Assembly: GCA_039590195.1 (NCBI GenBank)
Contig: JBDHFY010000003.1
Location: 4,241 to 68,240 of the forward strand
Direction of reading: 5' to 3'
Length of the DNA stretch: 64,000 nt
Source of the DNA: Gemmatimonadota bacterium
GTDB lineage: Bacteria; Gemmatimonadota; Gemmatimonadetes; Gemmatimonadales; GWC2-71-9
Shown: piece after piece, positions 1 to 64,000 of the stretch
How positions within the stretch are numbered: the first letter of the stretch is position 1
Layout of the letters: each line of letters starts with the position of its first letter
The notes under the pieces: model-generated
The model's database searches: none
What the model was told of the DNA's origin: nothing
The model's input: only the letters and a program-made list of their open reading frames with translations
Program-made: the position numbers and the translations under genes

Positions 1-174
1 CGGTACAAGGTGCCCGGTCCGAGGATGGCCGAGCCTCGCGCGCGCCCTTGCACGGCCTGCATGATCTCGAAACCGTGCCGCTCCGCTTCGCTCAGGACGA
101 GGGCGATGACGGACGCCACGGGGGGCATTCGGGTCAGCTCATGTGATGTCACTACGGCGTGGCTGAGGACCATA
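1..174 (-). CDS. PadR-family transcriptional regulator, N-terminal part (gene continues past the window edge)
   Basis: Not in the ORF track because it is open at the edge. The minus-strand ATG at ~172-174 reads MVLSHAVVTSHELTRMPPVASVIALVLSEAERHGFEIMQAVQGRARGSAILGPGTLY... This is the same winged-helix core (E.RHG[FY].IMQ.V...GPGTLY) as the adjacent PadR at 194-571. Confidence 0.55.
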
Positions 175-193
175 AACGCTCCTTGATCGTTAC

Positions 194-571
194 TCAGCGA
201 ACGACTTTAGGGTCGGACAGGAGATGGCCGGCTTCCGCATCGCGCACCAGCGCCGCCATGCGCGCCGCTTCGGCCGCCGCGACCTGTTTGCCGAACGGCG
301 TGATCCGGTAGTACCGCCGGCGCTCGTCGTCGGATTCGGCGGCGGGACGATGTGCGGACGGCTCGATGAGACCGAGTTGCTGCAGCTCTTTGAGCGTGCG
401 GTATAGCGTGCCCGGGCCCAGAACGGATCGTCCACTCGCACGCTTGGGCACCTCCTGCATGATGCCATAGCCGTGGCGCTCCTCCTCGTTGAGAATCAGC
501 AGGATGGCGAACACGACCGGCCTCAGCGGCGTGAGCGTCTCTGGGTCCGGCTGAGGGCCTTTGGCTGCCAT
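194..571 (-). CDS. PadR-family transcriptional regulator
   Basis: 125-aa ORF with PadR winged-helix signature: ILLILNEEERHGYGIMQEV...GPGTLYRTLKELQQLGLIE...RRYYRITPFG. Confidence 0.9.
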   Translation of the reverse strand: MAAKGPQPDPETLTPLRPVVFAILLILNEEERHGYGIMQEVPKRASGRSVLGPGTLYRTLKELQQLGLIEPSAHRPAAESDDERRRYYRITPFGKQVAAAEAARMAALVRDAEAGHLLSDPKVVR

Positions 572-600
572 GGCGCCTCCATTTCAGGAATCTTCGTCAG

Positions 601-628
601 TAGATATATCCGCTAGTGGATATATCCG
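601..628. promoter_or_regulatory. Candidate PadR operator / promoter element: duplicated GATATATCC palindrome
   Basis: The sequence tagATATATCCgctagtGGATATATCCgg holds two copies ~16 bp apart, and the second (GGATATATCC) is a perfect palindrome. It is an AT-rich island in GC-rich DNA, 30-60 nt upstream of the PadR ATG, in the PadR/DUF1326 divergent region. Confidence 0.3.
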
Positions 629-846
629 GTGGCGGCCATAATAGCTTCTTCTCGGCGTGGGGTCAAGGCGCGGGCTGCCAGTGGCCGGCTTCCTCCTGCC
701 AACCATCGCGCTGACAAGGTGCCACCCTGGCGGTCCGTTAGTTGTTGGAGTACAATGAGTTACGTGACTCACCCGGCTGCCGTATTCCTGGCGACCGTCG
801 CGCCGGGATGCACCGTTACGGCAATACGAGAACCGGAGGAGGGTGG

Positions 847-1485
847 ATGACGGCGACAAATCAAAGCGGACATACGGCGGGTTGGTGGGCCCGTGGCTTG
901 TTGTTCGAGAACTGCTCCTGCCAGGTGGTTTGCCCCGGCCACGTGCATTTCTCCCAGCTGTGCACCTACGACCCATGCGCCGGCTATTGGGCCGTTCGGT
1001 TTGAGGACGGGGAAATCGATGGCGTGTCGTTGGCTGGCGTCATTGCGGTGATTGTCTACACCAGTCCGCAACACATGATCGAGGGCAACTGGACGCAGGT
1101 GCTCCTCATCGATGAGACGGCTTCGCGCGAACAGCGGCGGGGTGTCGAACACATTCTCACCGGCAAGGTCGGTGGACCGTGGGCGGTGCTCGCGCAGTTT
1201 GTCGCGAAGCAACTCGACACGCGTTACGTGCCGATTCGTATCGACGACAACGGGAGTACCAAGTCCGTCATGATCGACGGACTACTCGACTCCAGCATCC
1301 AAGCCATCCGGGGTCGGGACAAATCGAAGACCGTGACGTTCGAGAACATGTTCAACCAGATTCACGCCCCGTCGCAGGTCATCGCGACGGGGGGCGCGCG
1401 ATATGACGACGGCGAGATCGTGGTGAAGAACGACCAGACGCACGCGCTCTACTCGAACTTTGACTGGGCCGTGTCGCCATCGTAG
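847..1485 (+). CDS. DUF1326 domain protein
   Basis: ORF 742-1485 with the start moved to the internal ATG (MTATNQSGH...). Cys/His-rich N-terminus WWARGLLFENCSCQVVCPGHVHF typical of DUF1326. It is followed by its usual partner, DUF2182. Confidence 0.7.
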   Translation: MTATNQSGHTAGWWARGLLFENCSCQVVCPGHVHFSQLCTYDPCAGYWAVRFEDGEIDGVSLAGVIAVIVYTSPQHMIEGNWTQVLLIDETASREQRRGVEHILTGKVGGPWAVLAQFVAKQLDTRYVPIRIDDNGSTKSVMIDGLLDSSIQAIRGRDKSKTVTFENMFNQIHAPSQVIATGGARYDDGEIVVKNDQTHALYSNFDWAVSPS

Positions 1486-1493
1486 GTGGTGGG

Positions 1494-2267
1494 ATGTCAA
1501 TGGGGATTTCGACTGCGGATCTGATGAAGCGAGATCGAAACATCCTGCTGGCATCGGCGGCAACCGTGTGCGTGCTGTCCTGGCTCTTTCTGGCATACCA
1601 GCACGCATCGTTCGCGTTCGTTCGCCATCCGCTCGGTGCGCCTCATGCCGTGGCGTTCGGGCCGGGCCCGTTAGCGTTGGCGTTCGTCATGTGGATGGTC
1701 ATGATGGTGGCCATGATGCTTCCGCCGGTGATGCCGTGGATCACGCTCTTTGCCACGATGAGCAGGAGTCAAACGGTCGGGGAACAACGGAACATACCGG
1801 TCGTGTTGTTTGGCGCCGGATATTTTGCCATCTGGGCGGCGTACAGCATGGGTGCGGCACTTCTTCAACTGACGCTACAGCAAAGCGATCTGCTGCGGTT
1901 TGTGGAGTTCGACACGGGAGCGCGGGTGGGGGGTGCGCTCATCGTGGTGGCCGGTCTCTTTCAGCTGACGCCTCTCAAGGCGGCGTGCCTCAAACACTGT
2001 CGCACGCCGCTCGGCTACTTTCTCTCGCATTGGCGGGACGGTCCCGTCGGTGCGTTCCAGATGGGGTTTCGCCACGGGGTCTTCTGTGTTGGGTGTTGTT
2101 GGGCATTGATGGGGCTGATGTTTGCGCTCGGTGTGATGAATCTGCTGTGGATGGCGGTGCTGACATTGATGGTCTGCGTCGAGAAGATCGCACCGCGTGG
2201 TCAAGTGCTGAGCCGGGTGTTCGGCTACCTGTTTGTTGGCTGGGGGATGTGGTTGGTGGCGATGTGA
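1494..2267 (+). CDS. DUF2182 family integral membrane protein (predicted metal-binding)
   Basis: 257-aa ORF starting 9 nt after DUF1326. It is multi-pass hydrophobic, with MWMVMMVAMMLPP and CLKHCRTPL / CVGCCWALM Cys motifs characteristic of DUF2182. Confidence 0.7.
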   Translation: MSMGISTADLMKRDRNILLASAATVCVLSWLFLAYQHASFAFVRHPLGAPHAVAFGPGPLALAFVMWMVMMVAMMLPPVMPWITLFATMSRSQTVGEQRNIPVVLFGAGYFAIWAAYSMGAALLQLTLQQSDLLRFVEFDTGARVGGALIVVAGLFQLTPLKAACLKHCRTPLGYFLSHWRDGPVGAFQMGFRHGVFCVGCCWALMGLMFALGVMNLLWMAVLTLMVCVEKIAPRGQVLSRVFGYLFVGWGMWLVAM

Positions 2268-2377
2268 AAGGGCCGCGTGCTTCCAGCGATCGGCTGTCGG
2301 CTGTGATGTGGCAACGACGGTTGAGGGCCGAGGAAAGCAGGATCGGGAGAGCAGAGACTAAGGTCTGGAGAATATCG

Positions 2378-2926
2378 TCAGATCGGCTTGAACAGATCGG
2401 GTAGCACGATCTCGAGCCCGTCGTCCACTCCCTCCGGCTTCCACCCCACCCGCTCCCGTTCAATCCCTGGAAACTCCGCTTGCGGCTCCCACACTTCAAC
2501 GAGGGCGGTCTCGGGATCGACTATCCAGTAGGTGGGAACTTTCACTTCCTGATACAGCCGGCGCTTCGTGAACCGGTCACCGCGGGCGGTCGACGGGCTC
2601 AGGACCTCGATGACGAGCAGCAGGTTTTGCATGTTGCGCCAGTCCATCGAGCGCGCCTCGTCAATGCGGACGACGAACACATCCGGCTGGACGAGCGTAT
2701 CGACGCTCCAGGAAATGTCCGCCGGCGAGTGAAACACGTGACCGATAGGATGCGTCTCGAGGTAGCCCCGTAGGGCGAGGTACAGGCGGCCCACTATCTC
2801 CTGGTGCCAGGCCCGCGGCGCAGGGGTCACCAACAGCTCGCCGCGGACAGTCTCGTAGCGCTTGCCGTCGTCGGGGAGGGCGCGGACCATCTCGGCCGAG
2901 TAATACGCGGGGACAGCCATGCCCAT
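2378..2926 (-). CDS. Uma2 (DUF820) family endonuclease
   Basis: ORF 2378-3109 trimmed to MGMAVPAYY... Motifs YETVRGELLVTPAP, PDVFVV, VIEVLSPST...D...K...Y...GV.EYWIVDP-like (VPTYWIVDP) match the Uma2 PD-(D/E)xK fold family. Confidence 0.75.
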   Translation of the reverse strand: MGMAVPAYYSAEMVRALPDDGKRYETVRGELLVTPAPRAWHQEIVGRLYLALRGYLETHPIGHVFHSPADISWSVDTLVQPDVFVVRIDEARSMDWRNMQNLLLVIEVLSPSTARGDRFTKRRLYQEVKVPTYWIVDPETALVEVWEPQAEFPGIERERVGWKPEGVDDGLEIVLPDLFKPI

Positions 2927-3198
2927 AAGCTCGCCTCGGCGGTGGGAGGGACGCAATACGGTGCCACGGCAAATGATGGTACCGCTGAGGCCCGGAAGCG
3001 TCACCAGTTTTCTGGGGCTAGTAGCGTTCTCACGCGGTAACGTTCTTGGCATGGGCGTGCGAGCCAGCCTGTTGAGTCCCGCGCTGAGAGGGCGGGCCCT
3101 TCGGCGCAAGCTTGAGCGACAGCCCGCCGAGCCGCGAGCTTAGTCGCGGTTGCAAAACCGCCGAGCGCGGGCTCTCAGCCCTGGACTCAACCCATCCC

Positions 3199-5874
3199 TC
3201 ACTCCACCCGCAACACCTTCATCGGATCGATGCGAGTCGCGCGCCGGGCCGGCACATAGTTGGCCAGCATGCCGATGATCCCGAGGATGGCCGGAACGCC
3301 GAGGAACGTCACGGGGTCGAGCGTACTGATCCCGAACACCAGGCTCTGGAGCAAGCGGCTCAGCAGGGCTGCGCCCGCGAGGCCCACGATGGCACCGAGC
3401 ACGACGAGTTTCCCCCCGTGGCTCAGTATCATGAGCCGCACGTGGCCGGCGCGGGCGCCCAAGGCCATGCGAATGCTGATCTCGCTCGCGCGTTGCGACA
3501 CAGCGTACGACATCACGCCGTAGATACCGACGGCGGCCATACACAGAGCAAAGACCGCGAACGCGACGAACAAGCTGATGAGGGCGTAACCGGTTGCCTC
3601 CGCGTCGTACAACGCCTGCTCCATCGTGCGCACGTCGTCGACAGGCTGATCGGGGTCGAGTGACCAGACGGCGTTGCGCACGGCGCCGCTGAGAGCCAGC
3701 GCGTCTCTCTGTGCCCGCGCGAGCACGACCAGTGTTGCCAGTGGGTTTTGCGCGAAGGGGAGGTAGATCATCGGCTGAACCCGCTCGTCGGAGGTGCTGC
3801 TGCGCGTATCGGCCACGACACCCACGATTTGCACCCACGGCGCGGTTTCGTCGACGCCGATACGGAAGCGCCGCCCGATTGGGTCCTCGTCCGGCCAATA
3901 CCGCCGGGCTGTTTCCTGGGCGATGACCGCGACCTCGAACGAAGCGTCGGTGTCGTTGGTCGTGAACGTGCGCCCGCTTACGGTAGGGATTCCCAAGACG
4001 TCGAAGTACTCCGGCGTCACGACGCTCGTGCGCCCGGTCGGCCGGTCCGCCTCGTCGACGGGAGGCTGGCCCTCGATCTCGAACGACCGGCGGGCCGCAT
4101 TTTCCGCCACCGGGCGAACAGTTGCCAGCGCCACGCTTGCGACGCCGGGCAGACCCTCGACGCGTTCCGTCAGTTGCTCGAAGAATTGTCGCCGAGCGTC
4201 ATCGTCGCCGTACTTGCTTTCGGGAAGGCCGATTCGCACGGACAGGATGTTCGTGGCATCGAAACCCAGCTCCCTCTGCTCCAACTGGATCACAGAGCGG
4301 ACGAGGAGGCCGGCCACAACCATGAGCATCAAAGCGAGCGATACTTGAGCGCCCACCAACACCCCCCGGGTCCGATTCCCCTTGCGCCCGCCACTCCGTG
4401 CGCTTCCCTCCTTCAACGCAGCTCCCACGTCCTCGGCCGACGTCTTGAGTGCCGGAAGGAGCCCGAAAGCTAGAGGAGTGATCAACGACACGATAAGCGT
4501 AAAGAACAGCACATTCCCGTCGATCTCGGCCATCATGAACACGACTTCGCGGCCATTCGAGATGGTGACGAGCCCTTGCATGAGGCCGCGAGAGAGACCC
4601 AATCCGATGGCGGCCGAAAGGCCAGCGATGACGAAGCTCTCGGTGAGCAGCTGCCGCACGAGGCGCACCCGGCCGGCCCCCAAGGCCGCGCGCACGGCCA
4701 TCTCGCGGCTGCGAGCCGACGCGCGCGCAAGCAACATGTTCGCGACGTTGGCACAGGCGATGAGGAGGACGAAACCCACCGTCAAAACCAGCAAGAGCAG
4801 AATGGTCTTGGCCTCGCTGTCCAGCAGCCCGTCCTCCGCAAGAAACGCGTGAGGCTCCCAGCCACGATGGGTGGCCGGATATTCCTCGGCGAGCCGTGCC
4901 CCGATGGCCAGGATTTCGTCGTAGGCCTGTTGGCCCGTCACCCCCTCCTTGAGACGACCTGTGAGGAACAGGTTGCGCTGCTCCCGGCTCACCTCGCTGG
5001 CTCGATCGAGATCGAGGGGAAGCCAGACTTCTGCTTCGGCGAGTTCGGCGAACTCCATCTCCGGTGATATCACACCCACGACCGTGTATTCGCGCCCATC
5101 GAGCCGGAGCTGAGATCCGACGACCTCTTCCCGCCCGGCGTACTGTCGAATCCAGAACCCGTGACTCAGCATGGCGACTGGCGGTGCCCCCGGCTGGTCC
5201 TCGCCTGGGAGGAAGCCTCTCCCCGTTACCGTCCCGAGTCGCCACACATCGAGAAGGTTGTCTGTCACCCGGTACCCGTCGACGCGCAACGGCTCGCCCC
5301 CGTTCGTGAGAGCCCACTGTCCGCCCCGCCACGCTGCGATGCCCTCGAAGCTCTGGCTCTGATCCCGGAAGTCGAGGAAGTCGGGGAAGGAAAACGATCC
5401 CCGCTCGATACCCAGCTGAGCGTTGGCATTCCGGAAGATCACTGCCGTCTCCGCCTCGTTCATGGGGAGATCGGCGAACACCAGGGCATTCACCAGGCTG
5501 AAAATGGCCGTGTTGACGCCTATAGCGAGCGCGAGCGTCACGGTGGACACGGCGGTGAAAGCCGGATTCTTGATGAGCGAACGAATACCGTAGCGCAGAT
5601 CCTGGAACACGGTTTCCATGGGCTGTTTACTCCGGGGTTTCGCCCCGCGCGGCGGGCGGGTACGGATCGCCAGGTTGGGGGCTGCGGACTTGACTACCTG
5701 CCGCCAGTACCACCGCCTGGCGGCGTCGGAACCGTCGGCCTCGCGGCGGGCGAGGAACGCCTCTTCGAGGTCCCCGAGCTGCTGATCCCGGTACGGACCG
5801 GCCGAGAGGAATGCGATGAGAAGACGCGCCAGGGCTGGTGGTGTGGCCTGCCTACGTCGGGGGAGGCGTATCAT
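3199..5874 (-). CDS. ADOP-type duplicated FtsX/MacB ABC transporter permease
   Basis: 891-aa ORF. A cytosolic prefix (LGDLEEAFLARREADGS...RRWYWRQVV) is followed by two TM-MacB_PCD-FtsX halves (FQDLRYGIRSLIKNPAFTAVS...; C-terminal ...YVPARRATRIDPMKVLRVE). Its start overlaps the PadR stop by 4 bp. Confidence 0.9.
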   Translation of the reverse strand: MIRLPRRRQATPPALARLLIAFLSAGPYRDQQLGDLEEAFLARREADGSDAARRWYWRQVVKSAAPNLAIRTRPPRGAKPRSKQPMETVFQDLRYGIRSLIKNPAFTAVSTVTLALAIGVNTAIFSLVNALVFADLPMNEAETAVIFRNANAQLGIERGSFSFPDFLDFRDQSQSFEGIAAWRGGQWALTNGGEPLRVDGYRVTDNLLDVWRLGTVTGRGFLPGEDQPGAPPVAMLSHGFWIRQYAGREEVVGSQLRLDGREYTVVGVISPEMEFAELAEAEVWLPLDLDRASEVSREQRNLFLTGRLKEGVTGQQAYDEILAIGARLAEEYPATHRGWEPHAFLAEDGLLDSEAKTILLLLVLTVGFVLLIACANVANMLLARASARSREMAVRAALGAGRVRLVRQLLTESFVIAGLSAAIGLGLSRGLMQGLVTISNGREVVFMMAEIDGNVLFFTLIVSLITPLAFGLLPALKTSAEDVGAALKEGSARSGGRKGNRTRGVLVGAQVSLALMLMVVAGLLVRSVIQLEQRELGFDATNILSVRIGLPESKYGDDDARRQFFEQLTERVEGLPGVASVALATVRPVAENAARRSFEIEGQPPVDEADRPTGRTSVVTPEYFDVLGIPTVSGRTFTTNDTDASFEVAVIAQETARRYWPDEDPIGRRFRIGVDETAPWVQIVGVVADTRSSTSDERVQPMIYLPFAQNPLATLVVLARAQRDALALSGAVRNAVWSLDPDQPVDDVRTMEQALYDAEATGYALISLFVAFAVFALCMAAVGIYGVMSYAVSQRASEISIRMALGARAGHVRLMILSHGGKLVVLGAIVGLAGAALLSRLLQSLVFGISTLDPVTFLGVPAILGIIGMLANYVPARRATRIDPMKVLRVE

Positions 5875-6215
5875 CGGCCGAACATTCCTGGGTCCAGGTC
5901 CAATCCCTCCTGGAGGTTCGCGATCATTTCATCGGAACGCCGGAGGGCCATCAAGCCGGACAACTCGAGCTGGTAGTAGCGCTTGGCCCGCCCACCCCGC
6001 TCAGGCGTGGGGTCGCCCAACGCGGAGGCCACATATCCCTTCCGCTCCATGCGATCCAGCGCCGAGTACACGGAGCCGATCCCCACTTCGCGGCCCGTCC
6101 GGGCCTCGATCTCCTCCCGGATGGCCATGCCGTAAGCACCGTCCCGAAGCCGAGCCAGCGCCAACAGGACGACCTGCTCGAACTCTCCTAGAAATCCGCC
6201 CTTGGGCATGGTCAC
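5871..6215 (-). CDS. PadR-family transcriptional regulator
   Basis: 114-aa ORF: FEQVVLLALARLRDGAYGMAIREEIE...GSVYSALDRMERKGYV...GRAKRYYQLE. Confidence 0.9.
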   Translation of the reverse strand: MTMPKGGFLGEFEQVVLLALARLRDGAYGMAIREEIEARTGREVGIGSVYSALDRMERKGYVASALGDPTPERGGRAKRYYQLELSGLMALRRSDEMIANLQEGLDLDPGMFGR

Positions 6216-6430
6216 CTCATTTTTTCGGCAAATTTGAGTAAATCTAGTATGGGACCTTACGGAGGAGTGCTCGGCAGGGTTTCAGGTGGAGGCTGGTGAG
6301 GAGTCGGACGGCGGTGTGGGCGTTGTCTGACGTTTAGCCGTGCTGCCATGGTCCCGAATCTGTCAATCACCCGGAGTGGTATAATTCCGTATGTCTGAGC
6401 GGATTGCCCACCCGAGCGAGTTAGATCGTC

Positions 6431-8854
6431 GTGGAACTGTTTGAGCAACTACAGCGCACCCTCGGTGCCGCCTACACCGTGAAAGAGGAACTCGGCGGCG
6501 GCGGCATGTCCCGGGTGTTCCTGGCCCACGACAACGAACTCGACCGGAAGGTCGCCGTTAAGGTACTCCACTCAGACCTCGTCGCCGGGGTTTCTGCCGA
6601 GCGGTTCAAGAGAGAGATCATGCTCTCGGCGAACCTCCAGCACCCTCACATCGTCGGTGTCATCAGCGCTGGCGAGACAGAGGGCTTGCCCTTCTTCGTC
6701 ATGCCGTTTGTGGAAGGCGAGTCACTCAGCTTGCGCCTGTCAGGAAAGCGCAAGCTCCCGGTGCGGGAGAGTGTCAGCATTCTCAAGGATGTTGCCCGCG
6801 CCCTCGCCTATGCCCACGAGCGGGGGATTGTCCATCGGGATGTGAAGCCGGGGAATGTTCTCCTGGCGGGGGGGTCAGCGGCGCTCGCCGATTTCGGAGT
6901 GGCCAAGGCCATCCATCAGGCCCAGCATTCGGACGAGGCGGGCTCTACCGACCAGCTCACGAGCGTCGGTATGTCCCTCGGCACACCAACCTACATGGCC
7001 CCCGAGCAGATCGCGGGTGACGCTGATACCGATCACCGCGCTGACATCTATGCTTTCGGCATCATGGCGTACCAGATGTTGGCGGGCGCGCCGCCTTTTG
7101 CCGAGCGAACGGGACGGGCAATCCTCGCCGCCCATGTTACGGAAGCCCCCGTGCCCGTCACCGCCGTGCGACCGGATATTTCCGAGGGTCTCGCCGATCT
7201 CGTCATGCGCTGCATCGAGAAGGACCCCGCACGCCGGCCCCAATCGGCCAGGGAGATCGTTGCTGTGCTGGACGATCCCGCGTTCGTGACGGGGTCGTCG
7301 CACGCACTCTCTTCACACGGTCTCGGCGTGGGTTTCGGACAGTTCGCCAAGCAGCGCCTCGTGGCCGGCCTGGCCGCCCTCGGCATCGTGGTAGCCGGAC
7401 TCGCTTACCTGCTTGGGTCAGGTTCGAACGGCGCCGGAGCGAGCGCGCCTCCACCCGGGGCCATTGCGGTGCTGCCGTTCGTCAACGTCGGCGGCGATGA
7501 GGATAACGACTATTTCGTGGACGGCATGACCGACGAGCTGATCAGTGCGCTCAACAAGGTACCGGGCCTGCGCCTGGCTTCCCGCACTGCAGCGTTTGCG
7601 TTCAAGGATACGCGTGCGACGCCTCGAGAGATTGGAGAAACGCTCAACGTGGCGACGCTACTCGAGGGCACCGTTCGCAAGGCCGGAACTCGGCTCCGCG
7701 TGACGGCGCAACTCGTTTCCAGCGAGGACGGACTCTCCGTGTGGTCCGACACCTACGATCGGGAGATGAGTGACGTCTTCACCGTACAGGACAATCTCGC
7801 CCGAGCGATTGTCGGAGCCCTGCGGGAGCGCCTCGGGGGAGATGTTGCAGGTGATGTTCACCTGCAGAGGGGGACTCGAGATCTCGCGGCTTACGATCTT
7901 TACCTGCGGGGCCGGTTCTTCTTCCAGAAGCGCGGCGACGAAGCACTGCACCGCGCTCTCGCGTACTTCGAGCAAGCCGTAGCGCAAGATTCCGTCTATG
8001 CGGCTGCGTTTGCGGGGATGGCTGACGTGTACGCGGTGTTGCCCCTCTACAGCAGCGCAGCCGGAGACTCGCTGCTGCCGCTCGCCCTGAGGGCGGTAGA
8101 CCGAGCCATTGCGCTGGACAGTATGTTGCCGGCAGCCTACACGTCGCGCGGCGGCATTCTCAACAGCAGCTGGCGTTGGGAAGCGGCGGCGCGGGACCTT
8201 CAACGGGCAATCGAACTCGATCCCAAGTACGTGACGGCCTATCAGTGGTACGGGGAGAATCTCCTCTTGAATGGGCGAGTCGAGGAGGCCATTGCCAATT
8301 TCCAGAGGGCGGCGGAGCTCGACCCTTTTTCCCCCATCGCAACGGCACTGCACGGTGTGGCCTTGGGTATCATCGGATCGTCAGACGAGGCGGTGCAGAC
8401 GCTGCATAGGGCTGTGGAAGTCGATTCTTCCCTCGCAGCGACCCGACTCATGCTCGGGACCGTGTATCTGTACGGGGGAAGAGGGACGGATGCCGTCCGT
8501 GAACTCGAGGCGGCCCGAGTGATCGGAGATGTCCCGGCGGTGCAGGGCATGTTGGGCTACGCCTACGCGGTGACGGGGCGGACCGAGGAGGCCCGCGCCC
8601 TGCTCGCGTCGCTCACGGCTGCAGGGCCCGGTTCCGGGCGTGCAGCCGCCGTCGCGCGGATCCATCTGGGACTCGGCGATCCTTCGGCGGCCCTCTCGTG
8701 GCTCGATCGGGCGGCGGACCTCAGAGATCCATTCTTCGGCTCGGAGCCGATCGCCTCGCCGATCTTCGATTCGCTGCGCGACGATCCCAGATTCACTGAG
8801 ATATTAAGGAAGGTGAACCTGGATGTCGGGCGTTTGACTAGGCCGAGATCCTAG
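6431..8854 (+). CDS. Ser/Thr protein kinase with periplasmic module and C-terminal TPR repeats
   Basis: 807-aa ORF with a GTG start. Hanks motifs GGGGMSRVF, VAVKVL, HRDVKPGNVLL, DFGVAK, YMAPE. One TM, then IAVLPFVNVGGDEDNDYFVDGMTDELI, then TPR-like repeats to the C-terminus. Confidence 0.9.
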   Translation: MELFEQLQRTLGAAYTVKEELGGGGMSRVFLAHDNELDRKVAVKVLHSDLVAGVSAERFKREIMLSANLQHPHIVGVISAGETEGLPFFVMPFVEGESLSLRLSGKRKLPVRESVSILKDVARALAYAHERGIVHRDVKPGNVLLAGGSAALADFGVAKAIHQAQHSDEAGSTDQLTSVGMSLGTPTYMAPEQIAGDADTDHRADIYAFGIMAYQMLAGAPPFAERTGRAILAAHVTEAPVPVTAVRPDISEGLADLVMRCIEKDPARRPQSAREIVAVLDDPAFVTGSSHALSSHGLGVGFGQFAKQRLVAGLAALGIVVAGLAYLLGSGSNGAGASAPPPGAIAVLPFVNVGGDEDNDYFVDGMTDELISALNKVPGLRLASRTAAFAFKDTRATPREIGETLNVATLLEGTVRKAGTRLRVTAQLVSSEDGLSVWSDTYDREMSDVFTVQDNLARAIVGALRERLGGDVAGDVHLQRGTRDLAAYDLYLRGRFFFQKRGDEALHRALAYFEQAVAQDSVYAAAFAGMADVYAVLPLYSSAAGDSLLPLALRAVDRAIALDSMLPAAYTSRGGILNSSWRWEAAARDLQRAIELDPKYVTAYQWYGENLLLNGRVEEAIANFQRAAELDPFSPIATALHGVALGIIGSSDEAVQTLHRAVEVDSSLAATRLMLGTVYLYGGRGTDAVRELEAARVIGDVPAVQGMLGYAYAVTGRTEEARALLASLTAAGPGSGRAAAVARIHLGLGDPSAALSWLDRAADLRDPFFGSEPIASPIFDSLRDDPRFTEILRKVNLDVGRLTRPRS

Positions 8855-8870
8855 GTAGGCTCAGGAGCGA

Positions 8871-8898
8871 CCAGCTCCCAGCTCCCCGCTCCCCGCTC
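8871..8898. repeat. Heptamer tandem repeat (CCAGCTC x2, CCCGCTC x2)
   Basis: Four phase-consistent 7-mers between the convergent kinase (stop 8854) and the CPBP gene (stop 8908). Confidence 0.7.
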
Positions 8899-8907
8899 TG
8901 TCTTTTG

Positions 8908-9789
8908 TCAACTTGCCCACCCCTGCCAAATTCCCAAATCGAGCAGGATGTTGAGCACCCAATGCACGAGGGTCACGGGGATGATGCTTCTTGACTCGAG
9001 CGCGATGGTGCCCGCGGTGATCCCCCAGAAAAGCGTGCCCCACAACTCCGGCAACGGCTTGCCCAGGTGCCACGCGGTGTAGGAGAGCATGGAGATGAAG
9101 ATGGCGTAGTAGCCGAAGACCAACGGTCCCTTCACACCCACCACCCCGGGTGGCGCGTCGCGATCCTTGAATTGGAATAGCCCGAACAACAGATAACCGC
9201 GAAACGTGAACTCGATCACCAGGAAGAACACGAACTGCCCAACGCCGGTGAAGTCCCGAAACAGTGGGTACGTTGCCTGCATACCGGCGTCACGCAAGCC
9301 GAAGAAGAACGCCGGCAAACTGACGGCGAAGAGGACACCGGCCGCGAGCCACGCGAGAGTTCTGCGCTCTTTGGGTGGGAGGCAGAGTCCGTAGTCTTTG
9401 AGATCCTGCTTCAGCACGAGCTTGATCAGCAGGATGGGGATGACCACCAGGAGAAACGCCCCAGCGAAGAAGCTGATCCACTCCTGATCCCATGGGATTC
9501 CCGGGATGATCTGAGCACGCGCGTCGGGATCGCTACCCGGGCCCTTCCATCCGTCCCACAGCACCGAAAGCCATGTGAGCTTCCCGTGCACGCCCCACAA
9601 CATGATCAGGACGAAGGCGCTGCCCAGGATGATTCCCACCGGGTCGTGGAAGAGGCGGAAGACGGTGTTCACGATGAGCTTGAGCAACGTCTTCAAGTTC
9701 GGCTTCTCGATCTCACTCTCCGGTACGTGGAGTAACCGAGGCCACCGATCGTCCGAGCGTTCCTGCGGCGGTTTACTGACGGTTTCCAT
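8908..9789 (-). CDS. CPBP-family intramembrane glutamic endopeptidase (CAAX protease/Abi-like)
   Basis: 293-aa polytopic ORF. Motifs VIEFTFRGYLLF (EExxxR-like), AWHLGK, LVHWVLNILLD (HxxxN/D). Last gene of the DUF362 operon. Confidence 0.7.
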   Translation of the reverse strand: METVSKPPQERSDDRWPRLLHVPESEIEKPNLKTLLKLIVNTVFRLFHDPVGIILGSAFVLIMLWGVHGKLTWLSVLWDGWKGPGSDPDARAQIIPGIPWDQEWISFFAGAFLLVVIPILLIKLVLKQDLKDYGLCLPPKERRTLAWLAAGVLFAVSLPAFFFGLRDAGMQATYPLFRDFTGVGQFVFFLVIEFTFRGYLLFGLFQFKDRDAPPGVVGVKGPLVFGYYAIFISMLSYTAWHLGKPLPELWGTLFWGITAGTIALESRSIIPVTLVHWVLNILLDLGIWQGWAS

Positions 9790-9824
9790 GAGCTACGCCC
9801 CCATCGTGTCCGAACGAGATTCCA

Positions 9825-11255
9825 TCAGCCGAGCCGCAGGCGCCGACGGTACAGCGCACCCACGAGAAAGTTGATGAGCAGCACCAACACGCCAGCGGGA
9901 ATGACGCCGGCGAGTAGCGCACCGACCCAGGGATTGTCGGGGACCGGCAAGGTGTCAAAGTACCAGAACATGTTGCCGCTTAGGTGATTGATCGTCTCGG
10001 CCGCAAACCCGACCGCTCCACCCAGCACGAATTGGACAATCGCCGGCAAGCCGGCGGACCAGAGTGCGATGGATGCCATGATGCCGCCGTAGATACCGAC
10101 GATGACGATGAAGATGATCCACCAAGGTGTGAAGTGGAACCAGTTGGCGAGCGCGGCCAAACCCTCGGTGAGTATGCCGAACAGGATGCCGAGGGAATAC
10201 GTCTTGATGGCGCGATCTCTGAGCGGTTCGTGGATGATCCGCCTGGCCTCTCCACGCTGCCGCCAATCGCGCACCGAGCGTCGCATGCCTTCCGGCAGGT
10301 CTACCTGGGCGGACCAGCCGAGATCCCGCTGTGCTGCCGCCGCGGTGGCGGCCCAGAAACGCTGGCGTATCTCGCGAACCTTGTCTCGCGTCAGCATGGG
10401 CCGTCCGCGAGTGAACTTGTGGAGCCACTCCACCAGCACGGCCATCACACTCAGCACGAAATGGGGCGTGATGAGCGGAATGCGAATCTTCTTGTTCAAT
10501 GCATCGGCGATGATGGAAATAGACTCCTTCGCACGACGAGGAATCGGGTCGGCGAAGAGGTACTTCTTGCCCACCACACCGTCGGTTTCAGCTGCCGCGA
10601 TGAGCCCTCGAACCAGGTCGCCCACGTAGACGAAGGAGAGAGTTTTCGTTTTGAATCCCACCCGGGGTGCCAGCCCGGCATTCACGGGCCCGAACGTTCC
10701 CCCGGAAAGATCCAATTCGCCCTCGCCGTACACGGCGACCGGTCTCGCAATCGTCACCGGTAGGCCCTTGTCAACGTACTCTCTGGCGACCGCTTCGGCG
10801 TCGAGCTTCGATTTGCCGTACCAGGAAACCGGATTGGCAGGCTTGTTTTCGTCAATCAGCGTATCGCCGGTCGCCGGTCCCCCCGCCGCCAGGCTCGATG
10901 TGAATACTACGCGACGGAGGCGGTCGGTCCGGTGTCTCGTGACGGCTTCGAACACGTTTCGGGTCCCGTCGACGTTGGCATCCCGAAATTCCTTTTCTGA
11001 GGTGCCGAGTAGCACGGCGGCCAGGTGAAATACGAACTCGACGTCCTCGAGCCCGACATCCAAGGATGCCGGATCCCGGATGTCTCCCATCACCAGTCGG
11101 AGGCGCGTTCCAAACCGATCGAATAGCGGCCTCAGCGAGCGCGTATCGCTCGTGGGGCGGACGAGCCCGACGACATAATCTCCCCTTTCCAGCAAAGCCG
11201 TGATGAGATGGGCTCCGATGAATCCGTTCGCACCCGTAACAAAAACCTTTGCCAT
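9825..11255 (-). CDS. NAD-dependent epimerase/dehydratase (extended SDR) fused to a C-terminal multi-TM domain
   Basis: ORF 9825-11282 trimmed to MAKVFVTGANGFIGAHL (Rossmann GxxGxxG). Catalytic YGKSK (YxxxK). The last ~130 aa form 4-5 hydrophobic helices (LGILFGILTEGLAALANWF...LVLLINFLVGALY). Confidence 0.8.
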   Translation of the reverse strand: MAKVFVTGANGFIGAHLITALLERGDYVVGLVRPTSDTRSLRPLFDRFGTRLRLVMGDIRDPASLDVGLEDVEFVFHLAAVLLGTSEKEFRDANVDGTRNVFEAVTRHRTDRLRRVVFTSSLAAGGPATGDTLIDENKPANPVSWYGKSKLDAEAVAREYVDKGLPVTIARPVAVYGEGELDLSGGTFGPVNAGLAPRVGFKTKTLSFVYVGDLVRGLIAAAETDGVVGKKYLFADPIPRRAKESISIIADALNKKIRIPLITPHFVLSVMAVLVEWLHKFTRGRPMLTRDKVREIRQRFWAATAAAAQRDLGWSAQVDLPEGMRRSVRDWRQRGEARRIIHEPLRDRAIKTYSLGILFGILTEGLAALANWFHFTPWWIIFIVIVGIYGGIMASIALWSAGLPAIVQFVLGGAVGFAAETINHLSGNMFWYFDTLPVPDNPWVGALLAGVIPAGVLVLLINFLVGALYRRRLRLG

Positions 11256-11259
11256 GTCT

Positions 11260-12009
11260 CTACTCGCCTCCGCGGTTCGCACCTTCTTTGAGAGTCTGCA
11301 TCCGGTGCGTATTCGAGATAATCGTCAGGCACTTCAAGACCGGCTGGAAGATCCGGCGTCGTCGCGCGGCCTTTTGCAGGATACGCCGCCTCGTGTGGGT
11401 ACCGAGGTCGCTGAACGGAATCGGGAGGCCCACGAGGATCGGCGCCACCCACTCCAGCAAGAAGAATCCGGCGCGGAGTTGGCCACGGGTCGTGTCCGCG
11501 CGCTTCGCCAGCTCATGGTCGGTGTCCACGGCCACTTGGATGGGATGATCATCGCTTTGACCCACCCGATGGATCATCACGTCGGCAAGCTGGATCATGG
11601 TCTCGAACTGCCGCGTGCTGAAAAAGCGGGGATTGTAGCGCGTCTTGACGGCGTGACGACGCGCGACCCATGCGAGAACTGCCGTCAAGGTGAGAACGGT
11701 ACCGACGCCGAGTCCTATCGCATGGAACGGAACGAGTCCTTTGACTAGCCAGCCCAAGGCCAGGAGAACCCACGTCACGAAGCCGACATCTAGCGCCGAG
11801 CGGTTCTGGCGAACGCCTCCGGCGCCAAGCAGAAGCACGCCGCCCACCAAGGCCGTTGCACCGGTCAACAGGCCACCGACAAAACCGTCGGGCGTCAGCC
11901 CCGAGCGCCACACGGTGGCCGCGGCGGCGAACACCACCATTGCCCACCCCACCCACCTGCTGAGATCGCCGACGAAGGCCTCGACGACGCCCATACCGTA
12001 TGGTCGCAT
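11260..12009 (-). CDS. Hypothetical membrane protein
   Basis: ORF 11260-12117 trimmed to MRPYGMGVV, 8 nt after the DUF362 stop. The N-terminal half has 4 TM helices. The C-terminal half (RFFSTRQFETMIQLADVMI...) only loosely resembles gluconate 2-dehydrogenase subunit-3-like proteins. Confidence 0.5.
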   Translation of the reverse strand: MRPYGMGVVEAFVGDLSRWVGWAMVVFAAAATVWRSGLTPDGFVGGLLTGATALVGGVLLLGAGGVRQNRSALDVGFVTWVLLALGWLVKGLVPFHAIGLGVGTVLTLTAVLAWVARRHAVKTRYNPRFFSTRQFETMIQLADVMIHRVGQSDDHPIQVAVDTDHELAKRADTTRGQLRAGFFLLEWVAPILVGLPIPFSDLGTHTRRRILQKAARRRRIFQPVLKCLTIISNTHRMQTLKEGANRGGE

Positions 12010-12017
12010 CTGCCCTG

Positions 12018-13130
12018 TCACACTGCCTCCCTGATTCGTTCGCGAATTGGTCGAGATTTCCTGGTGAGCAGCCGTTCTGTCAGCCGGGTGAGCCATTGGA
12101 AGACGCCAAAGAGCCACTGGAAGCGGGACACGGGCCGAAAGCGCTTGTCTTGTTGCGAAGCAAGGGCCCGTGAGAAGAACCGGCTGATCCAGTAGAACTC
12201 CTCCATCCAGGCAAGGGTTACCACCGGCAGACGACCCACGTTACGCCACGGGTACCACGGAGTCAGATCGCCCCGTCGCGTGACATTGATCGGGCCCCAC
12301 CGGTGCAGCGCTTCCTGTATCACGAAGTTGTGCGCCGGGTCGAGGCCCATCTTCTCGCCGGCGACCCAATCGAGGGCGAAGATGTTGTCGCTGGCAAAGA
12401 TCGTCTTGGTGGAATTCGGATTGGCATCTCGCACGTGGCCCGTGAAACCGTCTCCGCTCGTCCACGCATCGAGCAAACCGAAATGTACCGGAAGACGGTC
12501 GGCCATGAGCGCCGCCGTCTGGTAGTACTCGATGCCCTTGCCGTGATAGTGTTTCATCTTGTCCCACTCCGGCAGGCACCCGTACACATTCTTGATGCAG
12601 GCCGTATAGAAGCATTGCCAGTGAGTTTTGTTCTTGGCGAACGATATCCGGTGATCGGCATCGCGCCACGTCTTGCCGACGACGTGGCGACCGAGCACGC
12701 TCCCGTAGTCAAACGGCACTCTCTCTTCCGTGAGATCCACTATACGATAACCGTTAGCACTGTACCCCACCATCTCGGCCACGGCCGTCACGGAGCGCCC
12801 ACGATAGGCATAGTCGTACACGTTGTGGGATTCAACGATGGCAATATTGGTGAAACCCCGGTTCCGCATTCCGGCGATGAGACGCTCTACTAGCTCTGGA
12901 TCGGTGTACACCGGGGAGTCCGTCTCCCGCACGGATGCCGTCATGATATTCGGCTTGATGACGATCTGGAACGACTCTCGGCGTTTCTTGCTGTTCCGCC
13001 AGTGCGCTTCGAGATGATCGTAGAAGCGAGATTCGCCGAGTGCCGTCTCCAGGGCGTCGAGCTTGGTCGACCCGCCGACCAGGTGAACGGTGGCATCACG
13101 CGAATAGACGGGGTGTCTCGTGGCCGTCAC
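12018..13130 (-). CDS. DUF362 domain protein
   Basis: 370-aa ORF: VIKPNIM...(T)DPELVERLI...GYRIVDL...KNKTHWQCFYTACIKNVYGCLP...LLDAW.SGDG, typical of DUF362/COG2006. First gene of a four-gene minus-strand operon. Confidence 0.75.
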   Translation of the reverse strand: MTATRHPVYSRDATVHLVGGSTKLDALETALGESRFYDHLEAHWRNSKKRRESFQIVIKPNIMTASVRETDSPVYTDPELVERLIAGMRNRGFTNIAIVESHNVYDYAYRGRSVTAVAEMVGYSANGYRIVDLTEERVPFDYGSVLGRHVVGKTWRDADHRISFAKNKTHWQCFYTACIKNVYGCLPEWDKMKHYHGKGIEYYQTAALMADRLPVHFGLLDAWTSGDGFTGHVRDANPNSTKTIFASDNIFALDWVAGEKMGLDPAHNFVIQEALHRWGPINVTRRGDLTPWYPWRNVGRLPVVTLAWMEEFYWISRFFSRALASQQDKRFRPVSRFQWLFGVFQWLTRLTERLLTRKSRPIRERIREAV

Positions 13131-13622
13131 CGCCCGCCACCAAGAAGGACGGTCCGCCGGACGCCGTTCGATGTACGTCGCTGACGTTCATTGAGTTGCG
13201 GCCGCACGAGCGCCTGAGAACTGGCCGCCAAATAACTCGCCGATATCAGCAGCAGAGGCACCGTCGGTATCAAGAAATCGGTACGGATGGAAGCTGCGCA
13301 ACGTTAAGTCATGGCGTGTGAGCGCGCTAGGTTGGTATTGGGTCACCGACTGTTGTTATTGGGACACGCCACACGCCGTCGAAATCCCAGGGAAAACGCC
13401 GAGATTCGAGACTGATGGTCGCCATGTACTAACGTAACTCGCTGGAATGAACCTACTTAGAAAGACCCATCGCCTGACGCGGCGTCGCTCGTTGCCCTCG
13501 GCTTCCGTCGAACGACGGAGGAGTGCCACGTCTGTGCGGGGGCGAGAATGTGTGCGACTGCCGCCCTGGCTGTTCATAGGCCCGCGACCTATTTTGACAA
13601 CCTCACAGCCATCCCCATCCCC

Positions 13623-14438
13623 ATGACGCCGAATTATATAAAACAGTGGGTCCACGACTGGCTCTGGCGAATCGGACACTTGTGGATCGAGAACCCTTTG
13701 AGTCTCGCCACCTTCAGCCTTCGCCTGGTGCGGTCGCTCGCCTACTGGTTTGCGGACCTCGGCTCGAGGCGAGCCGCCGAGGTCGTGTGGATCGGCGTGC
13801 GGCAGACATTCAAGACGCTGTTGCGCGGCATTCTCGCCGTGATGGCACTGGGCCTTGCATTCGGCATCGGGCTCGGCATCGTCACGTCGGGTCTTGGGAG
13901 CGCCTTGCGACCGATCTTTGACGACACGGTGATGGCCGTCGTGATTCGCGACGCCTCACCACTCGGCCTCGCGGTCTTCCTGAGTGCGAGGACGGGAGGT
14001 ACCATAGCGGCAAAGTTGGCAATGGTTCCCCTGTTGCAGGACGAGCCGACCGTGTTCTTTTCGCCGCAGCGTTTGCAACAGCAGGTCGTTCCGAACCTCC
14101 TGGCGGCCCTGGTGACGTCGGGAGTTTTCTATGTTGTCTTGGCCTCGTGCATCCTCGGAGGCTACGCCAGTAACGGAGTGCTCGGGCGGCTCCCTCACGC
14201 CGACACCTTGGCCTTTGCGCGGGCACTCTCGGCGCCGTTTGCGTTCGGCGCGGTGAAGGCTATCCTGTTCGGTGGTATCGTCGTCTATGTCGCCTCGGCG
14301 TTCGGCGTGCAGGCTGCTGAACGGTACATCTCACGCGAAAAGGAAGCACGAGATCTGCACTATGCCGTGTGGGAGAGCACGGTGACGTCCGTGTTGGTCT
14401 GCACACTGCTCACCGTTCTATTCTGGAGGCCGCTGTGA
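13623..14438 (+). CDS. MlaE-like (DUF140) ABC transporter permease
   Basis: ORF 13548-14438 with the start moved to MTPNYIKQ. By eye, VIRDASPLGLAVFLSARTGGTIAAKLAMV aligns with MlaE [29 protein letters not shown]. The C-terminus is also similar (AILFGGIVVYVASAFG). It is divergent, so the family call is moderate. Confidence 0.55.
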   Translation: MTPNYIKQWVHDWLWRIGHLWIENPLSLATFSLRLVRSLAYWFADLGSRRAAEVVWIGVRQTFKTLLRGILAVMALGLAFGIGLGIVTSGLGSALRPIFDDTVMAVVIRDASPLGLAVFLSARTGGTIAAKLAMVPLLQDEPTVFFSPQRLQQQVVPNLLAALVTSGVFYVVLASCILGGYASNGVLGRLPHADTLAFARALSAPFAFGAVKAILFGGIVVYVASAFGVQAAERYISREKEARDLHYAVWESTVTSVLVCTLLTVLFWRPL

Positions 14439-15919
14439 CCGTGCCGAGGAGGGACGATCCAGTCGCACCCGTAGCGCCCCTGGTCAACGTGATTGCGGGT
14501 GCTGTTGTGCTCCTTGTAGTGGTGGGAGCCGTCATCGCGGCCGCAATCGCGTTTCGGTGGGATTGCGATGACGATGATGAACGATTCGTGGTTTTCCTGC
14601 CAGGTGAGTTGGAGCTCGACACGGCCTCGCCGGTGCGCTACCAGGGAAGATGTGTGGGGGGGATCGTCTCCGTGGAACCCGCCACCATGGCGCTGCAATT
14701 GCGGGTCGAGAAGTCCGGCGTTGCGCCGCTGGCCACCGTTGCCACGCTCGCAGCGTCCGACACAGCATCTCGCGCCCTCACCATCGACAACGTGCTGAGC
14801 GTTGCGACCGTCTCAGATACGCAAATGTCGATGCTCTGGTCCGATTCCCTCCGGCTGCGTCCGACATGGCAGGATCGTGGCGAATGGCGGGTCCCGATCG
14901 GCGATTCGCTTGCAGTTCGGATCGCAATCCCTGACGCGAGAGGCGGGCGGGCCCGGGGCGAGTCGTTCCGTCTTTACGACGGGGATGTGCTCGTGCTGGA
15001 AGCGGCCGACTTGGAGATCACATGGGGGGACCTCGAGCGGTTCGTGCGGGTCGAAGGCTATCTCGATACGACGGCGTTTCGCCGGATGGCCGAGGTGACG
15101 GGTGTGAGTCGGGCGACGGCCGACGCCCTGCTTGGTTCGGGCTCTGCCCTCGTCGTGTCGGGCCTCCCGGGTATCGGCAAACGTGAACTCACACTGCGGC
15201 CGTCCTATGTCGCCGACCGATTGGTGGCGCGCGTGCTGGGGCCCGAGCGGGAGCTGGTCCCAGATCTCGTGTTGGATCTGGAGTCCACCATTCGCGGCAG
15301 TGCGGACTTCCTCATGTCGCCGGCCAAGAGGCGCGCTCCACCGACGAACCGTTACGAGGAGCTCGTGGACAACGTCGGCCGGTCGCTCGGCGAGGTGGCG
15401 GCGGTGAGCGAGAATCTACGGGAGATCACCGATTCCGTGGCGGCTGTGGGACGTGAGGGAGCCCAAGGCCTGGCAGGGCGCCTCGTGTTCGACGAACCCA
15501 TGCTGGCGAATCTCGACAGCATCCTTCGAAGCATGGCGTCGGTTGTTCAGATCATCGACAGTGTAACCGATGAGCATCGGGGTGACGGTGTATTGGCGAG
15601 CTTACTGCTCACGGAAAGCGGCGCTGCATCATTGGATACAACTCTCGCCAACGTGGCAGGTGTCACTGAGAAGCTCGACTCGAGCCGGACACTTCTGGCC
15701 GGCATTGTTGGGGATAGCATGGAGCAGGACCTCAGGAGAACGACGGAGAGTCTGGCCAGCGTCGGAGCCAAGGCGGACAGTCTGGCCTCCCAGGCGGATT
15801 CTCTCCTCAAGGAACTCAAGGAAGGCGCCGAGCGCGGTGCCATGGGGGCGATCCTGTACGGCGTGCTCACGGCGGTGGCCCAGGTGGCGGCCGCCATTGC
15901 CCTGTGGGCCAAGCTTTGA
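14435..15919 (+). CDS. MCE/MlaD-like protein with long helical C-terminal region and C-terminal hydrophobic helix
   Basis: ORF 14369-15919. A GTG at 14435 overlaps the MlaE-like TGA (GTGA). An N-terminal TM (LVNVIAGAVVLLVVVGAVIAAAIA) is followed by an MCE-like beta region (FVVFLPGELELDTASPVRYQGRCVGGIVSVE), then ~250 aa of helical Leu/Ser/Ala-rich sequence. The C-terminus is AILYGVLTAVAQVAAAIALWAKL. Confidence 0.5.
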   Translation: MTVPRRDDPVAPVAPLVNVIAGAVVLLVVVGAVIAAAIAFRWDCDDDDERFVVFLPGELELDTASPVRYQGRCVGGIVSVEPATMALQLRVEKSGVAPLATVATLAASDTASRALTIDNVLSVATVSDTQMSMLWSDSLRLRPTWQDRGEWRVPIGDSLAVRIAIPDARGGRARGESFRLYDGDVLVLEAADLEITWGDLERFVRVEGYLDTTAFRRMAEVTGVSRATADALLGSGSALVVSGLPGIGKRELTLRPSYVADRLVARVLGPERELVPDLVLDLESTIRGSADFLMSPAKRRAPPTNRYEELVDNVGRSLGEVAAVSENLREITDSVAAVGREGAQGLAGRLVFDEPMLANLDSILRSMASVVQIIDSVTDEHRGDGVLASLLLTESGAASLDTTLANVAGVTEKLDSSRTLLAGIVGDSMEQDLRRTTESLASVGAKADSLASQADSLLKELKEGAERGAMGAILYGVLTAVAQVAAAIALWAKL

Positions 15920-16027
15920 GCTCGTTGGGAGGGCGGCCCACGTTATGGGTGTTCGATCGCTCGACTTTTACCACCAGGTCGACAATATTGCCCGCGAATC
16001 ACATCAACCGACAGCTGAGAAGGACGC

Positions 16028-17551
16028 ATGCTCACTGTGCTCGGATCTCCTGGGGTTGCGGCGCGGTTTGGTCGTCGGTCGTCTGCCATCCCCGTACTTG
16101 CATTCGCGCTCGCTCCGTGCATCACGGGATGTGGCGCCGACGGCCGCGACCTCGCCGCTCGAACGGTGGAATGGCTTCAATCGGCCGGTGACCGTGGTGC
16201 GTACGCTCCGCCGGGCACCCCGGCCGAGCTTGGCATTGCCGGCTACGCCAAAGTCCTCTGCTCGGCCGTTTTCGTCTCGGGTCGCGAACCCGAGGAGGCG
16301 GCTCGGAACAGCGGCTTCTTCATGCTCGCCGAGGCGGACCGGGACCGCATCACCGATATCACGGTCGACCGTAGGCGTCGAGTGGTCCACATGACCCTGA
16401 GCGATTCCATTACCCGCACCGCCAAGTTCTACGGCGACCAGGGCTGTGTGATTCATCCACAGGGTCAGGACAGCGTGTCTTTCTCTCCTGTTCCAGTCGA
16501 GACCACCCTTCCCGATGCCATGAGCCAAGACTGGCCTATGGGAGATGTCGAGCCGGACGAGCCGTTGCCGCCCGAGATCGACGAGGGGAAGCTCGCTGCC
16601 GCAGTCGACGCCGCCTTTGCGGATCCGGAAGCGTTGACGGCCGCATTTCTCGTGGTCCACAAAGGGCGGATCATTGCCGAGCGGTACATGCCCGGGATCG
16701 ACAAGGATACCCAGCTCGAGAGCTGGTCTATGGGGAAGAGCTTGACGGCGACGTTAGTGGGCATCCTCGTCGGGGAAGGCCACTTCAGCCTCTCCGATCC
16801 GGCGCCGGTTCCCGAGTGGCGCAAGGAGCCGGGGGATCCTCGGGCCAAGATCAGGATCGCCGACTTGCTACGCATGAGTAGCGGCCTGCGCTTCATCGCC
16901 ACGCAGGATCCGGATTACACGCCGGATCTAGGGTATCCCGATCACATGTACATCTATACCGGCGCGATTGATGCGTTCGAGCACTCGTATACGCGCCCGG
17001 TGCAGTTCCCGGTAAACACCGAAGGTAGGTATCGGAACTCCGATCCGCTGACGCTGGGATACCTCATCAAACAGGCAGTGACGGGTCGCGGGGAGGAGTA
17101 TCTGACTTTTCCCCAGCGGGCGCTCTTCGATCGGATCGGGATTCGCAGACAAGTTCTCGAACCGGACCCGCACGGCAATTTTCTGCTGACCGGCTACGAT
17201 TACGGCACGGCGAGAAACTGGGCGCGATTGGGTCTGCTCTACCTGTGGGACGGTGTCTGGCTGGGCGACAGAATCCTGCCAGAGGGATGGGTGGCGTTCG
17301 TGAGTTCACCCGCTCCCGCGTGGGATGAGCCCCGCTATGGCGGGTTATTCTGGCTGAACGGCACCGGTCAGTGGAATCTCCCCCGGGATGCTTACTTCAT
17401 GGCCGGTGGTGGTGGGCAGCTGACCCTCATTGTCCCGTCCCTCGACCTGGTGGTCGTGCGCCTGGGGCATTTTCGTGGCAACGCGCCGGGGCGGCGAGCG
17501 CTCAACGAGGCGCTCGCACTGTTGACCGATGCGATTGAGGTTGACCCATGA
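16028..17551 (+). CDS. Beta-lactamase-fold serine hydrolase, lipoprotein
   Basis: 507-aa ORF. Lipobox LAPCITGC. SxxK nucleophile motif SMGKSLTATLVGILVGEG in a beta-lactamase-related context. Confidence 0.75.
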   Translation: MLTVLGSPGVAARFGRRSSAIPVLAFALAPCITGCGADGRDLAARTVEWLQSAGDRGAYAPPGTPAELGIAGYAKVLCSAVFVSGREPEEAARNSGFFMLAEADRDRITDITVDRRRRVVHMTLSDSITRTAKFYGDQGCVIHPQGQDSVSFSPVPVETTLPDAMSQDWPMGDVEPDEPLPPEIDEGKLAAAVDAAFADPEALTAAFLVVHKGRIIAERYMPGIDKDTQLESWSMGKSLTATLVGILVGEGHFSLSDPAPVPEWRKEPGDPRAKIRIADLLRMSSGLRFIATQDPDYTPDLGYPDHMYIYTGAIDAFEHSYTRPVQFPVNTEGRYRNSDPLTLGYLIKQAVTGRGEEYLTFPQRALFDRIGIRRQVLEPDPHGNFLLTGYDYGTARNWARLGLLYLWDGVWLGDRILPEGWVAFVSSPAPAWDEPRYGGLFWLNGTGQWNLPRDAYFMAGGGGQLTLIVPSLDLVVVRLGHFRGNAPGRRALNEALALLTDAIEVDP

Positions 17552-17664
17552 TCCTGAAAACTTCTTGAAGCGCTACGTTATTGGGACTTGTTGCTCTCAC
17601 CCACGCGCCGTGGGACCCGCTGACTGCTGCGCAACCACATTCGTACCGAAAGGTATGACCTCAC

Positions 17665-19305
17665 GTGACGGATAGCGATGAATCTTCCGTGAATGGATCT
17701 GAGCCGGATACCGAAATCCAGGAGCAGCTTGCCAAGGCCCTGGGGGATAAGTACGAAGTTCGAGAGCTTCTTGGCCGTGGCGGTTTCGCCGAGGTGTACG
17801 AGGCTTGGGACAAGGACCTGGAGCGTCGACTTGCCATCAAGGTGCTTCACCCAGAGGTCTCGTGGACCTCCGGGATGTTGGCGCGGTTTCGCCAGGAAAC
17901 CAAAACGATCGCCCGCCTCAACCACCCGAACATCATCCCCATCCACTTTGTCGCCGAGGGTGAGGGTCTCCTCTACTACGCCATGCCGTTCATCGAAGGC
18001 AAATCGCTCGGCGACGTCCTCAGGGACACCGGAGCGCTGGGCGTGGATGGGACCATCAGCGTGATGCGCCCGATTCTCGAGGCCCTGCAGCATGCCCATG
18101 AGCGGGGGTTGGTCCACCGGGACATCAAACCGGACAACGTGATGATCGACCATACGACGGGTCGACCTCTCCTGATGGATTTCGGCATCGCCAAGCAATT
18201 GGGAGGAGGGCAATCGCAAACCCAGACTGGCTTTGTGGTCGGGACGCCCCAGTATATGAGTCCCGAACAGGCACTTGGCCAGAAGGATCTGGATGCCAGG
18301 ACCGACCTGTATGCTATCGGCGCCGTGCTGTTCCAGATGGTCACGGGATCACCACCTTTTGAAGGGGAGACTTCACAGGAGGTCGTCGCCAAACACATCA
18401 ATGAGGAGCCGCCGGTGCCCATGGACCGGAACGCCGGCATACCGAAGTGGCTCTCCAACGTGATCCTGCGCTGCCTGGCCAAAAAGCCGAAAGAGCGATA
18501 CCAGTCGGCCAAGGCGGTCGTGGAAGCCCTCGACAAGGGAAGAGGCGTTAGTCCACAGGACGTCGCGAAAGCGGAGAGCGTACTCCGGCCCCTCTCGGGC
18601 GAAGAGGAGGCTACGGCGCTGCTCCCGAGCGAGGAGACGCCGGCGACCAGGCTCTCGCCAACCGAAGCTCGGCGGGCGGGGCGGCGGAAGATGTTGGTCT
18701 CCCTCGCCGTGGGACTCGGGTTGATCGGTGGCGGTATCGGTGGCTATCTCCTCTTTGGCGGCCCGTCACTCGTGATCGAGAATCGGTTGATCGCACCGAT
18801 TCAGATCACGGTCAACGGCCAAGAAGTCTCAGTGGTCGAGCCTGGTGCACGATTCAGCATGGGCCTCGAGCAGGGAAGAGACCTGGTCGCCCATTGGTCC
18901 GTCGTACAACCCACGACACCGGCCGGTGTCGCGATGGGCGTGCCGGTCGAGGGAGTGATCGTGGAAGCCAATCCCCGGGGAACGATCCGCGGGACAGCCA
19001 ACAACTGGCCGGCGGATTCGGCCTTCTTCGCACCCCTCATCACGAATGCGACGGATCAGTCCCTCGAGGTGATCGTCAATGCGGGACTCGCGTTCTCGCA
19101 ATCGTGCGAGTGCATTGTGTCGCCCGGGGTGGTGAGAGCAAGCATCGGGTACTATCGGCTGTTTCAGAACAGCACCGTGCAAGTCAAGGATTCCCAGGGC
19201 CGCACGGCGATGTTCAGCGACCTCGCTGCGAGCGTGGAGCCGGTGACCGGCACAGTAGGCCTACGGTTCGAGAGCGCCGACCTGCGGACTCCCGGACGCC
19301 GCTGA
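17665..19305 (+). CDS. Ser/Thr protein kinase, single-pass membrane, with extracytoplasmic C-terminal domain
   Basis: 546-aa ORF with a GTG start. Motifs GRGGFAEVY, AIKVLH, HRDIKPDNVMI, DFGIAK, YMSPEQ. TM is MLVSLAVGLGLIGGGIGGYLLF. Confidence 0.9.
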   Translation: MTDSDESSVNGSEPDTEIQEQLAKALGDKYEVRELLGRGGFAEVYEAWDKDLERRLAIKVLHPEVSWTSGMLARFRQETKTIARLNHPNIIPIHFVAEGEGLLYYAMPFIEGKSLGDVLRDTGALGVDGTISVMRPILEALQHAHERGLVHRDIKPDNVMIDHTTGRPLLMDFGIAKQLGGGQSQTQTGFVVGTPQYMSPEQALGQKDLDARTDLYAIGAVLFQMVTGSPPFEGETSQEVVAKHINEEPPVPMDRNAGIPKWLSNVILRCLAKKPKERYQSAKAVVEALDKGRGVSPQDVAKAESVLRPLSGEEEATALLPSEETPATRLSPTEARRAGRRKMLVSLAVGLGLIGGGIGGYLLFGGPSLVIENRLIAPIQITVNGQEVSVVEPGARFSMGLEQGRDLVAHWSVVQPTTPAGVAMGVPVEGVIVEANPRGTIRGTANNWPADSAFFAPLITNATDQSLEVIVNAGLAFSQSCECIVSPGVVRASIGYYRLFQNSTVQVKDSQGRTAMFSDLAASVEPVTGTVGLRFESADLRTPGRR

Positions 19306-19384
19306 GCGACGACTTGGCGCGACGGTTGCTAACCGTCCCTCACCGCCGAGGTCATTCCTCCGGCCCCATCATTTCATTGAGGAC

Positions 19385-20347
19385 TCACGGCGATGTGAAA
19401 CGCGCCGTGATGCGTTTCTGGTTCGTGCCGTCGACGTCGATCACGAATATGGCCTCGCCGTCGTCCCGTTCCGACGTGAACAGCAGTTTCCTGCCGTCTG
19501 GGGACCACATGGGTAGGTGGTCTGTGCCAGGATGGTTCGTCAGTCGGGTTCGGTGCGTGCCGTCGGCGTGCACCACGTAGATGTCGTGGCTACCGTCCCG
19601 TTCACTGTTGAATGCGAGCATGCGGCCGTCCGGTGACCATGACACACCGTATAGACTGGTACCGTCGTGCGTGAGCTGGACCCTGTTCGAACCATCGAAG
19701 TCAGCGACATACAGCTCGCCGCCGCTGGTGAGATCCGACAAGAAGGCGACTTTCGATCCGTCGGGTGACAGCCGCCCCTCCGACGCGCCCGCTTCCCAGG
19801 CGAGTAAGGTTTCGGATGATGTCCCGTCGGCGGCTGACTTCCATACCTGACGCGGTTCCCCGTCCACGGCGTAGGTGTACAGGATGTGATGTCCGTCGGG
19901 GGACCACGTGGGAACGTACTTTCCGTGGGGGCCGCTCGTGATAGCAGTTTCTCGATGGGTTTCGAGGTGGAGCACGTAGATCTGACTCGTGCCCTTTCCA
20001 TCTGATCGCCAAAAGGCCAACCGCTTGCCGTCGGGGGACCAATCCGGATACCACTCACCGTTGGGGTCGTCGGTCAGGCGGTGTGCTTTTCGAGACTCGA
20101 GGTCCATGCTATAAATGGCCCAGGTGCCGTCTCGATCGGACATGAAAACGACATACTCCCCATCTGGTGACCAGATCGGCCGATGATAGTTGATAGGTGT
20201 CGACTTCTGCGCAACGAGAACGGGGCTCACGGCCACGAAGGTCAGGATAGCTAGGCAGAAGTGGCGGAGGCGATTGATGGGTGGCACGGTGTGTTCTCCG
20301 GTTTGGCGTGGAGGATCGTGGATCGATTTCCTGGTTGGCGTTGGCAA
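19385..20347 (-). CDS. PD40/TolB-like beta-propeller repeat protein
   Basis: 320-aa ORF with a signal peptide and repeated WSPDG..(I/L)(A/V)F.S.RDG....IY motifs (at least 6 blades). Confidence 0.85.
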   Translation of the reverse strand: MPTPTRKSIHDPPRQTGEHTVPPINRLRHFCLAILTFVAVSPVLVAQKSTPINYHRPIWSPDGEYVVFMSDRDGTWAIYSMDLESRKAHRLTDDPNGEWYPDWSPDGKRLAFWRSDGKGTSQIYVLHLETHRETAITSGPHGKYVPTWSPDGHHILYTYAVDGEPRQVWKSAADGTSSETLLAWEAGASEGRLSPDGSKVAFLSDLTSGGELYVADFDGSNRVQLTHDGTSLYGVSWSPDGRMLAFNSERDGSHDIYVVHADGTHRTRLTNHPGTDHLPMWSPDGRKLLFTSERDDGEAIFVIDVDGTNQKRITARFTSP

Positions 20348-20360
20348 CTGTGTCGAGGAC

Positions 20361-22718
20361 CTACGGTCGCCACGCGTATCCCAGTTTCATGAAGAACGTG
20401 CGGCTAGACTGCCTGAGGGGGATCGTTTGGAAACTCTCGTCGGTGGAGCCGAGCCGGGTGTCAGTGTAACCGAGGAAGGCCACCGTCTGAGGATTCACCT
20501 TGTAGGAAAACAGGAATTGCGTGAACAGATTCTGTTCACCGCGATTCACTTCGTCCCCGTACAGAGCAGGGTTCCGATCGGTGTTGCGGAACTGTACGAT
20601 CGCCCGCACGAACGTTCGGGGGTTGAAGTTGTACACCGTACGGACTTGAGTGAGATTGGCTGTGAAGATCTCGGTTCCTTTGGTGGAGAGCCGCTGCAAG
20701 CGATGCGAGAGCCGGAGGTCGACGTGCCGGCCGAGCCGGAGATCGACGGATGGGTTGAGCTCCAGCCGGAATGCCTTCTGCGCGTTGGTGAAGTCGATGG
20801 CATCCCCAGTGTTGAATTGCAGATTCACTCCGACGTTCCCGCTGGGTCGGATGCCCCATCCGCTCCAGAGTCGGGTCTGGGTAAAGATCTGACCCTCGAA
20901 GAACTCGCTGACACGGTCGGGGTTGATCCAAAAGAACGTTTGGAGCGGCCCCTCGAAGTAGATATTGCCCCATACGCCTTCCGTGGTCAGCCGTCCGTCG
21001 AGGTTTTCGTCGCGCCACACCCCTCCGTTCAGCGCGATCTGGGAAAACCCTCCGCCAGGCCGTCCCCAGAACTTGCGCTGGCCCCAAAAGTTGAAGCTGC
21101 GCAGATCCACCTGGTTGATGAACCCCGCATCGGCGCGGAACCCGGGATCGAGCCTTTGATAAAAACCCTGAAATAGCCAGTTGCGCGTCGAGTATTTGAC
21201 GCGCGCTGTGAGCGCATTTCCTCCGAGACCGCGAGTGGCCTGGTCGTTTTCCTCTGCCAGCGAATCCGGATAGTCGGTTCCGGCACGAAGATATTGGAAC
21301 TGGACGGTGAGAGGATTCCACGGCCGGAGGAATCCATCCACGCCACCCACACGGTTGTGGTAAGCGTCGCCTTCCCGGCCGGTGTAGAGTACGCCGAGGG
21401 TCGATGAGGCACCTACGTCTCGGCGAAACCGCGCCACCACGGTCGTCATGTCTTGTTCCAACGAGGCACTGGAAGAGCCCTGGTTACCCGGAAACACGAA
21501 ATTGCTCGTCCGGTCTCGCGCGACGATCGTACCAACCGCATTCGCACCCGTCTTGCCCGTGAGCTTGGTGCCGACGAGCGGGTCGGCGATGGTGCGGGTG
21601 AACACGGCCCGCAGCGGCGTGCTGAAGAAGTCTGCCCCCTCCAAGAAGAAGGGACGCTTCTCTGGAAAGAAGAGCGCGAAGCGGTTATTCACGTCGAGCT
21701 GAGCGACATCGGCTTCGACTTGGGAGAAATCGGGATTCACCGTCGTATTGACGGTAAGATCCGACGTGATTCCCCAGCGAAGATCCAATCCCGGCTCGGC
21801 GTCTAGCGAGCCCCGCGCGAGCGGGTCTGTTGGAAACTCGTCCCGGCTGTCGGTACGGGAGCTGGTAATTGTCGGCACCAGCTCGAGGTTGACTCCTGGC
21901 GAAATGCCCTGAAAGCCGGTGGCCAGGTTGGCCTGGCACAGCATGCAGCTGTTGTTGCGATCGAGCCGCATGGAGCGAAACTCGACCGCCTCGCTCCTGG
22001 GCCACTGCCGCCACGCAAAGATGCCCCATGTCTGAATGCCAGCCGAGCTCGGAAATCGCAGCGAGCGAAACGGGATCGCCGCTTCCACGATGTAGCCGCT
22101 ATCGGTGATGCGGCCGGCCGAAGTCCAGATGGCGTCCCAGGACCGATCGGTCCAGCCCTGTTGCTGGTCGAATACCCCATCGGACTGAACCCCCAACGCC
22201 GTGATGCCGAACTCGAAGGCGCGGCGGGTGTCGTTGAACGGATCGATGGTGAAGCCCACCCGGTCGTGTTCGTCCACATCATCGCGGTCCGTGACGAACG
22301 CGCGGATGCTCGCGGGGTCAGGATCGAAGGCCTCGCACGCCAAATAGAGGTTGGCATCGTCGTACGTGACGTGACAGCGCGTTTCCGCTCTGGCGGGCGT
22401 GTTGTCGCCCGGTGACGTCTCGAACGGCAGCGACAACCGCATGGCGGATGTCCAGGCGGCCTCGTCGAGAGCACCGTCCACGCGAATCGTCGATTCAGCG
22501 CGATCCACCAGGAACTCCTCGCGGGCAGAGGAGGCGAAGATCGGGGGTTCCATCGATGCCTCGGTCTGGGCGGCGGCGGCTGCCGGAAGGCCGGCGGTCA
22601 GGCTGACCGCGACGCTCAGGAGCACGAACGAGCTGGAACTCGCCAGAGCGAGATCTCGACCCCGCGAGGTTGAAGGTGCCAGAGGCACCTGGCCCTGCGC
22701 CTGTTGATCCCTAATCAC
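20361..22718 (-). CDS. DUF5916 outer-membrane protein with N-terminal CBM9-like domain
   Basis: ORF 20361-22898. The start is provisionally moved to the GTG at 22718, which has GGAGAGGAG 8 nt upstream. Signal peptide ...SFVLLSVAVSLTAGLPAAAAAQ. It has a CBM9-like region (IRVDGALDEAAW...YDDANLYLACEAFD...DRVGFTIDPFND) and ends in the beta-barrel-like FMKLGYAWRP. The start is uncertain. Confidence 0.75.
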   Translation of the reverse strand: MIRDQQAQGQVPLAPSTSRGRDLALASSSSFVLLSVAVSLTAGLPAAAAAQTEASMEPPIFASSAREEFLVDRAESTIRVDGALDEAAWTSAMRLSLPFETSPGDNTPARAETRCHVTYDDANLYLACEAFDPDPASIRAFVTDRDDVDEHDRVGFTIDPFNDTRRAFEFGITALGVQSDGVFDQQQGWTDRSWDAIWTSAGRITDSGYIVEAAIPFRSLRFPSSAGIQTWGIFAWRQWPRSEAVEFRSMRLDRNNSCMLCQANLATGFQGISPGVNLELVPTITSSRTDSRDEFPTDPLARGSLDAEPGLDLRWGITSDLTVNTTVNPDFSQVEADVAQLDVNNRFALFFPEKRPFFLEGADFFSTPLRAVFTRTIADPLVGTKLTGKTGANAVGTIVARDRTSNFVFPGNQGSSSASLEQDMTTVVARFRRDVGASSTLGVLYTGREGDAYHNRVGGVDGFLRPWNPLTVQFQYLRAGTDYPDSLAEENDQATRGLGGNALTARVKYSTRNWLFQGFYQRLDPGFRADAGFINQVDLRSFNFWGQRKFWGRPGGGFSQIALNGGVWRDENLDGRLTTEGVWGNIYFEGPLQTFFWINPDRVSEFFEGQIFTQTRLWSGWGIRPSGNVGVNLQFNTGDAIDFTNAQKAFRLELNPSVDLRLGRHVDLRLSHRLQRLSTKGTEIFTANLTQVRTVYNFNPRTFVRAIVQFRNTDRNPALYGDEVNRGEQNLFTQFLFSYKVNPQTVAFLGYTDTRLGSTDESFQTIPLRQSSRTFFMKLGYAWRP

Positions 22719-22975
22719 TTGTGGTCTCCTCTCCCAACGGAGTTCGCCTTCGGCACCAACCCACCGCTGCAGTCCACTCGGTGGGCCCTGACGCATACCA
22801 GCATGGAGCCGAAGGACCCGGACGAATGGAGGGGGCTTCATCGGGATCCCAGTGCAGTTACAGAAATGAACCTTAGTGCTCATTAAGAGTATACTCATGA
22901 TGAGTGTAGGAGTTCCCGGCGGCCGGGCCGGTGAAGCTGGCTGTTTGGTGGGGGATGAGGGTGTTATTATCTGAT

Positions 22976-22992
22976 ATGCTCAAAACGAGCAT
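22976..22992. promoter_or_regulatory. Candidate PadR operator (ATGCTC-N5-GAGCAT inverted repeat)
   Basis: Perfect 6-bp arms about 60 nt upstream of the PadR ATG at 23050. The architecture resembles the ATGT-N8-ACAT PadR operators described for other family members. Confidence 0.3.
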
Positions 22993-23049
22993 TTGGGGTC
23001 GGTTCGCCGGCTCTCACGTGGAAACGACTCGCTGCTCTTGGGGTATTGC

Positions 23050-23412
23050 ATGGTCGCACGTATTCGCAGTGAGGACATCGAAAGCCATTTGCCGTTGAGG
23101 CCGGTCGAGTTCTTCGTGCTGGCGGTCTTGAAGGACGGCCCGCTGCACGGCTACGGCATTGTCCAGGAGGTGGGCCGGCGCACGACTGACCGGATCCGCA
23201 TCCGGCCGGGGAACCTGTACCGGGTGCTCGATCGCATGATGGAACGAGACCTCCTCGAGGTAGCGGAACGGCGGGTGGTCCACGACCTGGACGCCGAGCG
23301 TAGGACGTACTATCGGATCACACCGCTTGGGCGGCGGGTCGTTGCCGCCGAGGCGGAGATGCTTGGAGAGTTTGTAGCGGACGTCACCGGCAAGGCATTT
23401 CGACAGGTTTGA
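23050..23412 (+). CDS. PadR-family transcriptional regulator
   Basis: ORF 22993-23412 trimmed to MVARIRSEDIE... Motifs FFVLAVLKDGPLHGYGIVQEV...GNLYRVLDRMMERDLL...RRTYYRITPLG. Confidence 0.9.
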   Translation: MVARIRSEDIESHLPLRPVEFFVLAVLKDGPLHGYGIVQEVGRRTTDRIRIRPGNLYRVLDRMMERDLLEVAERRVVHDLDAERRTYYRITPLGRRVVAAEAEMLGEFVADVTGKAFRQV

Positions 23413-26165
23413 TGAATCGACCCACGCCTTGGAGTGAACGGGTTCTCCGGTTCCTCCTCGTCGTCTATCCTCCGCACTTCAGAGAGCGGCACCAGCGGGA
23501 GCTGGTGGAGCTCTATCGCGACGCGTACGACACGGGCGGTCCGCTTGGGCGGCTGCGGCTGTGTCTGAGAGTCGGATGGGACACCGTAGTCTGCGGCGTG
23601 CCGGCCAGATGGGACGCCCTCTGGAGCCGTCGTCGCCGCAGGGGATCTCGGCCTGTGGTCTTTCCACGGGCCGCCGTCCATCCCTGGCGTTCTCACAGAA
23701 GCGGTTTCGGGGAGATGCTGTGGCACGACAGCCGTTACGCTCTCCGGACGCTCCTGAAGCAGCCAGGGTATGCCCTTGTGGTGCTGCTCACGCTCGCCCT
23801 CGGCATCGGTGCGAACTCGGCGATCTTCAGCGTAGTCAACGGCGTGTTGCTGCGGCCGCTCCCGTATGATGGTGGAGAGCGGGTGGTGCGGCTCCAGCAG
23901 TCGGTGCGGCGGACAACGGTTGCAGAGATGGGATTCTCTGTGCCGGAGGTAGCCGACTACCGGGATGAGACATCGACGCTCGACGGCGTGGTGGAGTATC
24001 ACACTCTGTGGTTCACCCTCGTCAATGCGGGAGATCCCGAGAGGGTCCAGACCGGGGTCGTTTCCTGGAACTACTTTGATGTCCTGGGGGTCCGACCGCT
24101 GTACGGACGTGCGCTCGTCGAGGCAGACGATCATCCAGGGGCAGCGCCGGTTCTGGTGTTGAGCCACCACTATTGGAAACGGCGCTTTGGGGGCGATCCG
24201 GAGGTCGTGGGCAAGACGGTCAAACTCAATGGCATGCCCCACCTGATCGTCGGCGTTCTTCCCCCTATCCCGCGGTACCCCAATGCAGCCGATGACGTGT
24301 ACATGCCGGCGTCGGCTTGCCCGTTCCGCACGCCGGAGTGGCTCGATAACCGCGACATCAGGGCGCTGACGGTCTTCGGCCGCATCAAGGGGGGTGCCAC
24401 GATCGATGGCGCGCGTCGCGACATCGAGCGCGTCGCGATCCGCTTGCGTCACCGGCATCCCGATTCGTATCCCCCGGCCGGGGAACACACCATCGCGGCG
24501 ACTCCCCTCTATGAGGAATTGACCCAGGAGGCACGTCCCACGCTGGTCATGCTGTTGGCGACCGCTGGATTCGTGCTCCTGATTGTGTGCGCCAACGTGG
24601 CAAACCTCACCCTGGCCCGGCTCATGCGGCGTGGGCGCGAGATCACGATACGCTCGGCGCTCGGGGCGGGGCGACGGCGGCTGATGCAGCAGTTGTTGAC
24701 CGAGAGTTGTGTGCTTGCGCTGCTCGGCGGAGGGCTCGGCCTGTTGCTCGCCATTGCCGGCTTGGATCTGCTGGTGGACTTCGCAGGCCGCTTCACGGTG
24801 AGGACGGAGGAGATCGGTGTCGACGGAACAGTGGCTGCCTTCACGCTCGTGATATCGCTCGCCACGGGTGTAGCCGTCGGGTTAGTGCCGGCCCTGCCGC
24901 GACACCCGCTGTTACAAGAGGGGCTCAAGGAGGGGGGAGCGCGAGTCTCGGCCGGCGGGCGTGTCCATCGTATGCGCAGCGCGCTCATCGTGGCGCAACT
25001 TGCCGTGTCATTTATCCTCTTGTCCGGCGCCGGCCTGATGGTCCGCAGCCTGCTCAAGCTCCAGGATGTGGATCCTGGCTTCAATGCGGCCAATGTCCTC
25101 ACGATGCGGCTCGACCTCGATTTCTTCCGCTACACCCCCCAGGGTCGAGTCCGGATCGGCAGAGATTCGACGGGTCCGGGACCCATCGATTTCTACGCAA
25201 CGTTGTTGGATCGACTTCGTTGGCGCAGAGGCATCGAATCGTACGCGCTCGCTGGCGACGTCCCACTCCAGGGCGGGCTGCCCACGGTGGGGTTTTGGGT
25301 CGATCACTCGCTCTCCGGTGACGAAGTTGCCGAACCGGCGCAGTTGAATGTTGTCAGCGAAGATTATTTCCGCACGGTCGGTGTGAGCCTGCTTACGGGA
25401 CGCACTTTCAAGAAGAGTGATCGCCAAGGCACCCAACGGGTGGCGGTGGTCAACCGAGGTATGGCTGTGCGCCATTGGGGGTTGGACAAGGCAGTGGGAC
25501 AACGAATCTCCATGGACCGCGAGAACTGGATCACGGTCGTCGGCGTCGTCAATGACGTCAGGCAGGACGGCCTGGCCAGTACGGCTCCCGATCAGGTCTA
25601 TTTCCCGCTGCGGCAATCTTCCTGGGAAGGAGCTACCCTCTTTGTGCGGGCCGCCTGCGAGGCCACGGCGTTGACGGGAGATATTGTCAGCACCGTGCGC
25701 CAGGTGGACCCGCAGCAGCCCGTGGCGTTCGTTCGGACTCTCGCGCAGGTTCGCGACGATTCCCTAGCTTCTTCGCGGTTGTCCGCGGTGCTGCTCGGGA
25801 TGTTTGCCTCGCTGGCTCTGATCATATCGGCGGCGGGGATCGCCGGCGTGATAGGCTACGCGGTCACGCAGCGGACCCATGAGATCGGGATCCGGATCGC
25901 TCTTGGGGCGGGGCAGGGGCGGGTGATCACCATGGTGCTGCGGCAGGGGGCGATGCTCATCGCGATCGGGCTGGGGCTCGGCGCGCTGGGTTCGCTCGCG
26001 CTCACGCAGCTCATGGGCTCACTGCTCTTCGAGGTGAAGCCGACCGACCCGCTTACCTACGTTGCTGTCATGGCGACGCTTGCGGGCGTCGCCGCCGTCG
26101 CCGTTCTCCTCCCCGCCCGCCGCGCGATCTCCATCGATCCCGTGCGCGTGTTGTCCAGCGAGTAG
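23409..26165 (+). CDS. ADOP-type duplicated FtsX/MacB ABC transporter permease
   Basis: 918-aa ORF whose start overlaps the PadR stop by 4 bp. It has the same architecture as 3199-5874 (prefix domain, LWHDSRYALRTLLKQPGYALV..., C-terminal LLPARRAISIDPVRVLSSE). Confidence 0.9.
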   Translation: MMNRPTPWSERVLRFLLVVYPPHFRERHQRELVELYRDAYDTGGPLGRLRLCLRVGWDTVVCGVPARWDALWSRRRRRGSRPVVFPRAAVHPWRSHRSGFGEMLWHDSRYALRTLLKQPGYALVVLLTLALGIGANSAIFSVVNGVLLRPLPYDGGERVVRLQQSVRRTTVAEMGFSVPEVADYRDETSTLDGVVEYHTLWFTLVNAGDPERVQTGVVSWNYFDVLGVRPLYGRALVEADDHPGAAPVLVLSHHYWKRRFGGDPEVVGKTVKLNGMPHLIVGVLPPIPRYPNAADDVYMPASACPFRTPEWLDNRDIRALTVFGRIKGGATIDGARRDIERVAIRLRHRHPDSYPPAGEHTIAATPLYEELTQEARPTLVMLLATAGFVLLIVCANVANLTLARLMRRGREITIRSALGAGRRRLMQQLLTESCVLALLGGGLGLLLAIAGLDLLVDFAGRFTVRTEEIGVDGTVAAFTLVISLATGVAVGLVPALPRHPLLQEGLKEGGARVSAGGRVHRMRSALIVAQLAVSFILLSGAGLMVRSLLKLQDVDPGFNAANVLTMRLDLDFFRYTPQGRVRIGRDSTGPGPIDFYATLLDRLRWRRGIESYALAGDVPLQGGLPTVGFWVDHSLSGDEVAEPAQLNVVSEDYFRTVGVSLLTGRTFKKSDRQGTQRVAVVNRGMAVRHWGLDKAVGQRISMDRENWITVVGVVNDVRQDGLASTAPDQVYFPLRQSSWEGATLFVRAACEATALTGDIVSTVRQVDPQQPVAFVRTLAQVRDDSLASSRLSAVLLGMFASLALIISAAGIAGVIGYAVTQRTHEIGIRIALGAGQGRVITMVLRQGAMLIAIGLGLGALGSLALTQLMGSLLFEVKPTDPLTYVAVMATLAGVAAVAVLLPARRAISIDPVRVLSSE

Positions 26166-26219
26166 CGGGGAGTAGGGCCGCGTGGAGCGGACGGAGCCCT
26201 GTCGGAACATCGCAACGTC

Positions 26220-27221
26220 TCACACAGCTTCGAGGATTCTTCGGAGCTGCTCCCCGTAGCGTGCGCTCTCCGCGTCGTCTGTCACGATCTCGATCGCGTC
26301 AGGTCCATTGATGCCGATGCCAAGCTCCACGGCGCGGGCGATCTGCTCCAAACCAAAGATCGTACCTTGCGACACTTCTGGCGTAGTACCCTTCTCTCTG
26401 AGAATGGCTACACCCACCGCGTCGATGGCCACCCGGTCGGTGGATGCCAGGACGACATTGGGCCGGGCGGTGGGGCCAGCGTCTGGTCCGCGGCTCGTGA
26501 AGCAGTCGATCGCGTCCATCACGATCAACGCGGGCGTGTAGGCGAGGTTTAGCTCCGCGATCATGTGCCGTTGGAAGCTCGAGCCGTGTAGCTCCTGCAT
26601 GAAGTCGTGCTCGATTCCCGGGACTGTCTTCGCAACCATGCCCACACTGTTCTTCAGCGACATGGTGAAATGGCCGCCGTACCGGTGGGTCTTGAGACAG
26701 CAGGTCTGCACGATGGCATCGACATCCTGGAACACCCGACCCAGGTAGAAGCCCTGTTGCCAGTGCAGGTCGCGATGCGTCACGTGACTCCACTGCTCGG
26801 CGGGCAAGTTCACGAGAGGGAGTGTCTCGAATCCGATGGCGTTCGCCATCTCCAACACGCCCTTCCTTCGCATCACCCGTCCCGCATCTCCCATTCCGCT
26901 GCGGTCGGCCACGGTGATCCGATTCGCCCCGAAACTCTTGAGCAGCCGGACGAGTGCGTTCAGGGTGTCGTTGTGGGTCGATCCTGGGAAGTCGTCGGCG
27001 CTGTTGAAGTTGGGTTTGACGGCCACCCACTTGCCGGCTATCTGCGGCGCGCCGATCAACTCGATCGCTTTGCGAATGGCGGGCTCGCGGCCGCCGGATC
27101 CGGCGTGTACAAGGCTTACTCGGGCGGTGGGCGGTGACGGCCAGCCGAGCTTCCCTGTGGTGAAGGCTGCGAGGCCGACGGTGGATGTCTTGACGAAATC
27201 TCTGCGGCTCCAATGACTCAT
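26220..27221 (-). CDS. DUF362 domain protein with Tat signal
   Basis: ORF 26220-27269 trimmed to MSHWSRRDFVKTSTVGLAAFTTG (twin-arginine motif). DUF362 core AVKPNFNSAD...CLKTHRYGGHFTMSLKNSVG. Confidence 0.8.
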   Translation of the reverse strand: MSHWSRRDFVKTSTVGLAAFTTGKLGWPSPPTARVSLVHAGSGGREPAIRKAIELIGAPQIAGKWVAVKPNFNSADDFPGSTHNDTLNALVRLLKSFGANRITVADRSGMGDAGRVMRRKGVLEMANAIGFETLPLVNLPAEQWSHVTHRDLHWQQGFYLGRVFQDVDAIVQTCCLKTHRYGGHFTMSLKNSVGMVAKTVPGIEHDFMQELHGSSFQRHMIAELNLAYTPALIVMDAIDCFTSRGPDAGPTARPNVVLASTDRVAIDAVGVAILREKGTTPEVSQGTIFGLEQIARAVELGIGINGPDAIEIVTDDAESARYGEQLRRILEAV

Positions 27222-27241
27222 GTTAGCCTCCTCGCCCTGAT

Positions 27242-27275
27242 CCCCCCCATCCCCCCCCCAAGAGGTCACCCACCC
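27242..27275 (-). other. G-run cluster (G-quadruplex-type motif) on the sense strand just upstream of the DUF362 RBS
   Basis: The minus strand reads GGGTGGGTGACCTCTTGGGGGGGGGATGGGGGGGATCAGGGCGAGGAGGCTAACATG. That gives four or more G3+ runs within ~35 nt, ending ~20 nt before the ATG at 27221. Confidence 0.5.
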
Positions 27276-27385
27276 ATCACCAAACGGTCAAGGGGAGTCC
27301 GGGATCTCGAGAGTACAGCACAATACCATGCGACTCCGCACGTGAAAGGTTCATGAATAACCGATGAACTAGAGTGACCACTCCG

Positions 27386-28207
27386 TCACAAGATGTATGC
27401 CTTGTGCTCGGCGTGTTGGGTCCTCGCCCGCACTCTCCAGAACCAGTAGGCCACAACCAGGGATATGATTGCCAGCGCCGCTCCGAACTCGCCGGTGATG
27501 TACTCCGTGATGCCGACGTCCGTCGTGACCTGATCGAAAAACCCCTGGATGTACAGGTTGTGGCTCGCGTGGAGGAACATCGCAGTCCACACGCTGCCGG
27601 CCACTAGGCGGATCCATGCGAACGCGAAGCTGATCCCCACGACCATGATGGTAAAACACAACAGCCCGTACACCGCCGGTGTTCCGGCGTTATAGTCGGC
27701 GAAGAGCAGCACCGGGTAATGCCACACCGACCAGATGATGCCGCTCAATAACGACGTGTTGCGGAAGCTCGTGAGCTTCGCCAGCTCCGGAACGAGGAGA
27801 CCCCGCCAGCCGATCTCCTCGCCGAGGGCGTAGAGGCACGACATCAGCGTCCCAAGAGCTACGAACCGCAGGGGGTTGACTGAAAACCCCCGGCTGATGC
27901 CGCCAAGGCCCACGAGCCACACAATGCCATAGGCCACGAGCGCGTAGCCGATGGGCAGCAAGTAACTAAGCGCCTGATAGCGTGTCTTGCCCCATCCCCA
28001 GCCCATGCCCCGCAGGTTCTTCTGATACGCCAAACGCGTAATGATCGCGGCGATGCCTGGGCACCACATCAAGCCGAGCACAAAGAGGCCGCTGCCCGCC
28101 CCCAGCGTGCCAGCAGAGATGATCAGGTAGTAGAAGATGGAACTCAGGGCGAGGGTGAGTATGAGGAACGTCACAACGTTGCGGCGGGTCTCGTTGGGAG
28201 GTGTCAT
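27386..28207 (-). CDS. CPBP-family intramembrane glutamic endopeptidase
   Basis: 273-aa polytopic ORF with the three CPBP motifs: LGEEIGWRGLL (EExxxR), IWSVWHYP (FxxxH-like) and FLHASHNLYIQ (HxxxN). Confidence 0.85.
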   Translation of the reverse strand: MTPPNETRRNVVTFLILTLALSSIFYYLIISAGTLGAGSGLFVLGLMWCPGIAAIITRLAYQKNLRGMGWGWGKTRYQALSYLLPIGYALVAYGIVWLVGLGGISRGFSVNPLRFVALGTLMSCLYALGEEIGWRGLLVPELAKLTSFRNTSLLSGIIWSVWHYPVLLFADYNAGTPAVYGLLCFTIMVVGISFAFAWIRLVAGSVWTAMFLHASHNLYIQGFFDQVTTDVGITEYITGEFGAALAIISLVVAYWFWRVRARTQHAEHKAYIL

Positions 28208-28313
28208 TTCTTCTTTCTCGTCATCGTGTGTTCGTGACGGGCGTCAGAGCCTGCCGGCGGCAGGTGGCCAGCTTTCGCATGGCGTATTGCGTGGAAGGAT
28301 AGCCACCCCGTTC

Positions 28314-28934
28314 TCACTCGATCTTGGGGCGGGGCAGGATGATGGTCTTGCCCAACAACGCGTAGGCGCTGGCCCACAGGCGGGCTACGGGCTTGAGCGA
28401 TTCCGTCTCGACGCTGCGTGTGCCCGACACGAAGTGAAGGGCCGAGTCCAAGCGTATCATGAACACCTCGCCGATCACAAAGGCATTCGATGCGCCCCGC
28501 AGTTCGACCTCTTGGAAGAGCCGGCACTCGAACACCGCTGGACAGTCCGCCACGTACGGCGCATGGATCGACTCCGCGCGGGCCATGGATAGCCCGGCCA
28601 CGCGAAACTCGTCGATGTCCGCCGGATAGTCTCCCGATGTCGCGTTCATGGCTTCGAGGTGAGGTTCCGTCACGACGTTCACCGTGAAGGCACCCGTCTC
28701 CCGAACGTTGGTCAGCGTGTCCTTCGCCTCCCCCTTCCGTTGGCCTATCGATGCCCCCACCAGCATGGGCGTCGCGGAGAGGGCCGCGTAAAAGCTGAAA
28801 GGAGCGAGATTCGGCACGCCGGCCTTGGAGAATGTGCCAAGCCACCCGATGGGTCGAGGAACGACGAGGGAGGAGAGGAGCTGGTAGCGCTCCTTGGTGG
28901 AGATTGTATCGGTGCGGATGATTGAAGTTTCCAT
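28314..28934 (-). CDS. Flavin reductase-like FMN-binding domain protein
   Basis: 206-aa ORF: LVVPRPIGWLGT...G.PNLAPFSFY...P.LVGASIG.....KDTL.N..ETG.FTVNVV, typical of the flavin reductase (HpaC/NADH:FMN) family. Confidence 0.8.
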   Translation of the reverse strand: METSIIRTDTISTKERYQLLSSLVVPRPIGWLGTFSKAGVPNLAPFSFYAALSATPMLVGASIGQRKGEAKDTLTNVRETGAFTVNVVTEPHLEAMNATSGDYPADIDEFRVAGLSMARAESIHAPYVADCPAVFECRLFQEVELRGASNAFVIGEVFMIRLDSALHFVSGTRSVETESLKPVARLWASAYALLGKTIILPRPKIE

Positions 28935-29147
28935 GGTGTCTCAGGGGAATAACAGTTCCAACAACTGTAATCATGTAGGATACGTGAGCCGTCCGCGAGG
29001 GGTGGGTGCGGTGATCACCAGGCCGGAACAAAGGGGAGGGAGGAGCCAGGAGACAGGAGGATAACAGAATGCTTTCGTTCACATTGCCGGCAAATATGGC
29101 TCGGCACCCACGCAGTGACACATCGGCGGCGCATGTAAGCAAGAGCT

Positions 29148-29175
29148 GCCGGCCGCTGGCAGCCGGCCGCCGGCA
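29148..29175 (+). repeat. Heptamer repeat GCCGGCC GCTGGCA GCCGGCC GCCGGCA (GCYGGCM family)
   Basis: Four phased 7-mers immediately 3' of the cheR-like stop (29195). The outer arms GCTGCCGGC...GCCGGCAGC can pair, and the array is followed by CCCTTTTC. About 23 nt are identical to the reverse complement of 32495-32517. Confidence 0.7.
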
Positions 29176-29194
29176 GCCCTTTTCACGGCCGGAC

Positions 29195-30010
29195 TCAACA
29201 TTTCCGATAAACCCCCGCCTCCCCCACCCACTCCTCCACGCCGCCGGCCCCGTCGGTCAGCGTTTCCTTGAAGCCAATCACCAGCGCACCACCGGCCCGG
29301 AGCGTCGCGAGCACTCGCTCCAGCGTCTTGAGCTGTGCGGATGGATCGAAATACGTAAATGCCAGGTTGCGACAAAGGACGAGATCGAACGGTCCGTCGG
29401 GTGTGCGCGTGCGGATGTCCTGTACGTGAAACTCGACCGGCTTGCGGAATGCCGCGCGAATCACGTACCACTCACCGGAACGGGTAAAAGCAACGTCGAT
29501 CCAGTGTGATGGCAGCTCTTTCAGACTGCTCTTGCGGTACTGACCCGTGAGGGCCCGGTCCAAGAGTTGTTCGTCAATCTCCGTAGCGACGACGTGAAGC
29601 CGTAGAGCAGGGAACCGCTCCGCCAGCTCGAGCTTCCACAGCATGTTCAGGCTGTAGGGCTCTTCCCCTGACGCACAGCCTATGCTCCAGCAGCTGAGTT
29701 CCGTATCACCGCGCGCCTCCGCCTCGGACGCGAGATGCGGCAGGACCTCGGCGGCAAGCCGGTCGAACACTGTTCGGTCGCGCCCAAATCGGGAGATGGA
29801 GATCCGGCAAAACGAATCCAAGACGCCCCACTCATCGGGGTGTGATTCGAGGTAGGTGCGATACGCCGCCGGGTTTGGCAGGTGGAGCTCCTGCAAGCGG
29901 CGGGCGATGCGCTTGCACACCTGATGATGCACCCGCCGAAATCCCTCCCAGTGGAGGTGGAGTCTGGGAAGCGCCCACTTAAGGAATTCAACGCACGCCG
30001 AAGCAGCCAT
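29195..30010 (-). CDS. CheR-type SAM-dependent protein-glutamate methyltransferase-like protein (orphan)
   Basis: ORF 29195-30133 trimmed to MAASACVEFLKW... Motif LSCWSIGCASGEEPYSLNMLW (CheR SAM pocket, cf. R(I/V)WSAGCSTGEEPYS), plus FDLVLCRNLAFTYF. No other che genes lie nearby. Confidence 0.75.
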   Translation of the reverse strand: MAASACVEFLKWALPRLHLHWEGFRRVHHQVCKRIARRLQELHLPNPAAYRTYLESHPDEWGVLDSFCRISISRFGRDRTVFDRLAAEVLPHLASEAEARGDTELSCWSIGCASGEEPYSLNMLWKLELAERFPALRLHVVATEIDEQLLDRALTGQYRKSSLKELPSHWIDVAFTRSGEWYVIRAAFRKPVEFHVQDIRTRTPDGPFDLVLCRNLAFTYFDPSAQLKTLERVLATLRAGGALVIGFKETLTDGAGGVEEWVGEAGVYRKC

Positions 30011-30050
30011 GTCTCCTGCAACATGACAGCCCCGGCCTTGTGCGACTACT

Positions 30051-30245
30051 CCCCCCCACACCCCCACCCCTCCCGCTGCCCGCTGCCGGCTGCCGGCTGC
30101 CGGCTGCCAGCCGCCGTTTCCGTGGCAAACCACCTCTCACCTCTCACGTCTCACCTCTCACCACCTCTACACCCTACACCCTACACCCTATTCCCTAAGC
30201 CCTAAGCCCCAAGCCCCAAGCCCCAAGCCCCACGCCCCAATCCCT
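30051..30245. repeat. Mosaic array of ~25 phased heptamers (C-runs; GCTGCCG x6; CACCTCT x4-5; ACACCCT x3; AAGCCCY x6...)
   Basis: Read directly: gctgccc gctgccg gctgccg gctgccg gctgcca gccgccg tttccgt ggcaaac cacctct cacctct cacgtct cacctct caccacc (tct) acaccct acaccct acaccct attccct aagccct aagcccc aagcccc aagcccc aagcccc acgcccc aatccct. The array lies in the divergent region between the cheR-like gene (start 30010) and the lipoprotein gene (start 30403). Confidence 0.85.
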
Positions 30246-30402
30246 ATACCGACTCGCTCTATCGACATTGTGAGATAGATTGCGAATTCAGTGATGCGGC
30301 CGGATCATTGTGTCACATCGCGGGTAACAGATTCGTTCCACGATAGAGGCGACAAGCCCGCGATCTAGCCAGCCCTTTCTCCTCCTTTGGGGGCGCGCGA
30401 TC

Positions 30403-30843
30403 ATGCGTTCTTCGTGCCGAACGGTTCGTGCAAAGAACCCTTGGCTCTTCCGAGTTCGTGACCTTGTTTTGACAAGTTGTGTCCTGGTCACGGCGTTCTT
30501 CGCGTGCACCCCTGAGCCCACGGGTCCCGGCCCCCCGGGCGTGCTCCACGCCGTGCTCACCTCCCCGGCGGGCGCCGAGGGTGCAGCCGTACTCGAGCTG
30601 ACCAGCGCCGGATTGGGAGAGGTCACGCCCGTGGAGGGAAGGGTGTTTGCAAGGCAGGGAGCCGGCGTAGTCACGCTTATCATCATTCTCGATGAGCCGG
30701 GCGAGATCACCTTTCGTGTGAGCGTTGCCGATATCCGCTCGCCTCCCACGGTGACGGTGCTCGAGGTCGCCGACGGCGACGACCAGTTGAGAGCATCGCT
30801 CGAAGGCTACGAGGTGCAGTTTGACCTCGAGGAGACCTTGTAG
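30403..30843 (+). CDS. Hypothetical lipoprotein
   Basis: 146-aa ORF. Lipobox LVTAFFAC followed by a Pro/Gly linker (TPEPTGPGPPG). No recognisable family. First gene of a three-gene plus-strand operon. Confidence 0.55.
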   Translation: MRSSCRTVRAKNPWLFRVRDLVLTSCVLVTAFFACTPEPTGPGPPGVLHAVLTSPAGAEGAAVLELTSAGLGEVTPVEGRVFARQGAGVVTLIIILDEPGEITFRVSVADIRSPPTVTVLEVADGDDQLRASLEGYEVQFDLEETL

Positions 30844-30847
30844 CCAT

Positions 30848-32482
30848 ATGCCCCTTCCCATGAAGGTCCTGCAACCCTCTACCCTGATAACCGTTGCCGG
30901 TCTGCTCACGGTGTTGCCGCGGCCGGTGTACGGCCAGGATATCGAGATGACGGCACACGTGATGGGTCAGCAGGTCCCGGCCGAGTACTACCAGATCATC
31001 CAACGGCAACCCGATTTCTTCGAGGTCAAGCGCGGCTGGATCGGCAAGCTCGAAAACGCACCAGTCACGGGCACGCTGCCCATGGTGATTGTGCAGGCCC
31101 TCTTCGGTGATTCGCCGGAACCTCGCTTCACTCGTGAAGAAATCCAGCAGGTGCTGTTCGACGGACCGGCGCCGTACGGGACGCTCACCGATTTTTACGA
31201 TGAGGTGTCGGGTGGACGGCTCACGGTGGAGGGGCAGGTGCTCCCCTGGGTGCGCACCGAGATCACGCTGGCCGCGACACAAGGTGGTGCGCGGATTGGG
31301 GATGGGACCCCCACTTACATGGAGCAGGCGCTGAGGGAGGCCGACAGCTTCACCGATTTCGGGCAGTTCGACAACGATGGGCCCGACGGTCTTCCGAACA
31401 GCGGTGATGACGATGGGCACGTTGACGCCCTGGCCTTTCAGTACATCGAGGAAGCGGCATCGTGTGGGGGTCCCGCTCCCTGGCCCCACCGGTCGCGCAT
31501 CTCCAATTGGACGGGAGATCCCTTCGCCACCGATGACCTGCGACCGAACGGCGAACCCGTTTTAGTCAATGACTACATCATGCAGAGCACGGTCACGTGC
31601 GAAACGCTGGAGCTCCTGAACGCGAGCGTTGTCGCCCACGAGATGGGACACATGCTGGGCCTCCCCGACCTGTACGACAACACGGAGGGTTCGCTGCCGG
31701 CGTTTCGCGCCTGGGTGGCCGGCTGCTGGTCGTTGATGGCTGGAGGCACGTGGGGTTGTGGTGACGGCAGCGCCAGGACGGTGACGAGGCGCCCGCCGCA
31801 CATGGGTCCGTGGGAGAAGAGCGAGCTGGGGTGGCTGTCCGAAGAGCAAGTGGTGGGGGAGGGGCTGAATCAGGAATTCGTGCTCGAGCCGGTGATCACG
31901 TCGGGGAAGGTTCTTCGGGTACCGCTCAGCGACAGTGAATACTTCCTTGTCGAGTTTCGCGAACGCGCGGGGTTCGATCAGGATCTTCCGCTCCCCGGCG
32001 TGTTGGTCTACCACGTCGACGTCAACCGACCGCGACGGCCGTGCCGCTCATGTGAGAAGATCTATCATGTGCACGTCGTCGAGGCCGACGGGGACGAGGC
32101 GCTCCTCCGCAGCTCATTCGACGGCGGTGATCGGGGCGTGCCGGGAGATGTCTTCGGGGCATCAGGCCCGCAGCGATTGTCCAACGTGACGACGCCCTCC
32201 ACCCGGCTCCACTCGGGCGCGGCGTCGCCGGTGACGTTCTACTCGATTTCACTCGAGGATGGTTTGGCGAGAATTGTGTTGTCGACCACCACCCTTTCTC
32301 TCGAGCAGCTCCTCAGCCCCTTCACCGACGGAGGAGGTCTGCTGCTCTCGGTGCAGGAAGCCGAGTGCCTCGATTCACTCGGTAATCACAACGGCCATTA
32401 CGACGTGGGTGACCTGCGCCGGTATCTCAAGGAGCACCCGTCGGTGGTGGTGGCGGCTGGGCAAGTCGGGGGGCAACGGTGA
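30848..32482 (+). CDS. M6-family (immune inhibitor A-like) zinc metalloprotease
   Basis: ORF 30821-32482 trimmed to MPLPMKVLQ... Signal peptide. M6 N-terminal pattern (GTLPMVIVQALFGDSP...TDFYDEVSGGRLTVEGQVLPWV). Zinc site VVAHEMGHMLGLPDLYD. Confidence 0.8.
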   Translation: MPLPMKVLQPSTLITVAGLLTVLPRPVYGQDIEMTAHVMGQQVPAEYYQIIQRQPDFFEVKRGWIGKLENAPVTGTLPMVIVQALFGDSPEPRFTREEIQQVLFDGPAPYGTLTDFYDEVSGGRLTVEGQVLPWVRTEITLAATQGGARIGDGTPTYMEQALREADSFTDFGQFDNDGPDGLPNSGDDDGHVDALAFQYIEEAASCGGPAPWPHRSRISNWTGDPFATDDLRPNGEPVLVNDYIMQSTVTCETLELLNASVVAHEMGHMLGLPDLYDNTEGSLPAFRAWVAGCWSLMAGGTWGCGDGSARTVTRRPPHMGPWEKSELGWLSEEQVVGEGLNQEFVLEPVITSGKVLRVPLSDSEYFLVEFRERAGFDQDLPLPGVLVYHVDVNRPRRPCRSCEKIYHVHVVEADGDEALLRSSFDGGDRGVPGDVFGASGPQRLSNVTTPSTRLHSGAASPVTFYSISLEDGLARIVLSTTTLSLEQLLSPFTDGGGLLLSVQEAECLDSLGNHNGHYDVGDLRRYLKEHPSVVVAAGQVGGQR

Positions 32483-32517
32483 AGTCAGCTACCAGCGGCC
32501 GGCTGCCAGCGGCCGGC
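32483..32517 (-). repeat. Heptamer repeat, minus-strand reading GCCGGCC GCTGGCA GCCGGCC GCTGGTA GCTGACT
   Basis: Five phased 7-mers directly after the M6 protease stop. It is an inverted copy of the 29148-29175 element. Confidence 0.7.
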
Positions 32518-32553
32518 GATAGCGCTGCATGCTCGACTGACGAGAGCCTTGGT

Positions 32554-33606
32554 GTGGTGGAAGGGAGGAACTACAACGTCCTCGGCGTTCCTCCGCGTTC
32601 CTCCGCGGCTCAATTCACCCTGGCGTGGTTGCTTACCGCTGGCATTCTCGGGGCTGCGTGCTCCGATGCCCTCGGTCCCGAAGACGCCGAGGCGTGGATG
32701 GCGTTCGAGAGCCTCCGCGACGGGAACCGCGAGATCTACGTAGTGAACCTCGACGGTTCGGTACACAACGTCACCAACGACCCAGGGCGCGACCGGAATC
32801 CGGTGTGGTCTCCGGACGGTCGCGTACTGGCGTTTGTGAGTGACCGCGAGGGCAACGATGAAGTGTACGTGATGCGGCTCAATGGGCGGATCGTCAATGT
32901 GAGCAACAGCGAGGCGCGCGACGACCAGCCTACCTGGGGACCCGATGGCCGGCTCGCCTTCACGAGCGATCGGGACGGAAACTCCGAGATCTATGTGGTC
33001 GATGGGCAGGGGAATGGTCTCGAGAATCTCACCAACCATCCTGAGCATGACACGGATCCGGCGTGGTCCCCTGACGGCTCACGGATCGCCTTCACGAGCA
33101 CGCGGATCCCACGCGCTGGTGTCTTTGTCATGAACGCTGACGGTAGCGACGTCGTCAATCTCACGAGCGATCCCGATGGGGACGATTTCTCCCCGGTTTG
33201 GTCGCCGGACGCCTCCCGGATTGCCTTCGAGACCAATCGTGACGGCGTTTCAGAGATCTATGTCGTCAATGCCGACGGCACCGGCATCGCCAATGTCACG
33301 AGCAACGATCGGCAAGACGCCGGCTCGGCGTGGTCACCGGACGGCACGCGCATTGCGTTTCAAAGCGACCGCAGCGGAGATTGGGAGATTTACGTGATGA
33401 ACGCGGACGGCAGCGGGGTCGTCAACGTCACGAACCTGGGGTCGCACGACAGCCGACCTGTCTGGTCACCTGATGGGTTGCGGATCGCGTTCGAGAGCAA
33501 TAGAACCGGCGACTGGGAGATCCTGTCGATGCTCCCAGACGGAAGCGGTCTCGCCAACGTCACGCAGCACCCGTCGAGCGAAGCGGTTCCGGTGTGGCGA
33601 CCGTAG
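32554..33606 (+). CDS. PD40/TolB-like beta-propeller repeat lipoprotein
   Basis: ORF 32479-33606. A GTG at 32479 overlaps the upstream TGA, but that would put the heptamer repeat and ~35 non-signal residues before the lipobox (ILGAAC). I prefer the GTG at ~32554, so the start is uncertain. Seven or more repeats of D..P.WSPDG.(R/L)IAF.S.RDG..EIYV(M/V)NADGS...N(V/L)T. Confidence 0.8.
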   Translation: MVEGRNYNVLGVPPRSSAAQFTLAWLLTAGILGAACSDALGPEDAEAWMAFESLRDGNREIYVVNLDGSVHNVTNDPGRDRNPVWSPDGRVLAFVSDREGNDEVYVMRLNGRIVNVSNSEARDDQPTWGPDGRLAFTSDRDGNSEIYVVDGQGNGLENLTNHPEHDTDPAWSPDGSRIAFTSTRIPRAGVFVMNADGSDVVNLTSDPDGDDFSPVWSPDASRIAFETNRDGVSEIYVVNADGTGIANVTSNDRQDAGSAWSPDGTRIAFQSDRSGDWEIYVMNADGSGVVNVTNLGSHDSRPVWSPDGLRIAFESNRTGDWEILSMLPDGSGLANVTQHPSSEAVPVWRP

Positions 33607-33651
33607 CCGGCTCCCGGGCTCTCCCCCGCCCTTAGATCTGCAGGAAATCAC

Positions 33652-34770
33652 TCAATAAAGGTGCATCCAGCTTCGCTCGCCCAAGGGGATGGCGAAAGCG
33701 GTTCCCTGGAGCGACTGCTGCACGGCACAGCTCGAGTAGTGAAACTGCGCGTTCCCGCCGATGTCATTTTCGTCATCGAATCCGTTCGCGGCGATCACGG
33801 CACCGTTGAATTTTTGTCCGGTGCCCGTCGTCTTGAACCGTCCGCGTACAATTACGACCCCAAAGAATTCGAAGTTTCCCGCAACGCTGAGGTCGCCATC
33901 GACGAGAAGCAGACCCTGACCCTGCCGGCCATTGATCCTCGCATCTCCCGAGATGTAGATGGTGGGGAAGTACTTGCCGCATGCAGAAGAGGGGTCTTTT
34001 CCGTCACCCCAGTTCTGGGGATCAGCGAGGTTGCATTGGGTGCCGACGAAGCTGGGCTGGATCTGAGTGTAGGTGCCCGGACCCAGTGCCGTCGTGGCAA
34101 TCGCTGCCAATGCGTCGAAGTTGTCGTCGCCGAAGGTTGTCAGGGCGGCCTCGTCGATCGTCGCATCGCCGAGAACTGGGGGAACACCATCTAGCTCGTA
34201 AGAGTTGCCCGAGGTGCTGATGTTGGTAGCATCGTCGACCAGGATCCCTGGGAGCGAGGTCCCAAGCGGAGGACAGTCGGACCACCCGGGCGGCAGGTGG
34301 TCGTGGCCGTCGATGTCGGAGTTTCCGCGGACCCTCACATCTCCCTTTGTCTTGAACGCCGCATCGATGTCGATCTCGAAGGGACGGAGGCGAGCCAAGA
34401 GCCCTACATGTTGGTGTGTCGAGGAGTCCGCGCTGAAGCCCTGCGCGTCGACCAGGTACAGCATGGTGTTCATGCGGCGCAGGGTGCGCCGGTACCAGCC
34501 GGTGCCATCGTCCATCCACCCCTCGTCGGTGAGCGTCGAGCCGGCGGCGATGCTGTTGTACCGGAAGGCATCCCAGTCCGCCAAGAGATATTCAGCGGCT
34601 CCGTCCGCCGTGTTAAAAGCGTGCTGTGCCTTGACGGTGCTGCGTCCCAACCGCTGCTCCTGCATCCCGACGAAGAAAGCGCCGGAAATCAACCCGCCGA
34701 TCAGCAGAAGGGCGAACACGGCGGTCACCAGCGCTACACCGCGTTCATCCGTTCGGTTTGCCATCATCAT
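33652..34770 (-). CDS. PilX_N-type pilus assembly protein, paralog 2
   Basis: ORF 33652-34812 trimmed to MMMANRTDERGVALVTAVFALLLIGGLISGAFFVGMQEQRLG, the PilX N-terminal domain pattern (ERG.AL + hydrophobic helix, no G/F cleavage site). Clearly paralogous along its whole length to 35691-36833. Confidence 0.7.
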   Translation of the reverse strand: MMMANRTDERGVALVTAVFALLLIGGLISGAFFVGMQEQRLGRSTVKAQHAFNTADGAAEYLLADWDAFRYNSIAAGSTLTDEGWMDDGTGWYRRTLRRMNTMLYLVDAQGFSADSSTHQHVGLLARLRPFEIDIDAAFKTKGDVRVRGNSDIDGHDHLPPGWSDCPPLGTSLPGILVDDATNISTSGNSYELDGVPPVLGDATIDEAALTTFGDDNFDALAAIATTALGPGTYTQIQPSFVGTQCNLADPQNWGDGKDPSSACGKYFPTIYISGDARINGRQGQGLLLVDGDLSVAGNFEFFGVVIVRGRFKTTGTGQKFNGAVIAANGFDDENDIGGNAQFHYSSCAVQQSLQGTAFAIPLGERSWMHLY

Positions 34771-34852
34771 GGACTCAGCTCGCTCGAGGGCTCTAGCTCG
34801 CCCGCGCCCCAAGTCCGTGATCGAGCAACCACTTGGGGCAGTGAAGCTCCGA

Positions 34853-34887
34853 GCTGGCAGCTAACAGCTAATAGCTGTTAGCTCCTC
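34853..34887. repeat. Heptamer repeat GCTGGCA GCTAACA GCTAATA GCTGTTA GCTCCTC forming a palindrome (possible terminator/attenuator)
   Basis: The centre TAACAGCTA-T-TAGCTGTTA is a perfect 9-bp inverted repeat. It is located between the REC-HTH regulator stop (34890) and the PilX-like paralog 2 start. Confidence 0.65.
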
Positions 34888-34889
34888 CC

Positions 34890-35489
34890 TCATGCGTTGA
34901 GATGATAACTCTTGATCTTCTTGATTAACGTCGTCCGCGCAATCCCGAGTTCGCGCGACGCGTGCGTGCGATTGCCCCGGTGATGTCGCAGGACCTCTTC
35001 GATGTGCTCGCGCTCGAAGTCATCGAGCGTACGGGGAAGGTGATCGGCCTCTGCTGCGACACCGGCGAGATACTCACCGCTTCTCCGCTGCTCGAGCTCG
35101 GCCTCCAGCGTTGCCAACTGATTCTTCAGTAGCTCTCGTTCCTCGGCTTGACGAATGGTGAGCGCCAGCTGGTCCGGGCGGAATGGTTTGGCGAGGTAAT
35201 CGTACGCACCCCACTCCATCGCCTGAATCGCGGCGTCCTCATCCGAGTATGCGCTCATCATGATCACCAGCGCTGCGCCGCCCGCTGACTTGTAGCGACG
35301 CAGGAAGTCAGGACCCGTCAGGTCCGGCATCTGGACGTCGCAGAGGATGAGGTCGAAAGGCTCGTGTGTCGCCAGGTTGAGCGCCTGGACGGGGGAGCCT
35401 TCTGCCTGCACGTCGTGTCCATCGAACTTGAGCAGACGGACGAGAGAATCTCTGAGACCAGGGTCGTCGTCAATGATGAGGAGTTTCAT
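34890..35489 (-). CDS. Response regulator, REC + Fis-type HTH, lacking the sigma-54 AAA+ module
   Basis: 199-aa ORF. By eye, its REC domain is about two-thirds identical to the REC of the NtrC-type regulator at 38627-39982 (MKLLIIDDDPGLRD...PFDLILCDVQMP...GGAALVIMMSAY...GAYDYLAKPFRPD). The coiled linker (LATLEAELEQ) joins directly to the HTH (NRTHASRELGIARTTLIKKIK). It has no Walker A and no GAFTGA. Confidence 0.85.
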   Translation of the reverse strand: MKLLIIDDDPGLRDSLVRLLKFDGHDVQAEGSPVQALNLATHEPFDLILCDVQMPDLTGPDFLRRYKSAGGAALVIMMSAYSDEDAAIQAMEWGAYDYLAKPFRPDQLALTIRQAEERELLKNQLATLEAELEQRRSGEYLAGVAAEADHLPRTLDDFEREHIEEVLRHHRGNRTHASRELGIARTTLIKKIKSYHLNA

Positions 35490-35690
35490 GATCCCTTCCG
35501 AACCAGATCCGATTGTGTGGATGCGGACCAGTTACCGGTCCGGTGCCAGCGTTGCTCCAAACCTTTCCGGTGAGGAAGCCGGCGTTCACGTGGGGAATTC
35601 AGCAGGGCATCTCTCTATCAACTGAGATGCAACCGCGGCCTTAGCGTTTCTTCCTATCCTCAACGGCCCCCGGCGCCGCGAGGAGGTTGC

Positions 35691-36833
35691 TCAGTATAGG
35701 TTCACCCAACTTCGCTCGCCGAAGGGAATCGCAAGTGCGGTTCCCTGGAGCGAACGCTGAATGGCGCAGCTCGAGTAGTAGAGTTTCGCGTTTCCAGCGA
35801 CGTCGTTGAGTCCGTTGCCGTTATTGGCGGCGATCACCGCGCCGTGGAACTTCTGGCCGGTCCCCTCCGTCGAGAACCGTCCGCGCACGATGATCACGCC
35901 GAAGTACTCGAAATTGCCCTTTACCAAGAGGTCGCCGTCCACGAGGAGGAGGCCCTGGCCCTGCCAGTTGCGGACCTCTGCGTCCCCCTTGATATGCGTG
36001 ATAGGGTAGTACGTCCCGCAAGGCGATAACGGGTTCTGCCCGTCGCCCCAGTTCTTGGGATCCGCGAGATTGCATTCGCCGCCGACCAGGCTTGGCTGAA
36101 GCTGAGCGTACAATCCAGGAGCCAGCACCTTCGTCGCCTCGGCGGCCAGGGCATCAAAGTCGGTGTCCCCAAACGTGGTGAGCTCGGCTAGGTCGATCTC
36201 CGAATCTTCGTCGATGCGCGGGTTGCCGTCGATGATGTGTGCCCCACCTTCTTCTGTGACGTTCGCCATATCGTCCACCAGCAGTCCGGGAGCCCCAGCA
36301 TCGAGCGAGGGGCAATCGAGCCACCCGGGCGGCGTGCGATCGTGGCCATTTATTTCGGACTGTCCACGAGCCTTCACGTTGCCGCGCGTCTTGAAGGCGG
36401 CGTTGGCGTTGACTTCCACCAGATTGAGCCGGGCCAGGAGGCCGACGTGTTGCTGTGTCGAGCTGTCCGCACTGAAGCCCTCCACCTCGACCAAGAACTG
36501 CATCGTGTTCAGCCTGCGTAGCGTGCTGCGGTACCAGCCCGTGCCGTCGTCCATCCACCCATTCTGGGTGAGTGTCGAGCCGATCTGGAGGTTGTTGTAC
36601 CGAAACGCATCCCAGTCCGCCACGAGATATTCAGCGGCTCCGTCGGCTGTGTTAAAGGCCTGCTGCGCCTTGAGCGTGGTGCGGCCCACCCGCTGCTCCT
36701 GCATTCCGACGAAGAAAGCGCCGGAAATCAACCCGCCGATCAGCAGAAGGGCGAACACGGCACCAGCTAGGGCCATACCGCGTTCGTTTCTTCGGTTCGC
36801 CATCATCGGACTCCTTCGCGGGCTGTTCGTCAC
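35691..36833 (-). CDS. PilX_N-type pilus assembly protein, paralog 1
   Basis: 380-aa ORF whose ATG overlaps the PilW-like stop (ATGA). An internal MMANRRNERGMALAGAVFALLLIGGLISGAFFVGMQEQRVG is an alternative start (36806). The C-terminal region is conserved with paralog 2 (GQGLLLVDGDL.V.GNFE.FGV.IVRGRF.T.GTGQKF.GAVIAAN). Confidence 0.7.
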   Translation of the reverse strand: MTNSPRRSPMMANRRNERGMALAGAVFALLLIGGLISGAFFVGMQEQRVGRTTLKAQQAFNTADGAAEYLVADWDAFRYNNLQIGSTLTQNGWMDDGTGWYRSTLRRLNTMQFLVEVEGFSADSSTQQHVGLLARLNLVEVNANAAFKTRGNVKARGQSEINGHDRTPPGWLDCPSLDAGAPGLLVDDMANVTEEGGAHIIDGNPRIDEDSEIDLAELTTFGDTDFDALAAEATKVLAPGLYAQLQPSLVGGECNLADPKNWGDGQNPLSPCGTYYPITHIKGDAEVRNWQGQGLLLVDGDLLVKGNFEYFGVIIVRGRFSTEGTGQKFHGAVIAANNGNGLNDVAGNAKLYYSSCAIQRSLQGTALAIPFGERSWVNLY

Positions 36834-37681
36834 GGGTTGTTCCTGAGAGCAACTTGAGTCGTCAGGGAGTCCATCAGATATCCCGTCGTCCCCAACGACG
36901 TTCGCACACGCTGAGCGCTCCGGCTGGTGAGCGCGATGCCGATCCGAGTCACTTCAGCCGGTGTGGCCGTCGCTCCCCCTGCTGCGTCGAAGTAGCTCAA
37001 GGTGAGTCCGGATGCGGTGAGTGGACCGGCGATCTGCTGGAGGTCGTCCCACGCGCCGGCGCCCTTGTCGAAGGCGTGGCCTCCCAGCCACCAGTCGTCC
37101 GCCGCGTCCTTGTAGAGCTGGACCTCGACGACCTCAAAGCTCCGCACGGGAGACCAGGCGGTGACCCCGCCCAGGTCTGGCCCGTTGTTGATCGTCACAT
37201 CCAGGCTCGCCGCCCCGCCGGGGCAGTTGTTGCCTGGTGATGCACTTTCCAAATCCACGTGCAGCCATTGGTCGTCGTCATCGGTCGTGCTGTCGGCGTC
37301 CACGAAGATCAAGGCCGAGTCCCGGCCCGGGTCCAGCGGTCGGAGACCGAGCCCATTGGTGGACGCGAGAAAGAGCTGCTGGCTCCCGGTGACGCCCGCA
37401 ACGCAAGTCGTGTAGAGGTTGCGCATCGCTTTGTACATCAGCGACGTGCTCGTCATGGCAATGATGTCACTGCCGGTGACGTCGCCGGCGTTGAGCTCGC
37501 GAAGCTCGGTCGGCAACACCGACATCCCCGACCGCACGTTGTCCGTCACCTTGACGCGCTGTGTTTGGCTCATGTATAACCGCTGGCCGTTGACCAGGAC
37601 CGTGAAGATGGCCGCGGTGACAATGGCCGTGAGAACCATTCCCACGATCAGCTCGATCAGCGTGAATCCACGGGAATTCAT
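36830..37681 (-). CDS. PilW-like type IV minor pilin (prepilin-type N-terminal methylation domain)
   Basis: ORF 36830-37795 trimmed to MNSRGFTLIELIVGMVLTAIVTAAIF (class III signal G|FTLIE). Size and position match pilW. 4-bp overlaps on both sides. Confidence 0.75.
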   Translation of the reverse strand: MNSRGFTLIELIVGMVLTAIVTAAIFTVLVNGQRLYMSQTQRVKVTDNVRSGMSVLPTELRELNAGDVTGSDIIAMTSTSLMYKAMRNLYTTCVAGVTGSQQLFLASTNGLGLRPLDPGRDSALIFVDADSTTDDDDQWLHVDLESASPGNNCPGGAASLDVTINNGPDLGGVTAWSPVRSFEVVEVQLYKDAADDWWLGGHAFDKGAGAWDDLQQIAGPLTASGLTLSYFDAAGGATATPAEVTRIGIALTSRSAQRVRTSLGTTGYLMDSLTTQVALRNNP

Positions 37682-38028
37682 GTACACCTCACAACCGTGG
37701 AAAACGTATCGGTGCGCGAGCCCTTGGGCGTCGGCGAAATGACGTTCACGCTGATCTTGGTAGCCTTCCCCGTCGGCAGCAGCTCGTCCGACCAACTGAC
37801 TGTGTACCGCCCGACCGGTTCCGACCCAGGCGATAGAGTCGCGCAGTCCTGACTTCGAAGAAGTTCGAAGCGGTCAGCGGCGAGCGTACTCGCGTAGGTG
37901 TGCTGCCTGCCCTCGGCGACCAGCTGGGTCGTCGCGGCGGCGGTGGCCAAGAGTCCCATCATACCCAGCGAGAGCATGAGGATGGCCACAATGGCTTCAA
38001 CGGTAGCAAACCCGTTCTGGTTCTTCAT
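37678..38028 (-). CDS. PilV-like type IV minor pilin
   Basis: 116-aa ORF, MKNQNGFATVEAIVAILMLSLGMMGLL (G|FxxxE prepilin motif). Small size and position are as for pilV. Confidence 0.7.
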   Translation of the reverse strand: MKNQNGFATVEAIVAILMLSLGMMGLLATAAATTQLVAEGRQHTYASTLAADRFELLRSQDCATLSPGSEPVGRYTVSWSDELLPTGKATKISVNVISPTPKGSRTDTFSTVVRCT

Positions 38029-38474
38029 CGCATGACCCTCCCCATCGGCGAGATCCTCAGCGAGTCGCTGTATGCACCCGTGCTGAGGTAGATGGCAGCG
38101 ATACCGGCGTTCATCGGGCCTAGGCCCCGGCCGTCGAACATCAGGGAATCGTGTGTGGACATGACCGCCACGCCAAAGCGCCGGTGCATGCTCTCGATGA
38201 CGCCCACGGTTTCCGTCGCACCCGAAACCGGGTTCGTGGAGCGGATCTCCAGCGTATCGCCACGGAAATGCAGGAACGTGGTCTTTCCCCGCTGCATGGC
38301 TGTCGCTCGAGCCTTGGCGTGGATGGTGACGATGGCATCCTTTGCTGCCCGCACCTGGTATCCAGCGTACGCTCTGGAGAATTTCGGAAAGGCAACGCCC
38401 GCCAGAATACCCATCAGGGCAAGGGCGTTTGCGATCTCGATGAGGGTGAAGCCTCGGTTCTTCATTGTCGTCAT
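38025..38474 (-). CDS. FimT/GspH-like minor pilin (pseudopilin)
   Basis: ORF 38025-38537 trimmed to MTTMKNRGFTLIEIANALALMGILAGVAFP. The second ATG at 38465 is equally possible. First gene behind the sigma-54 promoter. Confidence 0.7.
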   Translation of the reverse strand: MTTMKNRGFTLIEIANALALMGILAGVAFPKFSRAYAGYQVRAAKDAIVTIHAKARATAMQRGKTTFLHFRGDTLEIRSTNPVSGATETVGVIESMHRRFGVAVMSTHDSLMFDGRGLGPMNAGIAAIYLSTGAYSDSLRISPMGRVMR

Positions 38475-38500
38475 CTCTCTGCGGTCGGCACCGATAGTGG

Positions 38501-38516
38501 CAATTGACGTGCCAAC
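38501..38516 (-). promoter_or_regulatory. Sigma-54 (-24/-12) promoter of the minor-pilin operon
   Basis: The minus strand reads gatgtTGGCACGtcaaTTGCcact. This matches the TGGCACG-N4-TTGC consensus exactly, ~27 nt upstream of the ATG at 38474 and directly downstream of a sigma-54 enhancer-binding protein gene. Confidence 0.75.
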
Positions 38517-38626
38517 ATCTAACTGTAATGGCGACAATGGGTTAACGTGTTTGCGACGAGTCTCTGAGGATGCAAGATCTTACAGAGGTGCAAATTGGTG
38601 CAGGCGGGGCCCGCGAGCTTACAGGA

Positions 38627-39982
38627 CTAGATGGCGTGTTGCTTGAGCTTGTAGAACAGGCTGCGGATGCTCACGCCCAGGATCTTGGCGGCTTCGGCAC
38701 GGTTGCGGCCTGCCGCGCTGAGCGCCGCCTGAATGGCTTCGCGCTCGGCGCGACTGACGGCCACCTTGAGGGGGAGGGGGCCCCGATCCTGGCCGTTCTG
38801 CCCGTTGCCCGATGCAGCGGAGGGAGCCTCGGCAGACGCCGCGAACGCCTCAGCAGGCACCTTACCGTTGGGGGAGAGCACGACAGCCCGCTCGATGGCG
38901 TTTTCCAGCTCGCGCACGTTTCCGGGCCAGGGTCGCTGGCAGATCGCCGCCAGGACTTCCGGCGTGACGGTGACTCGTTGTCCGGTGCGTTCCATGCTCC
39001 GCTGGAAGAGGGCGAAGACGAGGGGCTCCAGGTCTTCCTGTCGCTCCCTGAGCGGCGGTACATGAATGCGGATCACATTCAGGCGGTAGTACAAATCCTC
39101 GCGAAACAGCCCCGCCTCGACGTCTTGCTCGAGGTCGCGGGCGGTGGCCGCCACGACCCTGACATCAACTTTGCGGACACCGGGGTGGCCCACGGGACGG
39201 ATCTCGCCCTCTTGCAGAACGCGAAGGAGCTTGACCTGGAGGGGCAACGGGAGGTCACCGATCTCGTCGAGTAGGAGCGTGCCGCCGTCGGCTTCCTCGT
39301 ACAGCCCGCGCCGCTTGGAGGTGGCCCCGGTGAAGGCGCCCTTGGCGTGTCCGAACAACTCGGATTCGAGCAGGGACTCCGGGATGGCTCCGCAATTGAG
39401 CGCCACGAACGGGCCCTCGCAGCGGGGGCTCATCGCGTGGATCTTGCGTGCTAATACTTCCTTGCCAGTCCCACTTTCGCCGGTCACGAGGACGGTGGTC
39501 GTGTGGGGCGCGACCCGGGCGGCCAGCTCCATCACGCGGCGCATGGCAGGAGACTGGGCGACCAGGTCGTGGTCCCGCCACTTAGCGAGCTCGGCCTCGA
39601 GCGAGGCCACCTGATCCCGCAACTGCTCCCGTTCCTGTGCCTTGCGGAGCGTAAGCGTAACCTCATCCGGGCGGAACGGCTTCGACAAGTAGTCATACGC
39701 GCCCCGCTTCATGGCCTCGATCGCCGCGTCCTCGGTGCCGTACGCACTCATCATGATGACGAGTGCCGCACCGCCTGCCTCCTTGTAGCGACGCAGGAAT
39801 TCCGGGCCGTCCATCTCGGGCATTCGTACGTCGCACAGGATGAGGTCGAACGGAGCTTGTCGGGTAAGGTCGAGGGCATCAACCGGTGAATTCTGAGCGA
39901 CCACGTTGTAGCCCTCGAGCTTCAGAAACCTGGATAGCCCGTCACGCAATCCGGGATCGTCGTCGACGATCAGAACCTTCAT
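38627..39982 (-). CDS. Sigma-54-dependent response regulator (NtrC/PilR-type enhancer-binding protein)
   Basis: ORF 38627-40231 trimmed to MKVLIVDDDPGLRD, whose ATG overlaps the kinase stop by 4 bp. Domains are REC, AAA+ (GESGTGKEV, GHAKGAFTGA, LLLDEIGDL, RVVAAT, RELEN) and a Fis-type HTH (NRAEAAKILGVSIRSLFYKLK). Confidence 0.9.
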   Translation of the reverse strand: MKVLIVDDDPGLRDGLSRFLKLEGYNVVAQNSPVDALDLTRQAPFDLILCDVRMPEMDGPEFLRRYKEAGGAALVIMMSAYGTEDAAIEAMKRGAYDYLSKPFRPDEVTLTLRKAQEREQLRDQVASLEAELAKWRDHDLVAQSPAMRRVMELAARVAPHTTTVLVTGESGTGKEVLARKIHAMSPRCEGPFVALNCGAIPESLLESELFGHAKGAFTGATSKRRGLYEEADGGTLLLDEIGDLPLPLQVKLLRVLQEGEIRPVGHPGVRKVDVRVVAATARDLEQDVEAGLFREDLYYRLNVIRIHVPPLRERQEDLEPLVFALFQRSMERTGQRVTVTPEVLAAICQRPWPGNVRELENAIERAVVLSPNGKVPAEAFAASAEAPSAASGNGQNGQDRGPLPLKVAVSRAEREAIQAALSAAGRNRAEAAKILGVSIRSLFYKLKQHAI

Positions 39983-40932
39983 TGGCCGCACGGTAGGAAC
40001 ACTTTGAACGCCGCTCCCCCCTCGCGCGCCCGGTCTACCCAGGCGATTCCGCCCAGTTCGTGCGCGGTTCGCTGCACCAAGGCGAGGCCGAGTCCTGTTC
40101 CTTTGCCCGGTTCCTTGGTCGTGAAGAAGGGGTCGAACACGTTCTCGGAGTCGTTGTTGCGAATGCCGGGGCCCGAGTCGGCGACGTACAGGAGGACACC
40201 GCGGCTGCCCGGCGGGAGTTCCGGCCGCCATGGACGCCGCGTGGCCGGTCTGGTCGAAACTGGACGCCGACGGTTGTCACCGCGCCGCCGCAGCGCATCA
40301 CCGTGAGGTTGGTACCCGGCTGCAAGTGCGCCCACGGCAATCGAGATGTTGGGTGCCGCGTCCACCGCATTGAGGAGCAGGTTCACCATCAGCTGTTCGA
40401 GGGCGTGGGCATTTCCACGCACCTTCGGCAATTTAGGGTCGCACTCGAACACCAGATTGGCGCGTTTGAGCACACCCTGTTGCTTCAACAGCTCGATGGC
40501 GGACCGCACCATCGCAGCCATGTCGATCTCGCTGACTGACTCCCTGTGAGTGTGAGCGTAATCCAGCAGGCTCCGCACGATGCGATCGATGCGCTCCGTT
40601 TCGCGTGAAAGCGCCTCGACGATCTCGCCGTCCGCGTCGGTGCGCTCGAGGAGACCGATGTAGGTCTTGATGGCCGAAAGGGGATTGCCGACCTCATGGG
40701 CAATCCCTGCGGCCATCCTCCCGATGCTCGCGAGCTTCTCCGCTCGCGCGAGTTGGCGCTGGACGTCCTCGCTCTGGGCGATCATACCGCAAACACTCTC
40801 CACATAACGTCTCGGCCCGGTGGATGTCCAGGACCAAGCCGAGCGACGTACACCGTTCGCCTCGAGCCCTCGACTATCCGTGCCGGTAGCTGCCGGATCA
40901 CCACTTCCCTCAACGACAGACACTCCGGCCAT
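39979..40932 (-). CDS. Cytoplasmic sensor histidine kinase (DHp + CA only; no TM or HAMP)
   Basis: 317-aa ORF. H-box RMAAGIAHEVGNPL, N-box LMVNLLLNAVDA, G1 DSGPGI, G2 GKGTGLGLA. There are only ~55 aa before the DHp helix. It is paralogous to the TM/HAMP kinase at 48492-49607. Confidence 0.85.
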   Translation of the reverse strand: MAGVSVVEGSGDPAATGTDSRGLEANGVRRSAWSWTSTGPRRYVESVCGMIAQSEDVQRQLARAEKLASIGRMAAGIAHEVGNPLSAIKTYIGLLERTDADGEIVEALSRETERIDRIVRSLLDYAHTHRESVSEIDMAAMVRSAIELLKQQGVLKRANLVFECDPKLPKVRGNAHALEQLMVNLLLNAVDAAPNISIAVGALAAGYQPHGDALRRRGDNRRRPVSTRPATRRPWRPELPPGSRGVLLYVADSGPGIRNNDSENVFDPFFTTKEPGKGTGLGLALVQRTAHELGGIAWVDRAREGGAAFKVFLPCGQ

Positions 40933-41500
40933 GGCAACCGGGACGGAAACACGGGATCACCGTGTGCCGAAGTTGTCGGTTAGCCGCATCGTGAGCGGCC
41001 TTGTTCCGGATGACCAACGCGGTATCCAACGCCGGCGAATACAGGCGTGCACCATGGAGTGTTGACGAGCGCACGGTCCTCCGGATTCAATGTCAGCATC
41101 ACACCACCCACCACACCGTCCATGGGGCATTAAGTTGGGACGATTGGTGGCATGATTTCTGTGAGCCACGTCATTTTCACCCAAACACTGAGGATCAGCT
41201 CGGCACAATCACCGATTCTATGGGCTTTGCGCCGTTGCGAGCGGGCGCTGGGATGACGCAAATCACACAAAAGTAGATCGGCTTCTGGTGGAACCGAGGC
41301 CGCTCGGCGGGTGCGGTGGCGTGCTATTTGGGAGTGCAATGTGCTGCAGGCACCGCTCGCGTTGCGTAATGGAAAGACGGTGTTTGTGGCGCGCTGCGGT
41401 GTTGCCGAACAACGGGAGAGCGAAACGGCCGGTCATATGTGAGGCAGCTCACCAAACCCCCTTTCTCCTCGCCGGTTCCGCGATGCGATGACTCCGGAGA

Positions 41501-42691
41501 TCAGCTTGCCAGTGCGTGGGCGGCCACGCGTGCCGTTTCGGCCAGGACGGCGGCCCCCACGAAGATGCTCTCCTCTGCCGGAAAGAAACGGGGAGTGTGG
41601 GCGGGAATGACCTCACCGCCAGGTTCGCGGGCGCCTATTCGCAGGAAACAACCGGGAATCTCCTCGAGATAAAACGCGAAATCTTCGCCGGCCATGTTGA
41701 GGAACCCAAGGGGTACAAGGGCGGCCTCGCCCATGAGCGCCGCAACCGCCTTTCTCGCCCAGGCAACGGGCCGCTCTTCGTTGATGATTGGCGGTGTGCC
41801 GAGGCTCAGGTCCAAGGTTGCCCGCACCCCGTGCGCCTGTGCGGTATGCTCGACTATTCGCCGAACCTCGTCGTGCAGGAGTTGGCGCACCGCCGGTTCC
41901 ACCGTTCGAAGGGTCCCGCCGAGCGTGGCGGAATCAGGGATCACATTCGGAGCAGTGCCCGCATGGATGCTGCCGATGGTGACGACGCCGCATTGGGCGG
42001 GGTTCAACCGTCGTGACACTATTGTCTGCAGTGCACCGATCAATGCGCCGGCCGCGACGATGGGGTCGGCGGCCTCGTGGGGCCGGGCCCCGTGCGCCCC
42101 GCTTCCCTCGAGTTCGACGATGAACGCATCAGAAGCGGCCGCGAGGGGGCCGGTGTCTGCGACGACTTCCCCCAAGGCGAATCGGCGGTCGACATGGGCG
42201 CCAAAGATGGCGCTGGCGCCCTCGAGAGCACCGGTCTCGAGAATGGCCGGTGCTCCTTTGCCCGTCTCCTCCGCAGGCTGCAACACGACGAGCACGTCCC
42301 CCAGGGCCGGTTCGTGGGAGAGTAGGTGTGCGGCGCCCACTGCCCAGGTTGCGTGTACGTCGTGCCCGCAGGCGTGCATGACTCCGGCGTGCTCGGAGCT
42401 GAACGCCAGCCCGCTATTCTCCTGGATCGGTAGAGCGTCGATATCACCCCTGATTGCTACCACGGGGCCGGTTGGATCTTTCCCTTTGATCCGGGCCACG
42501 ACACCTGTGTCCGCCACCCGCTTCAGGTAAACGGGCTCGAGCTCGGATAGCTCGTCGTGAAGCCGCTGGGCCGTCCGCCCCTCCTCGAACGAGAGTTCCG
42601 GATGTTGGTGGAGGTCTCGCCGAAGCGTAACCAGCCGATCTCGCAGGGTTGGTGCAAACCGTTGCTGCAATTGAGTGAGCGCCGAAGCCAA
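41501..42691 (-). CDS. M20-family amidohydrolase (N-acyl-L-amino-acid amidohydrolase / hippurate hydrolase-like)
   Basis: The 642-aa ORF in the track runs through the upstream gene. The start is re-assigned to the TTG at 42691, which has AGGAGG 7 nt upstream. Motifs LHQHPELSFEE, IRGDIDALPI, MHACGHDVH, QPAEE, and a C-terminal dimerisation domain. Confidence 0.8.
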   Translation of the reverse strand: MASALTQLQQRFAPTLRDRLVTLRRDLHQHPELSFEEGRTAQRLHDELSELEPVYLKRVADTGVVARIKGKDPTGPVVAIRGDIDALPIQENSGLAFSSEHAGVMHACGHDVHATWAVGAAHLLSHEPALGDVLVVLQPAEETGKGAPAILETGALEGASAIFGAHVDRRFALGEVVADTGPLAAASDAFIVELEGSGAHGARPHEAADPIVAAGALIGALQTIVSRRLNPAQCGVVTIGSIHAGTAPNVIPDSATLGGTLRTVEPAVRQLLHDEVRRIVEHTAQAHGVRATLDLSLGTPPIINEERPVAWARKAVAALMGEAALVPLGFLNMAGEDFAFYLEEIPGCFLRIGAREPGGEVIPAHTPRFFPAEESIFVGAAVLAETARVAAHALAS

Positions 42692-42804
42692 GTCGTCGCC
42701 TCCTGTTGATCGGATGTTTCGAGGACGGCACCTGTCAGGAGCAATAATAATCCGAGGGGTTGCAGAAGGTGAGCGCTGAATGACGGATGGGTCCCGACCA
42801 GGGA

Positions 42805-44328
42805 CTACGGCTGCTCGATCCTCTCGGGTATTCGGGAGAAGCTGGCGAACCCCTCGAGGTTCACCTCGGCGACACCAGCCTGGCTGTCGAGCACGAACTG
42901 CACCAGCGTCTTGCCGACGCGGCGGTCGCGCCATGTGACTCGAAAAGTATCGAAATGCCAGTGCTCGAGCTCGCCGACGAGGGCTCCACCTTGTCGGACG
43001 ACCAGAGAACCATCGTGGGGTAGGACCTCGAGTTGTCCATACACGCTGTCCCCATACACGCCGACATACGCATCCAGGGGTAGGGAAGGAGTGGTGCCGG
43101 GGATGCGGGCTTCCTCGATCGCCTTGCGTTGCTTCGACTCCTGCTCTTGCTGATCCTCGAACGCCGTGAAGAGCTCGGAGCTCCAGTCCCGTTCGATGTG
43201 GCCGAGCCACAGATCGAAGATCCAATTCGTGAGGGCGTGGGGGAAGAGCGTGCCCTCCATGTTCGTCAATATGACGACGCCCAACCGGAGCTCCGGCATC
43301 ATGGCCACGACGGCGGTCATTCCGTCGATGTTGCCTCCGTGTTGTACGGCCATCCGTCCCCGGTAATCGAGGAGATACCAGCCGAGTCCGTAGCTGAGAA
43401 AGCGCGCTTCCGGCGCGAGGAGGACCCACTCCCCTTCTTTGCGAACCACCGTTTGAGGTGTCTGCGACTCCCTCACGCCCTCAGCACTGATGACTTGCAC
43501 CCCGCCAAGCGCACCTTCACCCAGATGCAACCGCACCCATTGAGCCATTTCGATGGCGTTGGAGTTGATGGCCACGGCTGGAGCGATGTTGTCGACGTTG
43601 CGCCAGGGAACGGTTACAATCCTTCCATCGATCCTGGCATGGGGGGTGGCCACGTTGACCCGGTCGGCAAAGAGATCGACTGAGGTGCCACTCCGAGACA
43701 TTCCCAGAGGATCGAAGATGCGTTGCTTGACGAACTCATCCCAGGTCAGACCGGCAACGGCCTCAATGACGCTCCCGGCCGCGAGAAACATGATGTTCTG
43801 GTAGCCGAACCGCGAGCGGAAGCTCCAGCTTGGCTTCAAAAAGCGAATGCGCCGCAGAATCTCGTCACGGGAGAATTCCGTTCCGTACCAGAGCCGATCC
43901 CCCCGAGCCAAGCCGCTACGGTGGCTGAGGAGGTCGCGCACCGTGATTTCGCGAGTTATGTACGGATCGTGGAGCTGAAAGCCGGGAAGATAATCCGTGA
44001 CCCGATCATCCCATTTCAGGCGACCCTCGTCCACCAACATCGCAATGGACGCTGCGGTGAAGGCCTTTGAGGCGGACCCGATCGCGAAGTTGGTGAATTC
44101 GTCGACTGGTGTGGGTTCGCCGACCTCTCGACGGCCATAACCCTTGGCGAAGATGATGGAGTCGTCTTTAACGATGGAGATGGCGAGACCGGGGATCTTC
44201 CATTCCCGAAGCCCGTCCTGGATGTACCGATCCAGCCCCCTGAGTGGGCCGGTCTGTCCCGGGAGGGTCGCCGTTGGGAGGAAGAGAGCGATCAACGGGG
44301 AAAGGCGCAGGGCTGATACCGATTTCAT
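42805..44328 (-). CDS. Beta-lactamase-fold serine hydrolase (class C/PBP4*-like) with C-terminal extra domain
   Basis: 507-aa ORF with a signal peptide. SxxK motif FAIGSASKAFTA, plus SHRSGL. The C-terminal ~110 aa are lipocalin-like (DUF3471-type, assigned from memory of this architecture). Confidence 0.8.
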   Translation of the reverse strand: MKSVSALRLSPLIALFLPTATLPGQTGPLRGLDRYIQDGLREWKIPGLAISIVKDDSIIFAKGYGRREVGEPTPVDEFTNFAIGSASKAFTAASIAMLVDEGRLKWDDRVTDYLPGFQLHDPYITREITVRDLLSHRSGLARGDRLWYGTEFSRDEILRRIRFLKPSWSFRSRFGYQNIMFLAAGSVIEAVAGLTWDEFVKQRIFDPLGMSRSGTSVDLFADRVNVATPHARIDGRIVTVPWRNVDNIAPAVAINSNAIEMAQWVRLHLGEGALGGVQVISAEGVRESQTPQTVVRKEGEWVLLAPEARFLSYGLGWYLLDYRGRMAVQHGGNIDGMTAVVAMMPELRLGVVILTNMEGTLFPHALTNWIFDLWLGHIERDWSSELFTAFEDQQEQESKQRKAIEEARIPGTTPSLPLDAYVGVYGDSVYGQLEVLPHDGSLVVRQGGALVGELEHWHFDTFRVTWRDRRVGKTLVQFVLDSQAGVAEVNLEGFASFSRIPERIEQP

Positions 44329-44442
44329 GGCAGCCTCTCCAAGCGTCGGCGCACGGGCGGCTGGGGCGGGGAAAGGCTAATCCCGACTTCGAACCCGCCG
44401 AATCCCCCAATCCGATCCCTGGCTATTGATAACCTTGTTCCG

Positions 44443-45897
44443 TCACGGCGTTCCCCGCACGGGCTGCCCCGGGCGCACGGACTCCTTCAACTCACCCCCG
44501 TCGACGACCACCACACCGTTCACCAGCACATACGTGAATCCCTCTGAGTACTGAGCTGGATCTTGATACGTGGCCCGCTCGCGCACCTGGCTTGGATCGA
44601 AAACGACGATATCAGCGTCGGCCCCTTCCGACAAACGTCCCTTGCGTCGCATCACCGGCGCGGCCTGGACGAGACGCTGCGCCGGCATGTAGCTCATGCG
44701 TCGGATGGCATCCATCAACGTGAGATGTCCTTCTTCACGCACGTACATCGCCAGCATCTTCCCGTACGTCCCCGCGCCCCTCGGATGGCCTCGCCCATTT
44801 GAGATGCCACCGTCACTGCCCACCATGACATACGGGCTCGTCAGCGCCATCACGTTGCCGCGCTTCGGTACGAAGTGGATGACGACAGGCGTGGGTGTAC
44901 CGTCCTCGCGATACCGCCGGAAGGTTTCCTCGGTGAGCCGTTCACCGTTGGACACCAGTTCGATATCCCTGTACGAGATCTGCATGCGCTCCTGCCATCC
45001 GGGGTCGAACACCGCCGACTCGAGACCGGTGGAGCCCGCTTCCCACGGGTACGCATCAGCCGTCACGTCGATCCCGTGCGCCTGTGCGCCTGCGATCAAC
45101 TTGAGGGAGATGTCCATCTCGTGGCCCGCCACGGAGTTGATGTGAACGATCTGCGCAGCGGCTCCTGTGGCGGCGGCGTTGGCGATAACCTCCTGAATGC
45201 CCTTTGCACTGTTCTCGGGCGGATGGGGTCCCAGAAAGCGGATGTGGAGGTGACACGGGACTCCGGTCTCACCGCAAACGCGGAACAACTCGAATACTTC
45301 GTCGGCAGACGCTCCGGGAACGTATTGCACACCGAATCCGATGCCGACAGCCCCTTCGCGGATCGCTCGCTTCGCCAGCGTCACCATGCCCTCGATCTGG
45401 GCGGTCGTCGCAGGGACGTTGCGGTCCTCGATCCCGACGGCCACGCGCAACGCGCCATGTCCCACTGTCGTGCCGTAGTTGATGATACGCCCCTCGCCCG
45501 AGAGAGAGTCGTACCAGCGCCCCACTTCCACGGGGCCCCCGTGCATGCGGAGAATGGTCGTGACGCCATCCATCACCTTGTAGCGATTTCCCTCGATAGA
45601 GAAGCCACTGCTCAAGATGTCGATGAATCCGGGAGCAACAACCTTGCCCTCTGCGTCGATGACCCGATCACCGTCGATCGCAGCGACCGTCACGACGGCG
45701 ACTCGACCGTTGGAGATTCCGACATTGGCCCTGCTGTCGTAACCGGTTTCTGGATCCATCACCCGCCCGCCGCGGATCACGATGTCGTAGGGTGCCTCCT
45801 GAGCCAGAGCTGAATGCGCGAGGCTAGCGGAGAGGACGGGGGAAAGTCCTACCACCACCATTCGGCTCACTCCATGTAGACCTCTGTAATTCTTCAT
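44443..45897 (-). CDS. Amidohydrolase-superfamily protein, N-acyl-D-amino-acid deacylase-like
   Basis: 484-aa ORF with a signal peptide. The D-aminoacylase-like N-terminus is YDIVIRGGRVMDPETGYDSRANVGISNGRVAVV...VVAPGFID. Later metal-site-like segments are CHLHIRF, VHINSV and VGSDGG. The HxH normally following PGFID is replaced by ILS, so activity is uncertain. Confidence 0.6.
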   Translation of the reverse strand: MKNYRGLHGVSRMVVVGLSPVLSASLAHSALAQEAPYDIVIRGGRVMDPETGYDSRANVGISNGRVAVVTVAAIDGDRVIDAEGKVVAPGFIDILSSGFSIEGNRYKVMDGVTTILRMHGGPVEVGRWYDSLSGEGRIINYGTTVGHGALRVAVGIEDRNVPATTAQIEGMVTLAKRAIREGAVGIGFGVQYVPGASADEVFELFRVCGETGVPCHLHIRFLGPHPPENSAKGIQEVIANAAATGAAAQIVHINSVAGHEMDISLKLIAGAQAHGIDVTADAYPWEAGSTGLESAVFDPGWQERMQISYRDIELVSNGERLTEETFRRYREDGTPTPVVIHFVPKRGNVMALTSPYVMVGSDGGISNGRGHPRGAGTYGKMLAMYVREEGHLTLMDAIRRMSYMPAQRLVQAAPVMRRKGRLSEGADADIVVFDPSQVRERATYQDPAQYSEGFTYVLVNGVVVVDGGELKESVRPGQPVRGTP

Positions 45898-45931
45898 CGA
45901 CGCCTCCTCGACTGTTTCTCTCTCAAACGTC

Positions 45932-45973
45932 TGGTGCAGCTAACAGCTAATGGCTAACAGCTAGCAGCTGCAT
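45932..45973 (+). repeat. Heptamer repeat TGGTGCA GCTAACA GCTAATG GCTAACA GCTAGCA GCTGCAT
   Basis: Six phased 7-mers filling the gap between the class-A-like gene stop (45973) and the upstream gene start (45897). Confidence 0.7.
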
Positions 45974-46983
45974 CACGGATTAAAGAGGAAATAATCGTGG
46001 ATTGCTCTTGCGATATGGGCTATGGCCAGCTCGCGTTCGGACCCTTCGAGATCTGACTCCTTGACGAGCACCACCGTCACGACATGTCCGGCTTCGTTGG
46101 GAAGCGTGACGATGCCCACGTCGTTGGTGGTACCACCGATCGTTCCGGTCTTGTGAAAGACTTCCGTGTCCGGCGGCAACAGGCCCTTGATCCGCGCACG
46201 TCCGGTCGTGCTTCGTCGCATGATGTCCAGCAGTAGGTCGGAGCTCTGCTCACTGAGAATCTCCTTGCGCCAGATGCGCGCTAGGAGATCGGCCATGGCG
46301 TGCGGCGTGGCCGTATCCCGGGTATCTCGCTCGAACGCCTCGCCCGCTCGTTCCCTCACCTCATCCGGAATGCTGTCGGCGAGCTCGGAGAAATCGTGGG
46401 GCGTCACGTCACCGCTGGGTGGCAGGCCCTCCACGCCGATCCAGTCGCCGATCAAATGGACCGTTGGCCGATTCACGTCGATACCATCGATGCCGAGGGC
46501 TCGCATCCTGGCCGTCACGGCCTCCCCTCCACCGGCGGCGGTGAGAACCATGTCCGTTGCCGAGTTGTCACTGATGAGAAGCATGAGTTCAGTGAGATTT
46601 CGCAGCGAGAGGATGACTCCGGGGTCGTCGAAAAGTCGAGAGAGTGTTCCGCTTCCTGGATGCAGGTCGACCTGCCGGACCTCTATCATGGAGTCTAGGC
46701 TGATCTCGCCCGCGTCAACGCGGGTGAAGAGTTGCACGGCTATGGGCACCTTGTAGGTACTGGCCATGCCGAATCGCTCCCCGCCGTTGTGAGACACACG
46801 TCGCCCCGTCTCGAGGTGGATGGCCGCCACCCCGACCGGTCCTCCCGCCAGCTCGGCAAGCCGGGCGATTTCCGCTTCCAAATGTTGCAGGTGCGGGTCG
46901 GTCTGTGCATCGAGCGGTGTGGAGGGCAGGGCCACCGCAATGCAGATGTACGTAGCAGCGAGCAACTTACTCCGTACGGTCAT
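45973..46983 (-). CDS. Class A beta-lactamase-family serine hydrolase
   Basis: 336-aa ORF with a signal peptide. All three class A motifs are in order: STYK (SxxK), SDN, KTG (FHKTGTIGG). Confidence 0.8.
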   Translation of the reverse strand: MTVRSKLLAATYICIAVALPSTPLDAQTDPHLQHLEAEIARLAELAGGPVGVAAIHLETGRRVSHNGGERFGMASTYKVPIAVQLFTRVDAGEISLDSMIEVRQVDLHPGSGTLSRLFDDPGVILSLRNLTELMLLISDNSATDMVLTAAGGGEAVTARMRALGIDGIDVNRPTVHLIGDWIGVEGLPPSGDVTPHDFSELADSIPDEVRERAGEAFERDTRDTATPHAMADLLARIWRKEILSEQSSDLLLDIMRRSTTGRARIKGLLPPDTEVFHKTGTIGGTTNDVGIVTLPNEAGHVVTVVLVKESDLEGSERELAIAHIARAIHDYFLFNP

Positions 46984-47014
46984 GGCATTTGCTCCTTGGT
47001 TGTAGCCGTAGATG

Positions 47015-47035
47015 GCTGGCAGCCGGCAGCTGGCC
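47015..47035 (+). repeat. Heptamer repeat GCTGGCA GCCGGCA GCTGGCC
   Basis: Three phased 7-mers about 30 nt upstream of the class-A-like gene start (46983). Same family as 29148, 34853 and 53424. Confidence 0.6.
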
Positions 47036-47185
47036 CGGCGCGCGCGTGAGGGAGGTCGCGCCTCAGGTCCTCGGTGGCGCCCGCGACCGGGGCGTCTCCA
47101 CGGAGCGATCTCCCCCCGCGCGCGCCCTGAACCGGAAGCTGAACGCCGGGGTGGGCACCTGATTCACAACCGGGTGCCCGCTTTG

Positions 47186-47213
47186 CTAAGCCCCAACCCC
47201 TAAGCCCTGAGCT
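47186..47213. repeat. Heptamer repeat TAAGCCC CAACCCC TAAGCCC TGAGCTC
   Basis: Four phased 7-mers of the C-rich class overlapping the 3' end and stop of the racemase-family gene. A GGGCACC...GGTGCCC hairpin lies just upstream (47155-47180). Confidence 0.55.
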
Positions 47214-48321
47214 CCTCCGAGCGCACCGTCAGCTCGTCGACGCGGGCGACGTCCACCGTGACTCCGATGCCCGGCTTGTCCCGTGGCACGGACACCATCC
47301 CCTGCGCGGTCATGGTCCATTCAGGTGTCACGATGTCACGCGCCCAGTATCGAGCGCTTGGGCTCAGGTCGCCCGGCAGCGTGAAATTGGGCAGTGATGC
47401 AAGCGACACGTTGTACGCTCGTCCCACTCCGCTCTCCAGCATGCCGCCACACCACACGGGAACGTCGTGGTGTGCACAGAGGTCGTGGATAGCCTTGGAC
47501 ACCGTGATGCCGCCGACCCTTCCGGGTTTGATATTGATGATCTTGCCGCTGCCAAGGGTGATCATGTCTTGCGCCCTGGCCACGTTCGTGATCGACTCGT
47601 CGAGGCAGATCGGCGTCTTGAGCCGTCGTTGGAGTTCGGCGTGTTGCACGACGTCGTCCCACGCGAGAGGCTGCTCGATCATCAACAGGTCAAATTCGTC
47701 GAGTCGAGTCAAATGATCGAAATCGTCGCGCGTATAGGCGTTGTTGGCGTCGGCCATCAGCGAGACGACTGAGCCCAGCTCCTCACGGACCGCGCTGACG
47801 TACTCCATGTCCGAGCCCGGAGCGATCTTGATCTTGATCTTGCGGTAGCCCGCCTCGTGTGCGCTGCGCGCCTTTTCCACCAACGCGGCGGGGCTCGGCT
47901 GGATGCCGAGAGATATGCCGGTGCCGATCTCCGTGCGTGTTCCGCCAATGAGTTCGGACAGGCTCATGCGCCGGCATTCTGCTTCGAGGGCCCACATGCC
48001 CATCTCCACTGCGGCCTTCGCCATGTTGTGACCTCGGAAATCTCGTTCCAAGACATCATGCACCTGAGCCGCTCGTTCGAAGGCTACGCCGAGAACCCGC
48101 GGTGCTACCCATAGAGAAATGGCTAACCAGGCGGTGTCGATGGTTTCGGGAGAGTAGTTGGGCTGCTCATCCGCTACGCACTCGGACCAAGCCGTGCGGC
48201 CGCCGGCGTCGTGGAGTTCCAGCAGCAGAATCCTCCGGACGCTCAACGTCCCTGAGGAGATCTTGAACGGTTCGCGGAGCGGGAGGTGGATTTCGCGGAG
48301 GGTAAGGCGTTCGATTCTCAC
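47200..48321 (-). CDS. Enolase-superfamily o-succinylbenzoate synthase / N-acyl(succinyl)amino acid racemase family protein
   Basis: 373-aa ORF with a GTG start. MLE-subgroup catalytic pattern KIKIKIAPG (KxK), MADANNAY (D), MIEQPL (E), CLDES (D), NIKPGRVGG (K). Confidence 0.8.
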   Translation of the reverse strand: MRIERLTLREIHLPLREPFKISSGTLSVRRILLLELHDAGGRTAWSECVADEQPNYSPETIDTAWLAISLWVAPRVLGVAFERAAQVHDVLERDFRGHNMAKAAVEMGMWALEAECRRMSLSELIGGTRTEIGTGISLGIQPSPAALVEKARSAHEAGYRKIKIKIAPGSDMEYVSAVREELGSVVSLMADANNAYTRDDFDHLTRLDEFDLLMIEQPLAWDDVVQHAELQRRLKTPICLDESITNVARAQDMITLGSGKIINIKPGRVGGITVSKAIHDLCAHHDVPVWCGGMLESGVGRAYNVSLASLPNFTLPGDLSPSARYWARDIVTPEWTMTAQGMVSVPRDKPGIGVTVDVARVDELTVRSEELRA

Positions 48322-48491
48322 AGCGTAGCTCGTAAGTGCAAGTGTTCAGCGCGACGGCAGAGGATGGGGATTGCGTAAAACATCCGATCTGAAGCCGGCT
48401 TTTGGACTCCCAGCTCTTCCTGGGCGTGGTGACGCAACAATTCTATTGCATGAACCGTCATGGAGCCATGACCTTCTCCCGTTCTCGTAGC

Positions 48492-49607
48492 CTATTCCGG
48501 GGGGATGTCTTGCGCGCTCGGTAGGAAGACTTTGAACGCTGCACCGCCTTCCCGGGCCCGATCGACCCACGCAATGCCACCCAAGTCGAACGCCGTACGC
48601 TGGACGATGGCAAGACCTAACCCCGTTCCTTTCCCGGCGTCCTTCGTGGTATAGAAGGGCTCAAAGATGTGCTCCACGTATTCCTCGGGGACACCGACAC
48701 CAGAGTCAGCCACGCAGATCAACACCCCTGGGCTCCCCGGGAGCAACTCGGGGCGCCAGGGCCTCCGTACGCGCGGGCGCGTGTGGACGGGGCGATCACG
48801 GGCATCTCCCCTCCGGCGCAACGCGTAGCCCAACGGTCGATAGTGCGCCGAGAGCGTTGCCACAGTGATCGACCCCGCTGGGGCGGCGTCCACCGCGTTC
48901 AAGATCAGATTGACCATCAACTGCTCGAGAGTGTGGACCTGCGCGACAATGTGTGGTAGCTCAGGGTCGCGCTCCACAACGATGGTGATATTCTTCAACA
49001 CACCCTGCTGAGTCAGGAGTTCGATCGCGGCTTGCGCGACTGCCCCCAAATCAACCTCGGTCAGGGAGTCCCGCCTAGTGCGGCCGGAGTCCAGCAAGCC
49101 TCGGACAATGCGATCGATCCGGTCCATCTCGCGCGTAATCGCCTGGACGATTTCTGGATCGGGCTCGCCCTGTTCCAGCAGTGCTAAGTATGTCTTCATG
49201 GCCGCCAAGGGATTCCCAATTTCGTGAGCGATGCCAGCGGCCATTCTCCCGATGGCGGCCAACTGCTCGGCGCGTCCGAACTGTCTCTGGACGTCCGCCA
49301 CGTGCTCGGTCATGCTGTTGAATCGGTTAGCCAAGACGGCAAATTCGCGACTCGCGGCTTGTGGAGCACGGTGAGTAGGATCGCCCGCGGCGAGGGCGTT
49401 CGCGGTCGCTGCCAGTGATTCGAGCGGACCGATGACCAGCTTGCGAACCAGATGTTTTCCGTATGCGAGTGTTGCCGTGGCACAAGCGACGAGCGCGAGT
49501 GCGACGGCTAGCACGCCGAAGAGGGGTAGCGCAGGTGCCAGCCACACTGAGATCGCCAAGGCGATGCTGAGAGCTACGACAGGTGCTGCCAGGCGGGAGA
49601 GGAGCAC
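48492..49607 (-). CDS. Membrane sensor histidine kinase (2 TM + HAMP + DHp + CA)
   Basis: ORF 48492-49805 overlaps the upstream GNAT gene, so the start is provisionally the GTG at 49607. TM helices (AAPVVALSIALAISVWLA / LFGVLAVALALVACATATLAY), a HAMP-like linker, H-box AAGIAHEIGNPL, N-box LMVNLILNAVDA, DSGVGV, GKGTGLGLA. No response regulator is adjacent. Confidence 0.8.
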   Translation of the reverse strand: MLLSRLAAPVVALSIALAISVWLAPALPLFGVLAVALALVACATATLAYGKHLVRKLVIGPLESLAATANALAAGDPTHRAPQAASREFAVLANRFNSMTEHVADVQRQFGRAEQLAAIGRMAAGIAHEIGNPLAAMKTYLALLEQGEPDPEIVQAITREMDRIDRIVRGLLDSGRTRRDSLTEVDLGAVAQAAIELLTQQGVLKNITIVVERDPELPHIVAQVHTLEQLMVNLILNAVDAAPAGSITVATLSAHYRPLGYALRRRGDARDRPVHTRPRVRRPWRPELLPGSPGVLICVADSGVGVPEEYVEHIFEPFYTTKDAGKGTGLGLAIVQRTAFDLGGIAWVDRAREGGAAFKVFLPSAQDIPPE

Positions 49608-49686
49608 TCTCTCGAGGCGCGGCTGGGTTCCAGTGGCTTCAGTCGCACTGGCACCCCAGGCATCGGCCTCACCGATCCGCGTTTGT

Positions 49687-50538
49687 TTACTGGCGCTCGA
49701 GGAGATAGAAGCCACGATTGCCCTTATCCAAGTGGAAACCCTGAACTTGGTACCCCTTTTCCAGGTACCAGAGAAACGCTGTCCTGGTCGTCCTGCGCCA
49801 GGCATTGGCGGATTCCAAGGAGACGGACTTCACACGCTGGATGTCTCCCGGAATCTCGATCCTGACCGACGCGTGAGTGGGTAATGTCGTTCCCGCCGGC
49901 AGGGGCTCCCCTTCGCTGTTGGTGTTCACGACCGCCACCTTGCTGAATTCGGGTCGCGGCGAAGCCCGGGAGCCGGCCAGTGATTGCTCGACCCGAGGAT
50001 GGTTAAAATCCCATCGAACGACGAACCGATCGGTGCCCAGCCCGCTGTGGAGATCGCTTCCCGTGTCGTCACCGTACATTTCGGGGACGTACTCGACGGG
50101 GAGCGCTCCGAGGCGGTTGACATTGAGATTGGCGTTGCGGGCTTCGAGGGGGTCGTACGTCCAATAGGCAACCTCGACACCGCGGCTGAGCAGAAGCTGG
50201 CGTTGGTACTCCTTGAGGCGTCGTCCCAAACCTGAGCCCTGAGCTTCTGCTCGGACCGCCAGCATGTGAGACCAGTGTGCAGGTTGGCCGTCTCGGATTC
50301 CCGTCAAGCCGAACACGAATCCGATGAGCTGACCGCTACCGTCGAACGCCCCGGCCGCGATCCCCCCCGCCTTTTGGCTAATCATGAGGATGCTGGAGGG
50401 AACACACTCGGTGAATTCCTGGCCCCAGGTATCGCGTTGGAGCGCCTTGCATTGTTCGTAATCATCAAACGAATGGAATTCGCGGAGCGTCATGCCGTGG
50501 AATGAGGTGGACGAAGAGGTTGATGAAGGCGGTACCAT
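49687..50538 (-). CDS. GNAT-family acyltransferase (two-lobed, COG3375-like)
   Basis: 283-aa ORF whose ATG overlaps the upstream transporter TGA (ATGA). Acyl-CoA pocket-like segment HMLAVRAEAQGSGLGRRLKEYQ (Q/RxxGxG/A). Confidence 0.65.
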   Translation of the reverse strand: MVPPSSTSSSTSFHGMTLREFHSFDDYEQCKALQRDTWGQEFTECVPSSILMISQKAGGIAAGAFDGSGQLIGFVFGLTGIRDGQPAHWSHMLAVRAEAQGSGLGRRLKEYQRQLLLSRGVEVAYWTYDPLEARNANLNVNRLGALPVEYVPEMYGDDTGSDLHSGLGTDRFVVRWDFNHPRVEQSLAGSRASPRPEFSKVAVVNTNSEGEPLPAGTTLPTHASVRIEIPGDIQRVKSVSLESANAWRRTTRTAFLWYLEKGYQVQGFHLDKGNRGFYLLERQ

Positions 50539-51644
50539 CAGAGCGACTTCCGAGCCTGCCCTCGCATCTTCCAGATTCCGAGCGTCAGGATCGGCACGAC
50601 AAACACGGCGAGGAAGAACCAGGTAATCGTTCCGTATCCTCTGGCAATGAGGCCGATCAATCCGAATCGGGCGATGATCGAGCCGGCGATGAGGAGACCG
50701 AGCGCGACCGCCGGACGGAGGTAAATGGGCATCGTGACATTCCGTTCACTGAACGCACCGGCGATCCGCTCGTTGAGCCCGTGGATCATGCCTGTGCCGG
50801 TCTCGATGAGCGTTCCGAAGAGCACGATCTGGAATACGAGCTGGAACGCTCGCGAGCCAAGGATGTCCAGCAGGAAGTTGGCAGGAACGGCGTGCTCCAG
50901 CACCTGAGGGTATTGGCCTACCATCGAAAGATAGAAAAGGAAACCTGGAATGATGGCGATTGGGCCCGCCAGAATCCCCGCCGTGACAGCTTCGCGTCGC
51001 GTGTCGACGTGCCGCACGCAGAAGAGCAACGCCGGAATGAGCGAGAGATTGTAACCGGCGTACTTTACGCCACCGACGATCCAACGCGCGCCCGGGGGCT
51101 CGCTGCCCAGGCTCGATACGATGTCGCCGCCAAATCGGCTGAGACACCACACGAAAAAGACGGCGTACACACCGTAGAGCACAAATGACCAGCTGGCCAG
51201 AAACTTCTCGATGAGGCCCGTTCCGCGGAAGACCAGAAAGCCAACAGCCGCCATGATGCCCACGACTCCCAGATCGTGAGGTAGTCCGAAGGACTCTTGC
51301 AGGATGGCGCCCGCGGCGGCCGCAATGACCGCCAGCACCAGGAGAAGCTGGGCGACATACAGCGGCTCGTAGAGAAACCAGCCTCTTCCAAGCAAGTGCT
51401 TGAAGAAGCTGCGATAGTCGTAGCTTCTGAAGAGCCGGGAGAACTCAAAACTAGAGGCGCACACGGCACTCCAGATGGTCGTGGACACCAGAATCATGGC
51501 GAGGAGGCCGCCGAGCGGCCCGTACGTGAGAAAAAACTCCGCCAACTCGCGGCCGGTCCCGTAGCCCCCCGCGATCACCACCGACTGAAACACGAAGCCA
51601 GGCAACAGGTACTTCTGAAAGAACACTGATTTCACCGATTCCAT
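50538..51644 (-). CDS. Polytopic membrane protein, YkvI/amino-acid-transporter-like
   Basis: ORF 50538-52520 trimmed to MESVKSVFFQKYLLPGFVFQSVVIAGGYGTGRELAEFF (GAAGGA RBS). About 11 TM segments. The upstream 292 codons of the track ORF are repeat-derived (PAPPAPP) and non-coding. Confidence 0.6.
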   Translation of the reverse strand: MESVKSVFFQKYLLPGFVFQSVVIAGGYGTGRELAEFFLTYGPLGGLLAMILVSTTIWSAVCASSFEFSRLFRSYDYRSFFKHLLGRGWFLYEPLYVAQLLLVLAVIAAAAGAILQESFGLPHDLGVVGIMAAVGFLVFRGTGLIEKFLASWSFVLYGVYAVFFVWCLSRFGGDIVSSLGSEPPGARWIVGGVKYAGYNLSLIPALLFCVRHVDTRREAVTAGILAGPIAIIPGFLFYLSMVGQYPQVLEHAVPANFLLDILGSRAFQLVFQIVLFGTLIETGTGMIHGLNERIAGAFSERNVTMPIYLRPAVALGLLIAGSIIARFGLIGLIARGYGTITWFFLAVFVVPILTLGIWKMRGQARKSL

Positions 51645-51810
51645 TCCTTCGAGAGGCCGGAGCAGGGGATCCAGCCGGCGTGGAGAGTCCTGCCCCGACT
51701 TGGTGTCATTCCCACAACTACGATCGCAATGGGGTAGCGCCCGCTGCTCGAGCTTGGGCGCGGTCGGTGAGCAATAGCATATCACAATGTAGGGTTTTGT
51801 CCATGTGGGT

Positions 51811-51918
51811 GGAGGGGCAGGAGGGGCAGGAGGGGCAGGAGGGGTAGGAGGGGCAGGAGGGGCAGAAGGGGCAGGAGAGGCAGGAGAGGCAGGAGACGAA
51901 AAGGGGGCAGAAGAGGCA
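51811..51918 (+). repeat. 9-bp tandem repeat GGAGGGGCA (about 12 increasingly degenerate copies); G-quadruplex motif
   Basis: ggaggggca x3, ggaggggta, ggaggggca x2, gaaggggca, ggagaggca x2, ggagacgaa, aagggggca, gaagaggca. It lies in the divergent region between the transporter (start 51644, minus) and the dipeptidase (start 52042, plus). There are seven GGGG runs with 5-nt spacers on the plus strand. Confidence 0.85.
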
Positions 51919-52041
51919 GCAGAAGGTGCCGGGGCAGAGGCGCCAGACGAGCGGTTGCGCTCCGCCGCCGTGCAAGCTAATAGACGCAGAAGAAATCGCC
52001 CTTGCCGCGAGGCATTCGGGCCAACGTCTGGAGAGTGCAAC

Positions 52042-53373
52042 ATGCGACCTGGCGGCTGCGTGCTGGTTATGGCAATGCTCGGCTTCATCCATTCCACCAA
52101 GGCCCAAGAGCCCTGGCCGGAGCCCGGCCCGGAGCTGTTGAGCCGGGCCAGAGCGCTTCTCTCCCAGGTGCCGCTCATAGACGGACACAACGATCTCCCG
52201 TCAACGCTGCTGGAGACCGTGGGCGGCGATTTGAATCGGGCCGACATCGCCCTCCGCCAGCCGCAGCAGTCGGCCGATCTGCCACGGTTGCGGGAAGGGA
52301 TGGTCGGAGGGCAGTTCTGGTCGGCACATGCGCCGGCCGAGACCATGTTCACAGGAGACGCGCTAGCGCGATCCCTCCAGCAGATCGACATGGTCCACCG
52401 CCTGGTGGCGCGATATCCGGATCTGGAGCTTGGCCGTACGGCTGAGGATGTCGAACGGATCCACACGGAGGGGAAGATTGCGTCTATGATCGGGGTCGAG
52501 GGTGGGCACATGATCGACAACTCCCTCGCGGCGCTCAGGATGTTCTACAGGCTCGGCGGCCGCTACATGACGCTGACCCACTTTCGAACCACCGACTGGG
52601 CGGATGCCGCCACGGACGTGCCCCGACATGGTGGGCTCTCGGAGTTTGGTGAAGAAGTCGTACGGGAGATGAACCGACTTGGAATGTTTGTCGACCTTTC
52701 GCACGTCAGTGTCGAGACGATGAGAGACGCGCTCCGAGTTAGCCGCGCGCCCGTGATTTTCTCACACTCTAACGCTCTCGCGGTCAACATACACCCTCGC
52801 AACGTCCCGGATGACGTGCTTGGGATGGTGGCGGAGAATGGGGGAGTGGTGATGGTGAACTTCATCGCCGGCTACGTTCCGCCGACGCCGCCGGAATGGC
52901 GTAGCCTGACGGGCAGCGCCGCGGCAACATTCCATCTCCAGGCAGGGCAATCCGCCGACGAGCCCGTGTGGAACGCCCGCCGCATCGAGGTGGTGGAAGG
53001 GCTTCGGGCGGAGCTGGATGATGACGCGGAGATCACGCGGCGTCTCGCCGAGTGGGTACGGCAGAATCCTCCACCCAGGGGAACGGTGGGGGACGTGGCG
53101 GATCACATCGACCACATCCGGAACGTGGCCGGCATCGACCACATCGGAGTAGGGTCAGATTTCTATGATGCCGGCGGGCCCTCGATGGCGGCCGGCCTCG
53201 AGGATGTCAGCAAGTTCCCCGTGCTGTTCGCGGAACTGTTGCGGCGAGGTTACAGTGACGAGGATATCAAGAAGATCGCCGGCCTAAACATGTTGCGGGC
53301 GATGCGAGAGATGGAACGGGTTGCCCAGGAATTGCGCCGTGACCATGGCCCGTCGCTCGCCGAGCTGCGGTAG
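52042..53373 (+). CDS. M19-family membrane (renal-type) dipeptidase
   Basis: ORF 51805-53373 trimmed to MRPGGCVLVMAMLGF (signal). Signature VPLIDGHNDLP, GGQFWS, IEGGH, MTLTH, VDLSHVS, IFSHSN. Confidence 0.85.
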   Translation: MRPGGCVLVMAMLGFIHSTKAQEPWPEPGPELLSRARALLSQVPLIDGHNDLPSTLLETVGGDLNRADIALRQPQQSADLPRLREGMVGGQFWSAHAPAETMFTGDALARSLQQIDMVHRLVARYPDLELGRTAEDVERIHTEGKIASMIGVEGGHMIDNSLAALRMFYRLGGRYMTLTHFRTTDWADAATDVPRHGGLSEFGEEVVREMNRLGMFVDLSHVSVETMRDALRVSRAPVIFSHSNALAVNIHPRNVPDDVLGMVAENGGVVMVNFIAGYVPPTPPEWRSLTGSAAATFHLQAGQSADEPVWNARRIEVVEGLRAELDDDAEITRRLAEWVRQNPPPRGTVGDVADHIDHIRNVAGIDHIGVGSDFYDAGGPSMAAGLEDVSKFPVLFAELLRRGYSDEDIKKIAGLNMLRAMREMERVAQELRRDHGPSLAELR

Positions 53374-53423
53374 CCAAGGAGTACAAACTGATGGAAGCAG
53401 TCTACCGAACCACTCTGGTGCGA

Positions 53424-53479
53424 GCCGGCCGCCGGCAGCCGGTACCTAACAGCTGACGGCTAACAGCTAACAGCTACAG
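53424..53479 (+). repeat. Heptamer repeat, 8 phased units: GCCGGCC GCCGGCA GCCGGTA CCTAACA GCTGACG GCTAACA GCTAACA GCTACAG
   Basis: It occupies the gap between the convergent dipeptidase (stop 53373) and asparaginase. The asparaginase TAG stop lies inside the last unit. Confidence 0.8.
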
Positions 53480-54433
53480 GTCGCGCGCGATTACGGCTCG
53501 TACGTCGTCATCCAACGGATTTCCGGTGATGCGGCCCCCGGGAACGCGGGAGGCGATGGCCAGTGCTGTGCTCCGTCGGGAGGCTTCGCGTAGCGCCCTT
53601 CGAGCGCCGGCGCTCATCCGCCCGCCGGCAAAGGTCGTCACGACAAGCCCACTGATTCTCTTTTCCATCCAGTAGTCGATCGCGGATCCGTCGAAGCCGG
53701 CATAGTCCGCGACGATCTCCACCCGGGGCAGCTCGGTCAACTGAATGACGTCAAACGCTGAGTGCGCCGTGTGGCGCCGCAACGGCGCCCGGTAGAACAC
53801 GACGGTGTCTGGATCGGCGAAGCCCAGGACCCCCAACTCTGGAGTGCGGAACGTCTGCACTCGGCGGTTGTCAGTCTTCCACACGTCGCGGGCGCTGCTG
53901 ATCTCCTCATTGAGGACGACGAGAACGCCCTTCCCGCCTGCTTCCGGCGATACGACTACGCGCACCGCGTTCAGAAGGTTGGCCGGACCATCGGCGGAGA
54001 TCTCCGTTGCCGAGCGCATGGAACCCACCATGACGACCGGCCGTGAGTCCCGGATCGTGAGGTGGAGAAAGTAAGCTGTCTCCTCCAGGGTGTCGGTGCC
54101 GTGCGTGACAACGACACCCGCGAGATCCGGCTGCTCGCCGAACAACGCGTTGATCCGCTTGGCGAGGCGGAGCCAATGTGGGGGCGTCATCTGCGATGAC
54201 CCGATGCGGCTGAACTCCTCCACAGAGACGTCGGCGTGGTCCAGAAGCTCGGGAACCGCCTGCACGAGCGCGGGCCCCTCCATGATTGGGGCCCCTGCGC
54301 GACTGGCAATCGTTCCGCCGGTCGTGACGATCACGACCTTGGGCATGGGTCGGGACTGCCCGCTGACGCCGGAAGGTCCCCATGCCATGCCGAAGCCCGC
54401 ACCGACCACCGTTACAAGAGTCCGGAACCTCAC
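53474..54433 (-). CDS. Type II (periplasmic) L-asparaginase family protein
   Basis: 319-aa ORF with a signal peptide. Active-site motifs VTTGGTIAS and VVTHGTDTLEETAYFL. Confidence 0.85.
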   Translation of the reverse strand: MRFRTLVTVVGAGFGMAWGPSGVSGQSRPMPKVVIVTTGGTIASRAGAPIMEGPALVQAVPELLDHADVSVEEFSRIGSSQMTPPHWLRLAKRINALFGEQPDLAGVVVTHGTDTLEETAYFLHLTIRDSRPVVMVGSMRSATEISADGPANLLNAVRVVVSPEAGGKGVLVVLNEEISSARDVWKTDNRRVQTFRTPELGVLGFADPDTVVFYRAPLRRHTAHSAFDVIQLTELPRVEIVADYAGFDGSAIDYWMEKRISGLVVTTFAGGRMSAGARRALREASRRSTALAIASRVPGGRITGNPLDDDVRAVIARDL

Positions 54434-54685
54434 GGCCTACCTCCCCGTTCCGTTTCCGAGAATATCGTCCGAAGCGACCGCACACGGCGCTGTGACATCA
54501 ACGGTGACATCGACGCTTGAAGATCGCAAGGCGCCACTCACGACTCGTGATCATCCCGAGTGGACACGTTCCTTGCGGCCTGCAACGCGCCCCGTAAGAT
54601 TACGCGTGGATTGGCAGGACCGCTGTTAGCCTTTTGCGAGACGAGATCGCTGTACACTTCTCGGGTTGGATCAAAGGAGCTGAGA

Positions 54686-57052
54686 ATGCTTGAACGGGGA
54701 AGGCGGGTTGTCGGTGCCGCGCTGGTTGTCATTGCCGGTGCCTTCGCCTGTGGACGACAGGCGGCGGATGTTCCTCCGCGGCAGGACTATGCGGAAGCCG
54801 CGGAGCGTCTCGCAGCTTTTGTTGAGCACGAGATGGCGGACAAATCACTGCCGGCTATCTCCATCGTCCTCGTGGACGATCAGGAGATCGTCTGGGCTCG
54901 CGGTTTCGGTTATGCTGATCCGGAAGACAGCGTGGAGGCCACAGCTGCGACGGTGTACCGGGTGGGATCGGTCTCGAAGCTCTTCACCGACCTTGGGATC
55001 ATGCAACTCGTGGAGCGAGGAGAGATCGATCTCGACGCGCCCGTGACGGATTACCTGCCGGATTTTCGTCCCGAGAGCCGGTTCGAGGAAGGCGTGACCC
55101 TGCGGCAACTCATGTCGCACCGCTCCGGGCTCGTGCGAGAACCGCCGGTTGGCCACTACTTCGATGACACCGACGCCTCTCTCGAAGCCACGGTCGCTAG
55201 CCTCAACCAAACAGCGGCCGTGTACGAGCCGGAGTCGCGCACGAAGTACTCGAATGCAGGAATTGCCTCGGTGGGATATGCGCTCGAACGTACGAAGGGA
55301 GAACCGTTCGCAGACTATCTGAAGCACGCAGTCCTCGACCCATTGGGCATGGATCGAAGCGCATTTGATCCTGATGCCTCCATCGCGCGCAGGCTGGCGC
55401 GCGCATATATGTGGACGTACGACGGCCGCACCTTTGAGGCTCCCGGATTTCAGTTGGGGATGGCCCCCGCCGGAAGCATGTACGCTCCCGTGACCGATCT
55501 GGGTCTGTTCATGAGCGCGCTCTTCGCGGACGGTGTGGGCGCGCGTGGTCAGGTAGTGTCGTCTGAAACTCTCGCGGAGATGCTCACACCGCAGTTCGCG
55601 CCGAGTGATGCCACCACCGGGTACGGCATCGGATTCCGCCTGTCGGAGTTCGATGGCCACCGTGCGATCGGCCATGGTGGAGCGATCTATGGATTTGCGA
55701 CGGACCTCGCGGCGCTGCCCGACGAGAAGCTCGGAGCGGCTGCAGTGACCACGATGGACGGCGCGAACGCCGTCGTTGAGCGGATCACGAGGTACGCCCT
55801 GAGGCTGATGCTGGCCGTGCGCGAAGGGCGCCCCCTTCCTGAAGCGGAAGTGACGGAAGACGTGCCTCTGGATGTGTTCGACCGGATCGCCGGCCGGTAT
55901 GGCCGCGGCGACCGGCAGATCGACATCACAACCCGCGGAGGGGAGGCACGTGCGTGGGTGCGCCGGCCAGGCCTACGCCTCCGGCTCATGGCCCGCGGCG
56001 ACACCCTGATCGTGGACGATCGGCTCGCGTATGGGACGCGGATCATTCCGGTCGAAGGCGGAATTGTCGTCGACGGCGACAGGCTCGAGCGAGTTACGGT
56101 GCCCAAGCCGCCGCGGGCTCCGACGGAATGGCTGGAACTCTTGGGCGAGTACGGTTGGGATCACAACACCCTCTACATCCTGGAAAGGGATCGCCAGCTT
56201 CACGCGTTGATCGAGTGGTTCTTCCTGTACCCGCTCGAGGAGATCTCCCCGGACGTGTTTGCGTTCCCCTCATGGGGCCTGTACGACGGTGAGCGGTTGC
56301 TCTTCTCCCGAGATGCAGATGGACGGGCAACTGGCGTCGAGGCTGCGAGTGTGGTGTTCGCGCGCAGGGAGGTCGGCACGGAGGCAGGGGTCACGTTCAC
56401 CATCGAGCCCGTTCGCCCGGTGGACGAGCTTCGTGGCGAGGCGCTGGCGGCGAGCCCGCCGGAAGAGGTGGGCGAGTTTCGAGACCCAGACCTGGCCGAA
56501 CTCAAGACTCTCGAACCGACCATCGAGTACGACATCCGTTATGCCAGCACCAACAACTTCATGCAATCGGTGTTCTACGACCAGCCAAAGGCATTCATGC
56601 AGCGGTCAGCTGCGGAGGCGTTGGTCGGGGCACACGGCAAGTTGCGGGAACGAGGGTACGGTCTGCTGATTCATGACGCGTACCGACCGTGGTATGTGAC
56701 GAAGATGTTCTGGGATGCGACACCCGAGGACATGAAGATTTTCGTCGCTGACCCAGCAAGCGGGTCGCGTCACAACCGCGGTGCGGCGGTGGACCTCACG
56801 CTGTACGACGTGCGCACGGGCCGACCCATTGAGATGGTCGGGGGATACGATGAATTCTCGGATCGCTCGTTTCCCGATTACGTTGGCGGCACATCGCTCG
56901 AGCGCTGGCACCGAGATCTCTTGCGGGATGCGATGGAAGCGGAAGGATTTCAGGTGTACGAGTTCGAGTGGTGGCATTTCGACTACGGTCATTGGTCACG
57001 ATATCCGATTATGAATGTGACATTTGATGAGATAGGGAGAGGGGAGAGGTGA
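54686..57052 (+). CDS. Fusion lipoprotein: beta-lactamase-fold serine hydrolase + middle domain + VanX/DdpX-type D-Ala-D-Ala dipeptidase (M15D)
   Basis: ORF 54560-57052 trimmed to MLERGRRVVGAALVVIAGAFAC (AAAGGAG RBS, lipobox). The N-terminal domain has YRVGSVSKLFT (SxxK) and SHRSGL. The C-terminal ~176 aa (about 56522-57049) carry the VanX zinc motifs SRHNRGAAVD (SxHxxGxAxD) and EWWHF. Confidence 0.8.
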   Translation: MLERGRRVVGAALVVIAGAFACGRQAADVPPRQDYAEAAERLAAFVEHEMADKSLPAISIVLVDDQEIVWARGFGYADPEDSVEATAATVYRVGSVSKLFTDLGIMQLVERGEIDLDAPVTDYLPDFRPESRFEEGVTLRQLMSHRSGLVREPPVGHYFDDTDASLEATVASLNQTAAVYEPESRTKYSNAGIASVGYALERTKGEPFADYLKHAVLDPLGMDRSAFDPDASIARRLARAYMWTYDGRTFEAPGFQLGMAPAGSMYAPVTDLGLFMSALFADGVGARGQVVSSETLAEMLTPQFAPSDATTGYGIGFRLSEFDGHRAIGHGGAIYGFATDLAALPDEKLGAAAVTTMDGANAVVERITRYALRLMLAVREGRPLPEAEVTEDVPLDVFDRIAGRYGRGDRQIDITTRGGEARAWVRRPGLRLRLMARGDTLIVDDRLAYGTRIIPVEGGIVVDGDRLERVTVPKPPRAPTEWLELLGEYGWDHNTLYILERDRQLHALIEWFFLYPLEEISPDVFAFPSWGLYDGERLLFSRDADGRATGVEAASVVFARREVGTEAGVTFTIEPVRPVDELRGEALAASPPEEVGEFRDPDLAELKTLEPTIEYDIRYASTNNFMQSVFYDQPKAFMQRSAAEALVGAHGKLRERGYGLLIHDAYRPWYVTKMFWDATPEDMKIFVADPASGSRHNRGAAVDLTLYDVRTGRPIEMVGGYDEFSDRSFPDYVGGTSLERWHRDLLRDAMEAEGFQVYEFEWWHFDYGHWSRYPIMNVTFDEIGRGER

Positions 57053-57061
57053 CTAGGGAGC

Positions 57062-57092
57062 GGGGAGTGGGGAGCGGGTACCTCCACTCCCC
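57062..57092. terminator. Hairpin GGGGAGTGG-N13-CCACTCCCC between convergent genes
   Basis: Perfect 9-bp stem within a GGGAGCG/GGGAGTG heptamer context, 10 nt after the fusion-gene stop. Confidence 0.45.
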
Positions 57093-57129
57093 GGCGACAC
57101 GCCGAATGGCGCATTGACGAGGCAGCTGG

Positions 57130-57639
57130 TCAGCGCCGTATCTCGCAGTGGAATTCCGACAGAGCGTCCGAAATCTCGGTGGCCGATGCCTGTGGCGCCA
57201 TTAGCCAGATTGTGGTGAGATGTGTGAGCAAAGTGTGATGGAGCGCCTGTCTGAGTAGTTCGGCAAAACGTCTGGGCTCCAGGGATCCATGGATCGTCCC
57301 CAGCATTGGAAGGGCAATCGACTCGAGCTCCAGTTCCTCAACCTTCAAGAAGATTTCGCGCAGGGCGCTTCCCACCCATTCTTCCTTCCATGAAGGATCT
57401 TCGTTCAAGTCGTGCACAATGGCCAGGAACCGCAGCGGAGAATCCCCCCGCACGAGGATGGTGCCCGGGATCTCCGGTTCGACTTCTCGCGCGCGGGCCA
57501 ACAAGCGCTCAGGCCGTTCGTGGGTTTCCTTGGGCTCCGGGTCGGCACTCAGGACGAGGAAGGTGTCTTCCTCCGCAACGACGGCATCCACGGATGTCGG
57601 CAGTGTGGAAGCAGGTGCAACGATGACGATGGAGAACAT
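57130..57639 (-). CDS. Hypothetical protein, possibly a divergent macro-domain-like fold
   Basis: ORF 57130-57648 trimmed to MFSIVIV... There is weak resemblance to macro domains (VDAVVAEED near the N-terminus, LRFLAIVHDL, SIALPMLGTIHGSL cf. SIAFPxISTGxxG). It is cotranscribed with DUF1028. The family call is tentative. Confidence 0.3.
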   Translation of the reverse strand: MFSIVIVAPASTLPTSVDAVVAEEDTFLVLSADPEPKETHERPERLLARAREVEPEIPGTILVRGDSPLRFLAIVHDLNEDPSWKEEWVGSALREIFLKVEELELESIALPMLGTIHGSLEPRRFAELLRQALHHTLLTHLTTIWLMAPQASATEISDALSEFHCEIRR

Positions 57640-57668
57640 GGGGCACACGCCGCGCTCAATGGCGACCG

Positions 57669-58430
57669 TTACCTCCTCCTGTGCCGGTTGCGGCGTTCCT
57701 CGGCTATCTCCACGAGCCGGCGGAGTTCCTGAATCGGCTCCGGGTTGTCATCCACCTGCAGTCGGAGTACCACATCGTTGTTGAGCCAGACTCCCCCGTC
57801 CTCTTTTACAACTAGCATTGCGGCAGATTGCATCCCTCGGGTGTCACCCCCGGCCGCGTGACCTGCTTCGAGCGCTGCAAGGAGGCGAAGGGACAGATGG
57901 CCCGTCGTTTCATGGAATGCGGTGACCATATCGGTGACGACGGCCTCGCCCGCGAGAATGTTGCCCTGTGCCGCAACGTGTCGAGCGATCTTGTGACCCG
58001 CCCATTCGTTGGCTCGGGGGCCAGTATAGACGGCGATCTCACCACGGGCGTTCATCACGGCAAACTGGCGCCCGTACTTTGACCACCTCTCCGGGCGTGG
58101 ATCAGGGTCCGCTTCCCATACTCGGCGCACCACGTCGTCCGGCGAATGTCCCTGACGCAGCAGCTCCAACGCTTGAGGACCGTAGCTGACGTCGACGATC
58201 GCCTGCGTTGCCACCATCCCCACGCCCGCCTCCCCCCACAACACGCCGTTACCCACCGAAAACACGCGCGACTGCACGGCGCCTCCGATTTCACCACTTT
58301 CGGCGTCGTAGGCGAGAATGGAAAACGTTCCTACCGGGTCCCCCTGGGAGACGCCTTCCCGTTGGGCCAGGACGGTGGCAGGCAGGAATGCGGCAAGGCT
58401 TGCGAGCACCGTGACTGATCTCAGCCTCAT
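57669..58430 (-). CDS. DUF1028 (Ntn-hydrolase fold) protein
   Basis: 253-aa ORF with a signal peptide, then TFSILAYDAESGEIGGAVQSRVFSVG, the characteristic DUF1028 N-terminus (nucleophile Thr right after signal cleavage). Confidence 0.8.
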   Translation of the reverse strand: MRLRSVTVLASLAAFLPATVLAQREGVSQGDPVGTFSILAYDAESGEIGGAVQSRVFSVGNGVLWGEAGVGMVATQAIVDVSYGPQALELLRQGHSPDDVVRRVWEADPDPRPERWSKYGRQFAVMNARGEIAVYTGPRANEWAGHKIARHVAAQGNILAGEAVVTDMVTAFHETTGHLSLRLLAALEAGHAAGGDTRGMQSAAMLVVKEDGGVWLNNDVVLRLQVDDNPEPIQELRRLVEIAEERRNRHRRR

Positions 58431-58522
58431 AAGCCCTCCTTTTCGTCAAGTCTGCAGTAGCTTACTCCCGTTCCGCCGTCGCGCATAGGCCTGTGCGGGC
58501 CGCCACGCCGTCGTCCGGTGGC

Positions 58523-58562
58523 TTGACGGCCTCGTTCTTATTGTAGTAAGGTATTAGTACAA
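58523..58562 (+). promoter_or_regulatory. Candidate promoter (TTGACG) plus GntR/YtrA-type operator TTGTAGTAA-N4-TTAGTACAA
   Basis: ggcTTGACGgcctcgttcttaTTGTAGTAAggtaTTAGTACAAtgagagg. The inverted repeat has 8 of 9 pairing positions and contains the GT...AC core typical of GntR operators. A TACAAT/TAAGGT -10-like hexamer lies inside it. It sits ~85 nt upstream of the GntR start. Confidence 0.4.
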
Positions 58563-58644
58563 TGAGAGGTGTATTGCGCGAACTCCCTGCCACAGGCAGT
58601 GGGCACAATACTGATCGCCGCGCTGATAACTCCAGGAAACCGCC

Positions 58645-59022
58645 GTGTTCCATGTAAGGCCGGAGTCAGGCGAGCCCATCTACCGGCAACTGACCCGTCA
58701 GATCAAACATGCCATTACCACTGGCGCGCTCAAATCTGGGGACAAGTTGCCCACAGTGCGCCAACTCGCCGTTGATTTGGTCATCAACCCCAACACAGTT
58801 GCCCGAGCGTACCGCGAGCTCGAGCATATGGGACTCTTGGAGAGCGGTCCGCGACGCGGCACCTTCGTCAAATTCTCGCCTCCCGGCATGTTGTTGGAAG
58901 AACGTCGCCGCCGGTTGCAGCCGCACATCGACGGCTTGATCGCGGAGGCCACCGTGTTGGGTTTCACGGTAGACGAGCTCGTCGCGCTGCTTCGCAAAGC
59001 CGCGCGGTCAAAGGAGAAGTAA
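58645..59022 (+). CDS. GntR-family transcriptional regulator, YtrA subfamily (short C-terminal domain)
   Basis: 125-aa ORF: PIYRQLTRQIKHAITTGALKSGDKLPTVRQLAVDLVINPNTVARAYRELEHMGLLESGPRRGTFV. Followed by ABC ATPase and membrane genes, as in ytrABC-type operons. Confidence 0.9.
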   Translation: MFHVRPESGEPIYRQLTRQIKHAITTGALKSGDKLPTVRQLAVDLVINPNTVARAYRELEHMGLLESGPRRGTFVKFSPPGMLLEERRRRLQPHIDGLIAEATVLGFTVDELVALLRKAARSKEK

Positions 59023-59029
59023 CCGCGTC

Positions 59030-59965
59030 ATGGATGAACCAAGCGCCAGCAAGACGGTGGTCGAGGCTGCGAATCTCACGAAGTACTTCGGAACGGTCTG
59101 TGCTGTCGACCACGTAAATTGGGATGTGGATGACGGCACGATAGTGGGCTTGCTCGGCCCCAACGGTGCCGGCAAGACCACCCTGCTGAAAATCCTCCTC
59201 GGCATTGCACATCCGACTTCGGGGGCCGCCACCGTTTTGGGATTGGACGCGGAGAGGTTCTCGGTCTTGATTCGGGAAGCGGTCGGCTTCGTCCCGGAAG
59301 ACAAGTTGTTGTATGACCGCATGCGGGTCGATGCATTTCTCAGATTTTACGGCGCTTTCTTTTCCAGCTGGGACGCGAGGTTTGCCGAGGATCTTCTCGC
59401 CCGGTGGAGCATTCCTTCGTTCAAGACGATCGGGCAACTCTCGAAGGGCATGCGCGCGAAGCTGATGCTTGCGGTGGTCCTCGCACGGCAGCCGCACCTG
59501 TTGCTCATGGACGAACCTACGCTGGATCTCGATCCGGCGAGTGTGGACGAAATCTTCTCGGTCTTCGTACAGTGGGTCTCCGATGGCAAAAGGGCGATCG
59601 TGCTGGCCACCCACCGCCTGGATGAGGTGGAGCGTATCTGCGATCACGTGACGATCATGGACCGGGGCGGGATCGTGGCGCACGGCGACCTCGACGACAT
59701 GCGGGCCAACTGGAAGACCTTCAAAGTCGTAGGTGACCTTCCGCACGACGAGATCAGGCAGTGGAAAGAGATTCGGCGGATTGACGCAAAAGGTAAGGCC
59801 ACTTCGATCGTCAGCGATGCGGATCCGTTGAAGATGACTCGACGCCTTGCGGCGTTTTCGCCGACCACTGTGGAAGTGCTCGACATGAATCTTCGGAACA
59901 TTTATCTCGCCGCCATTGGCTACAAACGAGGCAGGCTCGATGGTGTATTGGAAAGCATGGTTTGA
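59030..59965 (+). CDS. ABC transporter ATP-binding protein
   Basis: 311-aa ORF. Walker A GPNGAGKTT, signature LSKGMRAKL, Walker B LLLMDEPTLDLD, H-loop ATHRLDE. Confidence 0.9.
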   Translation: MDEPSASKTVVEAANLTKYFGTVCAVDHVNWDVDDGTIVGLLGPNGAGKTTLLKILLGIAHPTSGAATVLGLDAERFSVLIREAVGFVPEDKLLYDRMRVDAFLRFYGAFFSSWDARFAEDLLARWSIPSFKTIGQLSKGMRAKLMLAVVLARQPHLLLMDEPTLDLDPASVDEIFSVFVQWVSDGKRAIVLATHRLDEVERICDHVTIMDRGGIVAHGDLDDMRANWKTFKVVGDLPHDEIRQWKEIRRIDAKGKATSIVSDADPLKMTRRLAAFSPTTVEVLDMNLRNIYLAAIGYKRGRLDGVLESMV

Positions 59966-60704
59966 CGTACGTGGCCGCTTTTTCCTGAGCCTGGCGATCG
60001 TCACGCTATTGGTGCTCCCCCAGGCCATCGTGTTCGCCTCGAGAACGCTCGAGGCGAACCGAGGGGAACCGGGTGATGCGACGGCAGCTCAGGAGGCCCC
60101 CGCAGATGAGCGACGCGGGCAGGACGAGCGGGGGATGATGGGTTGGGATGGGTTCGTGCGGGCGTGGTACGACGAAAGCGCGGGAATGATCTTCGCCATC
60201 ATGTCCGTGGTGCTGGCCGTTGGCGGGACGGTGGCGGAATCAAATGCACGGTCCAACGTGCTCTCGCTGAGCCTCCCGGTGCGACGCAGCCGCTGGCTCA
60301 CGGCCCGGGCGTCCATGGCTATCCTGCTGACGTTCGCCCTGGCGGCCTACGTGGCTGTCGTTCTTGCCGCCGTCGCCCTTGTCTTTGGACACTCGTTTCC
60401 GATGCGTATCGCTGTCATTGGCTCACTTCTGGTGGCGCTCAGTGTGGTGGCGTGGGTGGGTCTGAGCCTCCTCAGTACATCGCTCACGCGAGAGTCCGTT
60501 CGCGCTGCTCTGCTGGTGGTCGGTGTCATCATCGTCCTGGAGTTCCTCGGGCGATCTGTGCTGGAGGCGTGGAGCCCATGGCAGGTGAGTAGAGTGGCCG
60601 CGTGGGAAGGTGGGGCTCCGTGGCGGTCATTGTTCGTCGTCGCCGTGCTTGGCTTGGGAGGAGCTGCGATGGCGGTCAGACGGTTCGAGAGGGCGGACTA
60701 CTGA
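59940..60704 (+). CDS. Hypothetical ABC-2-like membrane protein
   Basis: ORF 59916-60704. The start is either 59916 or MVYWKAWFDVRGRFF at 59940, and both overlap the ATPase 3' end. There are 5-6 TM helices and an acidic/basic loop after TM1. Confidence 0.6.
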   Translation: MVYWKAWFDVRGRFFLSLAIVTLLVLPQAIVFASRTLEANRGEPGDATAAQEAPADERRGQDERGMMGWDGFVRAWYDESAGMIFAIMSVVLAVGGTVAESNARSNVLSLSLPVRRSRWLTARASMAILLTFALAAYVAVVLAAVALVFGHSFPMRIAVIGSLLVALSVVAWVGLSLLSTSLTRESVRAALLVVGVIIVLEFLGRSVLEAWSPWQVSRVAAWEGGAPWRSLFVVAVLGLGGAAMAVRRFERADY

Positions 60705-60707
60705 GGT

Positions 60708-60777
60708 GAGAAGGGCGAAGGGGAATCCGTAGGGGCGCAGCATGCTGCACCCCTACCTAATTCCCCTTCTCCCTCTC
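60708..60777. terminator. Long imperfect inverted repeat (about 34-nt arms) between convergent genes; bidirectional terminator candidate
   Basis: gagaagggcgaaggggaatccgtaggggcgcagc-at-gctgcacccctacctaattccccttctccctctc. The central GTAGGGG(C)GCAGC/GCTGC(A)CCCCTAC stem is nearly perfect. The arms are themselves built from G-rich/C-rich heptamers. Confidence 0.6.
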
Positions 60778-60779
60778 CC

Positions 60780-62078
60780 TTAACTCATCTCCGCGATCAC
60801 CTCTGCCACCCGTTCTACTTCCTGCATCGTGTTGTAGATGTGCGGGCACAAGCGGATGCCCGTGAACTCCCCTCCGCGAGCCGCGCCCGCAATGTGGTGC
60901 TCGTGGTACAGCTTACCGTAAGCCTCTGGCACATCCATCCCCGGCGGGTGGGCGACGACGACACCGCCGCTGAACTCGGGTTCCATAGGGGTGTGGATCT
61001 TGATACCGGGGATTTGATCCTGCAGCCCCTTCTTCAGGGCCCAAGCGAGGTCGCGGATCCGTGCCTCGATTCGCTCCGGGCCGATCGTGTTGTGGAAATC
61101 GACGGTCGTGCCCATCGCCGCTACCGCTGAGTCATCCCGTTGACCGAGCGTCTCAAATTTGCGGGCTCCATTGTCGACGGCGCTCTGCCAGCCGACTCCC
61201 ACATCGCTCGCCCAGAGATCAGCGGCCCGCTCCCTTCGCACGTAGAGGACCCCCGCCTCCTTGGGGCCCACGAACCACTTGTGGCCGCTTCCCGTGTAGA
61301 AGTCGCAGCCCATCTCGTGCAAGTTCACCTGCATGGCCCCGAAGCTCTGGGCGCCGTCCACGAGAGTGAGGGCGCCGCGGTCCCGCACCAGGCGGCAGAT
61401 GGCTTTCGCGGGCACCGCGATACCGGAGGTGTTGGAGATATGGCTGAACGCCACGACTCTGGTGCTTCCACTCATTGCGTCCCGGAACGGCTTGATTAGG
61501 TCATCGGCCGTACGAGGATCGGGCGGTGTTTTCACCCGCTTGACCGTAAACCCGTACCGCGTGGCCCGAACGTCCCAGGCGATGTTGTTGGTCGGGTGGT
61601 TCTGATCCCAGATCACCACCTCGTCGCCCGGGCCGAGGTCCAGGCCGTTCACCACCGTGTTGTTCCCCTCGCTCGTGTTGCGCGTGATGGCGATTTCGTC
61701 GGGATCAGCGCCCAGATACGCAGCCAGGCCCACCCTGGCCTTTTCCCGCAGCCGGCCGAACTTGGCCCGGTTTTGGAACGATGCGTCCAGGTCCACGTCG
61801 CGGGTCAGCCGAAAGACTGCTCGCTGGACCGGGTACGGCGAGGGACAGAGGTTGGCCGCGTTCATGAGAATGAGGTCGGAGCGGAGAGGGAATTGTCCCT
61901 TCACGAGATGCCAGAACGGCTCATCACCTGGGTCGTCGGCGAAGAGCGGTTCCGTGGCTCGGCGGAGCGCACGGGAGGACGGTATTGGGCGGGCGCTCAC
62001 CGCCGTGGGAAAGGCTGCCGCCGCGGCCACGCCTCCTAGCAGTCGCCCGAGAAACCGACGTCGATCGTGAACGTTCAT
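60780..62078 (-). CDS. Class V aminotransferase-fold PLP enzyme (cysteine desulfurase / isopenicillin-N-epimerase-like) with Tat signal
   Basis: 432-aa ORF: MNVHDRRRFLGRLLGGVAAAAAFPTAVSA (twin-arginine). PLP lysine context SGHKWFVGPKEAG. HISNTSG. Confidence 0.8.
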   Translation of the reverse strand: MNVHDRRRFLGRLLGGVAAAAAFPTAVSARPIPSSRALRRATEPLFADDPGDEPFWHLVKGQFPLRSDLILMNAANLCPSPYPVQRAVFRLTRDVDLDASFQNRAKFGRLREKARVGLAAYLGADPDEIAITRNTSEGNNTVVNGLDLGPGDEVVIWDQNHPTNNIAWDVRATRYGFTVKRVKTPPDPRTADDLIKPFRDAMSGSTRVVAFSHISNTSGIAVPAKAICRLVRDRGALTLVDGAQSFGAMQVNLHEMGCDFYTGSGHKWFVGPKEAGVLYVRRERAADLWASDVGVGWQSAVDNGARKFETLGQRDDSAVAAMGTTVDFHNTIGPERIEARIRDLAWALKKGLQDQIPGIKIHTPMEPEFSGGVVVAHPPGMDVPEAYGKLYHEHHIAGAARGGEFTGIRLCPHIYNTMQEVERVAEVIAEMS

Positions 62079-62285
62079 GGTGGTTGAACCCCGCTGTGTG
62101 GGAGGGTGGTGAGGTCACAGACTAAGATATGGGCCGACCGGGTGGCCCGGGAGGGTGCTGCTACTCCCGGGCCCTACCAGCAGGGTCCCCCAGACAGGGT
62201 CGAGGGCCTAAGCGCGCTTGCCGCCCTTGGTGCGGATCGTATCTTTCCCCCATACCTTTTCGTAGCACCCGATTCGGAGGCCCCC

Positions 62286-62453
62286 ATGGACGAGAAGACC
62301 GACACGCAGGGGGAGAATCAGAAAGAGGGCTCTCAGCAGGCCAAGCCGAGTGGCGCTGCCGCCTATTGGGCTCTCATGAACGAGCAGGAAGAGATGCTCA
62401 AGAAGTTCAAAAAGGTGGCGCACAAAGACGACGAAAGCGCCGACGAGAGCTGA
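62286..62453 (+). CDS. Small hydrophilic hypothetical protein (55 aa)
   Basis: Internal ATG of ORF 62106-62453, preceded by GGAGG 5 nt upstream. Reads MDEKTDTQGENQKEGSQQAKPSGAAAYWALMNEQEEMLKKFKKVAHKDDESADES. Codon usage is GC3-rich like its neighbours. No family recognised. Confidence 0.45.
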   Translation: MDEKTDTQGENQKEGSQQAKPSGAAAYWALMNEQEEMLKKFKKVAHKDDESADES

Positions 62454-62647
62454 ATTCCCGCCCACCCCGTATTTCAACAACTCGAGGTTGCCTGTCCGAC
62501 TGAGGCCCCGGTTGGCGGCCCGCTGGTGCGTCTGCGCTTGACCTCGACGTTCCTTATTGCTCACTTCCATCGGCACCACCGGCCCCCTTCACGCGCATCA
62601 GCCGCCCTCCATTCCCGAATAAAATGCACGCTCGTGTGTAGTGATTC

Positions 62648-63280
62648 ATGAACGACCGCGAGTCGCGAAGGGAGAGCGATGCAGTGGACCTTGCCTTGGG
62701 CGGTGAAAGCGGAGGTGCTGAGCGTGCCCTGGTCCTCAGAGCCCGCGAGGGGGACCGCCAGGCGTTCGGCGACCTCGTCACCCGCTACATGCGCCGGGCG
62801 TATTACCAGGCTCTGGGGCTCGTCGGCTCCCACGAGGACGCCCTGGATCTGTCGCAGGAGGCCTTCGCCCGAGCGTTTCGTGCGCGCCGGTCCTTGGATC
62901 CGGAGCGGCCGTTCTACGCCTGGCTGTACCAGATTCTGCGCAGGCTCTGCTTCAATTTCCTGCGAGACCGTCGGACGCGGACCCAGAAGCTGGCGGCGGC
63001 CGCGGGATGGCTCGCGGAGGAAGCCAGTGCTCGCGCCGCCGCGGGTGACCCGAGCCGGATCGCTATCCGGGCCGAGCTCCGCGCCAGAGTCGCAGCGGCG
63101 ATCGACGCCCTACCGGACCGGGAGCGTGAGGTGTTGGTCCTAAAGGAGTTCGAGGGGTTGCGGTACCGAGAGATCGCCGAGCTGCTCGGGATCCCGATGG
63201 GCACGGTCATGTCCCGACTGTACGCCGCCCGCCGGAGACTCGCAGCAACCCTGGGTGAAGATGGGGGATTCGACTCGTGA
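62648..63280 (+). CDS. ECF-type RNA polymerase sigma-70 factor
   Basis: 210-aa ORF. Region 2 (FGDLVTRYMRRAYYQALGLVGSHEDALDLSQEAFARAF...AWLYQILRRLCFNFLRDR) and region 4 (LPDREREVLVLKEFEGLRYREIAELLGIPMGTVMSRLYAARRRL). Confidence 0.9.
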   Translation: MNDRESRRESDAVDLALGGESGGAERALVLRAREGDRQAFGDLVTRYMRRAYYQALGLVGSHEDALDLSQEAFARAFRARRSLDPERPFYAWLYQILRRLCFNFLRDRRTRTQKLAAAAGWLAEEASARAAAGDPSRIAIRAELRARVAAAIDALPDREREVLVLKEFEGLRYREIAELLGIPMGTVMSRLYAARRRLAATLGEDGGFDS

Positions 63281-63738
63281 GCGAGCCCGGCACCCGTGAC
63301 GAACGTGCCCAGCACCTCTTGATGGGAGGGCTGGATGGAGAACTGTCGGCTGAGGAGCGTGAGGAGCTGAATCGTCTCCTCGACGCCGACCCGAGCCTCC
63401 GCGCCGAATGGAAACGCCTCACGAGGGTAAAGGAGGTAACAAAGACCATGACCATGCGAACGCCCCCCGATGAGATCTGGGAGGATTACTGGACTTCCGT
63501 GTACAACCGCATCGAGCGTTGGGTGGGGTGGATCTTTGTATCCCTCGGCGCGATTGTGCTGCTGTCCTACGTCCTGTGGCAGGCTGTCCAGGAGTTCCTC
63601 GCCGACGCCTCGCTGCCCGGGTTCGTGAAGATCGCTGTTCTGATAACCGTTGTTGGCGTCGCGGCGCTCGTGGTATCCGTATTTCGGGAGAAGCTCTCTC
63701 TTCGCCGGAACGACCCCTACAAGGAAATCCAACGATGA
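63277..63738 (+). CDS. Putative anti-sigma factor, membrane-anchored
   Basis: 153-aa ORF overlapping the sigma gene stop by 4 bp. N-terminal LLMGGLDGELSAEEREELNRLLDADPSLRAEWKRL (anti-sigma N-terminal pattern) and two TM helices. Confidence 0.7.
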   Translation: MSEPGTRDERAQHLLMGGLDGELSAEEREELNRLLDADPSLRAEWKRLTRVKEVTKTMTMRTPPDEIWEDYWTSVYNRIERWVGWIFVSLGAIVLLSYVLWQAVQEFLADASLPGFVKIAVLITVVGVAALVVSVFREKLSLRRNDPYKEIQR

Positions 63739-64000
63739 TCATCACTCCAGCTTCGACCATCGTCGGTCACCGAGTCGTCAAGACCCTCGGTCTCGTACGT
63801 GGTAACACCATACGCGCCCGGCACGTCGGGAAAGACATCCTCGCCGTTCTGAAGAACGTGGTCGGGGGGGAGATCGAGGAGTACACCAAAATGATTGCGG
63901 AGGCGCGGGAGCAGGCGGTCGACCGAATGATCGCCCAGGCGAAGGACATGGGTGCCGACGCCATCACCGATGTGAACTTCTCCACCGCCTATGTCATGGG
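63735..64000 (+). CDS. YbjQ/UPF0145-family protein (partial, runs off the window end)
   Basis: Not in the ORF track (no stop in the window). An ATG overlapping the anti-sigma TGA (ATGA) reads MIITPASTIVGHRVVKTLGLVRGNTIRARHVGKDILAVLKNVVGGEIEEYTKMIAEAREQAVDRMIAQAKDMGADAITDVNF..., the YbjQ signature. Confidence 0.75.
   Translation, partial: MIITPASTIVGHRVVKTLGLVRGNTIRARHVGKDILAVLKNVVGGEIEEYTKMIAEAREQAVDRMIAQAKDMGADAITDVNFSTAYVM

Follow-up and report, generated by a model that had tools for sequence, protein, structure and literature searches.

Genes and conserved blocks around the mosaic

The window, that is, the whole 64-kb stretch of DNA analysed, contains a divergent intergenic region between a cheR-like gene on the minus strand and an operon on the plus strand, and this region carries a mosaic of heptamers at 30051-30245. 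The operon shows a gene encoding a 146-aa protein followed by a gene encoding a Peptidase_M6 protein, and also contains a gene encoding a PD40 beta-propeller protein. Independent gene calls agree with the preliminary description of this DNA, which placed the gene starts at 30010 (minus, cheR-like) and 30403 (plus). The features of the region are:

29141..29181, minus strand: heptamer-built palindrome of GCTGCCG/GCGGCCG units, a terminator-like hairpin that starts 14 nt past the cheR stop
29195..30010, minus strand: gene encoding a CheR-family SAM methyltransferase (Pfam CheR, 2e-36), also called in other assemblies
30011..30050, minus strand: conserved cheR-proximal block of 40 nt, with AGGAG 5 nt before the ATG
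30051..30074, minus strand: C-run block of 24 nt, CCCCCCCACACCCCCACCCCTCCC, read as GGGAGGGGTGGGGGTGTGGGGGGG on the cheR-sense strand; not a heptamer repeat
30075..30116, no strand assigned: sub-array 1, GCTGCCC, GCTGCCG x3, GCTGCCA, GCCGCCG; period 7 in Tandem Repeats Finder (TRF)
30117..30130, no strand assigned: non-repeat spacer of 14 nt, TTTCCGTGGCAAAC, between sub-arrays 1 and 2
30131..30165, minus strand: sub-array 2, CACCTCT x2, CACGTCT, CACCTCT, CACCACC; period 7 in TRF
30169..30245, minus strand: sub-arrays 3 and 4, ACACCCT x3, ATTCCCT, AAGCCCT, AAGCCCC x4, ACGCCCC, AATCCCT
30246..30402, no strand assigned: conserved non-coding block of 157 nt between the array and the 146-aa gene
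30403..30843, plus strand: gene encoding a 146-aa protein with a possible lipoprotein signal and no Pfam family

The G-rich strand of the mosaic is the sense (non-template) strand of the cheR-like gene. Conserved non-coding DNA of the spacer is limited to the blocks 30011-30050 and 30246-30402. The cheR-proximal block is conserved in the orthologous loci L001 and L011, and in part in L002, and the far-side block contains a core (30297-30402) that is nearly invariant in L001, L011, L010 and L009, while the neighbouring proteins are 75-79% identical. RNA covariation analysis of 30246-30405 shows 0 compensatory pairs on either strand, the sequences being too similar to inform. Judged from its conservation, 30246-30402 is a candidate site of both divergent promoters and/or of a leader. 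Searches for sigma-70 promoters and intrinsic terminators found none in 29000-30900. If the promoters are conserved, the restriction of conservation to these two blocks puts both of them probably on one side of the array, which makes it doubtful that the distances of both promoters depend on the copy number, as had been proposed. The palindrome past the cheR stop has 20-nt arms that are 85% complementary (-36.8 kcal/mol, z -2.3) and is built of units of the sub-array 1 family; L011 shows only a short GGCTG..CAGCC hairpin at the cheR stop, against the heptamer-expanded palindrome of the window.

Repeat architecture of the mosaic

The 195 bp at 30051-30245 are a genuine compound, imperfect heptanucleotide microsatellite upstream of the cheR-like gene, and both TRF and autocorrelation at lag 7 confirm it. 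TRF finds four abutting period-7 arrays at 30075-30244, with the C-run ahead of them at 30051-30074:

30075-30116: GCTGCCG, 6.0 copies, 88% matches
30131-30162: CACCTCT, 4.6 copies, 92% matches
30162-30190: CACCCTA, 4.0 copies, 95% matches
30193-30244: CCCCAAG, 7.4 copies, 91% matches

Over 30051-30245 the identity is 0.718 at lag 7, 0.646 at lag 14 and 0.546 at lag 21, and 0.31-0.39 at other lags; 2000 mononucleotide shuffles of the same segment give a lag-7 identity of 0.368±0.029, with a maximum of 0.47. Of the 195 bp described as a heptamer mosaic, the first 24 nt (the C-run) are no heptamer repeat, and 30117-30130 is non-repeat as well. The strict 7-bp phasing is meaningful only inside each sub-array, and the register between unrelated units is arbitrary.

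The mosaic shows four adjacent unit types, unrelated to one another. Sub-array 1 has a GC-rich, quasi-palindromic unit with a GCCGGC core. The unit of sub-array 2 reads AGAGGTG on the minus strand, and every perfect unit contains the Shine-Dalgarno-like GAGGTG. Sub-arrays 3 and 4 form a single drifting A-N-N-C-C-C-Y series of 11 units, in which differences are confined to positions 2, 3 and 7 and A1 and C4-C6 are invariant; their minus strand reads (AGGGTGT)n and (GGGGCTT)n. The longest perfect runs of the mosaic are AAGCCCC x4, GCTGCCG x3 and ACACCCT x3. As to the earlier idea that the unit sequence drifts along one array, with a 3-nt slip on the way, the slip reflects that the best alignment of CACCTCT and ACACCCT is 3 nt out of register, for which independent origins are a better fit than a single drifting array.

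Three other readings of the segment were rejected. A coding array, in the ORF 29195-30133 (a cheR extension) or the ORF 29882-30205, disagrees with the orthologues, in which the array is absent or different and the ATG at 30010 aligns in all cheR-like genes compared. For a mobile element or insertion, terminal repeats are absent, and the orthologue alignment shows colinear blocks formed in situ. The telomere-like look of CCCTAAG/CCCCAAG belongs to a locus that is internal and syntenic in all relatives.

Period-7 arrays in the rest of the window

The window contains about 12 period-7 arrays, every one intergenic, and the cheR mosaic is the largest. Nine have at least 3 copies, against 0.15 per shuffled window, and they make up 9 of the 13 arrays with at least 3 copies; the remaining ones are two of period 6, one of period 9, which is coding, and a period-14 row that re-describes the heptamer array at 57035. 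Most period-7 arrays other than the mosaic adjoin stop codons. Their neighbours are a kinase, beta-lactamase-family genes, an asparaginase, an amidohydrolase and a response regulator, and the arrays lie mostly after the stops. The cheR mosaic, unlike these stop-adjoining arrays, sits between divergent ORFs, and its intergenic region is among the longest.

Several unit types are met again at unlinked loci: those of sub-array 1 type are also found at 29148, 32495, 47015 and 53424, GCCGGCAGC-type units at five loci of the window, an AAGCCCC-like array at 47188, and CAGCTAA arrays at 34858, 45937 and 53450, in all three of which the sense strand reads TTAGCTG just past a stop. An array of the CACCTCT-type unit follows the M6 stop in L001. 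In all seven strand-asymmetric arrays or G-rich tracts adjoining stops (window and relatives), the sense strand of the gene is the G-rich one; G-richness downstream of all stops shows a weak trend only (mean G4Hunter +0.14, p ~0.03, n=41). About 4 kb of extra same-species sequence beyond the window, mostly coding, contains no new array. With a census of 64 kb and a few short related contigs as its base, the mosaic is very probably the biggest member of a class of intergenic 7-bp arrays found across a clade of uncultured Gemmatimonadota.

Strains and orthologous loci

The genomes closest to the window are Gemmatimonadota MAGs. L003/L005, L004 and L009 are same-species assemblies, 99.55-99.94% identical to the window, from which they differ by 37, 6 and 8 SNPs, respectively. 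Across the four strains there are 0 indels in the cheR mosaic or the other covered heptamer arrays (roughly seven arrays covered), and non-repeat indels are present, one of 1 nt at ~30284 and one of 13 nt at ~34228. The 392-393-nt intergenic sequence is identical in three full-length assemblies and one partial assembly save for one SNP in the array and, outside it, one 1-nt indel and one SNP.

L011, about 78% identical in DNA, shows the block order of the window with different copy numbers: a C-rich block, a GCTGCCN array, a spacer, a CACCTCT array, an ACACCCT array and a CCCCAA end. The C-run block is missing in L001, and its position is filled by a different C-rich block in L011. Sub-array 1 has about four units in L011 and none in L001; the spacer 30117-30130 aligns with non-repeat sequence in both; sub-array 2 has about three units in L011 and is just an unexpanded CT-rich stretch in L001; and the counterpart of sub-arrays 3 and 4 is mainly of ACACCCT type in L011 and mainly AAGCCCC in L001. 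Thus L001 retains only the AAGCCCC array, without three of the four sub-arrays, and both of its flanking genes are intact. At least four C-tracts beside the conserved block are kept in all three orthologues.

Some contigs start or end at or near the array: L004 starts inside sub-array 1, L010 starts within ~17 nt of the array, and L008 ends ~80 nt off; two scaffolds of another lineage show N-gaps at a heptamer array. Pure (CGCTTCC)n arrays in L012-L014, of another lineage, seem to differ in copy number (4.3, 7.0 and 4.7 copies); they are truncated by N-gaps, and a polymorphism was therefore rejected. A metagenome search for orthologues returned only two fragments, short and without the array.

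Predicted G-quadruplexes and RNA structure

The minus strand shows canonical G-quadruplex (G4) motifs (G3+N1-7) at 30051-30081 (G4Hunter -2.96) and 30172-30244 (-2.48), which rank first and second among the G4Hunter signals of the whole window. The two motifs that had been noticed on the cheR-sense strand are thus both present and the strongest of the window; that of the C-run lies 41-64 nt ahead of the cheR start codon. Folded in ViennaRNA with G-quadruplex terms, the RNA of the C-run block has -18.7 kcal/mol, against -3.0, and one 4-layer and one 3-layer G4 are predicted for sub-arrays 3 and 4, and the folding energy of the leader goes from -83 to -119 kcal/mol once these terms are added. 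On the same strand, a hairpin is predicted for sub-array 1 (-25.6 kcal/mol, z -2.1), and sub-array 2 is predicted to be unstructured (-0.1 kcal/mol). The GCTGCCG and CACCTCT sub-arrays, two of the four, have no G-tracts in their units. Individual G4s lack positional conservation, the cheR-adjacent G-run being missing in L001 and different in L011. Rfam models find nothing in 29900-30500 at E≤1, nor anything across the whole window at the gathering score.

Comparison with known heptamer repeats

The preliminary description held that such arrays are not described for GC-rich phyla outside cyanobacteria, which is outdated, since abundant intergenic G4-forming heptamer repeats were published for Xanthomonas (GGGAATC), together with those of Nostoc (GGGGA(C/T)T), by Rehm et al. 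in 2015 (PMC4692102). Most of these repeats are transcribed, they lie near the ends of ORFs, their G-rich strand is the coding strand past stops, and they are under-represented between divergent ORFs (PMC4692102). A 2007 survey, as reported by Rehm et al., describes heptamer simple sequence repeats (SSRs) as over-represented in many bacteria and long SSRs as commoner in the large high-GC genomes of non-pathogens (PMC4692102). The arrays of the window resemble the Xanthomonas and Nostoc repeats in their 7-nt unit with one G-tract per unit (AGGGTGT and CTTGGGG arrays), their strong intergenic bias and many dispersed loci, the G-rich coding strand just past stops (the other arrays of the window), the wide variation of length and sequence between related species at one intergenic site, and the lack of a link to gene class, with phase variation judged unlikely; they share a GC-rich host with Xanthomonas (PMC4692102). 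The repeats of Rehm et al. are marked by at least four consecutive units, each with a G-tract of at least 3; here the canonical G3+N1-7 pattern is matched by 30172-30244 and 30051-30081, and not by the GCTGCCG and CACCTCT sub-arrays. The differences lie in the Gemmatimonadota host, in units (CTTGGGG, AGGGTGT) that depart from the consensus GGGNATC, in several unrelated families, some without G-tracts (GCTGCCG, CACCTCT, CAGCTAA), in four families joined in one 195-bp mosaic, in a position between divergent ORFs that is atypical for the class, and in G4 formation that is a prediction here. Arrays have 4.0-7.4 units here and typically about 4 in Xanthomonas and Nostoc (PMC4692102).

The window also shows the traits of an STRR-like class, namely 7-nt tandem units above chance, an excess of period 7 in 64 kb and recurring unit families. 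As in the STRR of Calothrix and Anabaena, tandem heptamers of few unit families are spread over many intergenic sites. STRR1 is CCCCA(A/G)T and STRR3 is CAACAGT; they are within 1-2 nt of CCCCAAG and AACAGCT of the window, which is near chance, as an estimated ~0.5 hits are expected at 6/7 for about eight families in all rotations and on both strands. Unlike cyanobacterial STRR, the arrays have a non-cyanobacterial host, their units are not identical, and they show less length and more degeneracy; they are not counted as STRR sensu stricto, a group defined by STRR1/2/3 units in a cyanobacterial genome.

The H. influenzae hmwA repeat, (ATCTTTC)n, likewise consists of tandem heptanucleotides that precede a gene. 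The hmw repeat is part of the transcribed 5'UTR and works via RNA structure (PMC12721329), which is the mode proposed below for the cheR mosaic. It consists of one perfect unit repeated 13-24 times, whose copy number governs expression and varies from isolate to isolate as well as inside populations, whereas the cheR mosaic has mixed units, at most four of them perfect in a row, and is invariant in four strains. The TAACTGA direct repeats of Beggiatoaceae, Cyanobacteria and Bacteroidetes, for which a post-transcriptional role was proposed (MacGregor 2015, PMC4679880), likewise form numerous short intergenic sets in which a heptamer is directly repeated in 2-6 copies, and the tandem TTAGCTG family of the window resembles them in having stop codons in all frames. 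They have a different unit and lie a few nt upstream of starts, whereas the arrays of the window lie mostly past stops and the cheR mosaic starts 41 nt from the cheR ATG. Compound or interrupted microsatellites share with the mosaic the adjacent arrays of different units, the drift of units, the stabilisation by interruptions and the origin by slippage; they differ from it in that here the period is exclusively 7 and the units recur at unlinked loci.

Origin and possible role of the mosaic

Replication slippage is the most likely origin of the mosaic, judging from the orthologue comparison. Short proto-sequences of the ancestral spacer would have expanded in situ, and the units would then have turned over via point mutation and duplication or loss, so that copy numbers differ between species and not between strains. 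Local slippage leaves unexplained the exclusive expansion of period 7 and the recurrence of units at unlinked loci.

The promoter of the cheR-like gene most likely lies beyond the array, because the sole conserved non-coding DNA is the 40-nt block with the ribosome-binding site and the far-side block of 157 nt; the mosaic would then be transcribed as a cheR leader of at least 236 nt. Conservation is what this placement is based on, no sigma-70-like match being present in the 29000-30900 segment. On the G-rich strand, the leader RNA is predicted to contain three G-quadruplexes, one GC-rich hairpin and an unstructured, repeated Shine-Dalgarno-like GAGGUG tract, and the DNA would carry G4 motifs on the non-template strand of cheR. 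In E. coli and in T7-based in vitro systems, a G4 on the non-template strand raises transcription, and an RNA G4 in the 5'UTR raises translation (PMC11087576). Such structures could tune transcription, translation or mRNA stability of the cheR-like gene, and length change during evolution would be a slow retuning of expression and not switching. That the mosaic acts as a transcribed, structured cheR leader which tunes expression slowly is a tentative reading, somewhat short of an even chance. An array without selected effect at the cheR locus may be nearly an even prospect. Taken overall, a slippage-born heptamer microsatellite of a lineage-wide class, with a possible leader role, is the best explanation, held with moderate confidence.

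A purely neutral by-product, in which the divergent spacer, as the least constrained site, gathered slippage-prone heptamers with no effect on either gene, is rather unlikely, though several observations suit it: turnover between species is fast while the flanks are conserved, the genes of L001 are intact without three of the four sub-arrays, the largest array lies in one of the longest intergenic regions, and no function has been found for the analogous Xanthomonas and Nostoc repeats (PMC4692102). It accords poorly with the 11-unit A-N-N-C-C-C-Y series, in which about seven substitutions miss four of the seven positions ((3/7)^7 ~0.003, a rough figure, as the events are not strictly independent), with the C-tracts kept beside the conserved block in all three orthologues and with the block order common to the window and L011, and pure neutrality of the class as a whole is opposed by the regularities of strand and position across arrays. 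Invariant positions within units, few unit families at unlinked loci and their fixed orientation to genes (CAGCTAA, three loci) could instead point to repeated sites for a protein that binds DNA or RNA sequence-specifically and recognises 7-nt-spaced motifs, such as a nucleoid-associated protein, a regulator or an RNA binder of the S1/Csp/CsrA type, in line with the analogous proposal for TAACTGA repeats (MacGregor 2015, PMC4679880). Four unrelated unit types side by side, copy numbers that are not conserved between species and a 7-bp spacing that puts successive sites on different helix faces leave this explanation with a low probability. Wider in scope is the idea that the arrays of the clade are a functional multi-family system, with a lineage-specific mechanism that makes and keeps a small vocabulary of 7-nt units, candidates for which would be a bias of polymerase or repair and a protein that recognises motifs at 7-nt spacing. 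Units would be set with their G-rich strand in the transcript, mostly past stops, where hairpins or RNA quadruplexes would define or protect mRNA 3' ends, and the 195-bp mosaic would be this vocabulary redeployed as a modular 5' leader of the cheR-like gene; such a system is improbable, but if true it would extend STRR-type systems beyond cyanobacteria and offer a positional grammar open to functional testing.

Interruptions make SSRs more stable, and this bears on the slipped-strand phase-variation device that had been suggested, a contingency locus at which frequent gain or loss of heptamers would alter promoter spacing or the leader and switch the cheR-like gene and/or the lipoprotein-M6 operon within populations. 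A heptamer SSR in regulatory DNA, like that of H. influenzae hmwA (PMC8262952, PMC12721329), the probably exported products of the flanking operon and the variation of array content between species would agree with it, and length heterogeneity could explain the contig ends of L004, L010 and L008 and the N-gaps at arrays; dispersed repeats, or G/C-tracts poorly covered by short reads, would cause such breaks just as readily. The hmwA repeat, the one well-studied heptamer switch, has 13-24 perfect units (at least 11 in nature) (PMC8262952, PMC12721329), whereas the mosaic contains no long uninterrupted tract of a single unit, its longest runs being 4, 3 and 3 units. L003, L004 and L009 show no copy-number difference from the window, and the four strains, at 0.06-0.45% SNP difference, have non-repeat indels and none in the arrays. 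Moreover, like arrays adjoin unrelated housekeeping-type genes, mostly at 3' ends. Since there is no length change among four strains and the longest perfect run is four units, phase variation is not supported and is very unlikely here. An assembly or sequencing artefact, for which one could cite that such repeats break short-read assemblies, is refuted by the recovery of the intergenic sequence in independent assemblies (three full-length, one partial) and by two further species, whose orthologous sites carry related but different arrays, and its probability is negligible.

For the cheR locus, annotation as a phase-variable promoter is unwarranted, and heptamer arrays of this kind fragment short-read MAG assemblies. 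Heptamer tandem repeats of bacteria have been known since 1990 (cyanobacterial STRR), to our knowledge without an accepted function or origin. The mosaic appears to be an analogue of cyanobacterial STRR and of the G4-prone heptamers of Xanthomonas and Nostoc, in a phylum, the Gemmatimonadota, for which no report of heptamer arrays was found in the literature, and it would add an independent lineage to the phenomenon. The shared traits (exclusive period 7, few recurring units, intergenic site and a G-rich sense strand past stops) strengthen the case for a general cause, which may be the geometry of polymerase slippage or a structural function that G4s and hairpins serve at the ends of transcripts.

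Heptamer architecture and structure potential

The preliminary description of a heptamer array at 30051-30245 holds, as do its flanking genes: a CheR-family methyltransferase gene (cheR-like, start 30010, minus strand) and a gene of 146 aa (start 30403), followed by Peptidase_M6 and a PD40-propeller gene. Four adjoining arrays are found.

Period-7 sub-arrays of the mosaic (Tandem Repeats Finder, TRF)
30075-30116, GCTGCCG, 6.0 copies
30131-30162, CACCTCT, 4.6 copies
30162-30190, CACCCTA, 4.0 copies
30193-30244, CCCCAAG, 7.4 copies

Base identity over 30051-30245 reaches 0.718 at lag 7 and is still 0.646 and 0.546 at lags 14 and 21; the remaining lags show 0.31-0.39 and shuffles 0.368±0.029 (n=2000). 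The units had been read correctly, but not all of the sequence parses into heptamers: the leading 24-nt C-run is not heptameric, and a 14-nt non-repeat spacer lies at 30117-30130. Since the register between unrelated units is arbitrary, the "3-nt slip" indicates only that no sub-array derives from another. Perfect runs reach at most four units for AAGCCCC (30204-30231) and three each for GCTGCCG and ACACCCT. In the 11-unit A-N-N-C-C-C-Y series variation is confined to positions 2, 3 and 7, and A1 and the CCC core are invariant, as loop-versus-tract constraint would give, in a small sample.

The G-quadruplex (G4) motifs claimed for the cheR-sense strand are canonical and are the top two in the window, which shows 11 such motifs (4.0±2.1 in shuffles).

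G4 motifs of the mosaic
30051-30081, minus strand, G4Hunter 2.96 on that strand
30172-30244, minus strand, G4Hunter 2.48 on that strand

With quadruplex terms, ViennaRNA predicts G4s of four layers for (GGGGCUU)4 and of three layers for (AGGGUGU)n and the G-run, and the energy of the putative 254-nt leader goes from -83.0 to -119.2 kcal/mol. The CGGCAGC sub-array RNA is a predicted hairpin (-25.6 kcal/mol, z -2.1). The AGAGGUG sub-array RNA is predicted to be unstructured; each perfect unit contains GAGGUG, complementary over six bases to the 3' tail of the 16S rRNA. The minus-strand DUF362 gene has a further strong G4 motif, CCCCCCCATCCCCCCCCC (27235-27259, G4Hunter -2.88), in its upstream spacer and on its sense strand.

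Period-7 arrays along the window

The window (62.5% GC) contains about 12 period-7 arrays by TRF, nine of them with at least three copies, against 0.15 per dinucleotide-shuffled window. All are intergenic on a crude gene map. A stop codon adjoins eight of nine array loci; the mosaic, by far the largest, is the only array between divergent starts. Units recur: CAGCTAA at three unlinked loci (34858, 45937 and 53450), GCCGGCAGC-type units at five (29148, 30075, 32495, 47015 and 53424), an AAGCCCC-like run also at 47188, and a CACYTCT array in L001, a related contig, at a locus other than the focal site. Period-7 arrays are absent from L002 and L015-L020, Gemmatimonadota loci of greater distance, and L012-L014 show one each, so array density is lineage-specific. 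Only one array of at least four copies has a period other than 7, a 9-mer, (GGAGGGGCA)x9.4, at 51811-51895. It lies within ORF 50538-52520, which is on the minus strand, has 660 aa and belongs to no Pfam family. There it codes for a (PAP)n linker rich in Pro and Ala, and the plus (antisense) strand of the array is a strong G4 motif.

Several stop-adjacent arrays give strong predicted hairpins starting directly after UGA.

Predicted hairpins at stop-adjacent arrays
29130-29195, minus strand, -36.8 kcal/mol, z -2.3
34845-34892, minus strand, z -3.1
45925-45975, minus strand, z -2.8
57045-57100, plus strand, z -2.0

Of these, the cheR-like one is a heptamer-built palindrome (29141-29181, 20-nt arms, -36.8 kcal/mol) that begins 14 nt past the stop. 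It is built of the GCTGCCG unit family, as is the first sub-array on the 5' side of the gene, so the cheR-like gene is bracketed by complementary arrays. The CAGCTAA arrays (34858-34884, 45937-45969 and 53446-53476) show TTAGCTG on the sense strand, 0-6 nt past the stop of a minus-strand gene; for two of the three, strong hairpins are predicted (z -3.1 and -2.8), and a tandem of the unit puts TAG stops into all three frames.

G-rich arrays or tracts abutting or overlapping stops
8871-8898, window
47176-47216, window
57035-57078, window
60711-60787, window
195-268, L001
5321-5369, L013

In all seven strand-asymmetric cases (window 8871, 47176, 57035, 60711 and 60745, the M6 stop of L001 and the PPK2 stop of L013), it is the G-rich strand that is sense for the gene with the adjoining stop, three of the seven being degenerate G-rich tracts and not TRF arrays, and 8871 sitting between two stops. 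The 41 stops taken together show just a weak trend (mean G4Hunter +0.14, p about 0.03).

Copy number across strains and species

The closest CheR-like matches belong to Gemmatimonadota MAGs, L001 (79% protein identity) and L002 (56%).

Relatives of the mosaic
L003/L005, GCA_039589555.1, same species (99.55%), 392-nt intergenic region, arrays identical save one SNP (CACCACC to CACCGCC)
L009, GCA_039591155.1, same species (99.71%), 393-nt intergenic region, arrays identical, with only one SNP and a 1-nt indel, both outside the repeats
L004, GCA_039587735.1, same species (99.94%), partial, contig begins inside the GCTGCCC array and is identical thereafter
L011, GCA_039584615.1, about 78% nucleotide identity, 370-nt intergenic region, block order kept, copy numbers differ
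L001, JBDHDY010000127.1, closely related to L011, 279-nt intergenic region, about six AAGCCCC units

L003/L005, L004 and L009 show 37, 6 and 8 SNPs relative to the window, respectively, but no array indel at the arrays covered (29041, 29148, 30075-30244, 32488 and 34858); same-species indels do exist outside arrays, such as one of 13 nt at about 34228. This is a deletion in L009, inside a 386-aa ORF (33652-34812); the gene calls of L009 are interrupted at this point, suggesting a strain-specific pseudogene. The ORF and its neighbour 35691-36833 are paralogues (about 72% nucleotide identity, neither with a Pfam family). They share a cluster with N_methyl (pseudopilin-like) genes and with genes for an HTH_8-domain response regulator, a sigma-54 activator and a histidine kinase. 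Elsewhere, L021 lacks 105 nt, in frame, corresponding to window 2032-2136, inside the PpoB2-family gene 1494-2267; L022 is as the window.

L011 contains, in order, a C-rich block, about four GCTGCCA-type units, the spacer, about three CTCACCT units, about five CCTACAC units and a short CCCCAAC end. In L001 the spacer and the CT-rich stretch also have counterparts, which are unexpanded. L011 shows a small GGCTG..CAGCC hairpin (5-bp stem) at the cheR stop, against the heptamer-expanded 20-nt-arm palindrome of the window, and in the M6/PD40 spacer of L008 (a relative about 90% identical) the array has equal length and different units. These sequences show in-situ expansion, contraction and unit turnover between species, with stability between strains. 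Because of this orthologue series, we infer that the focal arrays probably arose by slippage.

Contigs L004 and L010 begin in the focal array or no more than about 17 nt from it, L008 ends about 80 nt away, and N-gaps adjoin a heptamer array in L012 (5281-5339) and L014 (about 5396). Contig ends or scaffold gaps at or within about 80 nt of heptamer arrays are thus found in five assemblies. Short-read assemblies are expected to break in this way at G/C tracts and dispersed repeats, and the breaks are no evidence of heterogeneity; heptamer repeats fragment short-read MAGs.

Comparison with known repeats and possible role

The mosaic is securely identified as a compound microsatellite of heptamers, from a lineage-wide class that is STRR-like; it was considered as STRR sensu stricto and is not a member. 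Among described systems, the G4-forming heptamers of Rehm et al. 2015 (PMC4692102) come closest. Their units are GGGAATC in Xanthomonas, which is GC-rich, and GGGGA(C/T)T in Nostoc, so the preliminary claim of novelty, that such repeats had not been described for GC-rich soil phyla, was overstated. Those repeats are intergenic, prefer about four units, have the G-rich strand as coding strand within 50 bp past stops, vary at the same sites between Xcc and Xac, are unlinked to gene function and are under-represented between divergent ORFs; phase variation was held unlikely (PMC4692102). The general features are common to the present case, the stop and strand rule through the other arrays and G-rich tracts of the window and its relatives; the mosaic differs in phylum, unit sequences, several non-G-rich families, the concatenation of four families and the divergent-promoter location. 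Our literature searches found no report of such repeats in Gemmatimonadota. As relayed in PMC4692102, heptamer repeats are over-represented in many bacteria, long repeats are commoner in large high-GC genomes of non-pathogens, and 7 nt has been hypothesized to correspond to the stretch of DNA inside the active site of the polymerase. The mosaic differs from an hmwA-type contingency locus in the two defining properties, tract length and strain variability, and a phase-variation device is not supported.

Conserved non-coding sequence in the 392-nt intergenic region is found only in two blocks.

Conserved blocks
30011-30050, with AGGAG 5 nt before the cheR ATG
30246-30402, upstream of the 146-aa/M6 operon

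The core of the second block (30297-30402) is almost invariant in L001, L011, L010 and L009, with flanking proteins just 75-79% identical. Candidate roles of the block are a promoter/operator cluster and a leader RNA; an Rfam search of the block gave no match and covariation no usable signal. It contains TGTGTCACA and a distant inverted pair, CTCTATCG/CGATAGAG. No promoter consensus is detectable in 29000-30900. Because 30011-30050 is too short for a promoter plus leader, the positions 41-65 nt upstream of the ATG show no conservation at all among relatives and 30246-30402 is conserved, there is a roughly even chance that the cheR-like promoter lies beyond the array. If both promoters are in the 157-nt block 30246-30402, copy number would leave the spacing between them unaffected, contrary to what had been proposed.

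A cheR-like promoter in such a position would put the mosaic, in its G-rich orientation, into a long transcribed leader, which matches the stop-codon orientation rule here and in Xanthomonas and Nostoc, where most of the repeats are transcribed (PMC4692102). That the mosaic has no effect on expression is about as likely as such a leader acting on it. Non-template-strand G4 DNA raises transcription and 5'UTR RNA G4s raise translation in T7-based in vitro systems and E. coli (PMC11087576), and the hmw heptamer repeat of H. influenzae works via RNA structure inside the 5'UTR (PMC12721329). By analogy with these systems, a transcribed mosaic may tune cheR-like expression, and its length changes over evolution would then slowly retune it.

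Follow-up and report, generated by a model that had tools for sequence, protein, structure and literature searches.

A probable satellite locus for a type IV pilus tip complex in Gemmatimonadales, with regulatory paralogues stripped of single modules

As in PilS-PilR systems, the locus described here encodes an activator of REC-AAA+-HTH_8 architecture next to a PilS-like kinase, and a sigma-54 promoter with tandem enhancer boxes follows the activator gene. In trees the activator falls among those of canonical Gemmatimonadales pilin-pilSR-fimT-pilVWX-pilMNOPQ loci. The locus differs from such systems in that it is without a major pilin and pilMNOPQ, its kinase is without an input domain and a second, short regulator (sRR) is without the AAA+ module. 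Regulators of the ActR/PrrA/RegA type, with control that is presumably sigma-54-independent, resemble sRR in architecture and size only (REC-HTH_8, about 180–200 aa); sRR is unrelated to them by descent, its REC being nested in the PilR clade and a coiled-coil linker of the NtrC1/DctD type being retained. Among solved structures, NtrC1 and DctD (1NY5, 4L4U, 1ZY2, 1QKK, 1L5Y) are the best sequence matches to sRR, linker helix included; the linker of these proteins governs the AAA+ ring, whereas in sRR some 16 residues separate it from the HTH.

Thermus thermophilus ComZ (6QVI), for which a role as DNA receptor at the pilus tip has been argued (PMC6561018), combines a pilin helix, a sheet and a beta-solenoid and occupies a slot after FimT/PilV/PilW-like genes. 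PilX of this locus occupies that slot and is predicted to have the same elements, but ComZ has about 500 aa against 371 aa for PilX of the window, whose DNA binding is only putative. In Myxococcus, NmpRSTU modulates type IV pili (T4P) through a regulator of the NtrC kind together with a phospho-sink (PMC6211767). Like the present locus, it is a PilR-type circuit extended by extra kinases and receivers sharing phosphoryl flow, although its sink appears to be without a DNA-binding domain such as sRR has, and its components seem to have no homology by descent to those described here. Considered as a whole, the region is somewhat better explained than not as a satellite T4P tip-complex locus of one Gemmatimonadales lineage, with stripped paralogues and a branched pathway; it is a natural case of regulator remodelling and no new kind of system.

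Layout of the locus

The whole gene set of the pilus locus lies on the minus strand of the window (the entire 64-kb stretch of DNA analysed), in the order kinase, PilR-type activator, fimT, pilV, pilW, pilX1, sRR and pilX2. The arrangement recurs in the independent assemblies L001, L003 and L011; neither a major pilin gene nor pilMNOPQ was found within the 64-kb window. The features are as follows.

48492..49805, minus strand: HK2, full-length histidine kinase (Pfam HAMP/HisKA/HATPase_c, two TM helices; start codon provisional)
39979..40785, minus strand: HK, 268-aa kinase core, DHp + CA (Pfam HisKA and HATPase_c only)
38627..39982, minus strand: PilR-type sigma-54 activator, 451 aa (Pfam REC, coiled-coil linker, AAA+, lid, HTH_8)
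38571..38602, minus strand: two PilR-type enhancer boxes (TGCA-N6-TGCA, N4, TGTA-N6-TGCA)
38500..38514, minus strand: sigma-54 promoter TGGCACGTCAATTGC 5' of fimT (one mismatch to the consensus TGGCAC-N5-TTGCW)
38025..38474, minus strand: FimT/GspH-like minor pilin (N_methyl motif, weak GspH matches; synteny with canonical loci)
37678..38028, minus strand: PilV-like minor pilin (TIGR02523 PilV, E 5e-9, under the curated cut-off; synteny)
36830..37681, minus strand: PilW-like minor pilin (N_methyl motif; synteny)
35691..36806, minus strand: PilX1, PilX/ComZ-like tip pilin (or to 36833 if the upstream GTG is the start)
35490..35690, minus strand: pilX1-sRR intergenic region (inverted repeats; candidate promoter/operator of sRR)
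34890..35489, minus strand: sRR, REC + coiled-coil linker + HTH_8, 199 aa (Pfam, alignment, trees)
34771..34889, minus strand: sRR-pilX2 spacer (AGCTNNN heptad array and hairpin)
33652..34770, minus strand: PilX2, second PilX/ComZ-like tip pilin (alignment to PilX1, trees)
34667..34722, minus strand: 56-nt tract in pilX2, identical to pilX1 36706-36761 (gene-conversion tract)

As expected of a PilR orthologue, the 451-aa activator has the REC-AAA+-HTH_8 architecture and the LGVSxRxLFYKLK motif, and boxes with a sigma-54 promoter precede fimT, although it is not set in a pilin-pilSR-minor pilin-pilMNOPQ cluster. At canonical Gemmatimonadales T4P loci, the regulators share 62–66% identity with it (HTH 56–70%), and about 45 Gemmatimonadales loci have the same layout of two TGCA-N6/7-TGCA boxes just 3' of the regulator stop codon. 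Within the 64-kb window the double box occurs at 38571-38602 only, and the sigma-54 promoter only 5' of fimT, where it is kept in L001 and L011, with an equivalent position in relatives.

Three paralogue pairs from a lineage-specific duplication burst

The pairs HK2/HK, activator/sRR and PilX1/PilX2 all stand at 65–68% identity. They arose in a lineage-specific duplication burst, and in two of them one copy has lost exactly one module.

In sRR, Pfam recognised a receiver (Response_reg PF00072, residues 4–112, 2.6e-26) and a Fis-type HTH (HTH_8 PF02954, residues 154–195, 3e-15), as in NtrC-family proteins, but the central AAA+ domain of that family (Walker A, GAFTGA) is missing, with no Pfam match to PF00158, PF14532 or AAA_lid. 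Over residues 1–142, covering REC and linker, sRR shares 93/142 identities (65%) with the activator, including the linker itself (QLATLEAELEQ/QVASLEAELAK), and the next aligned block joins its HTH (residues 159–197) to activator residues 413–451 at 33% identity. Since nothing between these blocks aligns, ~255 residues comprising the AAA+ core and lid are gone, and sRR is therefore no sigma-54 activator. The initial annotation had judged by eye that the two REC domains are about two-thirds identical and that the linker of the short regulator runs into a Fis-type HTH without AAA+; alignment and Pfam bear out both statements. It had also allowed that sRR might be no closer to its neighbour than to unrelated receivers, but the closest REC found is the neighbour's. 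The similarities of the PilX and regulator pairs, with BLAST E values of 0.0 and 2e-66, far exceed chance.

In neighbour-joining trees (distance-based, Kimura correction, 141 columns), sRR is sister to the local activator with a bootstrap of 0.92, nested in the PilR clade, and quartet sites favour this grouping 3:0:0. Unique REC/linker changes number 17 in sRR and 5 in the activator. Among 5.8 billion sequences, close relatives of sRR are confined to P0001, P0002 and the fragment P0285, there is a single close cluster among 1.84 billion representatives, and only the window, L001, L003 and L011 carry sRR among 78 Gemmatimonadales pilus loci. Its reading frame is intact in the window, L001 and L011, dN/dS is 0.08–0.13 between strains, and receiver, linker and HTH are all kept by purifying selection. 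We thus regard sRR, with considerable confidence, as a lineage-specific derivative of the adjoining PilR/NtrC-type activator minus exactly the AAA+/lid module. The duplication path may have comprised one event or several; duplication of a single unit, followed by loss of the fimT, pilV and pilW copies, as the initial annotation proposed, is one possible course.

The kinase pair had been overlooked in the initial annotation. Its divergence equals that of the other two; the local kinase is the truncated member. HK aligns gap-free with HK2 residues 165–432 over its 268 aa (66% identity), and the two form a clade with a bootstrap of 1.0 relative to canonical PilS-like kinases in the neighbour-joining tree. 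HK2, which lies 8.6 kb from HK and has no adjacent regulator, contains two hydrophobic segments (about residues 67–115), and the start Met of HK aligns with its HAMP/DHp junction; no TM/HAMP remnant was found upstream of HK. These comparisons identify HK as a stripped copy of HK2 that has lost the TM/HAMP input, with dN/dS of 0.08–0.20 between strains.

The receiver of sRR appears competent for phosphorylation: its acidic pocket (DDD7-9), D51 (LCDVQMP), S79 (MMSAY) and K101 (KPF) are kept in 4/4 sRR sequences. The derived alpha-1 residues D14, R18 and K21 are common to sRR and the local activator, and matching derived changes occur in DHp helix 1 of both HK and HK2. The full activator and sRR are thus likely to be phosphorylated by a common kinase or kinases.

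Tip pilins and spacers

PilX1 and PilX2 share 253/371 identities (68%, 81% positives) without a gap, in line with the full-length alignment reported initially, and a neighbour-joining bootstrap of 1.0 as sister proteins agrees with PilX2 being a lineage-specific duplicate of PilX1. Their divergence peaks around residues 170–200, and at the DNA level the repeats lie 2039 nt apart. The stretch of ~50 identical nucleotides noticed earlier is real and measures 56 nt (36706-36761 = 34667-34722, encoding AVFALLLIGGLISGAFFV), but it is a recent pilX1-to-pilX2 gene-conversion tract and not a relic of the duplication: in this tract pilX2 of L001 differs, whereas pilX1 of L001 and the window agree, and dS rises from 0.43 over the first 330 nt to 1.46 over the remainder. 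Tandem pilX duplication by itself is common across Gemmatimonadales loci, where extra copies come and go.

Neither PilX1 nor PilX2 had any Pfam match, PilX_N (PF14341) included, at E <= 0.01, while some relatives at 38–44% identity have PF14341 or the NCBI name 'PilX N-terminal domain'. The N-terminus reads ...NERG/MALAGAVFALLLIGG (slash, the marked break), with no Glu at +5, and the gene follows those for FimT, PilV and PilW. The AF2 model of PilX1 (pLDDT 91) has a helix at residues 9–63, a pilin sheet and a beta-solenoid domain, and its best Foldseek match in the PDB is Thermus ComZ 6QVI (E 1.7e-7, probability 1.0, but a low global TM-score of 0.21–0.25 and 12–13% identity). On the strength of this model, 'PilX' is best described as a ComZ-like pilin predicted to carry a beta-solenoid domain.

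The pilX1-sRR spacer is 84% identical to that of L011, vs. 53% for the NtrC-fimT spacer, and is as conserved as coding DNA. Its inverted repeats, GCATCTC-N10-GAGATGC (35607-35630) and CGGACC-N7-GGTCCG (35524-35542), are kept in three strains and have no second copy in the window, making them the best candidate sRR operators, although they could be RNA hairpins. Downstream, the sRR-pilX2 spacer contains neither a PilR box nor a sigma-54 promoter; it carries a second hairpin that is conserved (GCCCCAAGT-N17-ACTTGGGGC) besides an AGCTNNN heptad array at 34845-34883, within which lies a perfect palindrome. Its RNA fold has z = -2.4, with stems preserved through G-U changes only. No sigma-70-like promoter was found, though this phylum may follow other promoter rules; sRR and pilX2 may simply be transcribed by read-through from the fimT promoter.

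Competing explanations and implications

Within the PilR clade, HTH domains are 56–70% identical to each other, compared with 33% between sRR and the activator, and the invariant recognition helix SxRxLFYKLK is replaced in sRR by ARTTLIKKIK. Even so, strong purifying selection acts on the sRR HTH (dN/dS about 0.05), which may have come from an unsampled donor instead of diverging in place. Given the differing helix and the lack of a PilR box close to sRR or pilX2, sRR probably binds an operator other than the PilR boxes. The earlier proposal that it still recognises the activator's upstream sites finds no support in this divergence and in boxes at fimT only, which likewise make competition at the same enhancer unlikely. 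A dominant-negative at those sites, or a pure phosphate sink, either of which would dampen the sigma-54-dependent minor pilins, is accordingly an unlikely role for sRR, even though its phospho-acceptor residues are intact, its alpha-1 specificity-region residues are shared with the local activator, a phospho-sink protein belongs to the multi-component T4P system of Myxococcus (PMC6211767), and co-transcription from the fimT promoter, if real, would create negative feedback. A pure sink, though conceivable, would have no need of an HTH and would leave the selective maintenance of this domain unexplained. It is distinctly improbable that sRR acts as a heterodimer modulator, pairing with the activator through REC and linker to hold or free an inactive dimer while the HTH merely tethers it. 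In NtrC1 and DctD the linker forms an inhibitory (off-state) dimer interface, REC and linker constructs of these proteins (4L4U, 1ZY2, 1QKK, 1L5Y) are the best PDB sequence matches of sRR, aligned through the linker, and sRR keeps this region to residue 142 at 65% with a heptad-like LEAEL motif; the 17 vs. 5 substitutions, however, fit insulation equally well, and a distinct, conserved recognition helix would be left unexplained.

REC-HTH_8 proteins without AAA+ are a recognised major family (PMC5847659), and further AAA+-less NtrC-like proteins exist (P0163, 224 aa; P0248, 225 aa), so that sRR might belong to an old family of the ActR/PrrA/RegA kind and resemble its neighbour through general REC conservation, as the initial annotation had considered. 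We find this extremely improbable: the ActR/PrrA model NF033791 requires 250 bits but gives sRR 55.2, over REC residues 2–117 alone, higher scores come from AtoC and NtrC models, and sRR is 65% identical to its neighbour vs. 43% to P0163 and 37% to P0248, with its REC inside the PilR clade (bootstrap 0.92). Score, identities and tree together led us to reject ActR/PrrA membership. That sRR and pilX2 are functionless, decaying leftovers of duplication is highly improbable as well. Extra pilX copies are gained and lost across the order, pilX2 of L003, an otherwise identical population variant, has a frameshifting 13-nt deletion, and pilX1 is split in L011, so either copy may be dispensable unless these are assembly errors. 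Against decay, neither the pilX2 nor the sRR frame is broken in the window, L001 or L011, conservation extends to the upstream spacer, and dN/dS is 0.15–0.20 for pilX2 and 0.08–0.20 for sRR and pilX2 jointly across three strains, with dS up to 0.6.

We consider sRR most likely to be a phosphorylation-controlled, sigma-54-independent DNA-binding regulator, which probably controls sRR and/or pilX2 and shares its kinase(s) with the full activator. The branched pathway with separate operators that sequence comparison suggests is offered tentatively. The activator and sRR would both take phosphate from HK/HK2; the first output of the one signal would be sigma-54/PilR-dependent fimT-pilVW-pilX1, and in the second, sRR, working without sigma-54 as a conventional activator or repressor on sRR and/or pilX2, would set the amount of PilX2, an alternative ComZ-like tip subunit. 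It is quite unlikely, though conceivable, that one duplication burst with 'module stripping' built a parallel sigma-54-independent branch onto a PilSR-like circuit by which the tip receptor is switched or mixed (PilX1 vs. PilX2); such a branch would comprise the kinase lacking its sensor, the regulator lacking its AAA+ module but with a new DNA specificity, and the second ComZ-like tip pilin. To our knowledge, a programmable tip-subunit switch has not been described in type IV pili; if true, the choice between PilX1 and PilX2 receptors would follow one signal.

The organisms are uncultured, and immediate experimental reach is therefore limited. The locus provides a datable sequence snapshot of an enhancer-binding protein becoming a two-domain response regulator, in which AAA+ was excised, receiver and linker were retained and the recognition helix was rewritten under selection, with kinase input lost in parallel. 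This bears on the possible origin of REC-Fis regulators such as ActR/PrrA and on the insulation or deliberate cross-wiring of paralogous two-component pathways. It also points to a family of ComZ-like tip pilins with a beta-solenoid in Gemmatimonadales, both large and unannotated, whose repeated duplication suggests a diversified pilus tip receptor.

Gene order and three paralogue pairs

All genes of the pilus locus lie on the minus strand and are listed below in order of transcription, followed by a full-length paralogue of the local kinase (HK2), which is missing from the initial annotation.

39979-40785, minus strand, histidine-kinase core, 268 aa (local kinase; first in transcription order)
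38627-39982, minus strand, full-length NtrC/PilR-type sigma-54 activator, REC-AAA+-lid-HTH_8, 451 aa
38025-38474, minus strand, FimT-like
37678-38028, minus strand, PilV-like
36830-37681, minus strand, PilW-like
35691-36806, minus strand, PilX1
34890-35489, minus strand, short response regulator (sRR), REC-HTH_8, 199 aa
33652-34770, minus strand, PilX2 (last in transcription order)
48492-49805, minus strand, HK2, 437 aa, two TM helices, HAMP, HisKA and HATPase_c, adjacent regulator absent

Pairwise alignment bore out what the initial annotation had seen by eye. The two PilX-like genes align over their full length (371 aa, gap-free, 68% identity) and share identical DNA, estimated at about 50 nt and measured as 56 nt (36706-36761 and 34667-34722). 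Residues 1-142 of sRR, comprising REC and linker, are 65% identical to the activator, close to the two-thirds estimated for REC, after which the alignment skips to the HTH (residues 159-197 against 413-451, 33% identity); the linker thus leads to the HTH, and the roughly 255 aa that make up Sigma54_activat and AAA_lid_14 are missing. The local kinase matches residues 165-432 of HK2 without gaps at 66% identity and begins at a Met corresponding to the HAMP/DHp junction of HK2; no TM/HAMP remnant was found upstream of it. Against canonical kinases the two form a clade with a bootstrap of 1.0. All three pairs (kinases, activator and sRR, PilX) have diverged to a similar degree, 65-68% identity, and dN is 0.24-0.25 in the PilX pair and the REC pair, which suggests a single burst of duplication. 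As a clock for a single event dS was rejected, being saturated (1.0-2.3); this saturation, along with the frequency of stand-alone tandem pilX duplications in the order, makes the exact path of duplication unrecoverable.

We surveyed 78 Gemmatimonadota loci, retrieved via a PilX-family alignment, together with four look-ups of encoding contigs. Among the 78, a short regulator flanked by two pilX genes was confined to the window lineage, namely L002/L003 (identical), L001 (about 93%) and L011 (MAG M8-44_Bin_129, about 80-90%). The nearest outgroup of the PilX1/PilX2 pair (bootstrap 0.73) is a solo PilX-family gene at 8980-10092 of L010, with pilus and regulator genes absent nearby. The 56-nt identity was discarded as a gauge of duplication age: pilX2 of L001 differs within it, and dS rises from 0.43 over the first 330 nt to 1.46 over the remainder, so the tract is a recent, strain-specific pilX1-to-pilX2 conversion in the window strain.

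Ancestry and probable kinase partners of the short regulator

Full-length relatives of sRR numbered just two among 5.8 billion proteins, P0001 (94%) and P0002 (89%), and the remaining matches were REC parts of sigma-54 activators at no more than about 60% identity. When 1.84 billion representatives were searched exhaustively with phmmer, a single sRR cluster came up at 407 bits, with the runner-up at 171 bits. Other AAA+-less NtrC-like proteins, P0163 and P0248, are 43% and 37% identical to sRR. In a neighbour-joining tree built on 141 columns of REC and linker from 55 sequences, the sRR clade was sister to the local activator clade with a bootstrap of 0.92, and the pair was nested in the PilR clade; sRR is thus closer to its neighbour than to unrelated RECs. 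Quartet-informative sites favoured the same pairing 3:0:0. Branch length is about threefold greater for sRR than for the activator, and unique changes number 17 in sRR vs. 5 in the activator. These relationships make sRR a PilR paralogue restricted to this lineage, from which the AAA+ module has been lost.

Receiver alpha-1 and DHp helix 1 are regions that determine partner choice in two-component systems. In alpha-1, sRR and the local activator have D14, R18 and K21 in common, at positions occupied by R/K/Q, L/I and D/E/Q/A in canonical PilRs. Counting from the His of DHp helix 1, positions +10 and +17 are K and E in both window kinases, as against G and R/K in canonical kinases. It is therefore likely, as far as these residues can tell, that sRR and the activator share their kinase(s). 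In the ATP-binding domain, both window kinases also have about 40 extra, Arg-rich residues (e.g. ...RRRGDNRRRPVSTRPATRRPWRPELPPG...) inserted between N-box and G1 box. The 224 nt upstream of the local kinase (40786-41009) are 86-89% identical across strains, a coding-level conservation, and beyond them lies a divergently oriented 88-aa ORF (41010-41276, plus strand) with zero Pfam matches.

DNA-binding domain, spacers and proposed role

The HTHs of the PilR clade are 56-70% identical to that of the local activator and have the helix LGVSxRxLFYKLK in common. The recognition helix of sRR is LGIARTTLIKKIK, and its HTH is only 33% identical to that of the activator and 33-46% to other HTH_8 domains of the fetched loci. 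An HTH-only database search for a donor returned an 86% identical fragment from the same lineage as its sole close match; the HTH may have diverged in place or come from a foreign donor. The HTH core EVLRHHRGNRTHASRELGIARTTLIKKIK is invariant across all sRR orthologues, and comparison of the window with L011 gives a dN/dS of 0.08 over the entire sRR gene and about 0.05 over its HTH. An identity of 33% under such constraint indicates a functional HTH with a predicted change of specificity.

In about 45 Gemmatimonadales loci (among L004-L087), TGCA-N6/7-TGCA occurs twice directly 3' of the stop of the PilR-type gene, before fimT, with a GGCAC-N5-YTG sigma-54 promoter 60-70 nt downstream; this order-wide enhancer layout provides a ready-made PilR box for Gemmatimonadales. 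The window has the same layout upstream of fimT (boxes 38571-38602, promoter 38500-38514) and, by our scan, nowhere else; the spacers preceding sRR and pilX2 contain neither TGCA boxes nor a sigma-54 promoter. In the spacer scan, a TGGCAC before sRR was rejected because no -12 element accompanies it, which left the fimT site alone as convincing. A scan with the sigma-70 consensus, which is uninformative for this phylum, gave zero sites, and an Rfam scan of the whole window gave zero matches.

Based on these data, we tentatively favour sRR as a phosphorylation-controlled, sigma-54-independent DNA-binding regulator: the kinase(s) feeding the activator would also phosphorylate sRR, which would bind its own operator without sigma-54 and control sRR and/or pilX2. 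The initial annotation had supposed that sRR recognises the activator's kinase or its upstream sites and serves as a dominant-negative or phosphate-sink modulator of the pilin promoter. Such a role, as competitor at the enhancer or as sink, is unlikely, given an HTH this divergent, with a changed helix and a low dN/dS, and boxes and promoter found only upstream of fimT; the bare sRR and pilX2 spacers leave enhancer competition unsupported. Control of the activator through a heterodimer would fit the NtrC1/DctD-type linker retained in sRR, and we consider it distinctly improbable. That sRR belongs to the ActR/PrrA family is barely credible: model NF033791 gives it 55 bits where 250 is the cut-off, placing it outside this old independent REC-HTH_8 family, and its REC is nested in the PilR clade.

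Decay of sRR and pilX2 into a relic finds some support in L003, in which pilX2 (2279-3381) is frameshifted by a 13-nt deletion (CTGGTCGACGATG; window equivalent about 34230-34242), but dN/dS values of 0.08-0.20 for these two genes in three strains, within the 0.07-0.27 spanned by all eight genes of the locus, make it very improbable. The L003 contig, from another sample, has one SNP besides this deletion and is otherwise identical, and the deletion reflects population variation or else misassembly. In L011, pilX1 (7089-8161) is broken up into two ORFs that overlap in different frames, and sRR and the pilX2 start are intact.

Regarding the spacers themselves, that between pilX1 and sRR is 84% identical to its L011 counterpart, a coding-level value, and holds two conserved inverted repeats unique in the window; the activator-fimT spacer is 53% identical. 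The sRR-pilX2 spacer (34771-34889, minus strand; fold z-score -2.4) contains two hairpins kept in three strains with G-U-compatible changes only, the second being GCCCCAAGT-N17-ACTTGGGGC, which could represent a terminator, attenuator or mRNA stability element. Tandem AGCTNNN heptad arrays (mostly AGCTAAC) lie at four places:

34845-34883, 3' of sRR
45938-45969
53444-53475
8866-8897

Each has at least four consecutive AGCT cores, all are intergenic and at gene ends, and zero are expected in shuffles. The heptad palindrome 3' of sRR was dismissed as a specific sRR operator, as like arrays occur at three other gene ends and the array there has six heptads in the window and eight in L011; the arrays may be a dispersed repeat or terminator-like element.

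Tip pilins and setting of the locus

The AF2 model of PilX (pLDDT 91, pTM 0.82) combines a pilin sheet and a beta-rich domain with a long helix at the N-terminus. Its top PDB match is Thermus ComZ (6QVI, E 1.7e-7), followed by beta-helical ice-binding proteins. ComZ itself carries a beta-solenoid grafted onto a pilin, and a pilus-tip position and DNA binding have been argued for it (PMC6561018). Divergence between PilX1 and PilX2 peaks near residues 170-200.

REC-HTH_8 regulators (PMC5847659) and multi-component pilus control networks (PMC6211767) are already known. Literature searches turned up no described PilR derivative lacking AAA+, nor any case of such a regulator accompanied by a kinase copy stripped of its input module and by duplication of a ComZ-like tip pilin; given the incomplete coverage of the literature searched, this counts only weakly towards novelty.

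In the canonical Gemmatimonadota order, two pilins are followed by a HAMP kinase, a PilR-type activator, fimT, pilV, pilW, one pilX, pilMNOPQ and topA. No pilin or pilMNOPQ genes occur within the window, and its locus is therefore a satellite tip-complex locus. Additional pilX or pilW-pilX copies are frequent across the order, with tandem pilX in L025, L051, L052, L056, L062 and L087 and extra pilW-pilX in L024, L026, L054, L075 and L081; expanded minor-pilin sets in general (second pilX, pilW-pilX or pilV-pilW(-pilX)) were observed in L013, L019, L024-L026, L050-L052, L054, L056, L062, L075, L081 and L087. These repeated, independent expansions inside canonical Gemmatimonadales pilus clusters suggest recurrent diversification of the tip complex.

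Follow-up and report, generated by a model that had tools for sequence, protein, structure and literature searches.

We analysed a 64 kb stretch of DNA (hereafter the window, meaning the whole stretch) from an uncultured Gemmatimonadota bacterium, and our results make it quite likely that the region under study is the Gemmatimonadota version of the known GNAT / N-succinylamino-acid racemase (NSAR) / M20 pathway, grown into a D-amino-acid and D-peptide salvage cluster. The pathway probably converts D- to L-amino acids irreversibly, and it may be joined to an importer and to exported enzymes that free D-amino acids. A sequence-only reading had described eight minus-strand open reading frames here, all of which were recovered at the same positions and in the same families (Table 1). 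It had also proposed that this set encodes the GNAT acyltransferase, NSAR and M20 L-deacylase activities known from the Geobacillus kaustophilus route, which the protein families, catalytic residues and conserved unit support.

Gene content of the cluster

Gene families were called by Pfam, NCBIfam and PDB matches.

Table 1. Features of the putative D-amino-acid salvage cluster (positions in the window).
Position	Strand	Feature	Basis
41501..42691	-	Cytoplasmic M20D aminoacylase-type amidohydrolase, putative N-succinyl-L-amino acid desuccinylase; last gene of unit	TIGR01891, YxeP
42805..44328	-	Exported S12 (class-C/PBP-like) serine hydrolase with C-terminal DUF3471, putative D-stereospecific peptidase	PF00144 + PF11954
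44443..45897	-	Exported amidohydrolase, N-acyl-D-amino-acid deacylase relative	PRK09061
45973..46983	-	Exported class-A-like serine hydrolase	PF13354; NF033103
47200..48321	-	Enolase-superfamily NSAR/OSBS-subfamily enzyme, putative N-succinylamino acid racemase	TIGR01928, 1SJA
48492..49715	-	Membrane histidine kinase (HAMP, HisKA, HATPase_c; two transmembrane helices) between GNAT and NSAR genes	Pfam
49687..50538	-	Divergent GNAT-fold N-acyltransferase, extra C-terminal domain of ~100 aa; putative D-amino acid N-succinyl (or N-acyl) transferase	Pfam, AlphaFold, context
50538..51644	-	YkvI-family (COG3949) LeuT/APC-fold secondary transporter, putative D-amino acid importer; first operon gene	AlphaFold, homologue names
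51776..51895	.	Upstream control region of ykvI: 9-bp tandem repeat (GGAGGGGCA, 9.4 copies), then sigma-70-like site	Tandem Repeats Finder; promoter scan
52045..53373 (about)	+	Exported M19 membrane-type dipeptidase, divergent from ykvI	PF01244, 373 bits
53474..54433	-	Asparaginase, signal-peptide-like N-terminus; neighbour gene	PF00710, PF17763
54560..57052	+	S12 serine hydrolase fused to VanX-type M15 D-Ala-D-Ala dipeptidase, 830 aa, M15 C-terminal	PF00144 + PF01427

Candidate racemase, acyltransferase and deacylase

[quoted passage not shown] It scored 320.8 bits against TIGR01928 (cutoff 200.65) and matched the Amycolatopsis NSAR (1SJA) at E=1.5e-92 with 46% identity, and its top PDB matches were all characterised NSAR or NSAR/OSBS enzymes. 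The full KxK/D/E/D/K catalytic set is present: K163, K165, D191, E216, D241, K265 and R268 align with K161, K163, D189, E214, D239, K263 and R266 of the Amycolatopsis enzyme. R266 is important for racemase chemistry; the sequence-only reading had named this NSAR-associated residue as a check, and R268 is its equivalent. The same residues, including the R266 equivalent, were kept in all 75 GNAT-linked NSAR homologues, save one unreadable position. The racemase candidate may have a second, OSBS function.

The Pfam match of the GNAT was marginal (Acetyltransf_1, 22.5 bits, cutoff 20.7). Its AlphaFold model (pLDDT 94) shows a GNAT fold, in which residues ~10-170 match Naa10, PA4866 and RimJ-type GNATs and the acyl-CoA motif QGSGLG occupies residues 100-105. 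The genome-context comparison that the earlier reading had suggested for GNAT, NSAR and M20 demonstrated a strong association: of 78 assessable loci, which span Gemmatimonadota, Acidobacteriota, Calditrichota and further phyla, 75 have an NSAR homologue next to the gene of this divergent GNAT family, on the same strand and nearly always immediately downstream of it (Gemmatimonadota 40/42, Acidobacteriota 23/23, others 12/13). This clustering is far beyond chance. The window GNAT is 29-35% identical to GNATs from menC operons of Bacillus, Brevibacillus, Oceanobacillus, Deinococcus, Sulfitobacter and Streptomyces, and its family was found in menC-GNAT-M20 operons of Bacillaceae, Deinococcus, Streptomyces and Sulfitobacter.

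The M20 amidohydrolase, which starts with TTG behind an AGGAGG ribosome-binding site, scored 336 bits against TIGR01891 and matched YxeP (1YSJ) at E=4e-78. It shares 66% identity with the M20 encoded immediately after NSAR in the Gemmatimonadota locus CP070815 (L002), and 28-31% with the operon M20 proteins of Bacillus sp. F19, Brevibacillus and Oceanobacillus. Of 66 assessable loci overall, 28 have an M20 of this type behind NSAR; of the 21 from Acidobacteriota, 2 do. In the window three genes, with gaps of 75-216 bp, lie between NSAR and M20, and the kinase gene lies between GNAT and NSAR; since these inserted genes separate the three core members, co-transcription of the unit stays putative.

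Transporter, control region and inserted kinase

The membrane protein encoded ahead of the GNAT gave no Pfam match; its homologues carry the JGI name "uncharacterized membrane protein YkvI", and its AlphaFold model (pLDDT 87) matches AdiC, CodB, MhsT, LAT1, BasC and AgcS with TM-scores, normalised by query length, of up to 0.72. The translational coupling noticed earlier was evident, as the ykvI TGA and the GNAT ATG share one base (TGATG). Of the 78 assessable related loci, 11 have a YkvI gene directly upstream of GNAT; all 11 are among the closest relatives, and 10 of them are labelled Gemmatimonadota. In Pyrococcus horikoshii, D-allo-Ile co-induces the YkvI-family gene PH0137 and an amino-acid racemase gene (PMC13628549). 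A degenerate repeat array occurs at the same place upstream of ykvI in a sister MAG; the number of sigma-70-like sites in the promoter scan was not above chance.

The kinase, for which 49607, 49715 and 49805 are alternative start positions, is closest to AtoS/ZraS-type kinases. It had been suggested as a sensor of D-amino acids, but nothing ties it to such a role: a very short loop joins its two transmembrane helices, no extracytoplasmic domain was seen, and no response regulator gene is adjacent. A copy at 88% identity is present in the sister MAG (L006/L007), and the gene was not found in any other fetched locus (L002, L003, L008-L086). The kinase and the three exported hydrolase genes are lineage-specific insertions into the core operon.

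Exported hydrolases and upstream neighbours

The hydrolases of the cluster, the D-aminoacylase-like amidohydrolase and the class-A-like protein included, have signal-peptide-like N-termini, and none was seen on GNAT, NSAR or M20. The S12 hydrolase next to M20 retains SASK, YQN and HGG motifs, and its best PDB matches were Pab87 (2QMI), ClbP and alkaline D-peptidase. Its family (PF00144+DUF3471) occurs near GNAT in 12 related loci, and in Brevibacillus such proteins flank the GNAT-NSAR pair. The amidohydrolase scored 498 bits against PRK09061 and matched N-acyl-D-Glu deacylase (3GIP, E=5e-41) and D-aminoacylase (1M7J, E=2e-34); it lacks the HxH motif and keeps the equivalents of H220, H250 and D366. 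In the class-A-like hydrolase, STYK, SDN and KTG are present and a 47-aa insert replaces the omega loop with E166; its best PDB relative is LRA-5 (8EO5-8EO7), and homologues stand beside GNAT-NSAR in three further loci (L025, L056, L063), in Bacillus sp. F19 and in Brevibacillus. Because the canonical E166 and HxH are missing, the roles and substrates proposed for these two proteins are tentative.

The M19 dipeptidase, the asparaginase and the VanX-type dipeptidase that the sequence-only reading placed downstream are real genes, but they lie upstream of the operon, with the M19 and fusion genes divergent from it. The S12-M15 fusion matched 2QMI, R61 DD-peptidase (1CEF) and VanX (1R44), and in three loci (L009, L010, L014) a homologue sharing 58-73% identity is encoded on the opposite strand, immediately upstream of ykvI. 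Across the Gemmatimonadota and Acidobacteriota set, 8 loci have D-aminoacylase-like genes, at least 7 carry the S12-M15 fusion, and 5 have S9 peptidases. No recurrence of the asparaginase or of DUF1028 was seen in the related loci.

Proposed pathway

From these families we infer the following activities, substrates, acyl donor and locations. Outside the cytoplasm, two S12 D-peptidase-like enzymes (one being the VanX-type fusion), the class-A-like protein, the D-aminoacylase-like amidohydrolase and M19 would liberate D- and L-amino acids from peptides with D-residues (cell-wall stem peptides, non-ribosomal peptides) and from N-acyl-D-amino acids. The YkvI-family LeuT-fold transporter would import the D-amino acid, and the GNAT would N-acylate it, the donor being succinyl-CoA by analogy. 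The NSAR/OSBS enzyme would then racemise the acylated amino acid, with K165 and K265 as the two bases of a 1,1-proton transfer and a Mg2+ held by D191, E216 and D241. The M20D amidohydrolase is predicted to deacylate the L-isomer only, and the equilibrium would thus be pulled to the L-amino acid.

Alternative explanations

The enolase-family enzyme could instead be the OSBS of menaquinone synthesis, alone or as a bifunctional NSAR/OSBS, to which GNAT and M20 are unrelated or secondarily related. The TIGR01928 model carries an OSBS equivalog label and the window protein exceeds its cutoff, OSBS activity is usually kept by characterised members of the subfamily, with bifunctionality predicted for some (PMC12006748), homologues in plasmid records are annotated menC, and NCBI-style annotation gives the enzyme that name. 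The surroundings argue otherwise: none of menF, menD, menH, menB, menE and menA occurs across the 64 kb window, and the NSAR gene, tied to GNAT across phyla, was never tied to men genes in the inspected loci. A reported preference for the classical Men pathway in the Gemmatimonadota order SG8-23 speaks for this reading, and a reported preference for the futalosine route in Gemmatimonadales speaks against it (PMC9426454). The YkvI locus of a close relative adjoins futalosine-pathway genes (VitK2_biosynth, radical-SAM CofH_C). Together with the invariant R266 equivalent of GNAT-linked homologues, this makes a menaquinone enzyme unlikely. We also regard it as unlikely that a functional GNAT-NSAR pair lies by chance among housekeeping, cell-wall remodelling or antibiotic-resistance genes, namely the hydrolases, M19, the VanX fusion and the asparaginase. 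The kinase and the three hydrolase insertions are indeed confined to the window lineage and the sister MAG, most related loci being without them, the asparaginase and DUF1028 do not recur, and the class-A-like protein marginally passes the NCBI class A beta-lactamase model (NF033103, 210 bits, cutoff 200). However, that protein is without the deacylating E166, the accessory families recur within Gemmatimonadota and Acidobacteriota as counted above, and they stand beside GNAT-NSAR in the unrelated phyla of Bacillus sp. F19, Brevibacillus and S. rimosus.

The same logic might also run with other acyl chemistry or in another direction, with a GNAT using acetyl-CoA (or another acyl-CoA), an N-acetylamino acid racemase and an M20D N-acetyl-L-deacetylase, or might serve mainly for D-amino-acid detoxification. 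M20D relatives deacylate N-acetyl, N-benzoyl and other N-acyl L-amino acids (YxeP, 1YSJ; ILR1-like, 1XMB; N-acyl-glutamine aminoacylase, 6SLF), the nearest structural neighbours of the GNAT are acetyltransferases, and PDB depositors named the closest enolase relatives "N-acylamino acid racemase". N-succinyl substrates are nevertheless the biological ones in the characterised subfamily, and in G. kaustophilus the GNAT acts as a succinyltransferase (bioRxiv 10.1101/2022.03.03.481873; PMC12006748). We give this possibility a small chance; as sequence does not discriminate acyl donors, a different donor is a variant of the succinyl pathway and not a true alternative.

Comparison with known systems

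The pathway is defined by a GNAT succinyltransferase, an NSAR and an M20 L-desuccinylase, and NSAR genes in such operons have been reported for Lysinibacillus and Roseiflexus (bioRxiv 10.1101/2022.03.03.481873; PMC12006748). Homology of the window proteins to the G. kaustophilus succinyltransferase and desuccinylase runs via Bacillaceae operons of the same architecture. Within Gemmatimonadota, YkvI-GNAT-NSAR-M20 is contiguous in CP070815, whereas the window core carries insertions, and in CP070666 YkvI-GNAT-NSAR is followed by one opposite-strand M55 peptidase gene and then an M20 of a different subtype. The cultured relative Gemmatirosa kalamazoonensis also has the GNAT-NSAR pair.

Operons with proteins homologous to those of the window were found further afield. 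Oceanobacillus profundus has M20-GNAT-NSAR, homologous to the three core proteins. Bacillus sp. F19 combines a peptide ABC transporter, menC, GNAT, M20, an S9 peptidase, a beta-lactamase-family protein and a class-A-related hydrolase; Brevibacillus invocatus has a peptide ABC transporter, Beta-lactamase2, NSAR, GNAT, PF00144+DUF3471, PF00144, M55 and M20; and in Streptomyces rimosus an M19 dipeptidase precedes M20-GNAT-menC and a serine hydrolase. The earlier idea of an importer and exported hydrolases complementing the route agrees with the presence of the same accessory families beside the core in these three organisms. Since S12+DUF3471, class-A-like, M55, S9 and peptide transporter families recur beside the core in Bacillus and Brevibacillus, a role in the salvage of D-peptides and D-amino acids is supported, and the window adds a further instance of a known pathway rather than a new kind of system.

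Gene content and organization of the cluster

All open reading frames that the sequence-only reading had listed for this cluster (window G+C content about 62%) were recovered on the minus strand at the coordinates claimed for them, and each family was confirmed by Pfam and NCBIfam. [quoted passage not shown] The M19 dipeptidase, asparaginase and VanX-type genes, which had been placed downstream of the operon, are actually upstream of it and divergent from it. The stop codon of the YkvI-type gene and the start codon of the GNAT gene overlap in TGATG, indicating translational coupling. Promoter and terminator scans gave site counts equal to chance and did not delimit the operon boundaries. A near-identical locus was identified on contig JBDHHD010000354.1 (GCA_039589555.1), with a GNAT protein 100% identical, neighbouring genes about 99% identical by tblastn and the same gene order.

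Features of the cluster and of its upstream side, in window coordinates
Feature	Position	Strand	Support or remark
M20 amidohydrolase	41501-42691	-	TIGR01891, 336 bits; TTG start behind an AGGAGG site
PF00144 serine hydrolase with DUF3471	42805-44328	-	Pfam
Amidohydrolase	44443-45897	-	NCBIfam PRK09061, 498 bits
Class-A-like hydrolase	45973-46983	-	PF13354
Enolase-superfamily NSAR/OSBS-type protein	47200-48321	-	TIGR01928, 320.8 bits
Histidine kinase (HAMP/HisKA/HATPase_c)	48492-49607	-	Alternative starts 49715, 49805
GNAT	49687-50538	-	Weak Pfam score
YkvI-type membrane protein	50538-51644	-	No Pfam match
M19 dipeptidase	Upstream side of operon	+	Pfam
Asparaginase	Upstream side of operon		Pfam
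830-aa fusion of PF00144 hydrolase and VanX-type M15	54560-57052	+	Pfam

Between the divergent ykvI and M19 genes, a 9-bp tandem repeat, GGAGGGGCA (9.4 copies, 93% matches), occupied positions 51811-51895, just upstream of a sigma-70-like site on the minus strand (51803-51776), and a degenerate CT-rich 9-bp array was present at the same place in the sister MAG (L007:110-175; L-numbers denote fetched related loci). The repeat may have a regulatory function or be an element of variable copy number. Several gene families were found twice within the first 29 kb of the window, namely MacB/FtsX permeases (3199-5874 and 23409-26165), Rce1-like CAAX proteases (8908-9789 and 27386-28207), DUF362 proteins (12018-13130 and 26220-27269) and Ser/Thr protein kinases (6431-8854 and 17665-19305).

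The enolase-superfamily protein and the menaquinone question

[quoted passage not shown] The window protein scored 320.8 bits on TIGR01928, whose cutoff is 200.65, and fell far under the respective cutoffs of TIGR01927, NF002739 and NF002782. Its best PDB matches were all characterised NSAR, N-acylamino acid racemases or NSAR/OSBS enzymes, led by Amycolatopsis 1SJA (E=1.5e-92) and including Deinococcus 1R0M, Thermus 2ZC8, Listeria 1WUF and Enterococcus 1WUE. The signature of the subfamily consists of KxK at the end of beta-strand 2, D/E/D metal ligands and a second Lys ending beta-strand 6; correspondingly, K163/K165, D191, E216, D241 and K265 aligned with Amycolatopsis K161/K163, D189, E214, D239 and K263. 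The R266-type residue, whose presence the sequence-only reading had proposed to check, was found as R268 in the motif IKPGR. Conserved in the subfamily, this second-shell Arg has an important part in racemase chemistry (bioRxiv 10.1101/2022.03.03.481873; PMC12006748). It is missing in non-promiscuous OSBS subfamilies. Among 77 aligned sequences, 76 contained it and one had an unreadable X at this position, and all GNAT-linked NSAR homologues, bar that X, retained the catalytic residues as well. By these sequence comparisons the protein is assigned to the NSAR/OSBS subfamily.

Relative to the NSAR/OSBS of Amycolatopsis sp. T-1-60 (1SJA-1SJD), the protein showed 46% identity over its full length, with KxK/D/E/D/K and R266 common to both, and the G291/M292 region of this enzyme and of the Deinococcus radiodurans N-acylamino acid racemase (1R0M, 1XPY) was kept. 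In contrast, R20 and F23 of the 20s loop were changed to K and S, and M50 to D, so its side-chain preference may differ from that of the Amycolatopsis and Deinococcus racemases.

An enzyme of this subfamily could also serve in menaquinone synthesis, and a bifunctional NSAR/OSBS role may apply here. A Pfam scan of essentially every plausible ORF detected no men genes in the 64-kb window. Gemmatimonadales are reported to favour the futalosine route, and the order SG8-23 the classical Men route (PMC9426454). A role in menaquinone synthesis alone is unlikely because of the linkage to the GNAT gene, and the genome context favours N-succinylamino acid racemisation as the putative biological activity. 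A YkvI homologue (77% identical) occurred without GNAT or NSAR beside it on a related metagenomic contig (L004/L005, 7433-11116), directly downstream of the futalosine-pathway genes for radical-SAM CofH_C and VitK2_biosynth proteins.

Conservation of the GNAT-NSAR linkage across genomes

The context search for GNAT, NSAR and M20 that the sequence-only reading had called for was carried out with a GNAT alignment of 13 sequences on one genome per GTDB species. The best 80 loci, mostly from Gemmatimonadota and Acidobacteriota, were analysed by tblastn and ORF clustering, and 78 of them were assessable for NSAR and 66 for M20. A same-strand NSAR gene beside GNAT was identified in 75/78 loci, directly downstream of it in nearly all 75, and an M20 gene of the window type followed NSAR in 28/66; an M20 gene of whatever type was found in 35/66 loci within the scanned 7-8 kb on each side of GNAT.

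Linkage of NSAR and M20 genes to the GNAT gene among the assessable loci
Group	NSAR beside GNAT, same strand	Window-type M20 after NSAR
Gemmatimonadota	40/42	20/33
Acidobacteriota	23/23	2/21
Others (Calditrichota, Ignavibacteriales/Bacteroidota, KSB1, Hydrogenedentes, unclassified)	12/13	6/12

Recurrent accessory genes coded for PF00144+DUF3471 hydrolases (12 loci), GntR regulators (11), D-aminoacylase-like amidohydrolases (8), TonB-dependent receptors (8), APC permeases (6), S9 peptidases (5) and S12-M15 fusions (at least 7). In CP070815 the YkvI, GNAT, NSAR and M20 genes are contiguous; in CP070666 an opposite-strand M55 peptidase gene lies between NSAR and an M20 gene of different subtype, with no kinase or hydrolase inserts. 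In the sister MAG (84-91% amino acid identity by tblastn) the order is YkvI, GNAT, kinase, NSAR, class-A-like hydrolase, amidohydrolase. Since the core is uninterrupted by kinase and hydrolase genes in CP070815 and CP070666 and the expanded order is common to the window and the sister MAG, these genes are, judging from gene order, lineage-specific insertions into a conserved operon.

Relatives in Firmicutes were reached through plasmid records by tblastn with GNAT, which returned homologues from Bacillus, Deinococcus, Streptomyces, Sulfitobacter and Gemmatirosa. In all six plasmid records inspected, the GNAT gene was at most about 1 kb from a menC-annotated gene or, in the unannotated Gemmatirosa record, from an NSAR homologue. 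In the cultured relative Gemmatirosa kalamazoonensis, the GNAT-NSAR pair is located on plasmid 2. Window proteins were 43-50% (NSAR), 29-35% (GNAT), 28-31% (M20), about 27% (S12 hydrolase) and 31-35% (class-A-like hydrolase) identical to their counterparts in the loci tabulated below.

Gene order at related loci of cultured bacteria
Organism	Gene order
Bacillus sp. F19	Peptide ABC transporter, menC, GNAT, M20 aminoacylase, S9 peptidase, beta-lactamase-family protein, class-A-related serine hydrolase, MurR regulator
Brevibacillus invocatus	Peptide ABC transporter with embedded Beta-lactamase2 gene, NSAR, GNAT, PF00144+DUF3471, PF00144, M55 D-aminopeptidase, M20
Oceanobacillus profundus	MurR, M20, GNAT, NSAR (minimal form)
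Streptomyces rimosus	M19 dipeptidase, M20, GNAT, menC, serine hydrolase

In D. radiodurans MP1 (L088), Sulfitobacter (L090) and D. ficus (L092), menC-GNAT pairs were accompanied by amino-acid ABC transporter genes and MurR/RpiR, without YkvI. In addition, the adjacent M20 of D. ficus and S. rimosus belongs to another M20 subfamily than that of the window, which argues that the desuccinylase partner is not orthologous across phyla.

The GNAT acyltransferase and the YkvI-type transporter

The Pfam match of the GNAT protein was marginal (22.5 vs 20.7), and a PDB sequence search with it returned no match. Its AlphaFold model (49 homologues, pLDDT 94) matched Naa10, PA4866 and RimJ-type GNATs over residues ~10-170 with a Foldseek probability of 1.00 and target-normalised TM-scores of up to 0.83; beyond the GNAT fold the protein continues in a C-terminal domain some 100 residues long. 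An acyl-CoA motif of the Q/RxxGxG/A type, QGSGLG, is located at residues 100-105, with G103 and G105 invariant in the family alignment. The model and motif place the protein in the GNAT superfamily. To our knowledge, no sequence signature separates succinyl-CoA from other acyl donors. With 4327 clusters (50% identity) at E<=1e-3, the family is a large one. Among GNATs of Bacillaceae menC/M20 operons, the window protein was 32% identical to that of Bacillus sp. F19 (E=3e-41), 29% to that of Oceanobacillus (E=6e-32) and 30% to that of Brevibacillus (E=1e-34); when the GNAT of Bacillus sp. F19 was used as the query, homologues were recovered from many Bacillaceae, with no named Geobacillus among the matches. 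Three homologues in the family (P0052, P0105 and P0119) are labelled 'chorismate synthase' by JGI, presumably a propagated misannotation.

For the membrane protein encoded before GNAT, a PDB sequence search likewise gave no match, and JGI labels its homologues YkvI. Its AlphaFold model (pLDDT 87) adopts a LeuT/APC fold with a core of the type with at least 10 TM segments, and Foldseek gave a probability of 1.00 to AdiC, CodB, MhsT, LAT1, BasC and AgcS, with query-normalised TM-scores of 0.6-0.72. By its model and the names of its homologues, the protein is a LeuT/APC-fold transporter of the YkvI family and a putative D-amino-acid importer. A YkvI gene directly preceded GNAT in 11/78 loci, all from the closest relatives, and 10/11 are labelled Gemmatimonadota. 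We know of no function assigned to YkvI-family transporters.

Accessory hydrolases

The best solved relatives of both PF00144 proteins are D-specific enzymes (Pab87, ClbP, R61 DD-peptidase, alkaline D-peptidase, D-amino acid amidase and D-aminopeptidase). The S12 protein at 42805-44328 carries the motifs SASK, YQN and HGG, with Pab87, ClbP and alkaline D-peptidase as best PDB matches. In the fusion protein, the C-terminal domain matches VanX and the S12 part is nearest to Pab87 and R61 DD-peptidase; homologues with 58-73% identity lie on the opposite strand just upstream of ykvI in three related loci (L009, L010 and L014). From these similarities, the window S12 proteins are putative D-stereospecific peptidases. 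A further PF00144 hydrolase is encoded at 16028-17551.

Class A beta-lactamases are marked by S70xxK, S130DN, K234TG and the omega-loop general base E166 with N170. The class-A-like protein contains STYK, SDN and KTG, and a 47-aa insert takes the place of the omega loop, with no aligned E166/N170; in HMMER, each match to class A was interrupted by this insert and reported in two parts. Although the protein marginally passed NF033103 (210 vs a cutoff of 200), it was rejected as a true beta-lactamase because E166 is missing. The gene will probably be mis-called as a resistance gene.

The amidohydrolase is a strong member of its NCBIfam family and is related to N-acyl-D-Glu deacylase and D-aminoacylase. 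In Alcaligenes D-aminoacylase the metal and catalytic residues are H67-x-H69, C96, H220, H250 and D366. Equivalents of H220, H250 and D366 are present in the window protein, the HxH motif is absent (FIDILSS vs FIDSHTHD), and C96 aligns with G120, next to H119.

Signal-peptide-like N-termini were found on all hydrolases, including the M19 dipeptidase and asparaginase, and on none of GNAT, NSAR and M20. This distribution is in keeping with a release of amino acids outside the cytoplasm and their later conversion within it.

The kinase and nearby regulators

The kinase contains two hydrophobic helices with a very short loop, followed by HAMP, HisKA and HATPase_c, and is similar to AtoS and ZraS. 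The proposal that it senses substrates of the island found no support, since inspection of its domains and TM segments showed no extracytoplasmic sensor domain, the cluster contains no response regulator, and the nearest NtrC-type protein has its own kinase. Direct sensing of periplasmic D-amino acids was rejected, as there is no periplasmic domain; the kinase might conceivably use the transporter as a co-sensor.

The nearest regulator, an NtrC-type sigma-54 activator (38627-40231), is translationally coupled to its own kinase (39979-40932) in a PilSR-like unit on the minus strand (36830-40932), where kinase and activator are followed by two genes with N-terminal methylation (pilin-like) motifs. 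A search for TGGCAC-N5-TTGCW found 21 sites vs 25 expected, none upstream of cluster genes, and sigma-54 control of the cluster by this regulator was rejected on that ground. The sole good sigma-54-like -24/-12 site (38499-38514) precedes the pilin-like genes, so this kinase and regulator look like a PilSR-type unit separate from the cluster. Positions 34890-35489 encode a further, small response regulator, whose HTH is of the Fis type.

Implications

[quoted passage not shown] Because the chemistry has been known since 2006, the advance lies in distribution and context, here a new phylum and gene neighbourhood, and not in mechanism. What is modestly new is a conserved accessory layer around the GNAT-NSAR core, comprising the candidate YkvI importer, D-peptidase-like 'beta-lactamase' homologues and D-aminoacylase-like enzymes; no description of it was found in the searchable literature. 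The hydrolase and peptidase families recur beside the core in distant phyla, whereas YkvI was confined to Gemmatimonadota, 10 of its 11 loci being labelled so.

A wider interpretation, which we put forward tentatively and consider rather less probable than the pathway itself, is that GNAT-NSAR forms the core of a cross-phylum soil and sediment 'D-peptide salvage' module (Gemmatimonadota, Acidobacteriota, Calditrichota, Bacillota and Actinomycetota), in which YkvI proteins would be dedicated D-amino-acid importers and the co-clustered 'beta-lactamase' homologues (S12+DUF3471 proteins, S12-VanX fusions and omega-loop-less class-A-like proteins) would be D-stereospecific feeder peptidases and not resistance enzymes. 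If so, several large uncharacterised families would gain functions, and part of the environmental 'resistome' signal would reflect D-amino-acid nutrition. In soils and sediments, D-amino acids of peptidoglycan and necromass make up a nitrogen pool of considerable size, and an irreversible D-to-L route with exported D-peptidase-like enzymes would explain the use of this pool by abundant, poorly cultured phyla. The conserved linkage also leads to testable functional hypotheses for the YkvI family, the DUF3471-bearing S12 hydrolases and the E166-less class-A-like proteins. Furthermore, the enolase-family protein is named 'o-succinylbenzoate synthase (menC)' by annotation pipelines, which give the hydrolases beside it the name 'beta-lactamases', and the context points to D-amino-acid conversion instead; for Gemmatimonadota and Acidobacteriota, this would correct reconstructions of metabolism and, with them, the numbers of 'men-like' genes.

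Comparison with known systems

The known D-to-L pathway joins an NSAR/OSBS enzyme to a succinyltransferase of the GNAT type and a desuccinylase of the M20 type, whose specificity for the L-form renders the conversion irreversible; the operon of Geobacillus kaustophilus encodes a succinyl-CoA:D-amino acid N-succinyltransferase, NSAR and an N-succinyl-L-amino acid desuccinylase (Sakai et al. 2006, as summarised in bioRxiv 10.1101/2022.03.03.481873; PMC12006748), and NSAR genes of Lysinibacillus and Roseiflexus sit in such operons (same sources). The window shares with G. kaustophilus the three protein families on one strand, the NSAR subfamily, the catalytic residues and R266. The window proteins are connected to the characterised enzymes by way of Bacillaceae operons that are organised alike, in which the 'divergent GNAT' is 29-32% identical (E 1e-32 to 1e-41) and the M20, of type M20D in the window, 28-31%. 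The window differs in belonging to Gemmatimonadota, in having a YkvI-type transporter gene coupled before GNAT, and in carrying the kinase gene between GNAT and NSAR and the three exported hydrolase genes between NSAR and M20.

A second parallel is the BAR cluster of Pyrococcus horikoshii, where, in a 2026 study, the YkvI-family gene PH0137 was co-induced with a broad-specificity amino acid racemase by D-allo-Ile and proposed to encode a D-amino-acid importer (PMC13628549). In both cases a YkvI-family gene stands immediately upstream of a gene for a D- to L-amino-acid enzyme, with which PH0137 is co-expressed (PH0138), the likeness of PH0137 to the window protein being one of family name. In contrast, PH0138 is a PLP racemase acting on free amino acids, whereas the window encodes an enolase-superfamily enzyme predicted to act on N-acyl derivatives, and the Pyrococcus regulator is an FFRP, whereas the window has a histidine kinase.

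Among the hydrolases, the window S12 proteins share SxxK/YxN/HxG-type architecture with Pab87 (2QMI), ClbP, Bacillus cereus 4Y7P, Ochrobactrum 1EI5 and Streptomyces R61 1CEF, but identity is just ~25-30%, and the window proteins carry DUF3471 in one case and a VanX-type M15 fusion in the other. The best solved relative of the class-A-like protein is LRA-5 from a soil metagenome (8EO5-8EO7). The alignment breaks at the omega-loop region in both, although LRA-5 has a very short connection where the window protein has its 47-aa insertion, and the window gene lies inside a putative D-amino-acid operon.
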